DNA of 64,000 bases from an uncultured delta proteobacterium (GCA_963789265.1 CAWBKB010000006.1:320001-384000), one strand, 5' to 3'; counted from the first letter of the stretch, positions 1-64,000 are shown. Program-made: numbers and translations. The notes: a model not told the origin generated them from the sequence alone.

Positions 1-31
1 TAAGCATTCTTCTAAATTGCGGGAGAAAGAA

Positions 32-805
32 ATGTTGACTCTGTTTTTTTTGACATTGGCCGCGTTGATCCCGGCCGTAGCTTTTGCAGAAATCCGGAGC
101 GCAACAATTGACTATAAGAGCCAGGGCACCCTACTGGAAGGGTATGTTGCTTTGAACAAGGGTTTCGAAGGAAAGCGGCCAGGTGTTTTGGTAGTCCCCG
201 ACTGGATGGGAGTCAGTGAGCATTACAAAAAAATTGCTGACAAACTGGCGGACTTGGGTTTTGTGGCATTTGTCGTAGACGTGTACGGAAAGGGCGTGCG
301 ACCCAAGAATGCCGATGAAGCCGCTGAAGAAGCCAACAAATATAAGTCGGATCGCGAGCTCATGAGGCAACGGATCCGGGCCGCGCTCGAAGAATTGAAG
401 AAAGACCCGAACGTCGATCCGGGCCGGATCGCGGCTATGGGCTATTGTTTCGGAGGCACGGTTGCGCTGGAGCTGGCACGCAGCGGAGCCCCGATTCGTG
501 GGGTTGTCACCTTCCACGGCGGACTGGACACTCCTGACCCGGAGGATGCAAAGAAGATCAAAGGCAAAGTGTTGATTCTGCATGGCGCGGACGACCCGCT
601 CGTGCCTCCGAAACAAGTGGCGGCTTTCGAGGATGAGATGCGAAAGGGCGGAGTAGATTATCAGATAGTGATCTATGGCGATGCTGTCCATTCCTTCACC
701 ATCCCTTCCGCCGGCACAGACAAATCAAAGGGAATTGCCTACAATGAGAAAGCCGACAAGCGATCTTGGGAGGCTATGAAGATCTTTTTCAAGGAGATTT
801 TTTAA
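32..805 (+). CDS. Dienelactone hydrolase family protein, probably secreted
   Basis: GYCFGG nucleophile motif, LHGADDP and VHSF motifs; N-terminal signal peptide (MLTLFFLTLAALIPAVAFA). ATG at 32 chosen over the TTG at 17. Confidence 0.9.
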   Translation: MLTLFFLTLAALIPAVAFAEIRSATIDYKSQGTLLEGYVALNKGFEGKRPGVLVVPDWMGVSEHYKKIADKLADLGFVAFVVDVYGKGVRPKNADEAAEEANKYKSDRELMRQRIRAALEELKKDPNVDPGRIAAMGYCFGGTVALELARSGAPIRGVVTFHGGLDTPDPEDAKKIKGKVLILHGADDPLVPPKQVAAFEDEMRKGGVDYQIVIYGDAVHSFTIPSAGTDKSKGIAYNEKADKRSWEAMKIFFKEIF

Positions 806-838
806 AGCCTTAGCCTTTTGAGGCTAGAGAGGCGGACG

Positions 839-1495
839 ATGAAAACATCACTCGTACTTGTGCTGCTCGCGGTTTTGTGCGTCGCAGCGTTCACGGCTGC
901 GGCTTCGCAAACTCAGAAACAGGAAGCGCCCGGAGTTCACTGGCTGACTGACCTTGGGGCCGGACTGAAGCAAGCCAAATCAGAGAACAAGCCGGTACTG
1001 GTCGACTTCTTTAATCCCAACTGACTGGGTTGCCAAAAAATGGATGCGGTTACGTATTCAAACAAAACGGTTGCTGAATTTATCAACACAAATATGATCC
1101 CGGTACGCGTCCCGCACAATCAAAAACCGTTGGCGGAAAATTTCAAGGTCAAGTGGACCCCCACCGTGATAACGCTGGACCGGGACGGCACGGAACGACA
1201 GCGTACAATCGGATTCCTTCCTCCCTCGGCACTGATTCCCTCTCTGATGTTGGGGATTGGAAAGACCCGCTTGGATAGAGGAGAATTCGCTCAAGCGATC
1301 CCCGAGTTTAAACAGGTTGTTGCGAAATATCCTACGAGTGACTTCGCACCGGAGGCAGTGTTCTATTTGGGTGTCGCGCAGTTCAAGAGCACACACGATC
1401 CGAAGTTTCTGAGGAAGGCGTATGATACACTAGCGGCACAATACCCAAAAAGTGAGTGGGCGACAAAAGCTTCACCTTACAGTTCGATCAAATGA
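839..1495 (+). CDS. Secreted thioredoxin-fold plus TPR protein, probable selenoprotein (U-L-G-C, Sec at 1022-1024)
   Basis: ORFs 818..1024 and 1040..1495 are in one frame, separated only by TGA. Read-through gives KPVLVDFFNPN-U-LGCQKMDAVTY, with TGA at the first Cys position of the CxxC motif. Also a WTPT cis-Pro loop, a C-terminal TPR (YPTSDFAPEAVFYLG) and a signal peptide. Confidence 0.85.
1041..1060 (+). promoter_or_regulatory. Candidate bacterial SECIS hairpin
   Basis: Stem tggatgcg/cgtattca (8 bp, two G-U pairs) with loop GTTA. The loop begins with G and lies 24 nt after the in-frame TGA. Confidence 0.65.
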
Positions 1496-1555
1496 TCTAC
1501 GGCAGTCAGGGCGCTTTTCAGAGGTAGTCCGCAGCCACAAGCTGGGCAGTACCTC

Positions 1556-1766
1556 TTATGCATAATCATACACGGGAGTCTCGATCACTCTGTCGGGCTG
1601 TTTCCTACTCTTGATAATAGCCTGGATGTGGTCCACCGTTTCAGGCGAGAAGGTACTGCTCACCCGTTTCCTTGCACACGCGTGCAGGAACGTTTCCCAC
1701 TATGTAGACTTTGCCACCATGTTCCAGTGTGTAAGTAACTTTGGTATCCACCATTGTTTCTTTCAT
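1556..1766 (-). CDS. YgiT-type zinc-finger family protein (putative antitoxin), with one extra base near 1652
   Basis: Manual translation MKETMVDTKVTYTLEHGGKVYIVGNVPARVCKETGEQY/FSPETVDHIQAIIKSRKQPDRVIETPVYDYA; absent from the ORF track; lies directly downstream of the DUF4258 gene. Confidence 0.75.
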
Positions 1767-1784
1767 TCTGGATATCCCTTCATC

Positions 1785-2096
1785 TCACTTTCTGATCCGA
1801 AAATCGATCCACAGATTGGGATCAGGGTCGTACAGGGTGATGATCTTGTCAACAGGCCTGCTCGGATAGCTGCACTGAATGTGCAATGGCCTGCCAGCTT
1901 TCGTGTAGCCAAGGATTAGACAACTGGGGCCATACTTATCCTTAGGATAGTCTTCAATTATTTCATTTTCCCCACTAATTGCCTCCTCCACCTCCGTTGC
2001 GCTTATGTCCCGAATGATGCTTTGATCGACAGAATGTTTGGAAAATTCATAGCTGCGCCTCATAAGCTTTACGCGGATTTGTTGTATCAGTGCCAT
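1785..2096 (-). CDS. DUF4258 family protein (putative RelE-like toxin)
   Basis: FSKHS...EIIEDYPKDKYGPSCLILGYTKAGRPLHIQCS...IITLYDPD, typical of DUF4258. Confidence 0.8.
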   Translation of the reverse strand: MALIQQIRVKLMRRSYEFSKHSVDQSIIRDISATEVEEAISGENEIIEDYPKDKYGPSCLILGYTKAGRPLHIQCSYPSRPVDKIITLYDPDPNLWIDFRIRK

Positions 2097-2128
2097 GACA
2101 AGATATTATCAACTCCGGCGGGTTGTTA

Positions 2129-2250
2129 TCATTGGTCCGAAGCTTGACAGCCCTCCTTAACCATCCATGACGGCAGGCCGCTGCCGGTCGCATCGGCGTA
2201 CAGGGTCTCCGGGGCCACATCGACTTCATTTGACCATGTCAAGGTGCACC
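2129..2250 (-). pseudogene. C-terminal fragment of a DUF2442-like antitoxin
   Basis: Manual translation TLTWSNEVDVAPETLYADATGSGLPSWMVKEGCQASDQ*; no start codon or N-terminal half. Confidence 0.6.
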
Positions 2251-2321
2251 GCCTGATGCCCGAGATCTCGAAGGAATGTCACAGTCTTGGGTGAAATACC
2301 CATGTCGGCCAAGAATGTCAT
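2226..2321 (-). pseudogene. N-terminal fragment of a DUF5615/Mut7-C-like PIN toxin
   Basis: MTFLADMGISPKTVTFLRDLGHQAVHL followed by a premature stop; its start overlaps the DUF433 stop (TGATG coupling). Confidence 0.7.
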
Positions 2322-2554
2322 CACGAGGCCAGATCAACAGGATGCACACTTTCTTCGGCCAGCCATGCCGCAAATTGAAGTGCCTGGCGAATGTCCTCGG
2401 ACTCCAAATAAGGATAGTCCTCGATGATCTCAGCCGCGCTCATCCCATTGGCAACCAAATTGACGACAAGGGATACGGTGACACGCATGCCGCGAATGCA
2501 TGCCTTGCCGCCCATTACGCGCTGGTCAAATGTGATGCGTTCGAATTCCAACAT
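2321..2554 (-). CDS. DUF433 family antitoxin
   Basis: RITFDQRVMGGKACIRGMRVTVS...EIIEDYPYLESEDIRQAL. Confidence 0.9.
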   Translation of the reverse strand: MLEFERITFDQRVMGGKACIRGMRVTVSLVVNLVANGMSAAEIIEDYPYLESEDIRQALQFAAWLAEESVHPVDLAS

Positions 2555-2977
2555 TAGAAGCCTCCAGCATTCCACGGATGCAATTTCAAACATAATAACA
2601 CACTCATGGGATAGGGCGGAACCAGAATTGCGAGAATTACCGCCAGGCGATCATGTTGCCCCGCTTAAGAACTCTTGATGTGGCGACTGAAACGCCCAAG
2701 CAATTCGCGTTTCTCGCGGATTGCGCGTGGCTGGGGATTGTTTGATCCTCGCAATTACAGTCTCTGTCCGCGAGAATCAATGATTATTCGAGGACCCACT
2801 CTTCTACCGACCAGCAAAATGATGTAATATTCATATAATAATGCTAGAGCCTCAGCATTCATGAATGATGCGCTCGATAATATGTTTTAACTATGTGATC
2901 GGCCGAGGATCCCTCGGCTGTCGTCGTTTTTCGGCTACAAAAATCCATGCACCTCAAGGAGCCTGACCGCTCATAAG

Positions 2978-5487
2978 ATGAATAACCATGCGTCTATAAA
3001 GCCTTCTCGCTCTGCAACAGAATTGGAAAGATTGCTGCTAAGCGTACAAAAGCCAGTGCGATATCTCGGTCACGAAGTGAACGCGGTACGAAAGGACCCG
3101 GGAAAGGTGAAGCTGCGGATTGGCCTCGCATTTCCTGATGTTTACGAAGTGGGAATGTCTCACCTCGGTTTGAAGATTCTGTACTCCATCGTGAATGCGG
3201 TCCCGGATTTGTATGCGGAGCGCGTTTTTGCTCCGTGGCCCGACATGGAAGCGCTGATGCGGAGGGAGCAGATCCCTCTGACAACACTGGAAACCGGAAC
3301 CCCCGTGGCGGAGTTGGATCTCCTGGGCTTTTCCCTTCAGTACGAACTCTGTGCCACAACAGTTCTCCAGATGCTTGATCTTTCCGGTATTCCTTTACAT
3401 TCCGCGGATCGGCGGCGCTACGATCCGTTCGTGGTTGGAGGTGGACCAGGGGCATTCAATCCTCTTCCGCTGGCTCCTTTTTTCGACGCATTTGCCATCG
3501 GCGACGGCGAGGAAGTTATTCTGGAACTCGCCACAACCCTGACCAAGTGGAAAGAGGAAGGAGGCTCGCGTGAAGATCTTCTTCGCGAATGGAAGAAGAT
3601 CCCCGGCGTGTTCGTTCCTTCCCTGTACTCGCCCGGTGATACTGTCTGTCGGCGCATCACATCCGAGCTTGACGAGACGAATTTCCCGTCACAGCTTGTG
3701 GTCCCTTTCTGTGAGACCGTCCACGACCGAATCGGTATTGAGATCGCTCGCGGTTGCACGCGAGGCTGCCGTTTTTGCCAGGCCGGAATGCTTTATCGGC
3801 CGGTACGGGAGAGGCAAGCCGAAACTATACTGAATGTTGCTCGGAATAATATCGCTTGTTCCGGCTGGGATGAAGTCAGCCTGTTGTCTCTGTCCGCCGG
3901 GGACTATTCCTCCATCGGTGGCCTGATCAAGCAAATGAGCGATGATTTCGGGCCGGACAAGGTGGCTCTGTCCCTTCCGTCACTGCGAACGGATACCTTT
4001 GATAGAGAAATTGGGGAGCATATCCGCAAGGTCCGCAAAACAGGCTTCACATTGGCACCGGAGGCCGGAACCGACAGACTTCGCCGGATAATTAACAAGG
4101 GAAATAACGAAGAAGACTTGGAGCGCGCCGTCACCACAGCATTTGAGCTGGGCTGGCAGTCGATAAAGCTCTACTTCATGGTCGGCCTTCCCCACGAGTC
4201 GGATGAAGATCTGGACGGGATTATAGGCTTGATTCGGAAAGCCTCGAAGTGGGCGCGCGGGGGAAGATCACCGCGTCAGTCTCCACCTTTGTTCCGAAGC
4301 CGCACACTCCGTTCCAGTGGGCAGGCCAGATTTCTATCGAGGAAACCATCCGCCGTCAGCAGTACATTCGCCGATACTTTCAGAAGGGCAGAGCCAAGGT
4401 GAAATTCCACACACCTCTGATTTCCTTTCTGGAAGGGATTATAGCCAGAGGAGACGAATGTCTGTGTACGGCGATTGAAAGTGCATTTAACAAGGGAGCC
4501 AGACTTGACGGCTGGAATGAGCACTTCAAGTTCGGCCTCTGGATGGAAGCTTTCGAGGAAGCGGGAATTGATGCAGAAAGATACCTCAATCCTAGAGAGG
4601 TCGGCGGCAAGCTCCCCTGGGATTTCATCGAGACGGGAATCAATCCTCAATACCTGGAAGAGGAGTGGCAAAACGCCTTGGCCGAGCAACTCACTCCGGA
4701 CTGTCGGCGCGGAGATTGCACTGGGTGCGGCGTATGCGATTTCGATAAGATCCGACACAGGTTGGCTGAGCCTTTGCGGCCCAATATCTCTGCCGAATTG
4801 CCGTCAAATGCTGCCGCCATGGAAGCCGTTGTACGCCGACTCAGGCTCCGCTACGCAAAAGCGGGCCGCATGAGGCTTCTCGGCCACCACGACCTTGTCA
4901 GACTCTTCCACCGGACTTTTCGCAGGACCGGGATGAGGCTGGATTATTCCCGGGGGTTTCACCCGCACCCAAAGCTGAGGTTTTCACCTCCCCTCGCGGT
5001 CGGTTTGGAAAGTACGGCGGAATACCTGGATTTCGACCTGGTCAATAGCAGCTTAGACGCAACGGACATCCTGGAGGCTCTCAAACAGGCCCTGCCGAAA
5101 GGCATAGATCCCTTATCTCTCGACGAAATATCGTTGAATGATCCACCGGTTTCTGCTAAAATCCAACAGGTTACATACGAAATTACGTTCTTGAATTCAG
5201 TATCACCCGAGGAAATATTGCGCCGTCTTGAAGAGTTCAAGGCTTCGCCCGTCTTCGAGGTCGTTACCGAACATAAAGGCAAATCAAGGAAGCGCAATTT
5301 GAAAGAATGGGTATATGATCTAGCGCTTGCCGACGGCAAATTAAGAATAACACTTCGCAGCGGAGTTTCCGGGTCGGTGCATCCCGTAGCAGCGGTTGCA
5401 GCAGTGCTGGGCCTGAGTAGAGAGACCGTCAGGAATCAAGATATAGTCAAGATGTCCGTCGCGTTGGGCATGTCTTCAGGATTGTGA
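2978..5487 (+). CDS. B12-binding-type radical SAM protein fused to a radical SAM-linked domain (TIGR03960/TIGR03936 type); frameshift in the G run at 4259-4263
   Basis: RGCTRGCRFC radical SAM motif and FPDVYEVGMSHLG; continues in the 4249..5487 frame (FVPKPHTPFQW, CxxCGVC, YSRGFHPHPKLRF); the usual neighbour of rng. Confidence 0.85.
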
Positions 5488-7031
5488 TGAGAGTCTCCAC
5501 TATAGCCAGTGAGATCGTGATCAACATCACTGAGCGGGAAACCCGCTTGGCGCTCATTGAAAACGGTCAGGTCGCGGAAATCCATCTGGAGCGCAAAGGC
5601 GAGCGGGGGATTGTCGGGAACATTTACAAAGGGCGTGTGATAAAGGTCCTTCCCGGCATGCAGGCCGCTTTTGTGGACATCGGCTTGCCGCGCGCCGCTT
5701 TCCTCTATGTGGGAGACGTCCATCTCCACATCCAGGACCTTAATTTTATGGTGAACGAAGAAGAGGACGAGGAGTCGGGGGAAGAGGCTGATGCTATCCA
5801 GGAGGGTATTCCCGAGCATCTGCCACCCATTACCCCCATTGAAGACCTCTTGCAAGAGGGAGAGGACATACTTGTCCAGATTTCCAAGGAACCGCTGGGA
5901 AGCAAAGGGGCCCGCATAACATCTCATGTATCCATACCCGGGCGACATCTCGTGTTCATGCCCACAGTGGATCACGTGGGGATCTCGCGAAGGATAGAGG
6001 ACGAGGCTGAACGCCAGAGGCTCAGGGATATCATCGCGCGTATCAAACCCCCTTCCTGCGGAATCATCGTGCGAACCGTCAGCGAGCATGAGAACCTGGA
6101 AAAGTTGGAAGTGGACCTGACCTTCCTTCAAGGAACCTGGCGGCGCATCCTGGAAAAGGAGAAGAAGGTCCCGGCCCCCTCGTTGATATACGAGGATCTT
6201 GACCTCTGCCTGCGGGGAGTGCGTGACCTATTTACGGAAGACGTGTCTCGCCTTGTCGTGGATTCCGAGGAGCACTACCACCGCATCCTCGACTTTATGG
6301 AAACGTTCATGCCCTCGTTGAAGCCATGCGTTGAACTTTACGACGGGGACGAGCCCATTTTTGATTTCTTCGGTATCGAGATGGAGCTCAACAAGGCACT
6401 TGGAAGAAAGGTTTGGCTAAAGTCGGGAGGATATATCAATATTGACTTCACAGAGGCCCTGGTGGCGATTGACGTAAATACAGGCCGCTACGTGGGCAAG
6501 CGAAACCTTCAGGAAACTATACTCAAGACCAACCTTGAAGCTGTCAAAGAGATAGCTTATCAGCTTCGCCTCAGAAACATCGGTGGAATTATCATTGTTG
6601 ATTTTATCGACATGGACAGGTCGGTGGATCGAGAAAAGGTGTCTAATGCTTTGCAGGAGGCATTGAGAAGAGACAAGCAAAAAACCAATATACTGAAAAT
6701 TTCCGAATTGGGCCTTGTCCAGATGACTCGAAAGCGAACACGAGAAAGCCTTACCAGGACCTTATGTGAACCATGCCCCTACTGTGAAGGCAAGGGGTTC
6801 ATCAAATCCCAAACAACTGTGTGCTACGAGATCCTACGTGCTATTTCCAGAGGGATAACAGATGAGTATTCGTCCTGCATCCGTGTCACTGCACATCCGG
6901 AAGTAGTGAAGCTGCTATTTGAGCAGGAAAGCGACCAACTGGAATCGATACAAGGACAGTACAATACGAAGATCCAGCTAAATCCGGATCCCAACCTATA
7001 CCAGGAACAATACGAAATTGTGAACTGCTGA
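5487..7031 (+). CDS. rng: Ribonuclease G (Rne/Rng family)
   Basis: GNIYKGRVIKVLPGMQAAFVDIG, IDVNTG, GGIIIVDFIDM and CPYCEGKG motifs. Confidence 0.92.
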   Translation: MRVSTIASEIVINITERETRLALIENGQVAEIHLERKGERGIVGNIYKGRVIKVLPGMQAAFVDIGLPRAAFLYVGDVHLHIQDLNFMVNEEEDEESGEEADAIQEGIPEHLPPITPIEDLLQEGEDILVQISKEPLGSKGARITSHVSIPGRHLVFMPTVDHVGISRRIEDEAERQRLRDIIARIKPPSCGIIVRTVSEHENLEKLEVDLTFLQGTWRRILEKEKKVPAPSLIYEDLDLCLRGVRDLFTEDVSRLVVDSEEHYHRILDFMETFMPSLKPCVELYDGDEPIFDFFGIEMELNKALGRKVWLKSGGYINIDFTEALVAIDVNTGRYVGKRNLQETILKTNLEAVKEIAYQLRLRNIGGIIIVDFIDMDRSVDREKVSNALQEALRRDKQKTNILKISELGLVQMTRKRTRESLTRTLCEPCPYCEGKGFIKSQTTVCYEILRAISRGITDEYSSCIRVTAHPEVVKLLFEQESDQLESIQGQYNTKIQLNPDPNLYQEQYEIVNC

Positions 7032-7133
7032 TTTATCCCTTCCTGCCTAGCCTCCTGCGATAACATCGCCAAATAACAGACCAGTTTGCCTAACATTCCT
7101 CATCTGAGCGCACGTCCGCATGCGACGGGAAGA

Positions 7134-8294
7134 TCAATGCGCGACACGCGAAAGTTCTAGGCAGCGACCGATAATCATCCGTTGCACTTCTGAAGTTCCT
7201 TCCACGATCTGCAGGATTTTGGCACTCTTGAAATACCTGGACACGGGATATTCCTCCATAAAGCCATAGCCCCCATGGATTTGGAGCGCGTCGCTCGCCA
7301 CCCGTTCAGCCATTTCAGATGCAAACAGCTTTGCCGCTGCAGCTTCAAAAGTGTGATCTCTCCCCATCTCTTTCAACCAGGCAGACTTGAGATACATATT
7401 GCGGGCCAGTTCTATAGCTACCGCCATGTCAGCCAACTTGAACTGAATTGCCTGGAAATCGAAAATCGGCCGTCCGAACTGCATCCGTTGTTTTGCGTAG
7501 AGCAGTGCATTGTCGAGGCATGCCTGGGCAAGGCCCACAGCCATGGCAGCGAGGGAGATTCTTCCAGTTTCGAGTACCGCGAGGTGCTGTGCAAATCCGC
7601 GCTCAGGATCTCCCAACAGGTTATCTGCGGGAATGCGGCAGTCCTCCAAAATGACCTCATGGGTGGCGCAAGCATGCCATGACATCTTTCTATAGCGCTT
7701 GCCCAGCTTGAATCCGGGAGCGTCTTTCGGCACGATAAAGGTGGAAATGATGTTTCCTTTGTCGTTCTTGCCCGTCTTAGCGGCCACGAGGACCACCGAA
7801 GCGTGATCGAGACCTATATTGGTGATGAACTGTTTCGTTCCGTTCAGTATCCATTCGCCATTTGATGGCACAGCCGTAGTTCTGACCGAAGCGGCATCCG
7901 ATCCCACGTCAGGTTCGGTAAGGCCGAAGGCGCCGATTTTTTCTCCACGAGCGATCGGAACGAGCCATTTCTGCTTTTGCGCTTCTGTACCAAACACCAG
8001 GAGTTCCTGACCGACAATACTCATGGTGACGTCCAGCAGCGCACCCAGTGTGATATCGCCTCTGGAGATCTCTTCGATGCAAATGTGAGCACCTACCCAG
8101 TCTCCTCCGCTTCCCCCATACTCTTCCGGAAAGGGTATTCCCATCATGCCCAAATCGGCCATTTGTTGCATGATGTCGTAAGGGTATTCTCCAGTCGCTT
8201 CCATATGCTCGGATCGAGGGGCGATTACTTCCTCTGCAAAGTCCCGCGCCGTATCCCTCATCATTCGCTGCTCGTCCGTAAGATCAAAGTTCAC
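7134..8294 (-). CDS. Acyl-CoA dehydrogenase
   Basis: FGLTEPDVGSDA, NGTKQFITN, ALQIHGGYGF and EGTSEVQR motifs; GTG start at 8294 after GGAG. Confidence 0.95.
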   Translation of the reverse strand: MNFDLTDEQRMMRDTARDFAEEVIAPRSEHMEATGEYPYDIMQQMADLGMMGIPFPEEYGGSGGDWVGAHICIEEISRGDITLGALLDVTMSIVGQELLVFGTEAQKQKWLVPIARGEKIGAFGLTEPDVGSDAASVRTTAVPSNGEWILNGTKQFITNIGLDHASVVLVAAKTGKNDKGNIISTFIVPKDAPGFKLGKRYRKMSWHACATHEVILEDCRIPADNLLGDPERGFAQHLAVLETGRISLAAMAVGLAQACLDNALLYAKQRMQFGRPIFDFQAIQFKLADMAVAIELARNMYLKSAWLKEMGRDHTFEAAAAKLFASEMAERVASDALQIHGGYGFMEEYPVSRYFKSAKILQIVEGTSEVQRMIIGRCLELSRVAH

Positions 8295-8546
8295 ATTTAC
8301 TCCGTCGTAAAACCGGTGACCTGCAAAGCAGAACCGCTCGCGAGGGTATGTTTGGCCTGTAGAGCGGGGATTACCGCGCGGCCTTAGCTCAAGCCACCGA
8401 GGAGAGACCGCCGCTCCCATCCGCAGCTTGCAAGTATCACCAAGAGATGGAACCACCAGATGCCAAAACCTCTTTTGCTACACAATCCGGACCACATCCA
8501 GAGTGGAAGACATCTCATGGCATCGAACCCGAGGTCGCTAAAGGCG

Positions 8547-9386
8547 CTATTTCTTGTCCTCGTACCAGGCCTGGACCTTGGGTAGGTGTTTAGCTGCTAC
8601 TTGTTGGACGTTAGCCAGGGTTTGGTTCACGTAATCTACCTCCTCTTTCGAGAGGGGTTCCCATTTGATATATTCCATGTTGTTCCACCAATCGTCCTTG
8701 GACTTGATGCAAGGTTTGGTGCTGCCGGGAAAGGCTTGCCACATCGTGGGAGAAGTCCTGAGAAGGGAAGCACGCTGCTCTTGCAGCAGGAAATGATCTC
8801 TATTCTGCTTTCGACTGAAGTAGATGAAATCTCCGGGAGGTCCTATGAGGACCGCCACTCTCGCAGTGCAGTCCGGCATAAAACCTACCCCTGCGCATGC
8901 TGCCCCTATAGTCCCCATGGGACGGGCGTCCATCCGGTACTGGTTCGCCGCCGCGCATGCGTAGTCGCAGGCAGCGGCCCAATCCATGAGCTTCCACGCG
9001 CACGATGGACCGCCCCAAAGTAATCCCATGCCTCCATGCTCTTTGGACCACTTGTTAAATTCTGCGCATGAATCGAAACCACAAGCGCCACAATCCCAGC
9101 CCAGCTCCGACCGGTCCATTTTGGCCCCGATGAGGACGCAACCTAGCGGCGAACCATTCTCTCGGAAGTGCTTCATGGTTCGGTGATCGAAAGCCATGAC
9201 CGGTGATATGGGGGCTAAGGCCCCGGCAAACTCGATAATAGGATCCTGATCCTCATCAGTCAGGATTTCTACCTTGATCTCCAATGTTCCGGTCAACTGC
9301 GGTGCTCTGTAAGCCGCTGCGGCTGCGAGCCTGGTCACTTCCGACACTGCTTCTCGGGCTGCCACCTTACCGTCTATTCTAGCCAT
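8547..9386 (-). CDS. DUF2148 ferredoxin-domain protein (paralog B)
   Basis: AAAYRAPQLTG, CGACGFDSCAEF...GPSC and DARPMGTIG motifs. Confidence 0.75.
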   Translation of the reverse strand: MARIDGKVAAREAVSEVTRLAAAAAYRAPQLTGTLEIKVEILTDEDQDPIIEFAGALAPISPVMAFDHRTMKHFRENGSPLGCVLIGAKMDRSELGWDCGACGFDSCAEFNKWSKEHGGMGLLWGGPSCAWKLMDWAAACDYACAAANQYRMDARPMGTIGAACAGVGFMPDCTARVAVLIGPPGDFIYFSRKQNRDHFLLQEQRASLLRTSPTMWQAFPGSTKPCIKSKDDWWNNMEYIKWEPLSKEEVDYVNQTLANVQQVAAKHLPKVQAWYEDKK

Positions 9387-10173
9387 CGAGATCCTCCTGT
9401 TTCTTCGGGGTTTGAATGCGATAGTCGAAGTTGATCCCTGACGCGGTTTGGCGATTACAAACGAAGTTTTTCCTCGTATTGTCGATCATTTTCTCCATGT
9501 TGATGAGGTGGTAATCAACGTTCACGTCCTGGTACGGGCTCTTGGAGAGAGTCGCCATCGGAAGTCCCACTATAATGGCCGAATCCGAACAGTAACCCAG
9601 CTTCTGTCCCGCCAGTCCCACGCTCATGAACGGTCTGGCATCAACGAGCAGTGTCTGGGCCATCCATATCGCTGATGCCCACGCGTAGCCCAGATCATCG
9701 ACCCGCGCGCCGCATAGCGGCCCCTTTATCGGAGTGGAGCTCCTCTTGTCCGTAATGTCGACCAGGCCTTCTTTTGACTCCCTTCGCGTGTAGAGGAATG
9801 AGCATCCCGCCGGACCGCCGCACAAACCGCAGTTAGCATCGAGAGGCGTCTCGTGTGCACGATAGTTCCCAAGAAACAGAATGACGTCCGACTCCCTCAC
9901 CATGACTGCTTCGTTGAGAAATCGCCTTTTCCACCGGTCGTTGGTGTGCGCCAACTCTTCCATTTTTCTTGCGACCTTTTCCAACTCCTCTTGCCCGTAA
10001 ACGACATGGGCCTGCACCTGCGGAACACCACCAGCCACCGGAGCAGTCAATGCTGCGTTCATGCATAATCGTGCGGCTATGATTGTTGCTTCTCTCCGTC
10101 TAAGGTCCTGCGGAGAATAGCGCGGCCAATCACCCACATGCTCCTCGCCTCTTAATTGGTCAAATCGCTCCAT
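9379..10173 (-). CDS. DUF2148 ferredoxin-domain protein (paralog A)
   Basis: AALTAPVAGG, NCGLCGGPAGC...GPLC, DLGYA, VDARPFMSVG and SKSPY motifs; AGGAGG RBS before ATG 10173. Confidence 0.75.
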   Translation of the reverse strand: MERFDQLRGEEHVGDWPRYSPQDLRRREATIIAARLCMNAALTAPVAGGVPQVQAHVVYGQEELEKVARKMEELAHTNDRWKRRFLNEAVMVRESDVILFLGNYRAHETPLDANCGLCGGPAGCSFLYTRRESKEGLVDITDKRSSTPIKGPLCGARVDDLGYAWASAIWMAQTLLVDARPFMSVGLAGQKLGYCSDSAIIVGLPMATLSKSPYQDVNVDYHLINMEKMIDNTRKNFVCNRQTASGINFDYRIQTPKKQEDLDG

Positions 10174-10229
10174 AAAAGACCTCCTGAGTTGGGCTGTTAT
10201 AGTGCCGTTAACACTTGTGCGGTCGCCTT

Positions 10230-11411
10230 TCACCTGGTTAGAATGTGGACGCACATTGCCGCGACGTCACCTCCGATTAGGCCGCCGCCGTTGTGTACCA
10301 AACCGACCCGTGCGCCTTCAACCTGGCGCTTACCGGCTCGTCCTCGCAACTGCGTCACGATTTCGTAAACCATCGCCAACCCTGTGGCTCCAACCGGGTG
10401 CCCCTTCGATTCAAGCCCTCCACTTGGGTTTATTGGAATGCTTCCTCCTATTTCGGTCCGTCCTTGATCTATGAATCTCCAAGCTTCGCCCTTCCGGCAG
10501 AAGCCGATTTCTTCGAAATAGAGCAATTCCGCTGGCGAGAATGCGCTGTGAATTTCTGCGAGGTCCACATCTTCCGGGCCGATGCCCGCGAGTTCAAAGG
10601 CTTGTCGAGCTGCCATTTGGGTTGCGCTCGGCTTCTCAACGTCGATGCGCATGTCCTGATAGCCTCCCGAAGCCATGCCTATTGCGGCTATCCGGACCGG
10701 GTCTGAACGATACCTTTTCGCAATCTCTTCAGCGCACAGGATTGCGGCGGCGGCTCCGTCACCGATAGGGGAACACATATACAGGGTAATGGGATCGGCT
10801 ATCATCTTCGAGTTCAGCACATCCTCTACGGTCAACATGTGCTGAATCTGGGCATGGGGATTGAGGCAGCCGTTCTTATGATTCTTGACCGAAACCTTTG
10901 CGAAGTGTTCTCTCGTGCAGCCTGTTTCATACATGTATCTCTTGGCGTCCATGGCGTACAGACCGGGAAAGAACACCCCCATGTTACCCTCGATTTCCAC
11001 GTCGGTGCATGTTGCGAGCGCGCGAGTGGTTTTGGCGGTGTCTCCGACGTAAAGTTTCTCGAAGCCGACGGCCAGTGCCACGTCGCAAAAGCCCGAAGCT
11101 ATCGCCAGCCACGCTTCCCTCAACGCTGTTGAGGCCGAAGCGCAAGCATTGGGAGTATTGATGATGGCTTTGCCGGCGAGCCCCGCTTCCCGCATCACTA
11201 CCTGGCCTCGTACGTCTTCCTGACCTGAGAGGAGGCCATCTACAGCATTGCCGCAGTAGATGGCCTCAATGTCTTCGGGCCGTACGCCCGCGTCCTTGAT
11301 GGCTCCCCAGGTTGCCTCACAGGCAAGATCCTTAGTCTTCCTGCCTGCATGCTTCCCAAATTTGGTCATACTGACGCCGACAATTGAAACCTGCCTGGCC
11401 AATGCACCCAT
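10230..11411 (-). CDS. Thiolase family protein (SCP-x/BbsB-like)
   Basis: NACASAS, CSPIGDGAAA, EIHSAF, SKGHPVGATG and HNGGG motifs. Confidence 0.92.
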   Translation of the reverse strand: MGALARQVSIVGVSMTKFGKHAGRKTKDLACEATWGAIKDAGVRPEDIEAIYCGNAVDGLLSGQEDVRGQVVMREAGLAGKAIINTPNACASASTALREAWLAIASGFCDVALAVGFEKLYVGDTAKTTRALATCTDVEIEGNMGVFFPGLYAMDAKRYMYETGCTREHFAKVSVKNHKNGCLNPHAQIQHMLTVEDVLNSKMIADPITLYMCSPIGDGAAAAILCAEEIAKRYRSDPVRIAAIGMASGGYQDMRIDVEKPSATQMAARQAFELAGIGPEDVDLAEIHSAFSPAELLYFEEIGFCRKGEAWRFIDQGRTEIGGSIPINPSGGLESKGHPVGATGLAMVYEIVTQLRGRAGKRQVEGARVGLVHNGGGLIGGDVAAMCVHILTR

Positions 11412-11421
11412 CTAAAACCTC

Positions 11422-11859
11422 TCAGTGTGGCTCTCCGTCTTCTCTTCGGGGCCTGAAAGCATACCCTATCAGTTCGCTCCCATCTTCCGCCCTATGGAGA
11501 GCTTGGAAGACGATTTCCATTTCCATGCCGATGTGGAGAGATTCCTCGCGCGGCTCGCATCCTGTGATTACCGAAAAGATTCTCACCTTTTCCGGTAAAT
11601 CGATCTTGCCCGTCACATAAGGTGCCTCAAATCCCGTCGGAGCCACCTGGTTGACGGAGTACGCATAGAGGGTGCCTCTCTTGCTCAAAGCGATTTCTCT
11701 TGCCGAGTCCTGCGCCAAGCAGTGGGGGCACACCAGCCGTTTGGGAAACACTATCGCATGACATTCGGAGCATTTCCCGCCTAGCAAGAATCCGCGCTCC
11801 AAGGAATCGTCCGGTAAAGCAAAGAGCCCGTCGGCAACTTTCTTGAATGTGTGAGTCAT
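11422..11859 (-). CDS. DUF35 Zn-ribbon/OB-fold acyl-CoA-binding protein
   Basis: CSEC...FPKRLVCPHC, GTLYAYS and LHIGMEMEIVF; lies immediately upstream of the thiolase. Confidence 0.9.
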   Translation of the reverse strand: MTHTFKKVADGLFALPDDSLERGFLLGGKCSECHAIVFPKRLVCPHCLAQDSAREIALSKRGTLYAYSVNQVAPTGFEAPYVTGKIDLPEKVRIFSVITGCEPREESLHIGMEMEIVFQALHRAEDGSELIGYAFRPRREDGEPH

Positions 11860-11961
11860 CTCGACCACCTTTGAGTCCTGGCTGCAAAGGATTAATTCAC
11901 CTTGTGGCATTCATGACGGAGCTGGACCGGAAGTGAATCCTGCAGGCTCAGGCCGTCTCCC

Positions 11962-13329
11962 TCAGAGTTTGTACAGTTCCTCTATGAATTTTGTCTTCTT
12001 ACTCGACCGCTCAAGGGTGTTTGGCGCCACCCAGGTAATTGCGGGCTGGATCTTCAGATACAGATGCATGTCCTCGAGGATTTCTACTTCGAGCCTAGCA
12101 AGATCTTCGCGGGCAGTGCCCTCACCATATTCCACCTTTAGCTTTAAGGGCGGAACCACCCGCGGGGGCGGCTCCTCAAGAAGGATCTTGAAGGCTCCTG
12201 TAACGCGTGGGACGAACGACTGAATGACCCCCTGAATGCCCGCGGGATAGACGGGCACACCCTTTACTTTGAGCATGTCGTCTGCACGGCCGACGACCTT
12301 GTACCGTAATCCGCTGAGGCCGCAAGGACACGGCTCGGTGAAGACCTGGTGAATATCGTTCAGAGTATAGCGGAGACTCCAGAAGAAGTGGCCGTGTTGG
12401 GGCTCAAGCGGGGTGAAGACCGCCAATCCTGTAGCCCCGTTCTCCAGAGGGATCGGTTGCTTCGTTTCGGGGTCTATTAGTTCATAGTAGCAGTAGTCAT
12501 CGGCCACCCAGTGCATGCCCTGGTACACGGGATGGTCGCACGATATTCCGTACCCGGCCCCTATATCGACCGCTTTGGCCCCGTACTCCGTCTCCAGTCG
12601 TTGTCTTACCTCGGGTATTCCAGCGCCCGGTTCGGCGCCGCATATGAGAACGCGGAATCCAAGGGAGCTGATTGGTTCTCTGAGGACCTCCTGGCTTCGT
12701 TCGATGAGGTGGAGAGCAAGCGAGGGGGTCCCGGTAAATATGGTAGGTTTGAACGCTTTGAAAAGGTGCAGCAGCCGCTCCGTTCCCGCCTCCGCGCCCA
12801 TGGGGATGATTTTTAGTCCGGGAATGCCGCGATACCAGAACATCTGGGGTGTGCCGGCCGCATGCATACTGAGCCCAAAGCAAATTGCCAGCCTGTCTCC
12901 CGGGCGAATACCCGCTCTCCAACCCATACGGCCAAAGATGTCCGCAACTCGGTCAAGGCCGCTCTTGAAAAGGGGATAAGGCGTCGGAATGCCCGTCGTT
13001 CCGGAGGTGGACGTCAGAAGGAAAAGATCGTTCCATCGCTCCGGGCCGAACAGGTCTTCATAAACCTTAGGTAAATCAAGGCCGCCTTCATCCATTGCTT
13101 CGCGGTAATCGGTTTGGCTGATGGGCGGGATAGCCCGTGCAAAATCTTCAAATGAGCGTATGTCTTCAGGTCGAACGCCGGCCCGCGCCATGCGCCTCCT
13201 TTCGAAAGGGACCTTGTCGTAGAAGAAACTGATCGCCTGAGTGAGGCTCTTCCACTGCATTTCACGCATCTGGGGAGTGTTCAGCAACAGTTCCATTTCT
13301 GGATTGAAATATGCTGAGCCTTTTTCCAT
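11962..13329 (-). CDS. Phenylacetate-CoA ligase (PaaK)-like acyl-CoA ligase
   Basis: STSGTTG, GAEPG, LRYTLND, EPCPCG and GRADDMLKVKGV motifs; ATG 13329 has a GGAGG RBS. Confidence 0.88.
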   Translation of the reverse strand: MEKGSAYFNPEMELLLNTPQMREMQWKSLTQAISFFYDKVPFERRRMARAGVRPEDIRSFEDFARAIPPISQTDYREAMDEGGLDLPKVYEDLFGPERWNDLFLLTSTSGTTGIPTPYPLFKSGLDRVADIFGRMGWRAGIRPGDRLAICFGLSMHAAGTPQMFWYRGIPGLKIIPMGAEAGTERLLHLFKAFKPTIFTGTPSLALHLIERSQEVLREPISSLGFRVLICGAEPGAGIPEVRQRLETEYGAKAVDIGAGYGISCDHPVYQGMHWVADDYCYYELIDPETKQPIPLENGATGLAVFTPLEPQHGHFFWSLRYTLNDIHQVFTEPCPCGLSGLRYKVVGRADDMLKVKGVPVYPAGIQGVIQSFVPRVTGAFKILLEEPPPRVVPPLKLKVEYGEGTAREDLARLEVEILEDMHLYLKIQPAITWVAPNTLERSSKKTKFIEELYKL

Positions 13330-13402
13330 GCTTTCCTCCAGGAGCCCTAGAACCCTGCCGTCAATACCAGAAGGGAATGTTCGGTCGACTCCACGCTGGA
13401 AA

Positions 13403-13418
13403 TGCAATGCGTGTGCCA
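13403..13418 (-). promoter_or_regulatory. Sigma54 (-24/-12) promoter for the ligase operon
   Basis: The minus strand reads TGGCACACGCATTGCA (GG-N10-GC, near consensus), 74 nt before the ligase ATG and next to a bEBP gene. Confidence 0.85.
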
Positions 13419-13890
13419 TAGACGTACCGGTCATGTCATAAAGCGTAGTCCGGGCTACAACGTGCCTTCATAGAATTGACCAATCAGGCCACCATTGCCG
13501 ATTTTATGTCGATCAAGTAAATTGGCGGTGACCGCCGGTAAGGTCACGGTTTACCCCGGCCGAGAGCTTAGTCGCAATTTGAAGGGGGATGGATTTGAGT
13601 TCCAGACAGATGGTTAAATGCAGGTGCTCGATCAGGCCGGCATGGCCTTCTCCCTCTTCCGGACCTCCTCGCGAGCGGAGGCCGACGATGGAGGGCAAGG
13701 CCAGGTAGGTAAAGTGGTCGGATGGGCGCTCATCGGAAAGTGAGGACTAGTGGGAACTAATCTGTATTTCGTGTTCCAACATCAAATGCTGTTTCTTGGA
13801 GCGCCCGATTCGTGGATCGAAGGGATGGTCAATTTGCAAGATTGCGAGAGGTTTTGCAGAGTTGCGAAATTCCTGGAATGTCAATGCTTT

Positions 13891-15282
13891 TCATCCTTTG
13901 AAAGATATTCCCAAGGCATTGAGTTTCCTATAGATCGTTGACACATGAACGCCGCTCCGTTCCGCGGCCTGAGACAAGTCTCCACTGGTTTCCTCCAGCA
14001 ATCTGGAAAAATACCGCTCCTCGAAAAGCTTCTTGGCAAGTTCGTAGGTCGTATGAAAGAGATCTTCCTCTTTGCTCTCCCCCTTGTCCTGGGTATACTT
14101 CGATAGATCGCGTGCAGTGACTACGTCTTCAGCATGCAGAGCCACAATCCTTTCGACGAGATTCTTAAGTTCGCGGACATTGCCCGGCCAGCTCCGTCTG
14201 AGAAGACAAGACTCGGCTTCATCAGTGAGCACTTTCTTGTCCACCCCCATTCTCTTGCAAGTTTTGTCAAAGAAATGCCTTGCGAGAATGGGAATATCTT
14301 CCTTTCTTTCCCTGAGAGGAGGGAGAGTGACTTTTATAACGTTGATTCTATAATAAAGGTCTCTTCTGAATCGTCCCTCAAGGACTTCTTGTCCCAGATC
14401 CTTGTTCGTGGCGAAGATTAGCCGCACGTCGGTGGCGATTCGTTTCGTGCTGCCCACCCGGTATATTTCCCCGTCCTCCACTGCCCTTAGGATCTTAGTT
14501 TGAACACTCATAGGGGCGTCACCGATTTCGTCAAGAAACAGCGTGCCTCCTTGGGCTTCCTCGAAAAAGCCGCGGGTTACTCGCGAAGCCCCTGTGAATG
14601 CTCCCTTCTCGTAGCCAAACAACGCGCTTTCCAGGAGCGACTCAGGCAGAGCAGCACAGTTGATGGGAATGAACGCTTTTGCACTCCTGTCGCTCAGCGC
14701 ATGAGTGGCCTCGGCAACCAGCTCCTTACCCGTTCCGCTTTCACCTTCTATGAGGATATGACTGCCCACGACGGCGACTTTCCTGATTATCTCGAGCACG
14801 TGCTGCATGGCCGTGGAAGTGCCTATAATATTTTGGACGACCCTGCGGGAGTGGAGCTGTGTCTTGAGCAACCGGTTTTCGTCGACTAGACGACGGTGTT
14901 CCAGGGCATTCTTGATAGAGATTTTGATCTTGTGAACGTCGTCAAACGGTTTTGTAAAGAAATCAAAGGCTCCCGTTTTCATAGCGCTTACAGCATCGTC
15001 AATTGATCCGTAAGCCGTGATCATGATGACCGGTGTGAGATAATTTTGGGACCGGATAATTTTCAGCAATTCAAGTCCGTTTCCGTCAGGAAGGCGGACA
15101 TCCAGGATGATCAGGTCAGGCGGTCCTTCCGAGTTCAGGTAGTCTGTGAAGGCTCGCGAGGTGTCAACCGAGACGTAGCCGTACCCTTCGCCTTGGAGGA
15201 CTGTCTCAAAATAACGCCTCGTAAAAGGCTCGTCGTCTACAACAAGCACTCTAGGAGAAGGTGCCTGGTCAACAGTGCTCAT
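13891..15282 (-). CDS. Sigma54-dependent response regulator (NtrC/AtoC family)
   Basis: REC domain, [29 protein letters not shown] and a C-terminal Fis-type HTH. Confidence 0.95.
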
Positions 15283-16761
15283 TTGTCTTGCCTCTCATGC
15301 CAGCTTGGCAAGGTGATGAGAAAGGTGGTGCCGGCACTTTCCGACGAAACGACAGAGATCTCTCCTGAATGGCTCTTAATAACCCGGTAAGCGAAGCTGA
15401 GCCCTAAGCCCGCCCCCGAGCCTTTTTTGGTCGAGAAGAAGGGGTCAAAAATCCTTTCCCGGTTCTCACTTGGAATACCGATACCCGTGTCAGACACAGA
15501 AATCCTGATTTTTTGTCGGATTGTGTCGACACCAGCCTCGACAGTCAAGGTCCCACCTTCGGGCATTGCCTGCACAGCGTTGACAAGTACGTTTCTGAAG
15601 GCTTCCCGGAGTTGCAGAGAGTCCCCTCTAAGTGCGGGAAGAGAGTCATCCAATGCTTTGATTAATCTCACCCGGCTGAACCGGTCTCTCTGCTCATTGA
15701 GAGCAACTTCCAGCGCGCTTTCGAGGATCTCGCGCAGGTCTACTGTGTGAAACGTGCTTCTCGGTTCCCGCAGGCTCTTAATCATGGTCGCAAGCATCGT
15801 ATGGCACTTGCGGGCAGCCTCGTGGATCGTGTCCACAAGAGCTCTGTTTGGATCCTGTGGATTCATCCTTTCCAACAGGAGATAAGAGAAGTTAGCCACG
15901 CCTACCAGCGGGTTGTTCAACTGGTGTGCTATTCCGGCCATCAGCTCGGAGTAGATAGCGAGCTTCTCAGACAAGGCGAGTTTTTCTTCCATGGCCCTTT
16001 CCCACGTCATGTCAGTCAAAAGGAACAATTTCGCCTGCACCTGGTCGTTTTTTCCCAGGATGTCTCTCACGTACATCCGCGCGGGGAAAGGCTCACCGTT
16101 TTCGCGTTCGCAAGTCACTTCTACCGGTTCTCCACTGAGAGCGATGGATAACCACAGGTCCAGTTTCGGAGGCTCTTTGAGGGTAAACGACACATGTCGG
16201 CCCACAAAATACTCCCGACCATATAGAAATGCCTCCTCGGCGGTCTTGTTAGCCGATTGTATGATGCCACTCTGGTCGGTGGTGATGACGACATTGGGCG
16301 AGGAATCAATCAAATTTGTCAGAAAGTTGTTGGACTCGGCCAATTGGCGGGAGAGTTCCTGGATGTCTCTCTTGTCTTGCTGCATTTCGCTGGAGACGTC
16401 GTGCATGAGCACGAAACCAGCTTTCCCGGAGAGTGCTGCACCCCGAGAAAGTGCTGATACCTTCTCGTCATAGTACCTGAGGATACACTTCATGTACGGT
16501 CGATTGAAACGGTTTCTCGTTTTGTAGCAGTTGCCAATAGTCACCCATGATGCCCTGCTCGAAAAGCCTGTCCCACTTCTCGTGGAAATAGCTTCCAAGG
16601 ACCATTTCCCGCCTGATTCTGGAAATTTCCTCTTGCCACCGATTCATCATGAGGATTCTTCCCTCTGAGTCAGTAACTATGATACCCGTTGGGATGTTTT
16701 CGATAATGTTTTCGAGGAAAGCGATCCGTGCTCGAAGATCGTCTATAGTTCTCTTGCTCAT
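15279..16761 (-). CDS. Cytoplasmic PAS-PAS sensor histidine kinase; frameshift at ~16476
   Basis: PAS ORF 16468..16761 joins the 15279.. frame on removing one base (YPQ/YYDEK). H-box GIAHQLNNPL, NAVQAM, DTGIGI and FFSTK...GLGL; no transmembrane segment seen. Confidence 0.88.
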
Positions 16762-16840
16762 GAAAGGATCCCTCACTCGTAGGCATCACGGCAAATCGAT
16801 GGCGAACTAAACACAAACAGCTCAACCCGGTCCTGACAGG

Positions 16841-16856
16841 TGCAACATGTAGGCCA
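16841..16856 (-). promoter_or_regulatory. Sigma54 promoter upstream of the kinase-regulator pair
   Basis: The minus strand reads TGGCCTACATGTTGCA (GG-N10-GC), 80 nt before the kinase ATG. Confidence 0.65.
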
Positions 16857-17320
16857 GTCGATCGCCATGCTGGTTTCTCATAGCCGGAGAGAGATCTGCC
16901 TATCGTCGTACAAGGGAATCGACCCGCAGATGCAAACCATGTTTCCGGGACCATACTACAGGCATTAGAGTGCGGGCAAGGTTACGAAGATCGCTCTCGA
17001 ACAGTTTGTGGGCCTGAGCGCTTTCGATCACGTGCAATCAACATGAGCCTGCCCGGCTTTGAAGTTCAATTAACGGTCATACCTCAGAGGAGGCCTCCAG
17101 TAGACCGCGATAGCGGCTTGTGGGCCTGGAATTGGCGCCTTGGGTAAAGGGAATCGGGGCTAAACGATAAAGGCAACCGGGGTATTGCAGGGACCTTGGA
17201 GGCAATGACTGCTGGATTCGTCAGAATCATACTGTTATGCTTGTGCTGGACGGTTAATGGTCCTTACGGCTGCCAGATTAATTTCGCCTAAGAATCCGAT
17301 TCGATGAGTGAGACGTCACG

Positions 17321-18028
17321 TTGAGACGACGAAATAAGAAACCGACCAACTGGTGGACGGGGCGCGTGCGATCTGCGGACGTGGGAGCAAGACTCCGACT
17401 AGTGCCTTATTGGGAAAGAGGGGTCACCAAATCCGACCGGATTGAGCTAATTATTGATCCTGGCCCGTCCTTTGGTGCAGGCGATCACCCCACCACCGTC
17501 ATGGCTCTCGAACTACTGGAAGTTGCGATAAGCGCAGTAAAAGATCGGGGAAACTCAGCTACCATGCTGGATGTGGGCACAGGCACCGGGGTTCTTGCCA
17601 TTGCTGGCATAGCGCTCGGTGCACGCCTGGCCATCGGGCTCGACGTCGATCCCGCGGCCGTGTTTGTTGCGCGGCGCAACGTCGCTCTGAATAGCGCTTC
17701 TAATCTGATGCCCGAAGGGGCCGACTCTTCCATCCACATGTTCGTGGGTGAATCTGAGGCCGTCAAGGGCCGTTTCGACATTGTTATCGCGAACCTGGCG
17801 GCTCCGACACTCCTGAACGTCCTCGACAGCATTGCAGCCGCGGCCCACCCATTTGTGATTTTATCCGGTATTGCAGACGCGATGGCAGAGGAGGTTGTCC
17901 GAAGCTACAGTGCAGCAGGCTGCAGACCTACAATCTTCAGACAACGTGACGGGTGGAATGCGGTGCTGTTCAAGAAGAGCGGTTTCACGGAGCCCGTGGC
18001 GGAAATAAGTGCTCCAGGACCGGACTGA
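17321..18028 (+). CDS. PrmA-like (L11 methyltransferase family) class I SAM methyltransferase, short form; start uncertain
   Basis: IIDPGPSFGAGDHPTT, LDVGTGTGVLAI, FDIVIANL, ILSGI and DGW motifs. Confidence 0.8.
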   Translation: MRRRNKKPTNWWTGRVRSADVGARLRLVPYWERGVTKSDRIELIIDPGPSFGAGDHPTTVMALELLEVAISAVKDRGNSATMLDVGTGTGVLAIAGIALGARLAIGLDVDPAAVFVARRNVALNSASNLMPEGADSSIHMFVGESEAVKGRFDIVIANLAAPTLLNVLDSIAAAAHPFVILSGIADAMAEEVVRSYSAAGCRPTIFRQRDGWNAVLFKKSGFTEPVAEISAPGPD

Positions 18029-18056
18029 ATCAAGGGGCTCTTCAAAATACAAATCG

Positions 18057-18090
18057 AGAAGGGAGGGAACATGTGGCCCCTCCTTCCTCG
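18057..18090. terminator. Possible terminator hairpin between the converging methyltransferase and dsrD genes
   Basis: Imperfect inverted repeat gaagggaggg...ccctccttc. Confidence 0.4.
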
Positions 18091-18136
18091 ATTCAGTGAC
18101 CGAAAACGCTATACTAAGGCAGGGAAATGGAGATCG

Positions 18137-18373
18137 TCAGTCTTCTTCAGTATGCTGCTTGCCCATGCCTTTGAGTCCAATGAGAGTCGTGCTTCCGCTG
18201 GACCAATATTCCAGAGTGCCTTCCTGGACCATCTTGTTGACTATGTTCTTCACTTCCCGTGGCTTCATGTCAGTCACAATCGCGTAGAAGTCCTTCAGAT
18301 AGAACTTCGACTTGGCTTTGGATTTCCCTTGCAGGGTTTCCAATATCAGTTTCTTGGCTTCATCTTCGGTCAT
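18137..18373 (-). CDS. dsrD: Dissimilatory sulfite reductase protein D
   Basis: KSKFYLKDF and LEYWSSGSTT motifs; lies directly after dsrB. Confidence 0.95.
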   Translation of the reverse strand: MTEDEAKKLILETLQGKSKAKSKFYLKDFYAIVTDMKPREVKNIVNKMVQEGTLEYWSSGSTTLIGLKGMGKQHTEED

Positions 18374-18394
18374 GGAAAAACTCCTCTTGACCAG

Positions 18395-19513
18395 TTAGTA
18401 CTTGAACTGAGTCGACTGCCGCCACGTGGTATAAGCGAATCTGTAGTCGTCGATCAGGTGATGGGTGAAGGGTATATTGGTCTTCCCGAAAAATCTCTCC
18501 CAGCCAATCCGTTCCGCCCAATCTCCCAGACGCTCATACTTGCGCGCATCCTTGGCGTACACGTCGACTATGTTCTTTACCGCTTGAACCGTAGTCGGCC
18601 AACGAGGGGGCTCGTTGGGGATGAATGGAATGACGACCTTGGAGAACTTCGGTTTGCTTTTCCTGTTGGAGAGCTTGCCACCGACAAGAATTGCTATTCC
18701 ACTTCCAAGCTCGTCTGCAAGGGGCATTGCCGCGCACATGGTATAGCAGTTTCCACAGAACATGCAACGGTCCGCATTGACTTCAAGGGACTTGAGGCCG
18801 GTTTCGGTCTTTGCGGGCTTGATGGCCGCAGTGGGACAGGCGGCTATTGCAAGCGGAAGCTCGCACAGTTTATCGATCCACTGATGGTCTACCATAGGGG
18901 GCTTGCGGTGAATTCCCAGGATGGCTATGTCCGAGCAATGGACCGCTCCACACATGTTCAAGCAGCACGCCAACGAAACCCTGACAGGGGCAGGAAGTCG
19001 CATCTGGCCGAACTCGTCATAGAGGCCATCCATGACTGCTTTGACCACGCCGGAAGCATCAATCGCGGGCGTGTGGCAGTGAGCCCATCCCTGAGTATGA
19101 ACGATGTTGGTAATACCCGCGCCGGTTCCGCCAATCGGGAACTTGTTTGAACCCGCGGCGAATTTCCTGCTCTTGAGGTCATCCAAAAGGGGCTTGACCT
19201 TGCTTTTGTTGTCCACCATGAACTCGATGTTATTCCTGGTAGTGAACCTCAGATAGCCGTCGCAGTGTTTGTCTGCGATTTCGCAGATCTCACGGAGATG
19301 CTCGATGCTCATGAGTCGGCACCCGCCCACGCGAACGGTATAGACTTCATCGCCACTCTCGGCCACGTGAACGAGCACGCCTGGCTCCAGGATTTCATGG
19401 TAGAGCCACTTGCCGAAATTTTTCTTGATTACGGGCGACAGGAAGTCCCTGAAATATCTCGGTCCTATATCAGTAATTCTATCCTTTTGCGGATCTGCAG
19501 GATCGTAAGGCAT
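18395..19513 (-). CDS. dsrB: Dissimilatory sulfite reductase beta subunit
   Basis: [44 protein letters not shown] and NEPPRWP motifs. Confidence 0.98.
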
Positions 19514-19528
19514 ATTTTCAACCTCCTG

Positions 19529-20819
19529 TTATCTCTGGTGTTTCTTGCGGTAGTCTTCGATGTCACGCGTCCAGCCGCCTTCAACCTCTTCTTCTTTCCA
19601 GAAGATGTACGGGTTGGATCTCGGCTCGTCGACCATTCTCGGGTCAGGGTCGAGCTCTACTACGCGCAAGAACTCTTGCATACTCTTACGCTGGATAAGC
19701 TCACCGAGCCGTTCGCGGTTCTTACCTTCTTCCATCCACCAGTCCCACACCTTTTCGATTAGATCTTTGAGCTCACTGAAGGGAGGTTCCATCTTCATGA
19801 ATGGGACGGTCAAAGTGGACATCTGAGCGCCTTCCAAAATCGGGGCTTTGGCGCCAAAGAGGATTGACGCACCAGTGTCCTGCCCGATTCTCAGGGCTCG
19901 CGGCATAGTGTTCAGGCAGTGCATGCAGCGAGTGCACTCTTTGTTATTGATTTCGAGCTTGCTGCCATCCCAGCTCATGCAGTCGGTTCGGGCAAAGATC
20001 GATCACTTCTTTCTGAATGTCAAACTTGCCCCAGTCTCGTCCTGAGTGGGCACCGGCGTTGGGTTTGAGCTCCCCGCCAACGTAAGCTTTAGCGGCCGCC
20101 TGGTCAATACGGATGTCATCCCGCCAGGTTCCGATGACTGACATGTCAGACCGAGCTATCGATGCCACGCATCCATTGGGGCAACCATCAAACTTGAACT
20201 TGAACTTGTAAGGGAATGCGGGGCGGTGCAGTTCGTCCTGGTACTCGTTGGTCATCGTGTGACAGCATTCCTGAGTGTCGAAGCAGGCGAACTGGCACCT
20301 GGACATTCCCAGGCAGCATTCAGGAGTTCTCAGGTTCGATCCTGAACCACCAAGGTCCTGATTCAAATCGTGAGTTAGATCGTAGAAGAGAGGTTCAAGA
20401 TTATCCGTCTTGGTCCCCAGGAAGACGATGTCTCCAGTGGAGCCGTGCATGTTGGTTAGGCCGCTGCCGTGTCGTTCCCAGAGATCGCACAGCCCGCGCA
20501 GAAATTCTGTGGTGTAATACTTACTCGACGGCTGGTTTACACGAACTGTGTGAAAATGGGCGACACCGGGGAAATTTTGAGGCTGGTCGCAGTATCTGCC
20601 GATAATACCTCCGCCGTACCCGAACACGCCGACTATTCCACCATGCTTCCAGTGGGTAACTTTGTCCTCGTACGAAAGTTCCATGACACCAAGGAGGTCA
20701 TCCGGCGCCTCCTTCAACGCATGTTTGCCTTTCTCCACCTGCTGCTTGATGTCCGAGACGAAACTTGGCCATGGGCCCTTTTCCAGTTCATCAAGCATGG
20801 GGGTGTTGTGTTTTCCCAT
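19529..20819 (-). CDS. dsrA: Dissimilatory sulfite reductase alpha subunit; one extra base at ~19987
   Basis: [31 protein letters not shown] and FDGCPNGC; continues as [10 protein letters not shown]...CTRCMHC...PRSNPYIFW in ORF 19529..19978. Confidence 0.97.
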
Positions 20820-21112
20820 TAAAGGTTCCTCCTCTCTAAGCTTGGGTTTTTTTCATCGCAACTTTATCCGGCCTTCTCGACCACCGGCCCTTCCGAGGCA
20901 ACAGGTCGTCCCGCGGGAAAGTTCCTACCCTCATCAACTTTCCTCGGGAATCACAACTCCAATTTTCTAATGGGTTAAGTGAACGTGAGTGGTTCAAGTC
21001 ACCCAAATGCAGATCCCAGAAACTTTAATGGAAAAGGCTCGGGCAAGTCAAGAAAAAACTTCGACATTTAAGATAAGTAAAGGATTTTCATGGAACGAAG
21101 CCCGACGCTTTC

Positions 21113-22789
21113 GAAACTGTCTCAAAAGTCGATTTTGGGCTCGCGATTCTCAACCGATTCTACTAATGAGATGTGAAAAGAGAATCGGAGAGGGAAAGGA
21201 TTATGCCGCAAATCAGAGCCGACTACAAGCAGGTGTTTCTGCTTCCGCCCGCTATAGATGACTGGATAGGGCCTGATCATCCAGCGCGCTTCATAGGAGA
21301 CTTTGTGGATTCCTTGGATTTGGAGGTGCTGGGTTTTCGAGTTCCGAATGGCGAAACGGGCCGTCCTCCCTATAGTACCGATCTTTTGTTGAAGGCATGG
21401 CTCTACGGCTATTTCAGCAGAATCAGGTCATCGCGGCAAGCTTGAGAAGGCATGCATGGAGAACATGGGATTGATTTGGCTGACGGGTATGAATGCAGCG
21501 GATCATAATACCCTGTGGCGATTCTGGAGGGACAACAAGAAGGTTTTCAAGGGAATATTCAAACAATCGGTTCAAGTGGCAGTCAAAGCCGAGTTGATAG
21601 GTATGGCGGTTCATGCATTGGATGGAACCAAGATCCCTGTCGGATCATCTCGGGAGAAGTTCAAGAACCAAGATCAGTTGGAGCGGATGCTTGAGAATTT
21701 GGACAAGTGCGTTGCCGACGTCATGACGGAGACAGAGAGGTGCGAGCAAGAGGAGGGTGGCGAATGGCGTCTTCCCGAAGCCCTGCAGGACGAGTTGAAA
21801 CGCAAGGAGCGGATACAGAAGGCCTTGCAGGAATTGGATAAGACTGACAAGAAGGTCGTCCATCCCTGCGAGCCGGATGCCCGGTACATGAAGAACCGGC
21901 GGTCTACTGAGCCCTCTTACAATGCTCAAGCGGTGGCAGACCAACAAAGCGGCATGATTGTGGCTGAGGAAGTGGTCGACGAAGGCAATGACAATGGGCA
22001 GCTTGTTCCCATGCTGGATCGAGTTCAGGAAAATTTGGGCGCAACCGCAGAGGAAACCGTGGCGGACGCAGGATACTTCGCATCGGCTCAAATCGCGTTG
22101 GCCGAAGAGAAGGAGTACGAGGTCTTGGTCGCCAAGTCGTCGGGAGAGTCCGCTGCGGAAAAAGGCGCTCAATGGGACCCTTATCACGCTTCCCAGTTCG
22201 TCTACGACCAAGAGCGAGACGTCTGTATTTGTCCGCAAGGCGCATCGCTGAACTTTCTTCAGAAGAAAGTCACAGGAAAAAACGGAAACGAGATCCGGCG
22301 GTATCGATGCCGGGACTACTTGACGTGTCCTGAACGGTGGAAGTGCAGCAAGAGCAAGAATGGCCGTCTCATAGACATTAACATCTATCGTGACGCAGTT
22401 GAGCGCCACCGCAAGAAACGGGAGGTCCCGGAAAGCAAGACGCTACTCCGAGCCCGCAAGGTGATCATTGAGCCGGTCTTTGCATGGATAAAGAGCCACT
22501 TGGACTTTAGACGGTGGACCGTGTCCGGATTATCCAATGCGAGGGCTCAATGGTCTTTGATGTGCGCCACCTTGAATCTCAAGAAGCTCTACAGCCATTG
22601 GCTGACGGGGCGTCTGGTGCTAACCGCGGCCTAAGACATCAGGACGGAGAGTGACTCATGGCTGCCTGAGGCATACTCATAGCCGGCCCCGGCTCGTCGG
22701 AGACAAGGGAGGCCAAGGTGCGAGATTAACCGCACCCTACCACCCCGAGAGTCGTCATCGTGCCACTACAACCGTTTTGAGACACTCTC
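21113..22789 (+). mobile_element. IS1182-family insertion sequence (1677 bp) with a TTTC target-site duplication
   Basis: IRL gaaactgtctcaaaa (21113-21127) and IRR ttttgagacactctc (22775-22789) match at 13 of 15 positions; TTTC lies at 21109-21112 and 22790-22793. Confidence 0.9.
21203..22634 (+). CDS. IS1182-family DDE transposase; frameshift at ~21437
   Basis: FLLPP...GRPPY...LYGY...SSR/KLE, DGTK, YNAQ, ADAGY, CPQG, R...IEPVFAWIK and NLKK motifs. Confidence 0.9.
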
Positions 22790-23001
22790 TTTCATGTCCC
22801 CTCCAGGATCTCCCAATCAAGGCTTTTCGTCTACTCCTTCTCTTTAATTGGGCGTCTAGGGATGCCGGCTCTTCCGTTTGGATTTTTGACATACTTCAAG
22901 GATTACTACAACTTTTTCCTTTGAAAGTTTATGATGTACGAACCTGACAAAAGGGCAGGGCATCTGCAAGGCTCTAAATATTCATTGAAAAGGCTCACGG
23001 C

Positions 23002-24181
23002 TTGACGAAAAATAATCTCGTTTGCAAAGAGCGGTTCCTCTACTCGTCTCCTCGCGGATCTGTGCTGTTCGACGAGAAGCAACTGGAGTCGTTTCTTCCG
23101 TTGGGGCGACCTGACGGCGGCAAAGAAGATATCTCGCAGATCACATATCGCGCGTATCTCGAAGCCGTTCGGCAGTGCATTCACGATAACCGGGACAAAT
23201 TCATTGAAGTTCTCGCCTGCCAAGGCTTGAAGGACTTAACGAAGATTCAATCTATTGATTTCATATCTGAAAAGCATGGGGCTGACTATCATCCGGCAAT
23301 GATCAAAGTTCAGACCGCGGCGTCTTCATATTCCTTCGCTGTCAATGTGGCGCTGACGGAGCGAGGAAAACGCCGTATAGCGCAAGATTTTGATCTGCTG
23401 ACTCTGTTCGGCGAGCGATTTCCCGCCAAATACATTCCGAAAGCCCATTTTCTAGGGAAGGTGAACGTTAGGGTAAATGAGAAAGATGCGGTTATGCCTA
23501 TGTTTATGGGCGAATGGCTCGAGGGATACCACGAGTTTCACCTTTGCGTTGACCCTGAAACTAGCGCTATGAAGACAATCCTGTGGGACTTGACCAGGGG
23601 CTATAGGGTTCTTTCCGGCGAAGCAGCGGCTGAGATTTACAGACAGGCTGCCTTAATCCTGACCTACTATTATGACGTGACGACGTTTGCTGAAGTGTTT
23701 CCGTGGCACCACGCGGCAGGAGATTTTGTTGCCAGGCTCTCCGATCGAACCGTGGATGTCAGGTTGATCACTTTGAGGCAGTACGCGGCCTCGTATCGCA
23801 TTTCCCAGCCAATCTCTCGACAACCGCTTGGATGCGCTTTTGGTTTTTCTTGCAAACCTGACCGTAAGAATGCGGTTGGACAGGTTGGATGGGGTAGGGG
23901 AGGTTGCATGGGCTGAAGATCGTGCGGTAGAAACAACGATCCGCGGATTTCTCGCGGGCATGAAGGCAAAGGTCGCGGCTGGAATGTGTGACAATCTTCT
24001 GTCCATACAATTCTTGGAGGCAGTGAAACGGATACAGTTACCGGAATTAGCGGAAATTTTTCAAACAGTCGCTGAATCCTACGACAAGGACGCACCGGAT
24101 TTGCCTGTTATTATGGAACACCTGGTTGACCACGTTCTTCAGGTTTACCGGCACTTCCAAGAGCTTCCGTCATCCTTTTGA
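23002..24181 (+). CDS. Hypothetical protein; frameshift at ~23787; start uncertain
   Basis: ORFs 23002..23916 and 23828..24181 join on removing one G (QYA/PRIAF...LDALLVF). Motif-like segments SEKHGADYHP, EWLEGYHEFH, WHHAAGDFV and RMRLDRLDGVG. Confidence 0.7.
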
Positions 24182-24367
24182 TCAGGATAAGCCACGGCTA
24201 CTGCAGCTCTATTCAAATGGTCTCGGTCGATACTATCTGCACGCCCGTCTTTTACGCTCTTTTCTTTGTTGAACGAATTCAGTATGATTGGGTCGAAATA
24301 CGGCAGTTGATCATTCACGCAATAGCCCTCACGATTACAAATCGAGTCCCGGAGTACCGGTCACCAG

Positions 24368-25818
24368 ATGAGCGATGTCAAACGATCAAACATACCTAGA
24401 GTAATTCTCGCGGCCCTCAAAGGAGGAGCAGGCAAGACTTTTCTTACGGTCGGCCTTGTCGCAGCGCTTCGCAAACAGGGCCACAATCTCAGCGTTTTCA
24501 AGAAAGGGCCGGATTACATAGACGCTGGTTGGCTTGGATTAGCAGCAGGAGAACCTTGTTACAACCTCGATGCTTACCTCTTTGACAAAGAAGTTGTCCG
24601 CGGCTCTTTTAGCAAAAGATCTTCCGGAAAAGACGTCGCCGTTGTGGAAGGGAATCGCGGCCTTTTCGACGGAGTGGACCCGGCCGGCAGTTACAGCACA
24701 GCGGAATTGGCAAAGATTCTCAAGGCCCCGGTTGTGCTTATTGTGGACGGCACTAAGGTTACCAGGACCGCAGCCGCTGAAGTGCTCGGGTGCCGCTTAA
24801 TGGACCCTGCCCTGGAGCTGAAGGCGGTCATCCTGAACCGGGTAGCGGGCGCTCGACACGAAACAATCCTGCGGGAAGCCATTGAAGGAGCGACATCCAT
24901 TCCCGTCATCGGTTCGGTGGGCAAACTCCCCCGAACTAATTTTCCCCAAAGGCATTTCGGACTGCTTCCATTACAGGAACACCCTCAGGCTGTTGAATGC
25001 GTTGAACAAGCGGGCGCGGTGGTCCGACAATCCGTCGATCTGGACAGACTCCTTGAAATAGCTGCGTCCGCAGAGGACTTTCAGTTCAGGGCGCCGTCCA
25101 AAATATCGGAACATCGGCAGGGCCCCCATTCGGCCCGCCTGCGTATTGGGATTGTGAGGGACTCTGCATTTCAATTCTATTACCCGGAAAATCTCGAGGC
25201 TCTTGACAGGCGAGGAGTCAAGCTCGTGGAGATAAGCGCACTGTTGCCCGTGGAATTGCCCGATCTGGATGGATTATACATAGGAGGAGGGTTTCCGGAA
25301 ACGCATGCAGAAGTTCTTGCCGGCAATTCTTTCTTTAAGAAGTCCCTTCTTAACGCGGTAGACAATGGTCTGCCGGTGTACGGAGAGTGTGGCGGCCTAA
25401 TATATCTTTCCCGCAGTCTTCGGATCGACGAAAGTGTCTATCCTATGGCCGGGGTTTTTCCGATAGATACGGTAATGCAAAGAAAGCCGCAGGGTCTTGG
25501 GTACATTCATGTAAAGGTGACAGGTTCCAATCCATTTTATCCGATAGGAACTGAGCTAACCGGCCACGAATTTCATTATTCCAGTGTCAGCTCCTTGGAT
25601 GAGGCGGACGGTTCATTTGCATTTCGGGTATTGCGCGGCTGCGGAATGGACGGCTTCCGAGATGGGATCTGCACTCGAAATGCATTCGGTACGTACACGT
25701 ACACCTGCATGCTCTCGGTGAGCCGCTATGGGCCGAAGCCTTCGTGGCCAAAGCCTCTGAGTTTCGTGCGTCCCGTGTTTCCCGAACGGACAGAGATCTT
25801 ACTTGCTCGGCCCTCTGA
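24368..25818 (+). CDS. Cobyrinate a,c-diamide synthase family (CobB/CbiA/DsrN), copy 1; 2-nt frameshift at ~25696
   Basis: GGAGKT, FKKGPDYID, EGNRGLFDG, AFQFYYPEN, GGGFPE, ECGG and GHEFHYS motifs; the true C-terminus HLHALGEPLW lies in another frame ending at 25818. Confidence 0.9.
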
Positions 25819-25902
25819 ACTCTTCCACCTTCCGTCCTTTCCCCCACATAATTTTCTAAGTTGGTACTTCAAATCCATCTCATTCATGATATGCAGTTGT
25901 TC

Positions 25903-27374
25903 ATGATTCACAAAACAAACGTACCGAGAATCGTGATCGCGGCGCTCAAGGGAGGCGCGGGCAAGACTTTCATTACCGTAGGACTCGTCGCGGCGCTTCG
26001 CAAGCGGGGGCTGTCACCGGCTGTTTTCAAAAAGGGGCCGGACTACATAGATTCCGGATGGCTGGGATCGGCAGCCGGCAGTGATTGCTACAACCTTGAT
26101 CCTTACTTGTTTAGTCTTGAGACGGTTCGCGGGTCTTTTGTCAGACGGGCTCTCGGCAACGATGTCGCCGTTATTGAAGGGAATCGCGGCATTTTTGACG
26201 GCGTTGACGCGGAGGGGAGTTATAGCACAGCCGAACTGGCCAAGGCGCTGAATGCACCAGTGATATTGATTATTGACGCCACCAAAGTCACACGGACCGC
26301 AGCGGCACTGGTTCTAGGGTGCAAGGCTCTGGATCCGCACGTGGATTTTCAGGGGGTTATCCTAAACCGAGTAGCGGGAGTGAGGCACGAGACAATCCTG
26401 AGACGAGCAATTGAAGACACTGCGGGGATTCCGGTCATGGGTTCGATCAGCAAACTCCCCTTGGAGAGCTTTCCGCAGAGGCATCTCGGACTTCTCCCTC
26501 TGCACGAGCACCCAAGAGCCGCGGATTTCATTGAGGAAGCCGCAACCGTGGTGGAGCAATCGGTGGGCCTCGATCAGGTCCTTGCAATTGCCTCTTCGGC
26601 CCGCGATTCTTATGTGGAAGCGCGCCGGGAGCGCCTTGAAACGGCACGCACCATGGATTCGTCCTGTGTTCGCATAGGAGTGCTGAGAGACTCGGCTTTC
26701 CAGTTCTATTACCCGGAGAATCTGGAGGCTTTCAGCATAAATGGCGCTCAACTGGTTGAAATAAGCGCATTGACTCATGAAAGGTTGCCCGATCTGGACG
26801 GGCTGTACATAGGCGGAGGATTTCCGGAAACGCACGCCGAACGCTTGGCGAAAAACGATAGTTTCAAGAAGTCTGTGCTATTTGCCGTTCAGAGAGGGCT
26901 TCCAGTTTACGCGGAGTGCGGGGGACTGATGTATCTCTCGAGAAGTCTGCGTATTGATCAAAGTGTCTATCCCATGGTCGGTGTTTTCCCTGTGGATACC
27001 GTGCTGGAACGAAAACCTCAGGGTCATGGCTACATCCATGTAGAGGTATCGGGTCCAAATCCGTTTTACCCATTAGGGACGGTGCTGAGGGGCCATGAGT
27101 TCCATTATTCCTACGTAACTGGAGCGGATCATCCTGCCGGCATGTACGCATTTCGGGTTCTAGGGGCCACGGAATGGATGGATCTCGGGACGGAATATGC
27201 ATGTTCAATGCCCTGGGCACGTACGTGCATGTACACGCACTGGGTGAGCCTCTTTGGATAGAAGGGATATTAAAGAAGGCCCGAGAATTCCGCAGAATGG
27301 CCCGGCTCGGGGACCACGACGAATACCAATCGGATCGGACGCCAGGGCGCCTACTTGGGTCAAAATCAGGCTGA
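25903..27374 (+). CDS. Cobyrinate a,c-diamide synthase family (CobB/CbiA/DsrN), copy 2; frameshift at ~27162
   Basis: Same motif set as copy 1; the C-terminus GMDGSRDGICMFNALGTYVHVHALG lies in ORF 27174..27374. Confidence 0.9.
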
Positions 27375-27406
27375 AGCTTCACCTGACACGACTGCGAGCC
27401 TTTTTC

Positions 27407-29392
27407 ATGGAATACACCAAGCAAATAGAAGAGATCCTTGGGCCCGGCGGGGTTCTCGAGAGTGCCATCCAGGGGTACGAACACCGCGAGCAACAGATCC
27501 GGATGGCCCAAAAAGTCTTCGAAGCAATATCAGCCACTGATCGACTGATCATCGAAGCCCCCACCGGCACAGGGAAAACCTTAGCCTACGTAGTTGCCGC
27601 AGCGCTTTCCAGGAAGCGGATCGTGATTTCCACCGGGACCAAGAATCTCCAGGAACAGCTCTTTTTCAAGGACATCCCGTTCGTTAGGGACAAGATCTTT
27701 CCCCGTTTGAAAACCGCCCTGCTCAAGGGCCGAGGCAATTTTGTATGTCATGCCAGACTACGCCGATTTCTGCGACAACCGTATCTTCAGGGTCTCAGGG
27801 ACTCGGATTCTTTGGAGGAGATTCTCAAGTGGTACAGGCGAACGCGAGAAAACGGACAAGGAGATCGCTCGGAATTGGAAAATCTCCAGGACGATGATCC
27901 AATCTGGCCCGAGATCTGCTCCACCACCGAGACGTGCATCGGGAAGGCCTGCCCGGACAGAGATAATTGCTTTGTCCTGAAAATGAAGTCCAGAGCTTAC
28001 GACGCGGATCTGATGGTGGTCAATCATCATTTGCTCGTGTCGGATCTTGCAGTCAAGGAATCCGGTTTCGGGGAGGTTATACCTCGTTACGACGCGTTAA
28101 TCGTAGACGAGGCTCATGGTTTGGAAGACGCAGCAACGCAGCATTTCGGTTTTCATACGAGCCAATTCAGAATCAGCAGACTGGTCCGCGATGCTCGTTT
28201 GGAATTGGGTCAGGCGAAAATCGAAACACAGAAGTTTCAGGTCGTCTTGTCGGCACTGGAGGATCACGGTAGACGCTTATTCGGGTCTTTTCCCGAAATA
28301 CCATCGTCACGGGGCGCCATGCTGACAGTGAATCCGGAAGTGGCCGAAATCCGTGACGCGCTCAGTCGAAATCTTGAAGCCTTGGCTTCCATGCTGTCAA
28401 ATGTTCCCAAAGCTCCGGACGAACTACGTTCTGTAGCACAGAGGGCGCGTGACATTAGTTCCGAGCTTCAGATCATCTTGGCTTCGGAACGGGGCGTGGA
28501 GTACGCTTGCTGGGCTGAACGACGTGATAGGAATCTGATTCTTCATGCTTCGCCGATTGAAGTGGGAGGACTGCTCAACTCACGGCTCTACGAGCGTGTT
28601 CCTGCTATTGTGTTCACCTCCGCAACACTGTCTGCCGGTGGGAATTTTGAATATTTCAAATCCCGATTGGGCCTGGACACCGATCCAGTCCCTTCGGAAG
28701 TGATACTTGATTCTCCGTTCGACTACGCTCGCCAGACCATGCTTTACATTCCGAGGTCCATCCCCGAGCCGAATGCTCCCGGGTTTACCGACGCTCTCAT
28801 TCCGGTGTTGGAAGAGATTCTCGTGCAAACGAAAGGAAGGGCCTTTGTGCTCTTCACTTCTCACAAGAACATGGAAGCCGTCCACGGGCAAATGCGGAAC
28901 CGGATCCCCTTTCCGCTGCTCATTCAGGGATCAAAGCCGAAGAGCCGCTTGCTGGAAGAATTTCGGCGGCGAAAAGGCTCGGTGCTTTTCGCGACATCGT
29001 CGTTCTGGGAGGGCGTAGACGTGCAAGGTGAGGCCCTTTCATGCGTTATTGTAGATCGGCTTCCTTTTGCACCGCCGAATGATCCTGTAGTTTCCGCGAG
29101 AATAGAAAAATTGAAGAAACAGGGGCGTGAGGCATTCTATTCGTTTCAAGTGCCTATGGCCGTTATTGCTCTCAAACAAGGGTTGGGTAGGCTTATCCGC
29201 ACGCGCTCTGACAGGGGAATACTTTGCGTCCTCGACCTGCGGATTCTTACCAAGCCTTACGGAAAGATGTTTCGAAGAAGCCTGTACCAAAGCCCGTTGC
29301 ACAGAGACCCTCAGGATATTGAGGCTTTTTTCGCGAGCGATAAGGATTGCCGAGCGCGATTGCCGGAGAACAGCATGGTCGAAGCCGGCTGA
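27407..29392 (+). CDS. DinG/YoaA family ATP-dependent DNA helicase
   Basis: EAPTGTGKT, KGRGNFVC, Fe-S Cys residues, DEAH, TSATL, FWEGVD and QGLGRLIR motifs. Confidence 0.93.
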   Translation: MEYTKQIEEILGPGGVLESAIQGYEHREQQIRMAQKVFEAISATDRLIIEAPTGTGKTLAYVVAAALSRKRIVISTGTKNLQEQLFFKDIPFVRDKIFPRLKTALLKGRGNFVCHARLRRFLRQPYLQGLRDSDSLEEILKWYRRTRENGQGDRSELENLQDDDPIWPEICSTTETCIGKACPDRDNCFVLKMKSRAYDADLMVVNHHLLVSDLAVKESGFGEVIPRYDALIVDEAHGLEDAATQHFGFHTSQFRISRLVRDARLELGQAKIETQKFQVVLSALEDHGRRLFGSFPEIPSSRGAMLTVNPEVAEIRDALSRNLEALASMLSNVPKAPDELRSVAQRARDISSELQIILASERGVEYACWAERRDRNLILHASPIEVGGLLNSRLYERVPAIVFTSATLSAGGNFEYFKSRLGLDTDPVPSEVILDSPFDYARQTMLYIPRSIPEPNAPGFTDALIPVLEEILVQTKGRAFVLFTSHKNMEAVHGQMRNRIPFPLLIQGSKPKSRLLEEFRRRKGSVLFATSSFWEGVDVQGEALSCVIVDRLPFAPPNDPVVSARIEKLKKQGREAFYSFQVPMAVIALKQGLGRLIRTRSDRGILCVLDLRILTKPYGKMFRRSLYQSPLHRDPQDIEAFFASDKDCRARLPENSMVEAG

Positions 29393-29575
29393 TACTAATT
29401 CAAGCTTCGAAGAATCATTCTTTTGCCTGGAAGATTCATTTTGTCCCGGAGTAAGAGCCGGTTCGAAGCAGTCAGTAGGGCGGCCCGCGGCGGCCATCCC
29501 GAGCTTCGAGGGATCGGGCATGGTCCGACCTAGTAAAATACATCCGTGTAAGACCGAAAGAGGTCGTGAGCCTCC

Positions 29576-30808
29576 ATGCAGCTAAAGGCAATATTAAAAT
29601 TCCTGCGTGATCGTCTTGGCCGCCTCCCACTTTCTTTTCCTTCTGCAAGAAGTGTCCGGACGGCAACCCCAAAGGAATCCACCGCTCCGTATTTCATCGA
29701 GGTTTCCGACAGGGCATTCGACGAATTGAACGTGAGTCTGCACGGAAAGATATCCGTGGAAAATGCAGATCGTATTCGGAGGAGACTGGTGGAGACGGTC
29801 AGCGGCCAACCGTTGAAGAACGTTGTCCTAGATCTCGGGGAAGTAGAATATTTCGATAGCTCGGCAGCCGCTGTACTCATAGAAGTGCACCGATTATGCG
29901 CGGACCGGCAGAACTCTCTTAAATTGATTAATGTGCCTCCTCGGATAAGCAGCTTCCTAAATCTTGTGGACTTCGAGCATTTCAAGAGCGCGGGCATTCT
30001 CCAGCCTCGACCTGAACCGCCGGTGCTGGTTCAGATCGGTGAGGGGACTCTGGTCCTGCGTCGGAACGTGCGAGACATTATTACCTTCATCGGCGCGTCG
30101 GTAGCGGCCCTCGCGAATGATCTGGCTCATCCCATGAACTTGAAGTGGGATCGGCTTTGGCAACTCGTAGATAGGAGCGGCGCTGACGCGGTACCCATAG
30201 TGACGATCCTCAGTTTCTTGATGGGGGCAATTCTTGCATTTCAAGGGGCCATCCAACTTAGGAAGTTTGGCGCGAACATCTTCGTCGCGGACCTAGTGAG
30301 CCTTTCAATTTGTTTGGAGATGGGACCATTGCTGACCGCTCTGATCGTCGCCGGCCGGTCGGGCGCGGCTTTTGCCGCGCAGATAGGGACAATGCAGGTG
30401 ACCGAAGAGGTGGATGCGCTGCGAGTCATGGCCATTGACCCCATCCGGTACCTGGTCTCTCCCAGAATATTGGCTGTAGCTTTGGCCCTTCCGTGCCTCA
30501 CCATTTTTGCGGACGTGATAGGCATGGCGGGCGGTTGTCTGGTTGCGGTCTTCTCCCTGGACCTCACCCCCGTCGGGTATTTCAATCAGATTCATAAGGT
30601 GCTCGAATTGAGCGATGTCATAAAGGGCCTTGTCAAAAGCTTTGCCTTTGGAATTGAGATAGCCACAATAGGATGCCTGAGAGGGTTTCAGGTGAGGGGT
30701 GGAGCCGAGAGTGTAGGGAATGCCACTACATCCGCAATTGTGACTTCCATCTTTATTCTGACCATCACAGATGCCGTTTTCGCGGTGCTCTATTACTATC
30801 TTCCTTAA
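29576..30808 (+). CDS. mlaE: MlaE-family ABC permease with an N-terminal STAS domain
   Basis: STAS (LDLGEVEYFDSS); EMGPLLTALIVAGRSG...EEVDAL...P.RYLVSPR and VGNATT. Confidence 0.9.
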   Translation: MQLKAILKFLRDRLGRLPLSFPSARSVRTATPKESTAPYFIEVSDRAFDELNVSLHGKISVENADRIRRRLVETVSGQPLKNVVLDLGEVEYFDSSAAAVLIEVHRLCADRQNSLKLINVPPRISSFLNLVDFEHFKSAGILQPRPEPPVLVQIGEGTLVLRRNVRDIITFIGASVAALANDLAHPMNLKWDRLWQLVDRSGADAVPIVTILSFLMGAILAFQGAIQLRKFGANIFVADLVSLSICLEMGPLLTALIVAGRSGAAFAAQIGTMQVTEEVDALRVMAIDPIRYLVSPRILAVALALPCLTIFADVIGMAGGCLVAVFSLDLTPVGYFNQIHKVLELSDVIKGLVKSFAFGIEIATIGCLRGFQVRGGAESVGNATTSAIVTSIFILTITDAVFAVLYYYLP

Positions 30809-30921
30809 GTCAGAAAAATGTGAATATATGGGGGAAGGCTTGTTGAGGCCGTGCAACATATCGCCGCGGCCATACCAAAAATTCACACTTTACCGAACAT
30901 TCCGCTGATTCCGAGGAGTCC

Positions 30922-31698
30922 TTGGATAGCTCGACAAACGACAGCACTGCAACCCGTACTATCATATCCGTTAAGAACCTTAGAGTGGGATATGGAGACG
31001 AAATCATATTGCAAGATGTCTCCTTTGACGTTGGGGAGGGGGAGGTGTTTGCGATTCTGGGTCGGTCGGGTTGCGGAAAGACCACGCTGTTCAAGGCCAT
31101 CATAGGGCTTCTTCCCCCCGCCGGGGGCGAAGTTATCATTGATGGCGAACGAGTGCTGCCGGTCGCAGAAGAGGGTGCGGGGCGCGTGCTTCGGAAGATT
31201 GGGGTGCTTTTTCAATCGGGTGCTTTGTTTAGTTCTATGAGCCTGGCTGAAAATGTCGCATTTCCCCTACGTCAATACACCACCTTGCCGGAAAGAACCA
31301 TCGAGCAACTAGTGACACTGAAGCTCTCGCAACTCGGACTGGCAGGGTGGGAGAAGTCGCTCCCTTTGGAACTGAGCGGCGGTATGCAGAAAAGGGCGGC
31401 ACTAGCAAGAGCGATGGCTTTAGATCCCAAAATCCTTTTCTTTGACGAACCATCTGCGGGGCTGGACCCGGTCACAAGTGTCGAACTCGATCGTACGATC
31501 CTGGAAATCAACCGTGCTCTGGGAACCACTATGGTAATAGTCACGCACGAGTTATCGAGCATCTTTACGATTGCCAACCGAGTCATAATGCTCGACGCTC
31601 AGGAGAAGAGCATCATCGCACAGGGGAAACCCGACGAACTGAAAGAAATGGCCGACGATCATCGAGTCAGAGAGTTCTTCAGCCGTTCGCGGACATGA
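30922..31698 (+). CDS. mlaF: MlaF-type ABC ATPase
   Basis: GRSGCGKT, FQSGALF, LSGGMQKR and DEPSAGLDP motifs. Confidence 0.92.
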   Translation: MDSSTNDSTATRTIISVKNLRVGYGDEIILQDVSFDVGEGEVFAILGRSGCGKTTLFKAIIGLLPPAGGEVIIDGERVLPVAEEGAGRVLRKIGVLFQSGALFSSMSLAENVAFPLRQYTTLPERTIEQLVTLKLSQLGLAGWEKSLPLELSGGMQKRAALARAMALDPKILFFDEPSAGLDPVTSVELDRTILEINRALGTTMVIVTHELSSIFTIANRVIMLDAQEKSIIAQGKPDELKEMADDHRVREFFSRSRT

Positions 31699-31821
31699 GG
31701 TCGCGCGCTGACTTGCTGTTCGTTGCTGCCGGGACCTGGAGATACAAAGAAAGAGATCCCGCACCACTGGAAAGATTGATTCCCGGCAGAGCAGGCAGGT
31801 CCTGAAATCAAGGAGAAGAAC

Positions 31822-32694
31822 ATGTCCACCCAGGCAGATAAATTCAAAATCGGGCTGTTCGTGGTGTCGAGCTTGTTTGTGGCGGTGGTCTTGGTTATAT
31901 GGCTAGGAGCCTCCCACTTTTTCGAATCCACCCAGGAAGCAGTGGCTTACTTCACGGAGAGTGTCCAGGGACTGGAGGTCGGCAGTTCCGTCAAATTCAG
32001 GGGCGTCCCCGTGGGTAGGATTAGTGCAATTCGAATGGCCCCCGCCGGCCGGCTCGTCGAAGTCGTACTGAGTTTGGATAAGAAGTTCAAAATCAGCGGA
32101 GATCTGGGAATAAAAATGGACCTGATGGGGTTGACCGGTTTAAAGTATCTGGAAATGGACACGTTCCCGCCAAATCAGCAAAAGGAACAAATAGTCCTGG
32201 ATTTCAAGCCCCGTTACCCGGTAATTCCCACGTATCCTTCCGATATCAGAGAATTCGGGACCGCTTTGGAAAGCATTTTCCAGAAGGTTAAGGCGGTGGA
32301 TTTGGCACAGATTTCCGGCAACCTGTTGAGAGTGACTACGAGACTTGACACGATACTGTCCGATCCCAAGTTGGACACCATCGGCGCTAATGCCGCGGGA
32401 ACCCTGCGCGAGCTTAGAGAGGCCGCAAGAAAGGTCAATGAAGAAATTTCACGTTCACAGCTTTCCAAAGTGATTACCCGGACATTCGACAAAGCGGGAA
32501 ACTTTTTTCAGGAGAGCACGTCAACTACACGAAGCGCGGATCGTCTAATTCGACGCGCGGATAACAACCTCAACAATCTCAGTCAAAAGCTTGATAGAAG
32601 CGCGGACAACCTAATCGACTTCACACGGATGATAAAACTCAAGCCGTCCAGCATATTGTTTGGACCGGGAGAAAAAGCCCGACAAACGCGCTGA
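31822..32694 (+). CDS. mlaD: MlaD/MCE family substrate-binding protein
   Basis: N-terminal TM followed by ESVQGLEVGSSVKFRGVPVG, GLTG and a helical tail. Confidence 0.9.
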   Translation: MSTQADKFKIGLFVVSSLFVAVVLVIWLGASHFFESTQEAVAYFTESVQGLEVGSSVKFRGVPVGRISAIRMAPAGRLVEVVLSLDKKFKISGDLGIKMDLMGLTGLKYLEMDTFPPNQQKEQIVLDFKPRYPVIPTYPSDIREFGTALESIFQKVKAVDLAQISGNLLRVTTRLDTILSDPKLDTIGANAAGTLRELREAARKVNEEISRSQLSKVITRTFDKAGNFFQESTSTTRSADRLIRRADNNLNNLSQKLDRSADNLIDFTRMIKLKPSSILFGPGEKARQTR

Positions 32695-32827
32695 CGTGTT
32701 TGTACGACCCATGAATCGCTTGCCGGCAGAAGGTCATCCCGCGATTTGGTTGTCGGGACCCCACTTTTCGAACTGTTGCAAGTCTTGACGGCAATAAGGC
32801 CGTTTATCCGGAGGGTGGCACTCGAAC

Positions 32828-33532
32828 TTGAAACACAACCGGCTACCAAGCTCTACTTTTGCGAGTCCTATAGCAGCGGTCTTCACCCTGGGACTTATTG
32901 TTGTTTTGGCCGGCTGTGCGCTGCGGTCCCGCGAGTCGATTACGTATCATGTCTTCGATTATCCCACACCCGCCAGGGAATATAAACCGCCCATTCCCGA
33001 TACTCTTATGGTTTATCGCTTTCTCCCCGCTTCTTCAGTGGATACAGAATCTCTGGTTGTCACCCGATCCTCAGAGGCTAAGCAGTCGGCGACGCTCCAC
33101 CGCTGGAAGGAAGACCCTGCGGATATGATAACCGATTTAGTGGTGCGCGATCTGGAGAACTCCGGGCTCTTTGAAAAGACTGTGGACCAATTGAGCACCG
33201 TGCGCTATCGCTATGCCCTGGAGGCTACTATACGCAAGCTTCAGGGGATTATAACGGAAGACAAGGCCAAAGCATTGCTCGAAGTCAAGGCCACCCTCAC
33301 GGACTTCGAGGCACCGGCCGGCACAGAGAAATATCTCTTAAAAAAACTTTATAAAATAGAGGTCCCGAGCCGGGACACTACGCCGAATTCCATAATCAAG
33401 GCGCTCGATCTCGCTGTAAAAGAGCTGTCAGAGGGTCTCCAAGCCGACATTCGTGTTGCCCTGGAATCCAAAGTTCGCGATCGGAAGAAAAGCGTACCAC
33501 GCCATCGCCCCGTCCGTAGGTCAAGAATTTAA
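32828..33532 (+). CDS. PqiC-like ABC transport auxiliary lipoprotein
   Basis: LAGC lipobox and RWKEDPADMI; last gene of the mlaEFD-type operon. Confidence 0.75.
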   Translation: MKHNRLPSSTFASPIAAVFTLGLIVVLAGCALRSRESITYHVFDYPTPAREYKPPIPDTLMVYRFLPASSVDTESLVVTRSSEAKQSATLHRWKEDPADMITDLVVRDLENSGLFEKTVDQLSTVRYRYALEATIRKLQGIITEDKAKALLEVKATLTDFEAPAGTEKYLLKKLYKIEVPSRDTTPNSIIKALDLAVKELSEGLQADIRVALESKVRDRKKSVPRHRPVRRSRI

Positions 33533-33913
33533 ATCGATGGAGTAAAATAACTCAGCTTTGAAGCGTAACCTTTCGATTATTCACGCTCATATCACCTGCG
33601 GGAAAGTTCCTGCAGGGACTTTTCGGATCTGACGTACTGAAAAAAATTGCCGTTCGAAGTCAGGGCTGGTATTTCCTTGGGCGATGCTTTGGCATTATAC
33701 TCCTACCAGGACGCTATTATTGACCAGTGTGGTAAAACGCGTTCAGAGGTATGGGGCTTGGGCCTCCGCTAACTCTTCCCGCCAAGGGAGGACAAATTGA
33801 TTTATCGTTTCCCCCCGTTCCGTAATATACCGGAGAGTGGGGAGAGGGGAAGACGGCTTAGACTTAAAGTCGAATTCCAGCGGGCGGCAATATCACTACA
33901 GCGGCGAGGCTGA

Positions 33914-34282
33914 ATGATGAAGCGTATCCTTGTTGTGGACGACGAGAAACATATCTGCGAGCTGTACAAGAGCGAACTCGAAGATGAAGGATACAGAGTG
34001 ACGTTGGCACACTCCGGTGAAGAGGCTCTTGCAGCAGTTGAAAGCAATCCCCCCGACCTCATTGTCCTCGACATCCAAATGCCCGGAATGGATGGGATCG
34101 AGACTTTGGAAAAGTTGTTGGGCCGGGATCAGGGCATTCCCATAATACTTAACACTGCTTACAGCCATTATCGAGATGACTTCACCACATGGGGGGCGGA
34201 TGCTTATGTTGTCAAATCTTCCGACACCTCAAAACTCAAGAAAGAGATAAAACGGCTGCTGGCAAACGAACGGCCGCAATGA
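33914..34282 (+). CDS. Single-domain response regulator
   Basis: ILVVDDE, VLDIQMPGMDG, NTAYS and YVVKS motifs. Confidence 0.92.
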   Translation: MMKRILVVDDEKHICELYKSELEDEGYRVTLAHSGEEALAAVESNPPDLIVLDIQMPGMDGIETLEKLLGRDQGIPIILNTAYSHYRDDFTTWGADAYVVKSSDTSKLKKEIKRLLANERPQ

Positions 34283-34283
34283 C

Positions 34284-35510
34284 ATGAAGAATACATTGAC
34301 TATTTTGATGGCCGGAGGGAAAGGAGAGCGACTCTATCCGCTCACCAAGGCACGCGCGAAACCTTCCGTCAGATTCGGCGGCATATATCGGATCGTCGAT
34401 TTCACCCTTTCCAATTGTCTCAACTCGGACATTCGGCGAATATATGTGCTGACACAGTATCGATCCCTTTCTCTTGACCGTCACATACGGCTCGGCTGGA
34501 GCGTCTTCAATCACGAGTTGGGCGAGTTCATAGAGTGTGTACCACCCCAACAGCGAAACGTCGATCGCTGGTACCGGGGGACAGCGGATAGCATTTACCA
34601 GAATATTTACCTGCTCCAAAGGGAACGCCCCGAACGTGTGCTTATCCTCTCGGGTGATCACGTTTACAAGATGAACTACAACGACATGCTTGCCTTCCAC
34701 ATGGAGCAAAATGCCGAACTGACCGTTGCAGGCGTCGAGATCGAGCGTTCCGCGGCCGTCCATTTTGGAATTATAGGGAGCGACGACAGCTTCAGGATTG
34801 TCGACTGGGCGGAAAAACCCGCGGATCCGAAGCCGGTGCCGGGAAAGCCGGATAAATCATTCGTCTCTATGGGGGTTTACATATTCAACACCGATGTGCT
34901 CGTCAAGAACGTGATTGCGGATGCCAAGGACACTTCATCCTCGCACGATTTTGGAAAGGATGTGGTCCCACGGATGATCCACAACAGTAGGGTCTTCGTG
35001 CACAACTTCAAGGAAGCCAACAATGAAGAGGGTCGTTACTGGAGAGACATTGGAACAATCGACGCCTACTGGGAGGCCAATATGGACCTCTGCTCGGACG
35101 TTCCCCAGTGCAACCTCTACGACACGAAATGGCCTATTCGGACTTATCAGGGGCAAGTGCCTCCTGCGAGAACGGTGTCTGTGGCCGGTGAAGGGAGCGA
35201 AGAGCGTCTGCATAGCCACGTCTGGAATTCGATGATATCAGGCGGCTGTGTGCTTTCCGGATGCACCGTAAAGAACTCTGTGCTTTCTCAGGGCGTTCGT
35301 GTCAATGCGGGGAGTGTTGTGGAGGAATCCGTACTTCTCGATGGCGTGTACGTGGGGCAACATGTGGGAATCCGCAAAGCGATCATAGATCAGGATGTTA
35401 TAGTTCCGGACGGGTTTACCATTGGATACGAGCCTGAAAAGGATAAGCGCCGGTTCACGATCTCTCCGGGGAACGTGGTTCTTGTACCTCGTGGAATCAA
35501 GCTCGATTAG
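34284..35510 (+). CDS. glgC: Glucose-1-phosphate adenylyltransferase
   Basis: MAGGKGERL, RAKPSV.FGG.YR, GTAD, LSGDHVYKM, EKP, SMGVY, DFGKD and YWRDIGT motifs. Confidence 0.96.
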   Translation: MKNTLTILMAGGKGERLYPLTKARAKPSVRFGGIYRIVDFTLSNCLNSDIRRIYVLTQYRSLSLDRHIRLGWSVFNHELGEFIECVPPQQRNVDRWYRGTADSIYQNIYLLQRERPERVLILSGDHVYKMNYNDMLAFHMEQNAELTVAGVEIERSAAVHFGIIGSDDSFRIVDWAEKPADPKPVPGKPDKSFVSMGVYIFNTDVLVKNVIADAKDTSSSHDFGKDVVPRMIHNSRVFVHNFKEANNEEGRYWRDIGTIDAYWEANMDLCSDVPQCNLYDTKWPIRTYQGQVPPARTVSVAGEGSEERLHSHVWNSMISGGCVLSGCTVKNSVLSQGVRVNAGSVVEESVLLDGVYVGQHVGIRKAIIDQDVIVPDGFTIGYEPEKDKRRFTISPGNVVLVPRGIKLD

Positions 35511-35570
35511 CGGCAGCCGACTTTAGACCAATTTTCTTCGGGACTGTTCACGTGACAAACAAGCTTTACC

Positions 35571-35717
35571 GTCATTGCGAGGGCGCCGGCCCGTGGCTAT
35601 CTTTCATCCGGGTGAGCATAAATTGCCGGTGGGACGTCCCGCGCGGAACGCGGGATTGCCCGTCATCCCTAATAGACAGGCTAGAAGCCTGTCTCACCAT
35701 TCACTCCTCGCAATGAC
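35571..35717. repeat. Composite REP-like element (GTCATTGCGAG...CTCGCAATGAC)
   Basis: Terminal inverted repeat; its right part is an inverted near-copy of 51104-51190. Confidence 0.75.
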
Positions 35718-35811
35718 ATTGCGCTCTTAACCGGGCTCTTTGGCAACGGCACAATTCCGATTTTTGTGTATTCCCTAACTTCAAACAGGTTCAGAAGGCG
35801 AGGATTGTATA

Positions 35812-36606
35812 ATGCCGGAGGTACCCGTTCGAGGACGGTTGCTGGCCTATGAGAGACAGCCCGAAGATCTTGATAGATCATCGCTGTCGGTAGTCTTTAT
35901 TCACGGTAGCGGCGGCGACCGCGAAGATTGGCGTGCGCAGCTTGACGGGCTCTCATGGGCGGCCACCGTCGTCGCGTTGGAATTGCCCGGTCACGGAGCA
36001 TCCGAGCCGCCCGGAGAAATCTCCGTAGGCGCATACGCGCGATGGGTGACGGATTTCGTTGATGTCCTGGGACTACAAAGAGTCGTACTCGTCGGATGTT
36101 CTCTGGGAAGCGCCATCACGGAGTGGATCGCTCTTTTCGCTGCCCGGCCCTGGCTTGTAGGGATCGGATTGGTCGGAGCAGGCGCTCGCCTGCGTGTTCA
36201 TCCGGCCTTCCTGGATGGCCTCCGGCAGGATAAGGAGACGGCGCTGGCCATGCTTTCCGACTACTGCCTTTCGCCGGCATCAGGCGAACCGCTTCGCACA
36301 AGACTAAGGGAAAGATACCTCAAGACATCAGCGGATTTAGTTCATGGGGATCTGAGCGCGTGTAACGAGTTCGATGTGATGGATAAAATCCATCAGGTAC
36401 GATTGCCGACCTCGATTCTTGTAGGAGAAGATGACCGACTCACTCCGGTCAAATATGCGCGCTTCCTGCACGACAAAATTAGCGGCTCACACCTGGCCGT
36501 CGTGCCCCAAGCGGGCCACTTGGTCATGATGGAAAAGCCGGAGGAGTTCAACCGCCTCCTCGCTGAGTTCCTCGCCGAACTGAAGGGGCGACCGAACAGC
36601 CCCTAA
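35812..36606 (+). CDS. Alpha/beta hydrolase
   Basis: FIHGSGG, ELPGHG, GCSLG, GEDDRLTP and AGH motifs. Confidence 0.9.
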   Translation: MPEVPVRGRLLAYERQPEDLDRSSLSVVFIHGSGGDREDWRAQLDGLSWAATVVALELPGHGASEPPGEISVGAYARWVTDFVDVLGLQRVVLVGCSLGSAITEWIALFAARPWLVGIGLVGAGARLRVHPAFLDGLRQDKETALAMLSDYCLSPASGEPLRTRLRERYLKTSADLVHGDLSACNEFDVMDKIHQVRLPTSILVGEDDRLTPVKYARFLHDKISGSHLAVVPQAGHLVMMEKPEEFNRLLAEFLAELKGRPNSP

Positions 36607-36622
36607 AGCAATCATATACTTG

Positions 36623-37654
36623 TCATGTGTTGGAGATCTCTCGGAGAAGATCTATATCTTCGAGCATCTTTCCAGCCCCGCGAGCCACAGTAGACAGGGG
36701 ATCCTCGGGTACCACTATAGGGACTCCAATCTCGCGGCGCACCCGCACGTCCAGGTTCTTCAGGAGAGAGCCTCCTCCCGTGAGGACTATTCCTGTGTCG
36801 ATAATATCCGCCGCCAATTCGGGCGGACATTGTTCCAGGGCCATTTTCACGCTGTCCACGATGGAATTCACCGAATCCATTATGGCGTGTGCCACATCTG
36901 TGGAGCTTACTGTTATGGTTTTGGGAATGCCATCCATCAAATCCCGGCCCTTTATGTCTACTTCCTCAACCTCGTCGTCCAGACTGGCCCGGCCCACCAG
37001 TATTTTGATCTGCTCGGCAGTGGATGGTCCTATAAGAAGGCTGTAATTCTTGCGGATGAACTCGAGGATGTCCATATCGAGCTTGTCCCCGGCGATCTTG
37101 CTCGAGTTGCTGTAAACTATACCCGTCAGCGAAATTATCGCGACCTCTGTGGTTCCGCCGCCTATATCGACAATCATGTTGCTCATCGGCTCGGTAACTG
37201 GAAGACCGGCGCCCATGGCCGCCGCCATAGCCTCCTGGACGATGAACACTTCGTGAGCCCCCACGTTTAGGGCGGAGTCCCGCACTGCCCGTCTTTCGAC
37301 CGGGGTGACGCCGGCAGGCACAGAGATGATTACCCGTGGTCTGACAAAGGATTTCCGTTGGTGAACTTTTTGGATAAAGAACTTCAGCATTAAGCTGGCA
37401 ATCTCGAAGTTAGCTATGACGCCTTCCCTGAGCGGACGAAACACCTCGATGGAACCCGGAACTCGCCCTATCATCTTCTTGGCGTCCTCGCCTATCCAAA
37501 TCTCCGAATTTCGCTTATCCTTTCTTCGGATTGCCACGACCGACGGCTCGTTGAGCACGATCCCTTTTCCACGTGCATATACCAGCGTATTTGCCGTACC
37601 CAGGTCTATCGCCAGGTCCTTCGAAACTTTGGATGCTAAAAAGCTAAGAAGCAT
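36623..37654 (-). CDS. mreB: Rod shape-determining protein MreB
   Basis: IDLGTANT, EPSVVA, DIGGGTTEVA and LTGGG motifs. Confidence 0.96.
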   Translation of the reverse strand: MLLSFLASKVSKDLAIDLGTANTLVYARGKGIVLNEPSVVAIRRKDKRNSEIWIGEDAKKMIGRVPGSIEVFRPLREGVIANFEIASLMLKFFIQKVHQRKSFVRPRVIISVPAGVTPVERRAVRDSALNVGAHEVFIVQEAMAAAMGAGLPVTEPMSNMIVDIGGGTTEVAIISLTGIVYSNSSKIAGDKLDMDILEFIRKNYSLLIGPSTAEQIKILVGRASLDDEVEEVDIKGRDLMDGIPKTITVSSTDVAHAIMDSVNSIVDSVKMALEQCPPELAADIIDTGIVLTGGGSLLKNLDVRVRREIGVPIVVPEDPLSTVARGAGKMLEDIDLLREISNT

Positions 37655-37704
37655 CTGTTGCCCTTCGAAGAGCGTTGTCTGGTAACGAAAAGAAAAGAAG
37701 TCCG

Positions 37705-37906
37705 GAGGTCAAAAAGTCTGAATGAGGGAATGATTACGAAACGCCCTCACCGCGAGTCTTCCGAACTCTGTGCACAGGATTGCTAGGGGGCGCCATTTCC
37801 GGCCGCTAGGTAGACCGGCAACACAGCGCTTTACGTAAGCGCCGTGTGCTTTCAAGAACTCTGCTGAGAAGCCTGGCTTGACCAGGGATTCGCGGTTTTT
37901 GACCTC
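37705..37906 (-). ncRNA. Candidate structured leader RNA of mreB (family not recognised)
   Basis: 11-bp closing helix gaggtcaaaaa/tttttgacctc enclosing a 9-bp helix and at least four hairpins. Confidence 0.4.
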
Positions 37907-37966
37907 GCAAAATTCAATCGGAATACTATAGTCTTTGCGTTGTCCGGTGCATAACAGCCCATTAGG

Positions 37967-39238
37967 TCAAAGCTTCACTTCAATGATGGAATTCTTTTTC
38001 AGCTCTTCGATATATTCCTTCATGCGGGCATGAATGGTCTCATGTCTTACCAGGGCGATCACCTTGTTTCGGACCTTTTTGTATTCTTTTTCTTCCGCTG
38101 GGGTCAATATACCCAGAGTTTTCTTGGTCTTGGAGTCCGGCGATGCTGCTGCACCCTTTTCGGAAGCGACCTCTTTGGCAGGGCCGGCGTTTGCTTTGGG
38201 AGGTCCCTCCTTGTTGGCAGCCTGACGCTGCTTTTGCATCTCTTTCCAGCGTTTCTCCAATTGTTTGCGGACCTTTTCCGGGATCTTGACCTTCTTCACG
38301 GTCCTGCCTTTAGCATCCACAAGATAAAACATGATCAGCGCGTCCGGGCCTGTCAAAGGTGGACTCACGTCCCCCGGTTTCATACGCTGCACGAGCTTCT
38401 GCATGGCAGGAACCATGTCCTTGTAGTTCATGGCCCCAAGATTTCCGCCCGAGGAGGCCAGGGAGTCTTGCGAGTACTTCTTGGCAAGCTTGGCAAAATC
38501 AACCCCCGTCATGGCCTCCTTGTAAATCTGCTTTGCCTTCTCCATTACTTTGGCGACGCTCTTGCGACTCTTATCCGCCGGCATCTTCAGTGTGATCTGT
38601 CGAAGCCTCAACCTGCCTCCTACAAATAGTTGCTCGTAAGTGGGAATTGCAGGTCCGGTCTGCGCTCCGCTCGCCGGCTTTGGTGTGAAGCTTTCGACAA
38701 GTTTCTTATAAAGCTCTTCGATATTGTCCCGATTTTTCTTGAAGTATTTTTGGGCGTCCTCTTCACTCAATGGGACTTTTTGCAGCACTTCACTGGCAAT
38801 TAATCGACTTAATATGAGTTGGCGCTTCATTATTTTTCGGTATTCAGCATAATTAATCCCGTGACCAGCCAGCAAGAGAACGAATTGCTCTTGCGTAAGT
38901 CCATTCCGCTTTCTTATCGCTTCTATGGAAGCATCCACCCCTTTGTCATCGACCTTAATCCCCTTCTTGACCGCGGCCTGTTCCAGGAGATGGGTAACTA
39001 TAAGCTCATCGAGGATGTCTCGGTCCGTGGGCACTTTACCCGGTGGTATGACCCCTAGAGGCAGGTTCGTGAGATTTCGCATAAATGGTTGTTTGTGTTT
39101 CCTTATGTCCGACTCCAGGATCACATCTCCATTTACTATGGCGGCTATCCGGTCCGAGTAGCCTTCAGCATGGAGGAGTGGAACGATCCACGCTGAGCCG
39201 AGAATCAGCAATATAAGGCAGACGTTGGTCCTTTTCAT
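37967..39238 (-). CDS. SurA-like periplasmic chaperone/parvulin PPIase
   Basis: Signal peptide, DRIAAIVNGDVILESD, FAKLAKKYSQD...GGNLG and ELKKNSIIEV; lies downstream of mfd. Confidence 0.85.
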   Translation of the reverse strand: MKRTNVCLILLILGSAWIVPLLHAEGYSDRIAAIVNGDVILESDIRKHKQPFMRNLTNLPLGVIPPGKVPTDRDILDELIVTHLLEQAAVKKGIKVDDKGVDASIEAIRKRNGLTQEQFVLLLAGHGINYAEYRKIMKRQLILSRLIASEVLQKVPLSEEDAQKYFKKNRDNIEELYKKLVESFTPKPASGAQTGPAIPTYEQLFVGGRLRLRQITLKMPADKSRKSVAKVMEKAKQIYKEAMTGVDFAKLAKKYSQDSLASSGGNLGAMNYKDMVPAMQKLVQRMKPGDVSPPLTGPDALIMFYLVDAKGRTVKKVKIPEKVRKQLEKRWKEMQKQRQAANKEGPPKANAGPAKEVASEKGAAASPDSKTKKTLGILTPAEEKEYKKVRNKVIALVRHETIHARMKEYIEELKKNSIIEVKL

Positions 39239-39747
39239 GTTTCCTTGCCGGTATTCCGGCAGACCTTTAACTAAGTCTCGATGCTTCTTTCACACAAAAC
39301 GGGTTTGCTCGCATCGAGCCAAACGGATTCCTTGCCTTGTCTCTCATACCAGTCCGCGCAACCCGGGGCAAGCATTCATCGTGGAACCCGGGCAAATAGG
39401 CCGGGGGCGGCCTATTTCCCGTCTTAAATACCATGTACAGTTCCAAACCGTTACATGTTTAATCAAAAGCAGTCCTTTTTGCAACCTTGTAGGAATCTAG
39501 TTGTCAGGCTCTGCCGCGACCACATATACCGCCGGGCTCCGCCGCAAAATGTCAGGTCAGCTTCGAGAGAGCAACCGGCAAGCAGTGCTTTGAATCATCA
39601 GGCGTGCAGATCGGCTTCGAAGCCGGAGCCTCCTCCTACGGACCTACGGACCTCCGGGCTGAGGACTGGGACCTGGAACAGTGAAGAGTGCAAGTTGCCG
39701 CGATTGAGCCTTGCTCGCCGACACGCGCATTGATATTGATACTCATT

Positions 39748-42700
39748 TCAAAGAGATGGATTAACACTTTCAGCACCGGACCTTTTGCCGTTGATTGACT
39801 CCCTCAGACGCTCCAGCAGAGCCAAGCACTTCTTGATCCTGGACATAGGGTCCACTTTCCCGACGCGAAATGCAAGGCGATCCCCGGGTAGAAGTCGAAT
39901 CCGCCCGTCATTTTGAGACCAACTGATCAGAGTTTGCGGATTTACCCGAGTTTCCGTATCAAACGTGAAGACGAGGTCCTGTTCGTTATAATCGAGCCTC
40001 AGGATTCGCACTTCTTTCATGGCCAGCCTTATCCGCATGACCTGCATCAGTTGGGCAACCTGCAAAGGAGTCTGACCGTAGAGATCCACAATCTCTTCTT
40101 CTATCTCGTCAATTTCGGCCGGCTCGGAGGCCCTGGAAAGCCTCTTATAAAGGTTCATACGCTGTTGCGGATCGGGAGCGTAATCTTCGGGAATAAAGGC
40201 TTCCAACTTGAGGCGTATGTCCGGATCGATCCGAGGCGCGGGTTCTTCCCCCTTTATCTCTTGAATGGCCTGCTGCAGCAATTCCAGGTACATTTCGTAT
40301 CCCACTTGGGCCACGTGTCCGGACTGTGATGTTCCCAGGATGTTGCCTGCGCCACGGATCTCCATATCTCTCATTGCAATTCGGAAGCCCTGACCGAGAT
40401 TGGAATATTCCTGTATTACCGCGAGCCTCTTGATCGCGTCTGCGGTCATGAGGGTCTCCGGCGGAGTAAGCAAGTAAGCGTACGCCCGCATGTGCGATCG
40501 CCCTACGCGTCCCCTGAGCTGATATAGGTCTGCGAGTCCAAAAGCGTCGGCCCTTTCTATTATTATGGTGTTGGCCCTGGGGATATCGAGTCCGGATTCA
40601 ATTATGCTCGTGCAAACCAGAATGTTGATCCCCCCGGTAATGAATTCCAACATCACTCGTTCCAACTCACGGTCCGCCATTTGGCCGTGAGCTACCCCGA
40701 ATCGACCTTCCGGGACGAGCTTTTGAAGTGCAGCAGAGCGTTTATAAATGGTTCGGACCCGGTTGTGAATGTAGAAGGCCTGTCCGCCCCGACTTATTTC
40801 CCGCACAAGCGCCTCTCTTATGACCTCATCGGACTGCCGCATGACGTGCGTTCGGATCGATTGCCGGTTTGCGGGTGGAGTTTCAATTACCGACAGGTCA
40901 CGTATTCCGGTGAGGGACAGATTCAGTGTCCTGGGAATAGGCGTCGCGGTCAAGGTGAGCACGTCAACGTGAGCCTTGAACTTCTTGATCCTCTCCTTGT
41001 GCGAGACTCCAAAACGTTGCTCCTCGTCAACCACCAGCAGCCCCAGATCTTTGAATTCCACATCTTTTTGCAACAGTCTGTGCGTACCTATCATCAGATC
41101 GACTTTTCCAGCAGCAAGCCGCTTCAGGGTTTCCTTCTGCTCGGCCGGGCTACGGAAGCGCGACGGTACACCCACATGAAAAGGATATCCGTTCAAGCGA
41201 CGGGTGAAGGTGTCGTAATGCTGCTGGGCAAGAACCGTGGTGGGGACCAGGACTGCAACTTGTTTGCCGTCCATCATAACTCGAAATGCAGCCCTCAGCG
41301 CGACTTCAGTTTTGCCGTAGCCGACGTCTCCGCATACAAGCCTATCCATGGGTTTGTCCTGGTCCATGGCCTCCATGACGTCTGAAATGGCCTTGGTCTG
41401 ATCCGGCGTTTCTTCAAATTCGAAGGAAGCCTCAAAAGCAGCAAAAACTTCATCCATAGCGGAGTACGGCCTGCGGGCGCTCACCTGTCGTTTGGCAAAT
41501 ATCTCCAGGAGTTCTCGAGCCATTTCCCGGATCGACTTCTTGACCTTGGCCTTGGTCTTGCTCCATCCCTTGCCGCCCAGACGGTCTATCCGAGGAGGCT
41601 CCTCAGAACCGGAAATGTACTTTTGGATCACCTGCAAGCGCTCAACAGGATGATAGAGCAAATCCCCGCCGGAATATTCGATCACCATTACTTCGCCGGG
41701 GATGCCGTCGAATTCCTTGGAAGCAAGACCGCGAAATATGCCGATGCCGTAATCTTCGTGAACTACAGGTTCGCCTTCGACCAGATCGGTCAAAGAGGAG
41801 AGCAATGTTCCTCTTGCGCGCCTCTTGGGGGGAATTCTCACTCTGGCGCCGAAAATCTCTTCTTCGGTCACAATTATCCGGCGAGCCTCTTGCATTCGGA
41901 ATCCGGCGGATAGCGCTCCTATGCACAGGCGAATACCGGGTATTGGGGTCGAATCGAGGTTTGATCGTTCAAAAAGTCCGCTTCTGAAATCTAAATTGAG
42001 CGAATAAGGTTCCAGAAGTTTGAGAAGGCGATGAGCCTGGCCTTGAGTGTGGCTGACCAACAAGACTTCATTACCGTCGTCCCGCCATGATTCCAGACGT
42101 TTGACAAGTCTTGCCATGCTCGTGTCGTAAGTCTTGGTCCCCAGGAGATCCCGTCTTATGTCGTCATTTGTCTGGCAGTTAATCCTAAAGGCCCGAAGGT
42201 GCGGATTTTCAATTTCCAAAGGAGACACGACCACAGTACGGAATTTTTCCACTTCGCGCACGAACTCATCCGGAGAAAGATAAAGTTCTTCAGGCCGCGG
42301 AACGGGGAGTCCCTCCTGTGTGGCAGATTCCCAGCCTCGGAAAATTTCTTCTTGCAGATCTTCAAATGCGCGGCCCAGAGTATCCGCGTCGGGAAGCATC
42401 AGGACAGAATCGCGGGGGAGGTAGTCAAACAGGCTCTGCAAGTTCGGAAAGAAATAAGGAAGATAGCATTCAGCCCCGGGAAATCTCACCGAATGTCGGA
42501 AATCATCGACAAGCCTCTGGCGAACCCTCTTTTCCACTCCCTGCTCTTCACAAACGTCCAACAGCCGTTGTAAGCCTGCGCCCAAAGCTTTTTCATCCGG
42601 AATCAGCGCGTGGACGGGACCGACTTGAACCTCGGAAACAGCTTCGCGAGATCTCTGATTGGAAGGATCGAAGAAACGGATCGACTCGATACGATCCCCC

Positions 42701-43320
42701 GTCTGCTCGATGCGTACCGGGTAAGGATAAAACGGAGGGTACAAGTCGATTATGAATCCCCGCACCGAAAAGTCGCCCGCGTCCTCAACCAGCGGTGAAC
42801 GTGAGTATCCGGCGGCAACCAACCTTTCCAGCAGAGACTCTCGGTCCAGATCTTGCCCCAAAGACAGGCTGAAGCCGGCTCGTTGAAACTCGGCTTTGGG
42901 CAAGACTTTGCGGACAATAGCATCCAGACCGACTGCCAGCACGCGCGGCGGCTTCCCTTCGGAAAGACGAAACAGCCCTGCCATGCGACTGATCCAAACA
43001 TCTGTTTCGATGCCTCCGAAAGAGTAGGGGAGAACCTCTGAAGACGGATATCGAATAAGCTCGTCCTGGAGGGCGCGCCTGGCGACTTCCTCTTCGCCGA
43101 GATAAGAACGTAAGTCTGTGGCAGCCTCCGAAGCGGTTTCGCCGTCCGGGCTTACCAGGACAATCGTCCGGGCTCCCCTCTCGACTGCGGCTGCTATCAG
43201 AAATGTCGGTGCTGAGCCTCCCAAACCATAGACCCCTCCATTTTCCGTGGAATCAGCGAGAAAACGCACGGCTTCTTCAAAAGGGTTGGAGACTATATGT
43301 GTCAACGAAGCGACTTTCAT
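39748..43320 (-). CDS. mfd: Transcription-repair coupling factor
   Basis: VVHEDYGIG, ETPDQ, CGDVGYGKTEVA, DEEQRFGV, TATPIPRTL, QLRGRVGR and DMEIRGAGN motifs. Confidence 0.97.
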   Translation of the reverse strand: MKVASLTHIVSNPFEEAVRFLADSTENGGVYGLGGSAPTFLIAAAVERGARTIVLVSPDGETASEAATDLRSYLGEEEVARRALQDELIRYPSSEVLPYSFGGIETDVWISRMAGLFRLSEGKPPRVLAVGLDAIVRKVLPKAEFQRAGFSLSLGQDLDRESLLERLVAAGYSRSPLVEDAGDFSVRGFIIDLYPPFYPYPVRIEQTGDRIESIRFFDPSNQRSREAVSEVQVGPVHALIPDEKALGAGLQRLLDVCEEQGVEKRVRQRLVDDFRHSVRFPGAECYLPYFFPNLQSLFDYLPRDSVLMLPDADTLGRAFEDLQEEIFRGWESATQEGLPVPRPEELYLSPDEFVREVEKFRTVVVSPLEIENPHLRAFRINCQTNDDIRRDLLGTKTYDTSMARLVKRLESWRDDGNEVLLVSHTQGQAHRLLKLLEPYSLNLDFRSGLFERSNLDSTPIPGIRLCIGALSAGFRMQEARRIIVTEEEIFGARVRIPPKRRARGTLLSSLTDLVEGEPVVHEDYGIGIFRGLASKEFDGIPGEVMVIEYSGGDLLYHPVERLQVIQKYISGSEEPPRIDRLGGKGWSKTKAKVKKSIREMARELLEIFAKRQVSARRPYSAMDEVFAAFEASFEFEETPDQTKAISDVMEAMDQDKPMDRLVCGDVGYGKTEVALRAAFRVMMDGKQVAVLVPTTVLAQQHYDTFTRRLNGYPFHVGVPSRFRSPAEQKETLKRLAAGKVDLMIGTHRLLQKDVEFKDLGLLVVDEEQRFGVSHKERIKKFKAHVDVLTLTATPIPRTLNLSLTGIRDLSVIETPPANRQSIRTHVMRQSDEVIREALVREISRGGQAFYIHNRVRTIYKRSAALQKLVPEGRFGVAHGQMADRELERVMLEFITGGINILVCTSIIESGLDIPRANTIIIERADAFGLADLYQLRGRVGRSHMRAYAYLLTPPETLMTADAIKRLAVIQEYSNLGQGFRIAMRDMEIRGAGNILGTSQSGHVAQVGYEMYLELLQQAIQEIKGEEPAPRIDPDIRLKLEAFIPEDYAPDPQQRMNLYKRLSRASEPAEIDEIEEEIVDLYGQTPLQVAQLMQVMRIRLAMKEVRILRLDYNEQDLVFTFDTETRVNPQTLISWSQNDGRIRLLPGDRLAFRVGKVDPMSRIKKCLALLERLRESINGKRSGAESVNPSL

Positions 43321-43560
43321 AAACTCGAATTCTTTCGACTCTCAGGATTCGAGTCGGTTCCGATATACCGGTCCCCGTTGGGTAAAAGTTCGGGGAGAAC
43401 GGATGAATCTTTGTCAAAGGACAACAGGGTAATTTAGTTCACAGCGATCCAATTTGGCAATAGTTGCGTGAACCCACAAACGATGAATGGCGTCGGATTG
43501 ATCCCATTGACTTGAGCGGTGCGATCAGTTATCCATTTGACAAAACTCCGAGGTGAAACT

Positions 43561-44268
43561 GTGGCTGAGAAGAAGCTCTCGCGCAAGGAACTCCTTAAGG
43601 AACCTGATGAATTCCTTACCATAACCGGCAAAGTGATTGAATACACACGAGATTATCCGAAGACCGTCGCGGCGGGAATCGCTCTCGTGGTGATCGTCTT
43701 GTTGGCCGGGGCAGGCGTCTATTATTACTACAAGAACCGCGAGGCTAAGAGCCACGAACTCATCGAGCAAGTGTGGCGCGACTATGAGGTCGCCGTTCAA
43801 TCTCCGCGCCAACCGACTCCTGAGAAATTAGATCAACTTTTTGCTGAATTCAACGCTATGGCGAAGCAGTACAAGTCCCTTCCAGCCGGAGAGATCGCGC
43901 TACTATATAGTGGGCATGTGCTATATGCGAAGGGCGATTTCAAGGGAGCACTGCAACGGTATGAGGCGATGCAGTCCACCAATCTCGTGAAAAATGGTCT
44001 AGGTCCTCTCGTTCTCTACCATATTGCGATGTGTCGTTTTCACCTCAAGGAGTACGATCGGGCTGTAATGTTGTTCGATCAACTTTCGAAGGACATCAAT
44101 TCCCCATATCGGCGTGAGGCCTACGGCACGATCGCCAGGATCTACGAATTGATGGGCAAGAACAAAGAAGCCATTCAGGCATACCGGCAATATCTCAAGA
44201 TGTTTCCGGAAGCACCCGATGCTGCTTTTGTCAGAGCAAAAATAGCCGAAATCGCAGCACGGGCTTAG
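43561..44268 (+). CDS. Membrane-anchored TPR protein (YfgM-like)
   Basis: RKELLKEPDEF, a single TM segment and TPR repeats; GTG start after GAGG. Confidence 0.8.
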   Translation: MAEKKLSRKELLKEPDEFLTITGKVIEYTRDYPKTVAAGIALVVIVLLAGAGVYYYYKNREAKSHELIEQVWRDYEVAVQSPRQPTPEKLDQLFAEFNAMAKQYKSLPAGEIALLYSGHVLYAKGDFKGALQRYEAMQSTNLVKNGLGPLVLYHIAMCRFHLKEYDRAVMLFDQLSKDINSPYRREAYGTIARIYELMGKNKEAIQAYRQYLKMFPEAPDAAFVRAKIAEIAARA

Positions 44269-44328
44269 CATCCCGACAGCGGGAAATGCTTTGCCCTGTT
44301 CCTCGCAGCGTTGTGGCCGCGGGAATTC

Positions 44329-44550
44329 TCATTGTCGCTGAATTATCACATCCATTTCGGATACCCAGACTTCGAAAGAGGATTGTCCCAATTCTATCCG
44401 AAAGGCGCCTTGTGTCTCCTGAATCTCAGGGTCGAATGCACCTCGTGCCAGAAGCTCGTCCAGGATGGTCCTCACTTCGGCAAACTCAAGGTCTTCCACG
44501 AAAAATATATTGAACACGCGGTGCGCGTGCAAGAAAGGCATGGATTCCAT
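44329..44550 (-). CDS. Small acidic hypothetical protein
   Basis: 73-aa ORF with ATG and protein-like composition in an otherwise empty gap. Confidence 0.55.
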   Translation of the reverse strand: MESMPFLHAHRVFNIFFVEDLEFAEVRTILDELLARGAFDPEIQETQGAFRIELGQSSFEVWVSEMDVIIQRQ

Positions 44551-44643
44551 AATTCTATTCTCTTAAGGAAGAGAATAGACGCATCTGCAATCAGCGTCAA
44601 CACCGAGGGCGACGGTCTACGCGCATGAAAATGGCGATAGTGC

Positions 44644-44672
44644 TTGACATCCAAAATCATAGTTTGTATAAA
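44644..44672 (+). promoter_or_regulatory. Sigma70 promoter of the HU gene
   Basis: TTGACA-17 nt-TATAAA. Confidence 0.7.
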
Positions 44673-44734
44673 CGGCGGGGGGATTGTGTTTTAACTATTT
44701 ATGATTCAATAGAGTTGGTGAAAGGAGGAGTGAC

Positions 44735-45010
44735 ATGACAAAAGCGGAACTGGTATCGCGTATCGCCGAGGAGGCGGGAATTTCGAAGAAGGCCGCTGCA
44801 GCGGCATTAGCTTCGGTGGTATCCGCGATTCATGAAGTGCTGAAGAAAGCCCAGAAGATTCGGGTCACGGATCTGGGTAGTTTCAGCGTAGTGAAACGTC
44901 AGGCGCGTCAGGGCGTCAATCCGAGAACTGGTAAGCCGATCAAGATACCTGCCACCAAGGCCCCCAAGTTCACTGCGGCCAAAGCTTTGAAAGATGCCGT
45001 CAAGAAGTAG
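44735..45010 (+). CDS. hup: DNA-binding protein HU
   Basis: MTKAELV...GSFSV..RQARQGVNPRTG...PKF..AKALKDAV; AGGAGG RBS. Confidence 0.95.
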   Translation: MTKAELVSRIAEEAGISKKAAAAALASVVSAIHEVLKKAQKIRVTDLGSFSVVKRQARQGVNPRTGKPIKIPATKAPKFTAAKALKDAVKK

Positions 45011-45244
45011 CTGAACAATGGGCTGCGGGCATGATAGTGTCTGAGTTTATCCTCATTGCATGAATTGGGGACGTGGACATCGCTTCGGACGGGTCGGTAG
45101 CCGTGGACATGCCGGTGAACAGGGTTTACAAATGCAAAAGAGATAAGCGCAGAATCGGCTTTTCCAATACAGTGAGTGGACTTATTAAGATAAGGCTGAA
45201 CGAATAGGTGAATTCTCTGCGAAGAGAAGCTTGACCGTTCATAC

Positions 45245-45281
45245 AAAAAAGGGGTCACGCGAAGAGGGCTGCCCCTTTTTT
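45245..45281. terminator. Bidirectional-type intrinsic terminator
   Basis: aaaaaagggg...cccctttttt. Confidence 0.55.
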
Positions 45282-45299
45282 CGTTCCTCTGGTGTATTC

Positions 45300-45461
45300 G
45301 TGAGAAAGTTACTTCTAATATTGCTCTCAGTGTTGCCGTTCTTAGGCTCCTGTGCCAGCCTTCTGGACGGCCATTATGTTACAAAACAAGGGCGAGATAA
45401 TCCATTCACACCGCAACAAGATAAGTACGAAGCTCCAAGAGACCCAACCGCAAGATATTAA
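45300..45461 (+). CDS. Small putative lipoprotein (53 aa)
   Basis: GTG start; MRKLLLILLSVLPFLGSC with an LGSC lipobox. Confidence 0.55.
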   Translation: MRKLLLILLSVLPFLGSCASLLDGHYVTKQGRDNPFTPQQDKYEAPRDPTARY

Positions 45462-45771
45462 GAGTACTCGCCAAGAATTTTAGCAATTACACTAAAGTAG
45501 TATCCATTTACTTAAGCGGGAATCTGCAGCATTGACAATCTTTTCCCTGGCTATAGCAAGTGAATGCCTGCCTAAAGGAGGCCTCATACCATTTCTGGTT
45601 CAAAAGAATGATTAAGGACGTCTTGGCCGGCAGGGACGCCGGCCCTACCAAGCTGTAGCGACGGGCCTCCGTGCCCGTCGTCTTACATGTATGAAAGCGC
45701 ATTGGTCTCAGGGACTCACCCAAGCCGGACGGCCGCAGCACAGATCGTAATGACGTACAGGACCGGAAGGA

Positions 45772-46326
45772 TCAACGAGGAATCGTCGCTCCTTTATCCG
45801 GCGGCTGAACGGGGTTACGAGGCGGTCCCATGTCTTTCTCCGGGATGCCGCCGGGACATCGGGAAGGTTGGAGCAAGGAATGGAGTTGTTTGTGAAAGTC
45901 CCTGAAAAAAAGCACTAGACGCGCGCGCTGGCGTACGGTGATAACCTTTGAGACATCGTCATACTGTTGAAAACGTAGCCCTTCTAACTGCTTCCTCTTG
46001 TTACGAATGTCGTCTAGAATCCGCGCCAACTCTTCGTCGTTCGGGGACTTGGAGGCATCGTTTAACTGCTTCCTCAGTGCCTCAACATCCTGCGACAGAT
46101 CCTTTCGCAACACTTTCCGCTCGGAGAGAAATTTGTGACGTATTGCGAGAATCTTGTCCGCAGTGGCTTGGTCCAGGTCAAGGGCTTCAATCATCTTCCA
46201 CATGGTCAGGATCTCTATTCTGTCCTGTACCTTGTCCCCCATCGCACCAGGCCGCAGGGCAAATACACTGGTAGCCGCAACGAGGATCACTCCCGCGGCA
46301 ATGAACGCGGCGATTATCCTAGACAT
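45772..46326 (-). CDS. Periplasmic Spy/CpxP-like helical protein
   Basis: Signal peptide and helical repeats LDLDQATADK...ITVRQRAR; third gene of the ECF operon. Confidence 0.65.
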   Translation of the reverse strand: MSRIIAAFIAAGVILVAATSVFALRPGAMGDKVQDRIEILTMWKMIEALDLDQATADKILAIRHKFLSERKVLRKDLSQDVEALRKQLNDASKSPNDEELARILDDIRNKRKQLEGLRFQQYDDVSKVITVRQRARLVLFFRDFHKQLHSLLQPSRCPGGIPEKDMGPPRNPVQPPDKGATIPR

Positions 46327-46386
46327 TTTTCTTCCTTCTCGCTCTGTCGAACTTTCCGGCCGGACTGAAACGCTTGCCGCTTCTCG

Positions 46387-46938
46387 TCAAAGATACAACG
46401 GCCCGGGATCATCCTCCACATCAAGCCACTGTAGGTCCTTATCGTCAAGCGATGCACCTCGCGTGTCGATCCTTCCGAGCATCTGACCGCCGGAGAACGA
46501 AACGACCGGGTACTCCTCCGATACCGGTCCATAAACTTGCTGGAGTTCCTGAATCAGATCGGGCGACATTACGCGCCGATCCGCAATCGGTCTACTCACA
46601 GGTTGCAGGAATGACACATGAATAATAATCAATGCCATGACTGCGGCAACAAGCACACCCGCGGCCTTCCCCCAAGAAAACCATGCAGTCTTCAGCTCTT
46701 TCTCTTTCAGCCTTGCATCCAGGGACTGGTAGTAGAGTTTCCAGAAATCCTCCTCCGGCTCTTCAGGGACGACAGAGGCAATTGCAGAAAACAGCGCGAA
46801 AGTATCTTCTTTTACCTGTCTGCAATGCGCGCACAGGCGCAGGTGGTTTTCAAGACGTTCCTGCTGTGGAGGACCCAGGCCCTCGTCCAACTCGGCTACA
46901 ATCAGTCTTTCTGCTTCATTACACTCTAGCGTTTTCAT
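46387..46938 (-). CDS. Zinc-binding anti-sigma factor (ZAS) with a TM helix
   Basis: C...HLRLCAHC (HxxxCxxC) and a single TM; overlaps the ECF sigma stop codon. Confidence 0.88.
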   Translation of the reverse strand: MKTLECNEAERLIVAELDEGLGPPQQERLENHLRLCAHCRQVKEDTFALFSAIASVVPEEPEEDFWKLYYQSLDARLKEKELKTAWFSWGKAAGVLVAAVMALIIIHVSFLQPVSRPIADRRVMSPDLIQELQQVYGPVSEEYPVVSFSGGQMLGRIDTRGASLDDKDLQWLDVEDDPGPLYL

Positions 46939-47462
46939 TTTGAACCCAGCTTTTCTTTAAGAGCTTTGATACCCTGAAAGAAGTTGCCCCGTGCCCCGCC
47001 CTCGGTCCCCCCGAGAAGCCTGGCTATTTCTTTATAATCCAATTCCTCATAAATCCTCAATTGAACTGTCAGGCGCTGCTTTTCCGGGAGTCTCTCCAAT
47101 GCCTTTCTCATTCTTTCAAGATTTCGCGCCTTGTCCAACCGTTCCCCTGCGGGCTCTTTAGGATCCGCCAATTGCTCGAGTGCATCCGGAACCAGCGTAG
47201 CTTTACGTTTTCTCAGATGGTCCCTCAATGTATTCAAGGCAATGCTATAAAGCCACGTTTTGATCGAGGACACCATCATGAATTTTGGCAGACCTTCGAA
47301 AGCCTTCAGAAAGGTCATCTGAGATATGTCTTTTGCCTCCTCCGGGTCTCCGACAATCCGCAGGATCATAATCGTGAGAGGCTTCGAATACCTACTCACG
47401 AGTTCGGAAAAAACCTCCTTGTTACCTTTTCGGAACTCCCTGAGCAGGTCCGCATCGTTCAT
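46935..47462 (-). CDS. ECF RNA polymerase sigma factor
   Basis: AKDISQMTFLKA, TWLYSIALN, LPEKQR and YKEIA motifs. Confidence 0.93.
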   Translation of the reverse strand: MNDADLLREFRKGNKEVFSELVSRYSKPLTIMILRIVGDPEEAKDISQMTFLKAFEGLPKFMMVSSIKTWLYSIALNTLRDHLRKRKATLVPDALEQLADPKEPAGERLDKARNLERMRKALERLPEKQRLTVQLRIYEELDYKEIARLLGGTEGGARGNFFQGIKALKEKLGSK

Positions 47463-47487
47463 TCGGTCTTCCCGTTTCTAATATATT

Positions 47488-47514
47488 GGACGCAAATACG
47501 GCGGCAATGTTATA
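47488..47514 (-). promoter_or_regulatory. Candidate autoregulatory ECF promoter
   Basis: The minus strand reads TATAAC-16 nt-CGTCC (AAC...CGT ECF pattern), ~25 nt upstream of the sigma ATG. Confidence 0.55.
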
Positions 47515-47588
47515 CGGTAGGAGAAAAAATCGGAAACACTATTAGTTTTTTTTACGTACATGCAGGGCAAAAAAATTCCTGACGCATT

Positions 47589-47757
47589 TTATACCCATTG
47601 CCAAAAGTTCTGTCCGATTGGAGATAGCCTGACACCGTCATTCCGGCGGAGGCCGGAATCCAGTCTTTTCAATCCCGCGTTCCTCGCGGGACTGGACCCT
47701 GGCTTTCGCCGGGGTGACGGGTGGTGAACAGGTCATTACTTTTGGCAATAGCTATAA
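47589..47757. repeat. MITE-like element enclosing a GTCATTCC...GTGAC REP
   Basis: 20-bp terminal IR ttatacccattgccaaaagt / acttttggcaatagctataa (2 mismatches). Confidence 0.7.
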
Positions 47758-47859
47758 TCCTCAAGCTCCCAGTTCGCGGCACCGGGCAGACCACAAAGGC
47801 GCAAACAACAACCCTTGCAAATTGCCTGCTCGGTGCTCTGGGAAGACGGTTCGGTTTCG

Positions 47860-48705
47860 TTACGCGGCAGCCAATTGTGAACGCAGATAATTACCCTTGA
47901 GTTTCTCCAGGGCTGATCTCTCTATCTGGCGGGCCCGTTCCCTGGTTATCCCAAAATGCTTACCCAGTTCCTTCAAGGTTACCGGTTCCTCGGAGAGTAT
48001 TCGTTTTTCCACGATGTACTTTTCTCGCGGATTCAAACTTTCCAAAGCGCGGTCCGCCCATTCCCTGAGGTCCTCCCGCTCTTGAAGTTCCGAAAGAATC
48101 TCTTCCTGATCAGGCGTGTTGTCCTTTAAGGTGTCCGCGAACGAATCCCGGGAACGATCGCCGATCAAATCATCGAGCGAAAGATCATGCGCCTTCAAGC
48201 GGGCTGCCATATCTATTACTTCGTTCTCGGTCACGTTGATCCTCAATGCCAATTTCGCCACGTTTTCTTGCCGATCGTCCGGATCAAGTGCCTCCGGAAG
48301 GTCGGAAATCCTATAGAAGAGCTTACGCTGAGCTTGGGTTGTTCCTATTTTTACCAAGGACCATGAGCGGATAATATAATTCTGGATATACGCCCTGATC
48401 CACCAGATCGCGTAAGATATGAGCCTGTATCCTTTGTCCGGATCGTACCTCTCCACAGCCTTCATAAGGCCGATATTCCCCTCTTGAATCAGATCCATCA
48501 ACCTCACCCCGTAATTGCGGTACCCAAGAGCCACCTTGATTACGAACCTCAAGTTCGATGTGATAAGGTTCTGCCCCGCTTCTAAATCATCGTGGTCCCT
48601 ATAGCTATAAGCCAACTCCGTTTCTTGTTTTCGAGTCAAAACAGGATAGTGCTCTATTTGAGACAAATATATCTTCAGTCCGTCCGTTTCGATGGGATAA
48701 TTCAT
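47860..48705 (-). CDS. rpoH: RNA polymerase sigma-32 factor
   Basis: DLIQEGNIGLMKAV, RpoH box SWSLVKIGTTQAQRKLF and TRERARQIE. Confidence 0.92.
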   Translation of the reverse strand: MNYPIETDGLKIYLSQIEHYPVLTRKQETELAYSYRDHDDLEAGQNLITSNLRFVIKVALGYRNYGVRLMDLIQEGNIGLMKAVERYDPDKGYRLISYAIWWIRAYIQNYIIRSWSLVKIGTTQAQRKLFYRISDLPEALDPDDRQENVAKLALRINVTENEVIDMAARLKAHDLSLDDLIGDRSRDSFADTLKDNTPDQEEILSELQEREDLREWADRALESLNPREKYIVEKRILSEEPVTLKELGKHFGITRERARQIERSALEKLKGNYLRSQLAAA

Positions 48706-49265
48706 CCTTCCACCTCCCGGATTGTTTACCGAGTGTCTGTACATACAATTGGATGCGGGGGAGAGAAAAAAGTTTCATTTCCCGCCTCACGTACAGCCGC
48801 CAGGCTAGGCTGTACGACTTCCGGCTGCTTTTAATGCTCCCCCCGGTTCAGGATTTTTTGTCGGTCACTGATATTACTTGTTGCGATGATGGGATATTAT
48901 AGCGATAATAGATAGATATGCACTCTTGTGCATAGGTTCGGTCTCATATTTCGGTACCATCGCGGTCACTCTCGCTCACGCGGGAATCCATTGCAAGGGC
49001 ACCTTTCGTGTACGCCCGTAAGCCGGCCCAGGATGTGGTGATCCCCGCTAACGCGGGGAACAGCATCATTTGGCTCACGGGATACAAGTGGCTGAATAAG
49101 GAACAGTGGGGCAGGCATCTTGCCTGCCTTGGTGACAGGCAAGATGCCTGTCCTACCTGCCTGAGCGATGCGGCTCATCCCGCAAGATGCGGAATTCACC
49201 ATATCTTACACGGGCCAAGCCGAACGAAGTGTCCAGAATTGTTGCTCTAACACCGCTTATCATTA

Positions 49266-49721
49266 TTACGTGACTTTAGGGGGCAATTTAACGCGCCTAT
49301 GCTTCTTCTTTTGGTACTTCTTCAAGTGCACAGCGGATTTCTTTTTCTTAATCGGTTTCTTCTCTATAGCAGGTTTTTCTTCTTTTAGAGCGGCTTTTCC
49401 CGGTCCGGGCTCTTTATTTAGCTCCGGGGCAGCCTCTCCCTGTTTCACGGCCTCCTCGGAAACCTCGGCAGGTGTCGGACCAAACTGCCCCATCATGTCT
49501 TTTATGCCGACAACGATCTTATCGAGGACCATTGCCACCTGTGGCAGTAAAAGAGCTTCTGAGAGTTTATTCAGAGGATCGGGGATAATTCCCCGCGCTA
49601 TCAACGGGGAGCAGTTGCACTCCTCTTTGCCCACCACGTACGTACCCGCAGAATACGAACGGTCGACGCAGGCGGTGGCGAGAGCAATAATCACCACTGC
49701 AGCGATTGAAAAGGATCGCAT
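49266..49721 (-). CDS. Hypothetical exported protein with a Lys-rich C-terminus
   Basis: Signal-like N-terminus, AGGAG RBS and a basic tail. Confidence 0.6.
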   Translation of the reverse strand: MRSFSIAAVVIIALATACVDRSYSAGTYVVGKEECNCSPLIARGIIPDPLNKLSEALLLPQVAMVLDKIVVGIKDMMGQFGPTPAEVSEEAVKQGEAAPELNKEPGPGKAALKEEKPAIEKKPIKKKKSAVHLKKYQKKKHRRVKLPPKVT

Positions 49722-49855
49722 CTCTCTTCTCCTGCATGGAATGGCTTTATTTTATTATATGGAAATGACGAAAAAAATCAAGAACTTCATTTTTGAGGCG
49801 CTCTGCATGCACCCTAATTGGACTGAGAGCCGGCGGACTTGATGCAATTTCCTAA

Positions 49856-50932
49856 TCAAAAGGTATAGGTCGCGCTAATACCTATCGCGACTAGATTATG
49901 CCACGAATCCATTGAAAATCGAGTCGATGCTCCCCCCCTCTGCGACGTGGCCGGCCCCTGCAACGTGGCCCCACCTGAGAGTTCCATGTGGTCATACTTT
50001 ACAAAAATCCCCAGATACGCATCTTTACTAACAGGCCTGGACCAGCCGAAAAATGATTCAAACCAGAAACCGGTGACGGCTTGCCCGTCGACCGTCGTGA
50101 TTGAGCCCGCTAAGTCCTGTGCCGCGTCCACCCGCGCCAAAGTGAGTGGCGAGGCCAGGATATCAAGCCTCACGACCGATCCGACAAAATGGCTGTGAGC
50201 GTAATAGATACCCAGGTACGGAATGTGTACGTGGATGTGATCGTGAAACGATCCGGTGGACGCCACCAGAGCGGACTTGTAGTCAAAGTTTTCAAATCGG
50301 TAGCCTGCGGTGAGTCCCGCTGAATATGGAGTCCCACCTAGTCCGATATGATAAATAGCCGCGACGTCGGCTTCGAAGAACTGAGCCAGCGTATCCCATG
50401 ATCGACGGTTCCCTTCCAGCAGGAAATCACTTCGTAATGATTGAGGGACGTTGATCCACGCCTGGGCTCGCAACGCGAGATCGTGCGAAACAAATGTTTC
50501 TCCCTGAAGACCGAAAAGCAGGCCGTTAACGTTCAACTCTTTCTTTCCGGGAGCAATGTTGCCGTTATCGCCATCCCTGAACTTGATCTCATTGACACCC
50601 CACAGGTATCCGAAGCGGCCCTCGATGAGCGACTTCTTCGGGCGCTCATGCCAGAGAATCGGCGGCGGGCCGGGGCATGGCACGAATTCCGCGGCCGAGA
50701 CCGCATCTGAAAAGGCTGAGAGCACAACAACGAGAAGGACAATGATTACCGCGAAGTTCAGTCTCGACTTTCCGACCCTGTCCGACACCGACTTGAAGAG
50801 AAATTCGTACGAAGGGGGCGTAGGCGTGGGCATCCAGATCTCATCAGGGGTCCCTATCGAATGGGGTTTATATGGATCCTGTATTTTGACGCTTACGCGG
50901 CTTATGAGTGCAGTGTGAGCGAGTACTGACAA
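49856..50932 (-). CDS. Putative outer-membrane beta-barrel protein; true start probably ~50780-50830
   Basis: Internal signal-like segment (KSRLNFAVIIVLLVVVLSAFSDAVSA), amphipathic strands and a C-terminal ATYTF. Confidence 0.65.
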   Translation of the reverse strand: MSVLAHTALISRVSVKIQDPYKPHSIGTPDEIWMPTPTPPSYEFLFKSVSDRVGKSRLNFAVIIVLLVVVLSAFSDAVSAAEFVPCPGPPPILWHERPKKSLIEGRFGYLWGVNEIKFRDGDNGNIAPGKKELNVNGLLFGLQGETFVSHDLALRAQAWINVPQSLRSDFLLEGNRRSWDTLAQFFEADVAAIYHIGLGGTPYSAGLTAGYRFENFDYKSALVASTGSFHDHIHVHIPYLGIYYAHSHFVGSVVRLDILASPLTLARVDAAQDLAGSITTVDGQAVTGFWFESFFGWSRPVSKDAYLGIFVKYDHMELSGGATLQGPATSQRGGASTRFSMDSWHNLVAIGISATYTF

Positions 50933-51103
50933 GAGCTTTACATCCCGGGTTTCAAGAAACCGCCGTGACCTGTTGATAGTCAGTCATGTGAAGATACGTG
51001 CAGTAATCGGACCGGCTACTATTTATCGGAACTAACTAGAATTGTCAAGCATTAAAAGCACTTGTGCGAAACCATTCGCTTATGCGGGGGATCTTCTGCA
51101 CCT

Positions 51104-51470
<367 letters not shown>

Positions 51471-51608
51471 TCTTCCTTCGGGATGTTGTCCCCGCTTCCG
51501 TGGTTAAACCTCGGCCTCATGATATCTTTGTAGGAAGATGGAATGAAATGTGACAGAAGAAGGTTCGCATTCCTCCCCCAGCCAAGAACAGGTGAGTCTG
51601 ATCACAAT

Positions 51609-51756
51609 GTGACCATACACTCACGCGCGGGCCTTCCTGCCCTTTGTCATTGCGAGGAGTGAAACGACGAAGCAATCTAAGCGGCGTTTAAGGCAAGAGA
51701 TTGCTTCGCTTCGCTCGCAATGACAGTCTTTTTCTCGTGCGCAAGTGAAAGGTTAC
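51609..51756. repeat. MITE-like element (GTAACCATTCA-type ends) carrying a GTCATTGCGAG REP, copy 1
   Basis: Ends gtgaccatacac / gtgaaaggttac; REP at 51646-51725. Confidence 0.65.
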
Positions 51757-51892
51757 AACACAACTCTCCGGATTTCCGTTGCAGCGGTAAAGCCCGTCCC
51801 CCGAGCAAGCAAGCTTTCAGATCATGTCCGTGTGATAGGTTTGCAGTTTACCACCCCTTTTAACCCGAGGCCATTAAAAAAGGGAAAGAGAT

Positions 51893-52060
51893 GTAACCAT
51901 TCATTCGCGTGCGGGAACGGACATTCGCGAGAAACTGTCATTGCGAGGAGTGCAACGACGAAGCAATCTCCAGTGGCGGTGCTTGTGAGATTGCCACGGG
52001 CTGTCGCCCTCGCAATGACATGCTTCGCAAGCTCTCGCCCCTGCGTAAGTGAATACTTAC
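51893..52060. repeat. MITE-like element (GTAACCATTCA-type ends) carrying a GTCATTGCGAG REP, copy 2
   Basis: Ends gtaaccattca / tgaatacttac; REP at ~51937-52020. Confidence 0.7.
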
Positions 52061-52222
52061 AAAGAGTTGGACACTCCCATAGGCGTTAAAGTAGAGTTGG
52101 CTGCCTGGTCTTGAGCACTTCAGATGACTGACAGGCCTTCAAAGTCCCCCTTTGGTAAAGGGGCATTTTCAATTGTTTTCCCAAAATCCCGTCCGACCCG
52201 CGTCCCGATCCGCCCGATCACT

Positions 52223-53113
52223 CTATTTGACCACGAGAACCGGCCTTTCACTTTGCTCCACTATCCGTTGGGATACACTACCCCAAATAATTCCTTCGAC
52301 ATGACCTTTGCCCTGCGAACCCATAATGATGATCGATACATCTTCTTCCGTGGCGATGCGCTTGATTGCCTGAAAGGCGCTTTTTTCTTCCAGGAGATAA
52401 GTCTTGGCCTGAAATCCCAATGCCTGAAGAGTTCGTTCCAGGGATTCCAATCTTTCTTTCCTCACTTCAATTGATTCTTGCGCCACATCAGCTTTAGGCC
52501 CCGATCTCTTGCCAAGATCATCGGCAACGTGAACGGCGATGATCTCCGAGCCACCAATTTGCAGAAGCGATGGTAGGTATTCTTCAACTCTTTCGGTCGG
52601 TGGAGACCAATCTACCGGGTAAAGAATCTTTTGAAACAAATTTATGCAAAAGCGCTCTATCACTTCTCCTTTAACCTCTAAGAGAGTGTGGTATTTGGTC
52701 ACCAAAATCGGCATAGCCGCTTCACGGATGATTCGATCGGTTGTGGAGCCGACAAAGAGATCGCCCAGCAGACTGCGTTTCTGCCTGCCTGCCACGATAA
52801 GAGATACTTCTTCCTCCTTGGCGATTCTAAGGATCTCTGAAACAAGTGGTCCTGTGGCAATTGTGGCCTTGACTTGGATTCCTTCGGATCGGAGGTATTC
52901 GGAATAAGTAGCGAATTGTTTATCCGCAGCCTGTTGAATGCTGGTGAGATTGACAACACCTCCCCAATCGGCCCTAGAAAAAGGTTTCTCTATGTCAATC
53001 ACGTGGAGCAGAACCACTTCTTGCAATCCTGCCGACTTCAGGCAAGTAATACTTTTGAGAATTTCTAAAGAGAATTCCTCAAACCTGGTGGGGAACAGTA
53101 TACGTTCGAACAT
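52223..53113 (-). CDS. Tandem-domain universal stress protein
   Basis: Two USP domains (ILFPT...GSTTDRIIR..PILV and ILYPVD...GSVSQRIV...PVLVVK). Confidence 0.93.
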   Translation of the reverse strand: MFERILFPTRFEEFSLEILKSITCLKSAGLQEVVLLHVIDIEKPFSRADWGGVVNLTSIQQAADKQFATYSEYLRSEGIQVKATIATGPLVSEILRIAKEEEVSLIVAGRQKRSLLGDLFVGSTTDRIIREAAMPILVTKYHTLLEVKGEVIERFCINLFQKILYPVDWSPPTERVEEYLPSLLQIGGSEIIAVHVADDLGKRSGPKADVAQESIEVRKERLESLERTLQALGFQAKTYLLEEKSAFQAIKRIATEEDVSIIIMGSQGKGHVEGIIWGSVSQRIVEQSERPVLVVK

Positions 53114-53450
53114 AATTTGTCCTCCGTTCCTGGATACGGGGAACCGTTGGAGGAATTTGAGCCGTAATGGAGCATGTCCATCGGAATCCATAATTCCATG
53201 TCGCTAACACGCAGCAAATTTTCTCTGAATATACTTCATCTTTAAGTCAAAGCGAAGACTTTACGACGGGCGTCCAAAGAGCGCAATGCCTCGAACTGAT
53301 TTGTTGAATTCGTACCAGCGACAATACTACAAATCTCGGATTAAGTGACGCGGCAGTTTAGGCTCTGACTGTACAGGGATTGCTTTCCGCGCCACGCGAG
53401 ATTCTCGACGAGAATCATTCACTGGCGGGATTGATAGACGACCTTGACGC

Positions 53451-53583
53451 GTATGCATTCAGTTACAGCCGGAATTTGCAGGTGGCTTCGTGGGGTGGGT
53501 TTTCTAGCCCGCCATTGAACAGGGATTTCCTGGGCAGGCTGTCCCGCGCCTCGCGGGACTGCCCCACAAGACTGAATGGTTAC
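53451..53583. repeat. MITE-like element (same end family) carrying a different REP, copy 3
   Basis: Ends gtatgcattcag / ctgaatggttac; inner gtgggg...ccccac palindrome. Confidence 0.55.
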
Positions 53584-53683
53584 CCTTGACGCGCCGGGTG
53601 GCGTTGTCTTACCGGGCACTGAATGTTATATAAAAGGTCTGCCGTACCGAAAAGTCCCAACGAATAGAATCAAGGAGTAGTTC

Positions 53684-56353
53684 ATGGGTGAGGATCTATT
53701 ACCCAAGGCATACGAACCCGCGGAAATCGAAAAGCGCTGGTATACTTTCTGGCTGGACCACAAATTGTTCGCGGCGCATGAAAAGCCGACCGGTAAGGAT
53801 TACTCGATCGTGATTCCTCCGCCCAACGTGACCGGTTCGCTCCACATGGGGCATGCCTTAAACAACACACTTCAAGACATTCTGATCCGTTACAAAAGAA
53901 TGAACGGTTACAATACCCTCTGGATGCCGGGAATGGACCATGCCGGAATCGCGACTCAGAACGTGGTGGAAAGGCAGCTTGCCGCAGAAGGGCTCAAACG
54001 GGAAGACCTGGGGCGGGAGAAATTCGTTGAACGGGTTTGGACTTGGAAGGCACACTCGGGAGGCGTAATCATCAACCAGCTAAAAAGGTTGGGTTGTTCC
54101 TGCGACTGGGATCGAGAACGCTTCACCATGGACGAAGGTCTTTCCAAAGCTGTTCGCGAGGTCTTTGTGCGGCTGTACGAAGAAGGACTGATCTACAAAG
54201 GGGACTACATCGTAAACTGGTGTCCGCGCTGCCACACAGCCTTATCCGATCTTGAAGTGGAGCACGAAGAGGCGCCGGGCCATCTCTGGTACATCCGCTA
54301 TCCGGTCGAGGGATCGGATGAATCCCTCATTGTTGCCACAACCCGGCCGGAGACGATGTTGGGTGATACTGCGGTTGCGGTGAACCCGGAAGATAAGCGC
54401 TACGCTCACCTCGTAGGCAAGTACGCGATACTCCCCCTGGTGGGGCGCAAGTTGAAGATCGTGGCCGATCCGATCGTAGCTATGGATTTCGGCACCGGCG
54501 CGCTGAAAGTGACACCATCCCACGACATGACCGACTTCGAAATATCGTTGCGGCACGGCCTGGAACACGTGACGATAATGGATACAAACGGGCTAATCAA
54601 TGAGAATGGCGCCCATTTCAAAGGAATGGACCGATACGAATGCCGGAAGGCGATCGTAAAGGAACTCGAAGAGAAGGGCTTTCTGGTGAAGATAGAGCCT
54701 TATGCGCTGGGGCTCGGCCGGTGCTACCGCTGCAAAGAGGTGGTAGAGCCGCTCATCTCCAAACAGTGGTTCGTGAAAGTGGCGCCGCTGGCGGAAAAGG
54801 CCCTAAAGGCAGTGCAAGACGGTTCTACGAGAATTATTCCGGAACATTGGACCAAGACTTACTACGAATGGATGAACAATATTCGCGATTGGTGCGTTTC
54901 CCGCCAAATCTGGTGGGGGCATCGTATACCCGCGTGGACATGCCAAGACTGTGAGCAGGTGATCGTAGCTCGAGAAGAGCCCTCGGAATGTCCTTCCTGC
55001 AACGGGTCCCGCCTGGTTCAAGAGACGGACGTGCTGGACACTTGGTTCTCGTCCGCTCTTTGGCCCTTTTCGACAATGGGCTGGCCGGAGATAACACCTC
55101 TGCTCAAAACGTTTTACCCCACCTCGTGCCTTGTCACCGGTTTTGACATTCTCTTCTTTTGGGTTGCGCGCATGATGATGATGGGGCTCAAATTCATGGA
55201 TGATGTGCCTTTCAGGGAGGTTTACATTCATGCCCTGGTAAGGGACGAGCTGGGCAAAAAGATGAGCAAGTCCCTGGGTAATGTGATCGATCCGCTCATG
55301 ATCATGGACAAATTCGGCACGGATGCTTTCAGATTCACTCTGGCCGCTCTCGCTGCTCAGGGTCGAGATATTCGTCTGTCAGAGACGCGCATCGAGGGAT
55401 ACCGCAACTTCATGAACAAGATCTGGAACGCGGTCCGTTTCTCGTTGCCTTATCTCATCGGCCTTGACCAAGACGTATCTCCGGAACCGGCTGAGGTGCT
55501 CTCTCTCCCCGAGAGATGGATACTTTCCCGTCTGAACAGGACAGTTCGGGAAGTGCGGCAAGCCATAGAGGGATACCGCTTCAACGACGCGGCCCAGGCC
55601 CTCTATCATTTCACCTGGCATGAATTCTGCGACTGGTACATCGAAGCGGCCAAGATTCCGCTGAGCGGCGACGATCCCCAAAGGGCTCAGCGGTCCGCGG
55701 TTGTCTTGCGCCACGTGCTCGATTCGCTCATGCGCCTGCTTCACCCATTTATCCCGTTTATCACAGAAGAAATTGCGTCCAAGATTATCCCGGACCGAAC
55801 GAGCGTCATGCACGGGCCATTCCCGGAAGTGGATCTGTCAAGGATAGATTCCGATGCCGAGCGGGAAATGGGTATCCTCATGGGCGTAATTGGCGGAGTG
55901 CGCAACATAAGGGCCGAAATGAATCTCCCGCCTGCGAAGGCGCTGCCGGTCGTTGTCGCACCTTCCTCAGAAGAAGAGCGCAGGCCGGTGGATGCGAACA
56001 GAATTATGATCAGTTCGCTGGGGAGAGTATCCGAATTCACGCTTGGAGCGGCAGGGGAAAACCGCGAACCGCCCAGCATGTCTGCCACCGCGGTTGTCGG
56101 GGACATGCGTATCTTTGTCCCGCTCGAAGGAATTGTGGACCCGGATGCAGAAATAACGCGTCTGACGAAGGAATTGGCCAAGACTTCCAGGGAGTTGGAG
56201 AGCGTTGACAAGAAGCTGTCAAATGCCGATTTTATGGCTAAGGCCAATCCTGAAGCCATTCAGAAGCAAAAGGACCGGCAATCCGAGTTATCGGCAAAAC
56301 TGGCCGGGCTCGGCGAGGGACTGGAAAAGATGCGAAGCCTAAAAGTGGGGTAG
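53684..56353 (+). CDS. valS: Valine--tRNA ligase
   Basis: PPPNVTGSLHMGHA, DWCVSRQIWWGH, KMSKS and a C-terminal coiled coil. Confidence 0.98.
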   Translation: MGEDLLPKAYEPAEIEKRWYTFWLDHKLFAAHEKPTGKDYSIVIPPPNVTGSLHMGHALNNTLQDILIRYKRMNGYNTLWMPGMDHAGIATQNVVERQLAAEGLKREDLGREKFVERVWTWKAHSGGVIINQLKRLGCSCDWDRERFTMDEGLSKAVREVFVRLYEEGLIYKGDYIVNWCPRCHTALSDLEVEHEEAPGHLWYIRYPVEGSDESLIVATTRPETMLGDTAVAVNPEDKRYAHLVGKYAILPLVGRKLKIVADPIVAMDFGTGALKVTPSHDMTDFEISLRHGLEHVTIMDTNGLINENGAHFKGMDRYECRKAIVKELEEKGFLVKIEPYALGLGRCYRCKEVVEPLISKQWFVKVAPLAEKALKAVQDGSTRIIPEHWTKTYYEWMNNIRDWCVSRQIWWGHRIPAWTCQDCEQVIVAREEPSECPSCNGSRLVQETDVLDTWFSSALWPFSTMGWPEITPLLKTFYPTSCLVTGFDILFFWVARMMMMGLKFMDDVPFREVYIHALVRDELGKKMSKSLGNVIDPLMIMDKFGTDAFRFTLAALAAQGRDIRLSETRIEGYRNFMNKIWNAVRFSLPYLIGLDQDVSPEPAEVLSLPERWILSRLNRTVREVRQAIEGYRFNDAAQALYHFTWHEFCDWYIEAAKIPLSGDDPQRAQRSAVVLRHVLDSLMRLLHPFIPFITEEIASKIIPDRTSVMHGPFPEVDLSRIDSDAEREMGILMGVIGGVRNIRAEMNLPPAKALPVVVAPSSEEERRPVDANRIMISSLGRVSEFTLGAAGENREPPSMSATAVVGDMRIFVPLEGIVDPDAEITRLTKELAKTSRELESVDKKLSNADFMAKANPEAIQKQKDRQSELSAKLAGLGEGLEKMRSLKVG

Positions 56354-56437
56354 CGTACCGGGAACAGCATCTTCGGAGCGCACTAAGTACAGCGTTTCAC
56401 AAGTACGGTGCCACTTGCACGGTAGTGCCGGCGCCAC

Positions 56438-56646
56438 GGGACTGTCTCAAAAACGATGAAGCGGTCGGAATCGTAGCACGAATCCCTCACCCTGTATCCC
56501 TCTCCCAGAGAGCGAGGGAAGTGCAAAACTGCCCTGGATCTGCTCCCTCTCCCTCTGGGAGAGGGTTGGGGTGAGGGCGACGACTATAGGAATGAGCCTG
56601 AATCGTGGCACGATTCTGGTCATCAAAATAGTTCTGAGACACTTTC
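56438..56646. mobile_element. Non-autonomous MITE with IS1182-type ends (209 bp)
   Basis: Ends gggactgtctcaaaa / ttctgagacactttc resemble the IRs of the IS at 21113-22789; internal ccctcaccc...gggtgaggg REP. Confidence 0.7.
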
Positions 56647-56782
56647 TCCCTGCCGGCGGATCATCGGCGACCCCGCGTCGCGCGGGGAGGCCGGTCCTAC
56701 CAAAAGAGTTGCGACTACAGTTATCATGTGCATCAGATTACGGGACCGTATTTAGGAAATCAGGTACCAAGGCGGAGCATTC

Positions 56783-57523
56783 ATGCGGCTGGTCATTCAT
56801 AAACAGGTGGCATCTACACAGGACTTGGCCAAAGACTTGGCAGTTCGGGGCGAGCCCGAAGGGCTTGCCATCATGGCGCTGGCACAGACAAAAGGTCGAG
56901 GCAGATCTGGCCATGTGTGGGTGTCTCCTCCGGAAAAGAATCTGGCCATGTCAATGATATTGCGGCCTCGTCTGGCTCCCGAAGAAGCCCCGCTGTTGGG
57001 GCTGATGGCGTCAATTGTGGTGGCGGAAGTGGTTGAAGCTGCGATCGGGAGAGCCGTGCAACTCAAGTGGCCGAATGATGTGCTCGTGGACGGGAGAAAG
57101 ATCGCTGGAATTTTGCCTGAGGCCAGCCTGAACAGCCATGAAATCAAATTCGTTATCATTGGGATCGGCCTTAATGTGAACGCGAGTCTGACAGATTTTT
57201 CGCCTGATTTGAGGGATTCGATCACCTCAATGCTGCTGCTGAGCGCCGGAAGGCACTGGGATCTCGAGGCGATTGCCAGGGATTTGTTGGAAAGAATGGA
57301 TTCCCTGTATCGCCGCGTTGAGAGGGAAGGGTGCGATTTAATACCCGATCTTTGGACCGCCAGATGGGGCCACAAGAAGGCTCGATTGGTCCGGGCCTCC
57401 GTGCCTTACACGGCAGAAGGCCTCGATGCTGATGGAGCCCTTCTGATCAGATCCAGGAGCGGCGAATTGGAACGCCTGACTTCGGCGGAATCAGAGTTGG
57501 TCTGGCCGGACTTGCGAAGATGA
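56783..57523 (+). CDS. birA: Biotin--[acetyl-CoA carboxylase] ligase (no HTH)
   Basis: STQD, QTKGRGRSG..W, LKWPND, KIAGIL and GIGLNV motifs. Confidence 0.93.
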   Translation: MRLVIHKQVASTQDLAKDLAVRGEPEGLAIMALAQTKGRGRSGHVWVSPPEKNLAMSMILRPRLAPEEAPLLGLMASIVVAEVVEAAIGRAVQLKWPNDVLVDGRKIAGILPEASLNSHEIKFVIIGIGLNVNASLTDFSPDLRDSITSMLLLSAGRHWDLEAIARDLLERMDSLYRRVEREGCDLIPDLWTARWGHKKARLVRASVPYTAEGLDADGALLIRSRSGELERLTSAESELVWPDLRR

Positions 57524-57591
57524 CGTGACGGTAACCGCCCTATTTGAGCAGTATTACAAACTGGTGGGACAATTCATGTGAAGGAGTGAAC

Positions 57592-58359
57592 ATGGGAACG
57601 ACAAGAGCTATTTGTAGGCTTCCTGTCATTGTAGTTGTGTTAGTCCTGCTGGCCTGCGCAGGGTTCAGCGCCTGGGGGCTTTATTCCTGGCTGTGGCCCA
57701 AAGTCGAAACTACCGTTCAATTTGTGGTCGACAAGTACGACGCTTTGGTTCCCGAAATCACCATTCACGACGGGACCGCAACGATCAGTGCCCCGCAGCC
57801 CTACTACGTCAAAACCGGGGACAAGAATGTAGCTGTGGTCATAGACACACGAGAAAACAAGGAGAAGGACGCATTGGACTATTTGAAGGGAGTCCAGGCG
57901 GGCGCGGTGCTCACCAGAGAAAGTGTGGTCACGAAGAGCCAGGGGCAAATCCGCATACTTCCCCTGAAAAACGCCCCTAACTTTGTTATGAATTCTCGCA
58001 ATATTAGAGCTCTTTTCACACGATACGGGCCCATCGCCACGCGCCTTGTCATTCTTGTGCTCGTAATCTATTTTCTTGTTGTAAAACCCCTCGAAGCAAT
58101 AATTCTAGCACTGATCCCGTACTTGGGGGCCCGTTCCTATTCCGTGCGCCTCAATTACGGTGAGGCAATCAAGATTGCTGTGGTGGCTATGATTCCGTCA
58201 GTGACCTTGGATCTGTTTCTTGACCTTTCGGGAATCAGGATTCCCATGCCGATCGTAATCTATTTTGGTTTGTACTTTGCCCTGCTTTTCCTTGCTGTGT
58301 GGGACCTCGTCCGAAGCGAGCCTTCGCCGGCCGGCCCCTCCACCACGATAAACCCTTAG
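57592..58359 (+). CDS. Membrane protein (DUF1189-like)
   Basis: N-terminal TM, PEITIHDG, VVIDT and several C-terminal TM segments. Confidence 0.6.
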   Translation: MGTTRAICRLPVIVVVLVLLACAGFSAWGLYSWLWPKVETTVQFVVDKYDALVPEITIHDGTATISAPQPYYVKTGDKNVAVVIDTRENKEKDALDYLKGVQAGAVLTRESVVTKSQGQIRILPLKNAPNFVMNSRNIRALFTRYGPIATRLVILVLVIYFLVVKPLEAIILALIPYLGARSYSVRLNYGEAIKIAVVAMIPSVTLDLFLDLSGIRIPMPIVIYFGLYFALLFLAVWDLVRSEPSPAGPSTTINP

Positions 58360-58372
58360 GACCGGTGAACTC

Positions 58373-58573
58373 ATGGAATTCTTTCTCTGCGTGATCGGAA
58401 TGGTGTTAGTAGTCGAGGGTATGCCGTATTTTGCGTTCCCGGAAAAGATGAAGGAATTCATGGAAACAATTCACGGGCAAGAGGATGCTACTCTGCGGAT
58501 TATCGGAGGTACCCTTATCATACTAGGACTGCTGATTTTGTTGGTTGCGCGAAAGGGCCTCGGCTCTGCATGA
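58373..58573 (+). CDS. DUF2065 (YjeT-like) small membrane protein
   Basis: GMVLVVEGMPYFAFP...LRIIG. Confidence 0.85.
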   Translation: MEFFLCVIGMVLVVEGMPYFAFPEKMKEFMETIHGQEDATLRIIGGTLIILGLLILLVARKGLGSA

Positions 58574-59704
58574 AACTGGACGAACCGAAGACCAAAGGTC
58601 CGTTTCCCGAGCAATCTAACGCAAACACTCCTCACAGCTTCCGCCTCCATACCTATACTTATGGATTGCCCCCGGAACTGATCGCCCAAGAACCTGCACC
58701 GGTCAGGGACGAGTCCCGATTATTGGCGCTTCACCGATACACAGGGGAAATTCTACACCACAAATTCAGAGACCTGCCTTCTTTGCTGCATCCCTCAGAT
58801 CTGCTTGTAATAAACGAAACCAAGGTGACGCCAGCTTCTTTAGTCGCTCGCAAGGCAAGCGGCGGCCGCGTGGACCTCCTCGTTCTGGATCCCGCGAGGG
58901 CGGGAGCGACAAGGAGTCCGGACAGCCTTGCAGTACGCACTTGCCTGGTTCGGTCAAGCAAAAGGCTTAGACAGGGGGATGCGATCCAAATTGAGACCGG
59001 GCCGGAAATAACGGTGGAAGAAATCATTGCGCCCGGTCGAGTTCGGGTACGCTTCCCGGTGCCGGAGGATGGCTTCTTGAGCCTGCTTGAACTCTACGGC
59101 CGGCCGCCGCTCCCTCCGTACATTAAGGCCGAGCCCGGGCGCGAAAGGAGTGATCGAGAGCGTTACCAGAACCGTTTACGCTAAAGTTCCCGGATCGGTG
59201 GCCGCTCCCACTGCCGGACTTCACTTCACTGAAAGACTTCTCGAAGAACTTCAAGAAAGAGGCGTAAGCATAGTCAGGATACGCCTTCAGGTGGGGCCGG
59301 GGACGTTCACCCCCGTTCGAGTAGAAGACATTCGGCTCCATCGCATGGAATCGGAATCTTACGAGATCTCCGAATTCGCGGCCTGCTCCATTGCGAAAGC
59401 TTACAAGGCTGGGCGCCGCATAATTGCCGTGGGAACTACCACCGTCAGGGCTCTGGAATCCGCAACAATCGAGGAGGGTCTTGTAAGGGCGGGTAAAGGT
59501 GAAACAGACCTTTTCATACTGCCGGGACACTCGTTCAAAGTGGTTCGGGGTATGGTCACCAATTTCCACCTCCCGGGATCCACTTTGCTGATGCTGGCAT
59601 GTGCGCTGGGGGGAATCGATCTGGTGATGAACGCGTATCGCGAGGCAGTCACGGAAAGGTATCGCTTTTTCAGTTACGGAGACGCGTGCTTAATAGTTGA
59701 TTAA
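58570..59704 (+). CDS. queA: S-adenosylmethionine:tRNA ribosyltransferase-isomerase; one extra base at ~59170
   Basis: LPPELIAQEP, PLPPYI, RYQ/TVYA, SVAAPTAGLHF, VGTTTVRALE, TNFHLP and RFFSYGDA motifs. Confidence 0.95.
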
Positions 59705-59994
59705 TTTGAATAAATAGGTGTCCCAAAAAAGGCGGGACCCCCTCCGGGGCATCGGGTAGGACGCTTGGCGGGAGTCTCAGGAAGGATATTTTGGTAGGAC
59801 TGATGCAGGTGGGCAACTTCTAGTAGGATAGGGTTTACTTGTCAAGTCTTTTTTTATGAAAAAGAGTCATCCACGCGTGAAAACAGGATCATAAGGTTAG
59901 CCGCGCCGAAGTAGGCGTTATCTTCCCTCTCTATGATGATTTATAAATCCGATATCTATGTGGTATCCTGGAATTAATAAATCTGAATAATATA

Positions 59995-60024
59995 TTGACA
60001 TCACAGCTTATTTGTATGTATAAT
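59995..60024 (+). promoter_or_regulatory. Consensus sigma70 promoter
   Basis: TTGACA-18 nt-TATAAT. Confidence 0.75.
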
Positions 60025-60079
60025 GGCGAAATCATCAAAATATTCGGTAGACAACACATTAAAGCTAAGGAGAGCTTGC

Positions 60080-60502
60080 ATGCGAAGACCCCTGTGGAAA
60101 ACCGTCGGCATCATGGCCCTATTCTCCGCCGTTCCCGCCCTATGTTTCGCGGGGTCGGCAGGGGCCGGAACTAACTCTCAGGAATTTGATAAAACACCCA
60201 GGCCGAGTGTGTCTCAAGCGAACAGCCGCGGCGGAGCTTGCCAGAATAACCCGACCGCGGCGATAAAGCTGACCGGTCCTAAGCTGAAAGCTCCCGGTAA
60301 GCTCACGCCTCTGTACCCTCCAAATGTGGCACGTAATCCGGGGACCTCGCAGGGCGGGACGACCGGCCTTGCCGCCATCCTTCACTTCCTGCTCCCGGCC
60401 AAGGGGGACCTTGATAAGTACTTTAAAGCGAAGGACAAAGCATTCCGGGACCGTAGCAGATCAGGGGGGAACCCGTTTCGGAGCAGTGACGCCAAACAGT
60501 GA
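60080..60502 (+). CDS. Hypothetical exported protein
   Basis: AAGGAG RBS, signal peptide MRRPLWKTVGIMALFSAVPALCFA and a strong upstream promoter. Confidence 0.65.
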   Translation: MRRPLWKTVGIMALFSAVPALCFAGSAGAGTNSQEFDKTPRPSVSQANSRGGACQNNPTAAIKLTGPKLKAPGKLTPLYPPNVARNPGTSQGGTTGLAAILHFLLPAKGDLDKYFKAKDKAFRDRSRSGGNPFRSSDAKQ

Positions 60503-60584
60503 ATCGGACCACAGGGGAAACGCTTGAGGCGAGCCGATTGCCGGAATTCCTTTTTTTCGTTCACAGTCATGCGTTGGCGCATAG

Positions 60585-60761
60585 GCGTTAACTTAACCCC
60601 GCGAGACGTGGGGTTCCCCCCTTTCGTAAAGGGGGGCCAGGGGGGATTTTGGGATAACTACTTGAAAATCCCCCTAAATCCCCCTTTATAAGGGGGGACT
60701 TTGATCGCCCTCGGCCTGCATGGACCTCCCGAAAAGGAACGAAATTGCCTTAACTTAACGC
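60585..60761. repeat. MITE-like element with an internal cccccttt...aaagggggg REP
   Basis: IR gcgttaacttaa / ttaacttaacgc; inner palindromic C/G-run units. Confidence 0.7.
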
Positions 60762-60845
60762 GAAAATGCGTTCGCGGGATTCCCACCAATCTGAACTAAG
60801 TGTCAACGCGAAATGCGTATGGCGATAATTCCTTCGAGAACCGCT

Positions 60846-61536
60846 CTAATTTCCGGGCGATTCGGATCGACTTAAAACTACCAGCGCGTCCACAGCTACA
60901 GGTTTTCCGCCCTTGAGTATTAAGGGATTGATGTCTATTTCTTTTATTGGTTCGTTTCTCAATCCCGATATCTCCGAGCTTGATCAGTATGCCGCTCAAC
61001 ATATCCGTGTCCGCGGCTTCCATACCTCGGATGGCTTCCAGGATTTTGTGGCCCTTGATTTCCCGCATCATATCGTCCGCGTCTCGGGGCTTGAGAGGCG
61101 CAAGGCGAAACGATACATCCTTCAGGATTTCGGTAAAAATGCCCCCCAAGCCGAACATGACGCACGGGCCGAACTGGGGGTCTCGGGTCAAGCCGGCCAT
61201 AAGCTCTCGTTGCCCCTTGATCATTTCCTGAACAAGAATGCCGCCCGGCATTCCGTTCATTCTTGTCTTTATCTCGCGGAATGCGGCGACGGCTTCGCTT
61301 TCGGTCCTGATGTCAAGCCGTATTATGTTGGTTTCCGTCTTGTGACTAATTTCGGAGGAACACCCCTTTAACACAAGAGGATAGCCTATCTTTCGTGCAG
61401 CGGAAATGAGATCTTTCTCATCCTCCACGAGCACTTCTCTCGTCACAGGGATGCCGTACCCGGCCAGCAACTGTTTGGATTCGTATTCCGACAGCACATG
61501 TCTGCCCGTACTGAGGGCCTCTTGAATTATCTGCAT
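60846..61536 (-). CDS. ADP-forming acyl-CoA synthetase beta subunit (ATP-grasp); one extra base at ~60956
   Basis: LSEYESKQLL, GYPLVLK, HKTE, DPQFGP and GLGGIFTE motifs; corrected C-terminus NEPIKEIDINPL...AVDALV. Confidence 0.88.
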
Positions 61537-62165
61537 TTTTTGCCTCCTACCCATCTTTATATCTTGCGAGAAACTGTTTGCGCAACCTCATCCGCGCGCG
61601 CAGAGGGTACGTTTCCGCAGGAAGTTTGAAATTCGGCATCCAGTCCCATACGCAAGCCAGGATAGTCTATTGGATTGGAGGATTACCAGGGGATTCTATC
61701 AATCACCCCACGGCCGCGGTCGCCTCTCCACCGAAAGTGGATTCCCTCAACGTCCGGATCCCGGCTTTGGCAGCAAGATGTACGATTTCTCTTGATTCCT
61801 TTGACCCAAACGTTTAGAGGTGTATTATTATGACAGTTGAATCAGGAGGGAGGCCTTAGTGAGTCCTCCGATCTCTTGATTCGTTATGACATCCACCTGA
61901 ATGACTGTCCCCCGAAATAAATTGTCCGATTCGGAGAACAAAGGGGTGAACGCTCGGGGCGAGGTATTGGGATAATTTTGCCGCGAGGTTGTTCCCGGAC
62001 CGGAAGGTGGTGTAGCATACAGAGGTCCTGTTCCCAACAGTCTATCAAGATGACAATCCGCAGAATGGACATCGATTCTAACCGCAGGTTATAAGTAGTT
62101 GATACAGTGAATCCGGCAATAGACCTGATTCTCAAGGCAAGCGCATCCAGGCCAAGGAGAAAACA

Positions 62166-62918
62166 ATGCCCAAGAAGCCTCCCAGACGGGATCCTATTAT
62201 CGTATACAAAAGAGAAGAAAAAGGCCTGAAGCCGTTTCTCCCTAAGGCCAGAGGAGGATTTCGCTTTGGGCCCCCGCAACGCCCCCAATCCAGGCCCAAA
62301 AAGCCCAAAGAGACCAAGGCGGTCATTCCTGAGAAGGTGCGCTTCCATGCCGCGAATCTGGCGGAAATAGAAGCTTTGCCTTCACCTCAGAAAGAGATAA
62401 CATCAGCTTGCTATTACCTGTGCTTTTTGGTGCATGAGACGAAGACCAGCACAGATCTTTTTCCGCTCAAACACAATGTGCTCGAGAAGATATTCAAGAG
62501 CGGGCACAATTGTCTGACGGTGAACTACGTCCGTCGAGGCGACAAAGAGATTTACAGCCTTTCGCCCGAGGCCAAGAAGACCTGGGAGGCCGAGACCGGT
62601 GGGAACAAGCATCATGTGCGAATGTATCTTTCCTCGAAGTGCAAAGTGGAGTTCGAAGAAGGCTATTTTGACCTCTACCATTTCCATATAGTGATCGAGC
62701 CATTCCGTTTCTCTTTCTACCTTCCGATTCATCAGGCGCCTTGGCTGGATAAGAGGCGTCTCTCCAAGAGACGTTTTCATTACCCGCAGACCGTTGAATA
62801 CGGGCTCGTCCGGGGCAAAGTAATTACCACTTCCCGAAAAGCTACAATGGTGCCGTTGGAACACATAAAGGCGGAGCTTCAAAAACTATTGGATTTGGAC
62901 GTAGAGAAGAAACGTTGA
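62166..62918 (+). CDS. Hypothetical basic protein
   Basis: AAGGAG RBS, 250-aa ORF with a Pro/Lys-rich N-terminus. Confidence 0.7.
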   Translation: MPKKPPRRDPIIVYKREEKGLKPFLPKARGGFRFGPPQRPQSRPKKPKETKAVIPEKVRFHAANLAEIEALPSPQKEITSACYYLCFLVHETKTSTDLFPLKHNVLEKIFKSGHNCLTVNYVRRGDKEIYSLSPEAKKTWEAETGGNKHHVRMYLSSKCKVEFEEGYFDLYHFHIVIEPFRFSFYLPIHQAPWLDKRRLSKRRFHYPQTVEYGLVRGKVITTSRKATMVPLEHIKAELQKLLDLDVEKKR

Positions 62919-62946
62919 TTCTCAAAGGGGCCCGATTAGGGCCTCT

Positions 62947-64000
62947 TCACGAGACACCGCACTCCCGGGAGATAATGGTCTGAAGTATTTCCGAAGTGCC
63001 GCCACCGAAGAGCAGGAACCTGCAATCTCTGTAGTAGCGCTGGACGTCGTATTCCATCGAGTAGCTGTACGCTCCGAATATGCGGGTCGCTTCATCGGAT
63101 GCGCGGCAAGCAACTTCAGAAGCGAAGTACTTCGCCATAGACGCTTCCTTGAGAGCGCGTTCGCCACGATCCACCATTTCTGCCGCTTTGTAAATCATCA
63201 AGTGTGAGGCCCATATTTCAGTAGCCATATTGGCAATCTTCTGCTGGATCAGTTGAAAGCTGCCGATTCTTTTTCCAAATTGCGATCGTTCCAGGGAATA
63301 GCGTTTCGATTGGTCGTACGCGGCCCGTGCCAGTCCCAGAGATAGAGCCCCGGTCATCACCCGGATGACTGCCAATATCCGCAAGAGGTTGCCCACGCCT
63401 TGCCCCTCTTTCCCTAACCTATTCTCCAATGGTACGCGTACGTCCGTGAAAGCGAGCTCCGAAACTTCCGTGGCTAAGGTACCAAGCTTATCGAACTTTT
63501 TGGACACATAAAGTCCGGGAGTATCCCGCTCGATGAGAAAGAAATTCAAGCCCCTTAGTCCCTTGGACTTGTCGGCCTGACAGAGAACCGTGAAGAAGTC
63601 TGCCACAGGAGCGTTCGTAATCCAGGTTTTGGAGCCATTGATAAGCCAGGAGTCGCCATCCAGGCGAGCCGTGGTCTTGACTCCGGCCAGATCCGTAGCC
63701 GCGTCAGCCTCTGTCAATGCAAAGGAGGCAACTTTCTCGCCGCGGATAGCCGGCTTCAACATCCGTTCGTGCTGTTCGGGGGTCCCGTACTCAAAAAGAA
63801 AGTTTGTTCCCATCAAGCACTGCATTGCGGTGAACGCGGCTACGCTCATGGACCCGCGCGCCAACTCTTCTACCATCGTACAGAACTGCACGGTATTTCC
63901 CCCGGCTCCGCCGACCGATCTCGGATAACGTATTCCGTAAGCACCGGTCTTGGCTATTTTTTGGAACATCCAACGGGGAAACTTCTCGGCCTCGTCCATT
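62947..64000 (-). CDS. Acyl-CoA dehydrogenase (5' end beyond the window)
   Basis: FALTEADAATD, NGSKTWITN, RIFGAYSY and GGTSEIL motifs. Confidence 0.93.
   Translation of the reverse strand, partial: MDEAEKFPRWMFQKIAKTGAYGIRYPRSVGGAGGNTVQFCTMVEELARGSMSVAAFTAMQCLMGTNFLFEYGTPEQHERMLKPAIRGEKVASFALTEADAATDLAGVKTTARLDGDSWLINGSKTWITNAPVADFFTVLCQADKSKGLRGLNFFLIERDTPGLYVSKKFDKLGTLATEVSELAFTDVRVPLENRLGKEGQGVGNLLRILAVIRVMTGALSLGLARAAYDQSKRYSLERSQFGKRIGSFQLIQQKIANMATEIWASHLMIYKAAEMVDRGERALKEASMAKYFASEVACRASDEATRIFGAYSYSMEYDVQRYYRDCRFLLFGGGTSEILQTIISRECGVS

Follow-up and report, generated by a model that had tools for sequence, protein, structure and literature searches.

The locus considered here raises the question of what two divergent proteins of the DUF2148 family might contribute to a set of genes that otherwise appears to serve the activation and shortening of CoA-bound acids. 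The window, that is, the whole stretch of DNA analyzed, comprises 64,000 nucleotides from an uncultured delta proteobacterium (GCA_963789265.1 CAWBKB010000006.1:320001-384000), and on its minus strand six co-oriented genes follow a predicted sigma-54 promoter, in the order PaaK-family CoA ligase, DUF35 protein, thiolase, DUF2148-A, DUF2148-B, and acyl-CoA dehydrogenase (ACAD), as assigned by Pfam and NCBIfam (Table 1). An even chance is given here to the reading of the whole as a sigma-54 catabolic operon in which A and B would form a heterodimeric Fe-S, and probably flavin-containing, ene-reductase acting on a CoA-bound substrate.

Table 1. Coordinates of the operon and of the associated regulatory features, counted from the first nucleotide of the window.
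Feature	Position	Strand	Basis or description
Sigma-54 (-24/-12) promoter TGGCACACGCATTGCA, predicted	13403..13418	-	Exact TGGCAC-N5-TTGCW match
PaaK-family acyl/aryl-CoA ligase	11962..13329	-	AMP-binding and AMP-binding_C_2 (Pfam); 455 aa
DUF35 protein	11422..11910	-	PF12172 and PF01796; zinc ribbon and OB fold
Thiolase, archaeal/SCP-x-type	10230..11411	-	Pfam; Cys90 and His338
DUF2148-A	9379..10173	-	PF09918; 264 aa; four conserved Cys; predicted nitroreductase-like fold
DUF2148-B	8547..9386	-	PF09918; 279 aa; four conserved Cys; predicted nitroreductase-like fold
Acyl-CoA dehydrogenase	7134..8294	-	PF02771, PF02770, and PF00441, all strong (Pfam)
Two direct repeats TCGCAA-N3-TGCAAA (operon strand), 20 nt apart	13833..13867		Repeat found in the sequence
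NtrC-type sigma-54 activator	13891..15282	-	Receiver, AAA+, and Fis-type HTH domains (Pfam)
PAS sensor histidine kinase	15279..16598	-	Pfam

Organization of the Operon

The six genes and their domains, as named in the preliminary description, were confirmed by the Pfam and NCBIfam profiles. None of the operon proteins matched a curated NCBIfam equivalog, and no description of the operon, or of the DUF2148 A/B family, was found in the literature searched, in agreement with the earlier placement of the cluster outside the characterized pathways. The longest reading frame of the ligase gene (13434..11962) contains the promoter, so the gene most probably begins with the ATG at 13329, which lies 3' of the promoter and is preceded by GGAGGA. 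The ligase scores 147 bits against the PaaK models (146.9 for TIGR02155, with a cut-off of 646), which is so far under the PaaK cut-offs (646–700) that the protein is PaaK-like rather than PaaK, and is, on these profile scores, a member only of the wider PaaK/F390-synthetase-like family.

The DUF35 protein, which is presumed to be the partner of the thiolase, reaches 80.4 bits against the BbsA model of NCBIfam (cut-off 250), and the thiolase itself reaches 417.7 bits against PRK06064 (cut-off 420), 283.5 bits against the BbsB model (cut-off 750), and 383 bits against a Methanothermococcus thiolase model (cut-off 600). Cys90 and His338, which we take to be the catalytic positions, the former as the nucleophile, are retained in 63 of the 63 thiolases of loci with the A/B pair, so true 3-oxoacyl-CoA thiolysis is to be expected.

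The longest reading frame of DUF2148-A spans 10254..9379, but the gene probably starts at the ATG at 10173, after AGGAGG, and the resulting 264 residues match the length of the homologues. Its stop codon (9381–9379) lies within the beginning of DUF2148-B, which starts at 9386, so the reported 8-nt overlap of the two genes is borne out by the coordinates. A spacer of 252 nt, in which neither an Rfam match nor unusual folding was seen, separates DUF2148-B from the ACAD gene, whose longest frame runs 8456..7134 and whose likely start is the GTG at 8294, with GGAG ahead. The best NCBIfam match of the ACAD is AcrC (412 bits, cut-off 640), and no equivalog cut-off is reached. Judging by Pfam, the six-gene core contains no ECH, MaoC, or HAD gene, and the operon of the window includes no ETF gene.

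Transcriptional Control

The near-consensus sigma-54 promoter that had been proposed for this operon is predicted as an exact match to TGGCAC-N5-TTGCW. The window has no second such match, the number expected being 0.07 and 7 of 100 shuffled sequences having one; once a single mismatch is allowed, the motif is not above chance (1 found, 1.69 expected). The -24 GG and -12 GC elements have the consensus spacing, the gene immediately upstream encodes an NtrC-type activator, and 32 of 80 related loci have sigma-54-like motifs on the same strand as the operon. The activator and kinase genes, both upstream of the operon, overlap by 4 nt, and the direct repeats are a candidate binding site for the activator. 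The region is thus predicted to be a single sigma-54-dependent operon under the control of a PAS-kinase/NtrC-type two-component system.

The DUF2148 Proteins

Both proteins match PF09918 above its gathering score of 25 bits (54.8–55.1 bits for DUF2148-A and 40.1 bits for DUF2148-B), and the CxxC-x4/5-C...GPxC and DARP motifs noted previously in both of them can be located residue by residue, as C115-x2-C118-x5-C124, G151-P-L-C154, and D178-A-R-P181 in A, and as C99-x2-C102-x4-C107, G126-P-S-C129, and D153-A-R-P156 in B. In each family, of which that of A comprises 370 homologues, three of the motif cysteines never vary, and conservation of the fourth is 90% or higher. These four-Cys sites, one per subunit, probably bind a [4Fe-4S] cluster, and B also has a weak match to the PF04060 FeS profile (E 0.0034). 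The two proteins share 25% identity over 123 residues, and hhalign finds them homologous across 203 columns (98.6%, E 8e-16), which makes them, as far as their sequences tell, ancient paralogues. An invariant arginine pair (R25, R26) before a T-A-P motif is kept in A only, and might have to do with binding of the FMN phosphate.

The structural models, with a pLDDT of 87 for B, and of 66 for A alone, rising to 80–86 in the A/B complex, point to the nitroreductase superfamily. The top Foldseek matches of A are all nitroreductases (best E 6e-4), as are those of B, at E 1e-2 and weaker. A VIA-align run of B against 48,161 chains gave the same result, in that all 50 matches listed belong to this superfamily, many of them with Z between 7.6 and 9.8, and the best being 3e39_B (Z 9.8, rmsd 3.0, 131 residues aligned). 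Among those listed are the C=C oxidoreductases CLA-ER (4qlx), the C-terminal domain of FbiB (4xom), AlbAB (8uc3), and McbC (6gos), and iodotyrosine deiodinase and BluB are also found among the structural matches. Foldseek for both proteins and VIA-align for B therefore agree on the nitroreductase-like fold that the preliminary description had suggested looking for, and both A and B probably have this fold, from which a probable flavin is deduced.

At the level of sequence, the likeness to this superfamily is not significant. Against PF00881 (cut-off 23.5 bits), A reaches 17.1 bits (E 0.0068) and B has no match, and hhalign comparisons with four nitroreductases of the same genome gave non-significant probabilities of 0.9% and 0.5%. 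The search of PDB sequences returned no relative of A, and only six unrelated matches for B (best E 0.038).

The modeled A/B complex has an ipSAE of 0.84 (0.86, 0.84, and 0.84 in the individual runs), against 0.00 for the best of three controls; in the benchmark, 116 of 157 solved complexes attained the mark for this score, as did 2 of 215 mismatched pairs. At least 94% of the contacts are common to the runs, the pLDDT of the partners is at least 80, and the central helices and the two Cys motifs take part in the predicted interface. The heterodimer proposed earlier is thus supported by the modeling, although the score may partly mirror the likeness to nitroreductases, since these are solved homodimers.

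Conservation of the Module

The gene neighborhoods were compared in 80 related loci, which were chosen by their similarity to DUF2148-A (52–99% identity) and are not, therefore, independent samples, and linkage was counted, within a distance of 7 kb, for the 42 fully flanked loci, with at least 5 kb on each side. The B gene follows the A gene in 78 of the 80 loci, with its inferred start at -20 to +7 nt relative to the A stop codon, which supports coupled translation of the two proteins. Conservation of the pair alongside the CoA enzymes, on which the earlier reading depended, is seen in the 42 fully flanked loci for the thiolase (36), the ACAD (33), and the CoA ligase (38), with all three present together in 29, and a DUF35 or SCP2-like protein in 32. 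The thiolase is absent from the vicinity in six of these loci and the ACAD in nine, some of which have OYE or VAO-type flavoproteins instead. SDR or 3-beta-HSD-like genes are found in 17 of the 42 loci, ECH genes in eight, and ETF-alpha genes, together with A/B and the ACAD, in seven (12 of the 80 overall). With the pair conserved, its members predicted to associate, and no match to a characterized pathway, none of the three findings that were said to count against the preliminary description was obtained.

The module is common to many anaerobes, including sulfate reducers, Desulfotomaculia, and Dehalococcoidia, and a second locus with the same gene set is present in the same genome. A shorter subtype of the pair (223 and 216 aa), in which the first gene is A-like and the second B-like, is accompanied by a TetR regulator and has the ligase, ACAD, thiolase, and SDR as its partners. 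Lone DUF2148 genes of approximately 190 aa, by contrast, occur in unrelated contexts, without the CoA partners. Elsewhere in the genome there are 26 ECH_1 and 13 3HCDH_N matches, and four ETF-alpha genes.

Rare fusions provide an indication of the source of electrons. In seven protein clusters (741–759 aa), an A-type domain is fused to Fer4_20 and Pyr_redox_2, and in one 770-aa protein a module of the same GltD-like NAD(P)H/FAD/Fe-S kind is inserted in a B-type protein, just before the Cys motif. No GltD-like gene was found in any of the 80 loci.

Proposed Function and Alternative Explanations

The operon would constitute a self-contained module for the activation and shortening of a carboxylic acid, in which the PaaK-family ligase would form the CoA thioester, the ACAD would desaturate it, and the thiolase, with its DUF35 partner, would cleave the 3-oxoacyl-CoA. 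Hydration and the oxidation of the 3-hydroxyacyl-CoA would fall to enzymes whose genes lie at other places in the genome. The A/B pair would be an obligate heterodimer of nitroreductase-like fold, with one four-Cys site per subunit at or near the interface. As the redox enzyme specific to this pathway, the pair would act on the CoA-bound substrate by reducing a C=C bond or some other unsaturated group, or possibly in the opposite direction. Electrons would reach it through the Fe-S clusters from a low-potential donor, which in the fused relatives would be the built-in GltD-like module, an organization comparable to that of dihydropyrimidine dehydrogenase or the 2,4-dienoyl-CoA reductase FadH. 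An ene-reductase is the most likely function of A/B; which way the reaction runs, and on which compound, is pure inference. The presence of SCP2-like, SDR, 3-beta-HSD-like, OYE, and MMPL genes in sister loci is indicative of a bulky hydrophobic acid, which suggests a branched, alicyclic, or aryl-alkanoic substrate.

It is rather unlikely that A/B is the founder of a new heterodimeric [4Fe-4S] class on the nitroreductase fold, with a reaction that has no counterpart in beta-oxidation. Such an enzyme might convert an enoyl-CoA, or a blocked (branched or alicyclic) acyl-CoA, directly into the 3-oxo substrate of the thiolase without oxygen, or might perform radical-type chemistry at a position refractory to ordinary beta-oxidation, which, if true, would represent an undescribed anaerobic degradation route in sulfate reducers, Desulfotomaculia, and Dehalococcoidia.

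The preliminary description had argued that the heterodimer supplies a missing redox or hydration step. The modeled complex speaks for the heterodimer, and the fusions with an NAD(P)H module favor a reductase over a hydration or oxidation step. The premise of missing enzymes has also become weak, because ECH_1 and 3HCDH_N proteins are encoded elsewhere in the genome, and SDR and ECH genes accompany the pair in sister loci. That A/B replaces an enoyl-CoA hydratase and/or a 3-hydroxyacyl-CoA dehydrogenase, turning the product of the ACAD into 3-oxoacyl-CoA, is distinctly unlikely on these grounds, even though a true thiolase requires such a substrate, the six-gene core lacks ECH, MaoC, and HAD genes, the pair travels with the ACAD, thiolase, and ligase across several gene orders, and Fe-S/flavin dehydratases, such as 4-hydroxybutyryl-CoA dehydratase, do exist; we know of no hydratase or alcohol dehydrogenase with a nitroreductase fold. 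An electron relay, in which A/B would stand in for ETF and pass electrons from the ACAD to ferredoxin, the quinone pool, or NAD(P), is a rather unlikely alternative. It would account for the lack of an ETF gene in the operon, for the position of the ACAD directly after A and B in the window, as in the majority of type-2 loci, and for two putative Fe-S sites at the predicted interface, but ETF-alpha lies beside A/B and the ACAD in some loci, the genome has ETF-alpha genes of its own, and other loci keep the pair without a nearby ACAD. The transfer of electrons from an ACAD to NAD(P) through a GltD-like module is, in addition, uphill by the established redox potentials.

Action on a substituent of the substrate, whether by reductive dehalogenation or nitro or quinone reduction, of the kind carried out by iodotyrosine deiodinase or classical nitroreductases, or with a non-flavin cofactor such as cobalamin, appears improbable. 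Iodotyrosine deiodinase and BluB are structurally similar, and the kin of the host are Desulfomonilaceae, a family with dehalogenating members, but the module is widely distributed among sulfate reducers and Desulfotomaculia with no known dehalogenating activity, and its constant partners are chain-shortening enzymes; the absence of corrinoid proteins and reductive dehalogenases from the 50 structural matches listed adds weak evidence. The reading of A/B as chance neighbors of the CoA genes, or as inactive remnants that play no part in the pathway, is already disfavored and highly improbable, given the adjacency and coupled starts of the two genes, the persistence of the linkage through several gene orders, in three subtypes, with two types of regulator, and across several phyla, the 52–99% identity to A across the 80 loci, and the conservation of the Cys motifs in both families.

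Comparison with Known Systems

The benzylsuccinate beta-oxidation of anaerobic toluene degradation (BbsAB/BbsG) likewise combines a DUF35 protein, an SCP-x-like thiolase, and an ACAD acting on a bulky CoA ester, but the BbsA and BbsB scores given above are far short of the equivalog level. The BbsEF CoA-transferase, BbsH hydratase, and BbsCD dehydrogenase of that pathway are all absent here, with the ligase and the A/B pair in their place. The closest type of thiolase is that of the archaeal acetoacetyl-CoA thiolase/DUF35/HMG-CoA synthase complex, which also has a DUF35 partner, whereas the operon has no HMG-CoA synthase gene and a catabolic, sigma-54-controlled context.

The modeled A/B proteins resemble the nitroreductase superfamily in their fold and in their predicted dimerization through the central helices, and the cyclodipeptide oxidase AlbAB also consists of two different subunits. 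They differ in the four-Cys motif inserted in each subunit, in being a predicted heterodimer of diverged paralogues, and in falling short of the PF00881 cut-off and of profile–profile significance. Dihydropyrimidine dehydrogenase, FadH, and GltD/GltB share with the fused relatives the path from NAD(P)H through FAD and Fe-S to a catalytic subunit, and FadH reduces dienoyl-CoA within beta-oxidation, but these enzymes have a TIM-barrel or Ntn-type flavoprotein as their catalytic domain instead of the nitroreductase fold, and the window has no linked GltD-like gene.

The steroid side-chain systems differ in their MaoC hydratase partner, which is absent here, and the steroid aldolases (Ltp2 with the DUF35 domain of ChsH2, and Sal-Shy) differ from the thiolases of these loci, all of which keep the nucleophilic Cys. 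As in the peroxisomal SCPx/SCP2 and steroid side-chain systems, the sister loci pair the thiolase with small SCP2-like protein, SDR, and 3-beta-HSD-like genes, which implies bulky or branched substrates.

Organization and Regulation of the Operon

The minus strand carries, from 13434 to 7134, six genes in a single orientation, recognized directly through Pfam and NCBIfam models, which encode a CoA ligase, a DUF35 protein (the presumed partner of the thiolase), a thiolase, the paired DUF2148 proteins A and B, and an acyl-CoA dehydrogenase (ACAD). The ligase scores well below the cut-offs of the PaaK models, and is therefore not PaaK itself. The genes of a two-component system lie upstream, with the activator directly preceding the operon. 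The remainder of the window is made up of housekeeping genes, so the operon stands alone.

Features of the operon and of the rest of the window
Feature	Position	Strand	Evidence or remark
PAS histidine kinase	16598..15279	-	Pfam; upstream of operon
NtrC-type sigma-54 activator	15282..13891	-	Pfam
Two direct repeats	13833-13867		20 nt apart
Sigma-54 promoter motif, TGGCACACGCATTGCA	13403-13418	-	exact TGGCAC-N5-TTGCW
PaaK-family CoA ligase	longest ORF from 13434	-	147 bits; PaaK model cut-offs 646-700
DUF35 protein		-	zinc ribbon + OB fold (Pfam/NCBIfam)
Thiolase, archaeal/SCP-x type		-	PRK06064, 417.7 bits; cut-off 420
DUF2148-A	9379..10173	-	Pfam/NCBIfam
DUF2148-B	8547..9386	-	Pfam/NCBIfam
B-ACAD spacer	8295-8546		252 nt
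ACAD	to 7134	-	best match AcrC, 412 bits; cut-off 640
NIR_SIR sulfite/nitrite-reductase-like genes	18395-20819	-	upstream gene: ORFs 19529-19978, 19944-20819
DDE transposase (IS element)	21456-22634	+	
queA-like gene (Queuosine_synth)	58570-59704	+	two overlapping ORFs
Second ACAD	62947-63999	-	window edge

The exact promoter motif occurs only once in the window, where 0.07 matches are expected, and the window count does not rise above chance when one mismatch is allowed. Given that this promoter lies inside the longest ligase ORF, the ligase probably starts at ATG 13329, which is preceded by GGAGGA; the protein would then have 455 aa, and most of its homologues have 451-462 aa. The likely starts of A and the ACAD are ATG 10173, with AGGAGG ahead, and GTG 8294, with GGAG ahead. 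The genes of A and B overlap by 8 nt, and the spacer between B and the ACAD is unusually long for an otherwise tightly packed operon. This spacer folds no better than its shuffles (z 0.44) and has no Rfam match, and an Rfam search of 6900-14000, with E up to 1, returned zero matches. Neither a sigma-70-like promoter nor a convincing terminator was found near the operon ends. The direct repeats, just downstream of the activator gene and approximately 430 nt upstream of the sigma-54 promoter, may be a candidate enhancer-binding site.

The DUF2148 Family and Its Paired Genes

The Cys and DARP motifs noted in both DUF2148 proteins by the preliminary description are present, and are conserved in the respective families, with conserved cysteines at C115, C118, C124, and C154 of A, and C99, C102, C107, and C129 of B. 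The two proteins are homologous across their whole cores (hhalign 98.6%, E 8e-16, 203 columns), with an identity of just 25%. A word-indexed search with A (264 aa) recovered 370 homologues with E up to 0.001, mostly of 259-274 aa, with 56-91% identity among the 120 matches listed. For B (279 aa), the 100 homologues comprise orthologues of 50-98% identity and a sister group of approximately 295 aa at 31-38%. The source names of these homologues say nothing more than "DUF2148 domain-containing" or "uncharacterized ferredoxin-like protein", and the protein atlas returned other DUF2148 clusters only. Among 1.84 billion representatives at 50% identity, the B profile recovers 372 proteins with E up to 0.001, 141 at 1e-10, and 45 at 1e-30, which indicates that the pair-type family is real but small.

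The domain (PF09918) is present in 28 of 121 sampled genomes of the phylum. Tandem pairs, found in 13 of these genomes, are lower-scoring matches in ORFs of approximately 225-400 aa, while the single genes of 17 genomes are high-scoring and encode approximately 170-199 aa; two genomes have both. The surroundings of the three single genes inspected are unrelated. A shorter pair subtype (223 + 216 aa) has a TetR gene ahead and AMP-ligase, ACAD, and thiolase genes behind, followed by an SDR gene in the one locus that reaches that far; this subtype is fully annotated in two genomes, with TetR, ligase, and thiolase alone confirmed at a third locus. Its first gene scores as A (127 vs 37 bits) and its second as B (106 vs 16 bits). 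Taken together, the subtype and the single genes indicate that the A/B duplication is old, that the A-then-B order is fixed, and that linkage with the ligase, ACAD, and thiolase belongs specifically to the paired genes.

A further association of DUF2148 with a GltD-like protein was seen once (L101, 8290-11829), where a single DUF2148 gene adjoins the genes of an HxlR regulator and of a GXGXG/Fer4_20/Pyr_redox_2 protein of 765 aa.

Predicted Fold and Heterodimer

In the AlphaFold models, A has a pLDDT of 66, with a disordered Cys region, and B a pLDDT of 87. The top Foldseek matches in the PDB belong exclusively to the FMN nitroreductase family, both for A (best E 6e-4) and for B (best E 1e-2). 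An independent all-against-all comparison of 48,161 chains (VIA-align) leads to the same superfamily, to which all 50 matches listed belong by title, including iodotyrosine deiodinase, BluB, the FbiB C-terminal domain, CLA-ER, AlbAB, and McbC; the best match is 3e39_B (Z 9.8, rmsd 3.0, 131 residues). The models thus support the nitroreductase-like fold that had been put forward, with weak evidence from the sequences: A reaches only 17.1 bits with PF00881 (cut-off 23.5), B has no match to this model, and profile alignment to four nitroreductases encoded in this genome lacks significance (probabilities of 0.9% and 0.5%). For this reason, A and B are filed here under a nitroreductase-like fold, rather than as demonstrated members of the family. 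A flavin is a putative cofactor. By sequence, the A profile has no match among PDB chains, and the B profile retrieves six unrelated chains only (best E 0.038), so that, as far as sequence can tell, no solved structure is related to A or B, these weak unrelated matches aside.

The pairing of A with B, also proposed in the preliminary description, is supported by a complex model with an ipSAE of 0.84 (runs 0.86, 0.84, 0.84) against 0.00 for the best of three controls, a pass within a modelled set of A/B plus these controls that may be due partly to likeness to nitroreductase homodimers, which are solved. The ipSAE mark is reached by 116 of 157 solved complexes and by 2 of 215 mismatched pairs. 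At least 94% of the contacts agree between runs, the pLDDT of the partners is at least 80, and the confidence of A climbs to 80-86 in complex with B. The modelled interface brings together the Cys motifs (A 113-123 and 145-155; B 95-103 and 117-131) and the central helices. The genomic coupling of the two genes agrees with this model. Across the 80 related loci, B is inferred to start within -20 to +7 nt of the A stop in 78, with a 1-nt overlap in 29 of them and the 8-nt overlap of the window in seven; no neighbouring B was seen in the other two, one of which has a contig that ends within A, and the other a short contig with a partial A.

Conservation of the Module across Anaerobes

Relatives of A were collected by scanning one genome per species, and the best 80 of 110 were kept. 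To score which genes occur within 7 kb of A/B, HMMs were made from the gene clusters of the loci themselves. Because similarity to A was the basis for choosing these related loci, the counts should be read as a trait conserved within a family, rather than as independent events. By record title, the loci belong to the Thermodesulfobacteriota (Desulfomonilaceae, Desulfobacteraceae, Desulfosalsimonadaceae, Desulfarculus, Syntrophaceae, and Desulfobulbia), the Bacillota (Desulfosporosinus, Desulfotruncus, Desulfallas, and Desulfofundulus), the Dehalococcoidia, and the Geothermincolia, and one Desulfomonilaceae MAG contig is 99% identical to the window. The cultured carriers, also by record title, include Desulfatibacillum alkenivorans DSM 16219, Desulfocicer vacuolatum DSM 3385, and Desulfotruncus arcticus DSM 17038. 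The expected association of the pair with a thiolase in other genomes is borne out.

Genes within 7 kb of A/B in related loci (fully flanked, at least 5 kb on both sides)
Gene	All loci	Fully flanked loci
Any CoA ligase	68/80	38/42
ACAD	62/80	33/42
Thiolase	61/80	36/42
DUF35 or SCP2-like small protein	60/80	32/42
Thiolase + ACAD + ligase together	48/80	29/42
Sigma-54 activator	46/80	28/42
SDR or 3-beta-HSD-like	28/80	17/42
ETF-alpha	12/80	7/42
ECH (enoyl-CoA hydratase family)	8/80	8/42

The gene order is variable. The order of the window (ligase-DUF35-thiolase-A-B-ACAD) is accompanied by a second type, thiolase-ligase-(OYE)-A-B, and by a Desulfotomaculia type with the order A-B-thiolase-SCP2-ligase-ACAD. 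The commonest arrangement begins with a divergent 926-aa sigma-54 activator, followed by SCP2-like, AMP-ligase, A, B, ACAD, and thiolase genes, after which SDR, 3-beta-HSD-like, ETF, and CCG Fe-S oxidoreductase genes often appear. A second locus of the window's own genome, on another contig (L005; G000 contig C3, 893000-912000, at about 9170-13871), is of this type, with the divergent 926-aa activator, a 131-aa SCP2-like protein, AMP-ligase, A', B', ACAD, thiolase, and a 149-aa protein without family assignment. Its ACAD is divided into two overlapping ORFs (10852-11877 and 11609-12094), and the B' ORF extends to 11327, which together suggest a frameshift or an assembly error. Of the 80 loci, 32 carry a sigma-54-like motif, TGGCA[CT]-N5-TTGC[AT], on the operon strand, while our own arithmetic for one strand of all loci together, under uniform base composition, gives an expectation of approximately 0.3 matches. 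The motif lies just before the first operon gene wherever coordinates were compared (for example, L011, L028, L041, L044, L055, and L076).

In two loci of the OYE type (L012, 16640-20780; L017, 12334-16500), A/B are followed by genes for a TetR regulator, an amidohydrolase_2, and an 800-aa PFL-like glycyl-radical enzyme, and these neighbours may bear on the class of substrate.

Proposed Function and Alternatives

Relatives fused to other domains point to a route of electron input. Seven protein clusters (741-759 aa) join an A-type domain to Fer4_20 and Pyr_redox_2 domains, which form the GltD/NfnB-like NAD(P)H-FAD-[4Fe-4S] module. In one 770-aa representative, this module interrupts a B-type protein; positions 1-91 of the B profile align with residues 1-89, and positions 90-252 with residues 557-730, which places the insertion immediately before the Cys motif. 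Given these two different fusions to an electron-input module, we would argue that A/B are the catalytic end, wired to an external reductant through their Fe-S sites. The GltD-like module is absent from all 80 loci. A metagenome scan with one fused A-type protein (P0222) found a single 1.9-kb contig, with the match confined to the GltD-like part, and in 401 genomes of the phylum this ubiquitous part was found in 394, which is uninformative on A.

The A/B pair would act as a flavin/Fe-S ene-reductase on an unsaturated CoA ester. This reading fits the nitroreductase fold, several members of which make or reduce C=C bonds, together with the putative interface Fe-S sites and the fusions to NAD(P)H modules, and it resembles, in its logic, FadH and dihydropyrimidine dehydrogenase. 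The layered reading, which passes from the demonstrated gene content, promoter motif, and conservation of pair and module, through the modelled fold and heterodimer, to this inferred reaction, is given about an even chance, with most of the doubt falling on the reaction type. The thiolase retains Cys90 and His338 in 63 of 63 sequences, and true 3-oxoacyl-CoA cleavage is therefore expected; an Ltp2/Sal-like retro-aldolase reading is rejected, given the nucleophilic Cys present throughout.

An ETF-like relay, in which A/B would serve the ACAD, appears rather unlikely; there are four ETF-alpha matches elsewhere in the genome. The preliminary description had reasoned that A/B may replace the hydratase and dehydrogenase, and the operon does indeed lack a hydratase and a 3-hydroxyacyl-CoA dehydrogenase, but the argument from a missing step is weak, because the genome has 26 ECH_1 and 13 3HCDH_N matches elsewhere, and SDR or ECH genes are often added in the sister loci, which leaves this replacement improbable. 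The odds are lower still for chemistry on a substituent, or for a cofactor other than flavin, and a mere chance neighbourhood of A/B with the CoA genes is hardly credible.

As for the substrate of the proposed ene-reductase, the SCP2-like, 3-beta-HSD-like, OYE, MMPL, and methylmalonyl-epimerase-like neighbours in the sister loci may suggest an acid that is bulky and hydrophobic, branched or alicyclic. Enzymatic gaps remain in the anaerobic breakdown of bulky, branched, and cyclic acids, substrates among which are acids derived from hydrocarbons, lipids of an isoprenoid or steroid-like kind, and aromatic side chains.

None of the curated NCBIfam equivalogs fits any of the six proteins, and searches of freely available full texts for the DUF2148 family (PF09918, IPR019224) revealed nothing relevant. 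The type of pathway is a known one; as far as these searches reach, neither the A/B enzyme nor the fixed module of six genes has been described. The analysis delimits a compact, separately regulated module, recurrent in several phyla of anaerobes, in which a ligase, an ACAD, and A/B are joined by a thiolase whose partner is DUF35 or SCP2-like. It also makes DUF2148 testable, with a predicted obligate heterodimer, a predicted fold, two predicted interface Fe-S sites, and a suggested route of electron entry. Should A/B turn out to be an ene-reductase or an Fe-S flavoenzyme of a new type, a function would follow for a few hundred database protein clusters now named "DUF2148" or "ferredoxin-like", and the pair would mark a hidden catabolic route in sediments and soils.

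Other Features of the Window

The ACAD at the window edge has an ETF-alpha gene directly beyond it (G000:C6:384266-384499), and the two form an ordinary ACAD/ETF pair located approximately 50 kb from the operon. The upstream member of the sulfite/nitrite-reductase-like genes consists of overlapping ORFs, a possible frameshift, and the split of the queA-like gene is likely due to a frameshift or a sequencing error in the assembly. The IS element lies between the sulfite-reductase-like genes and cobyrinic-acid-amidase-like genes.
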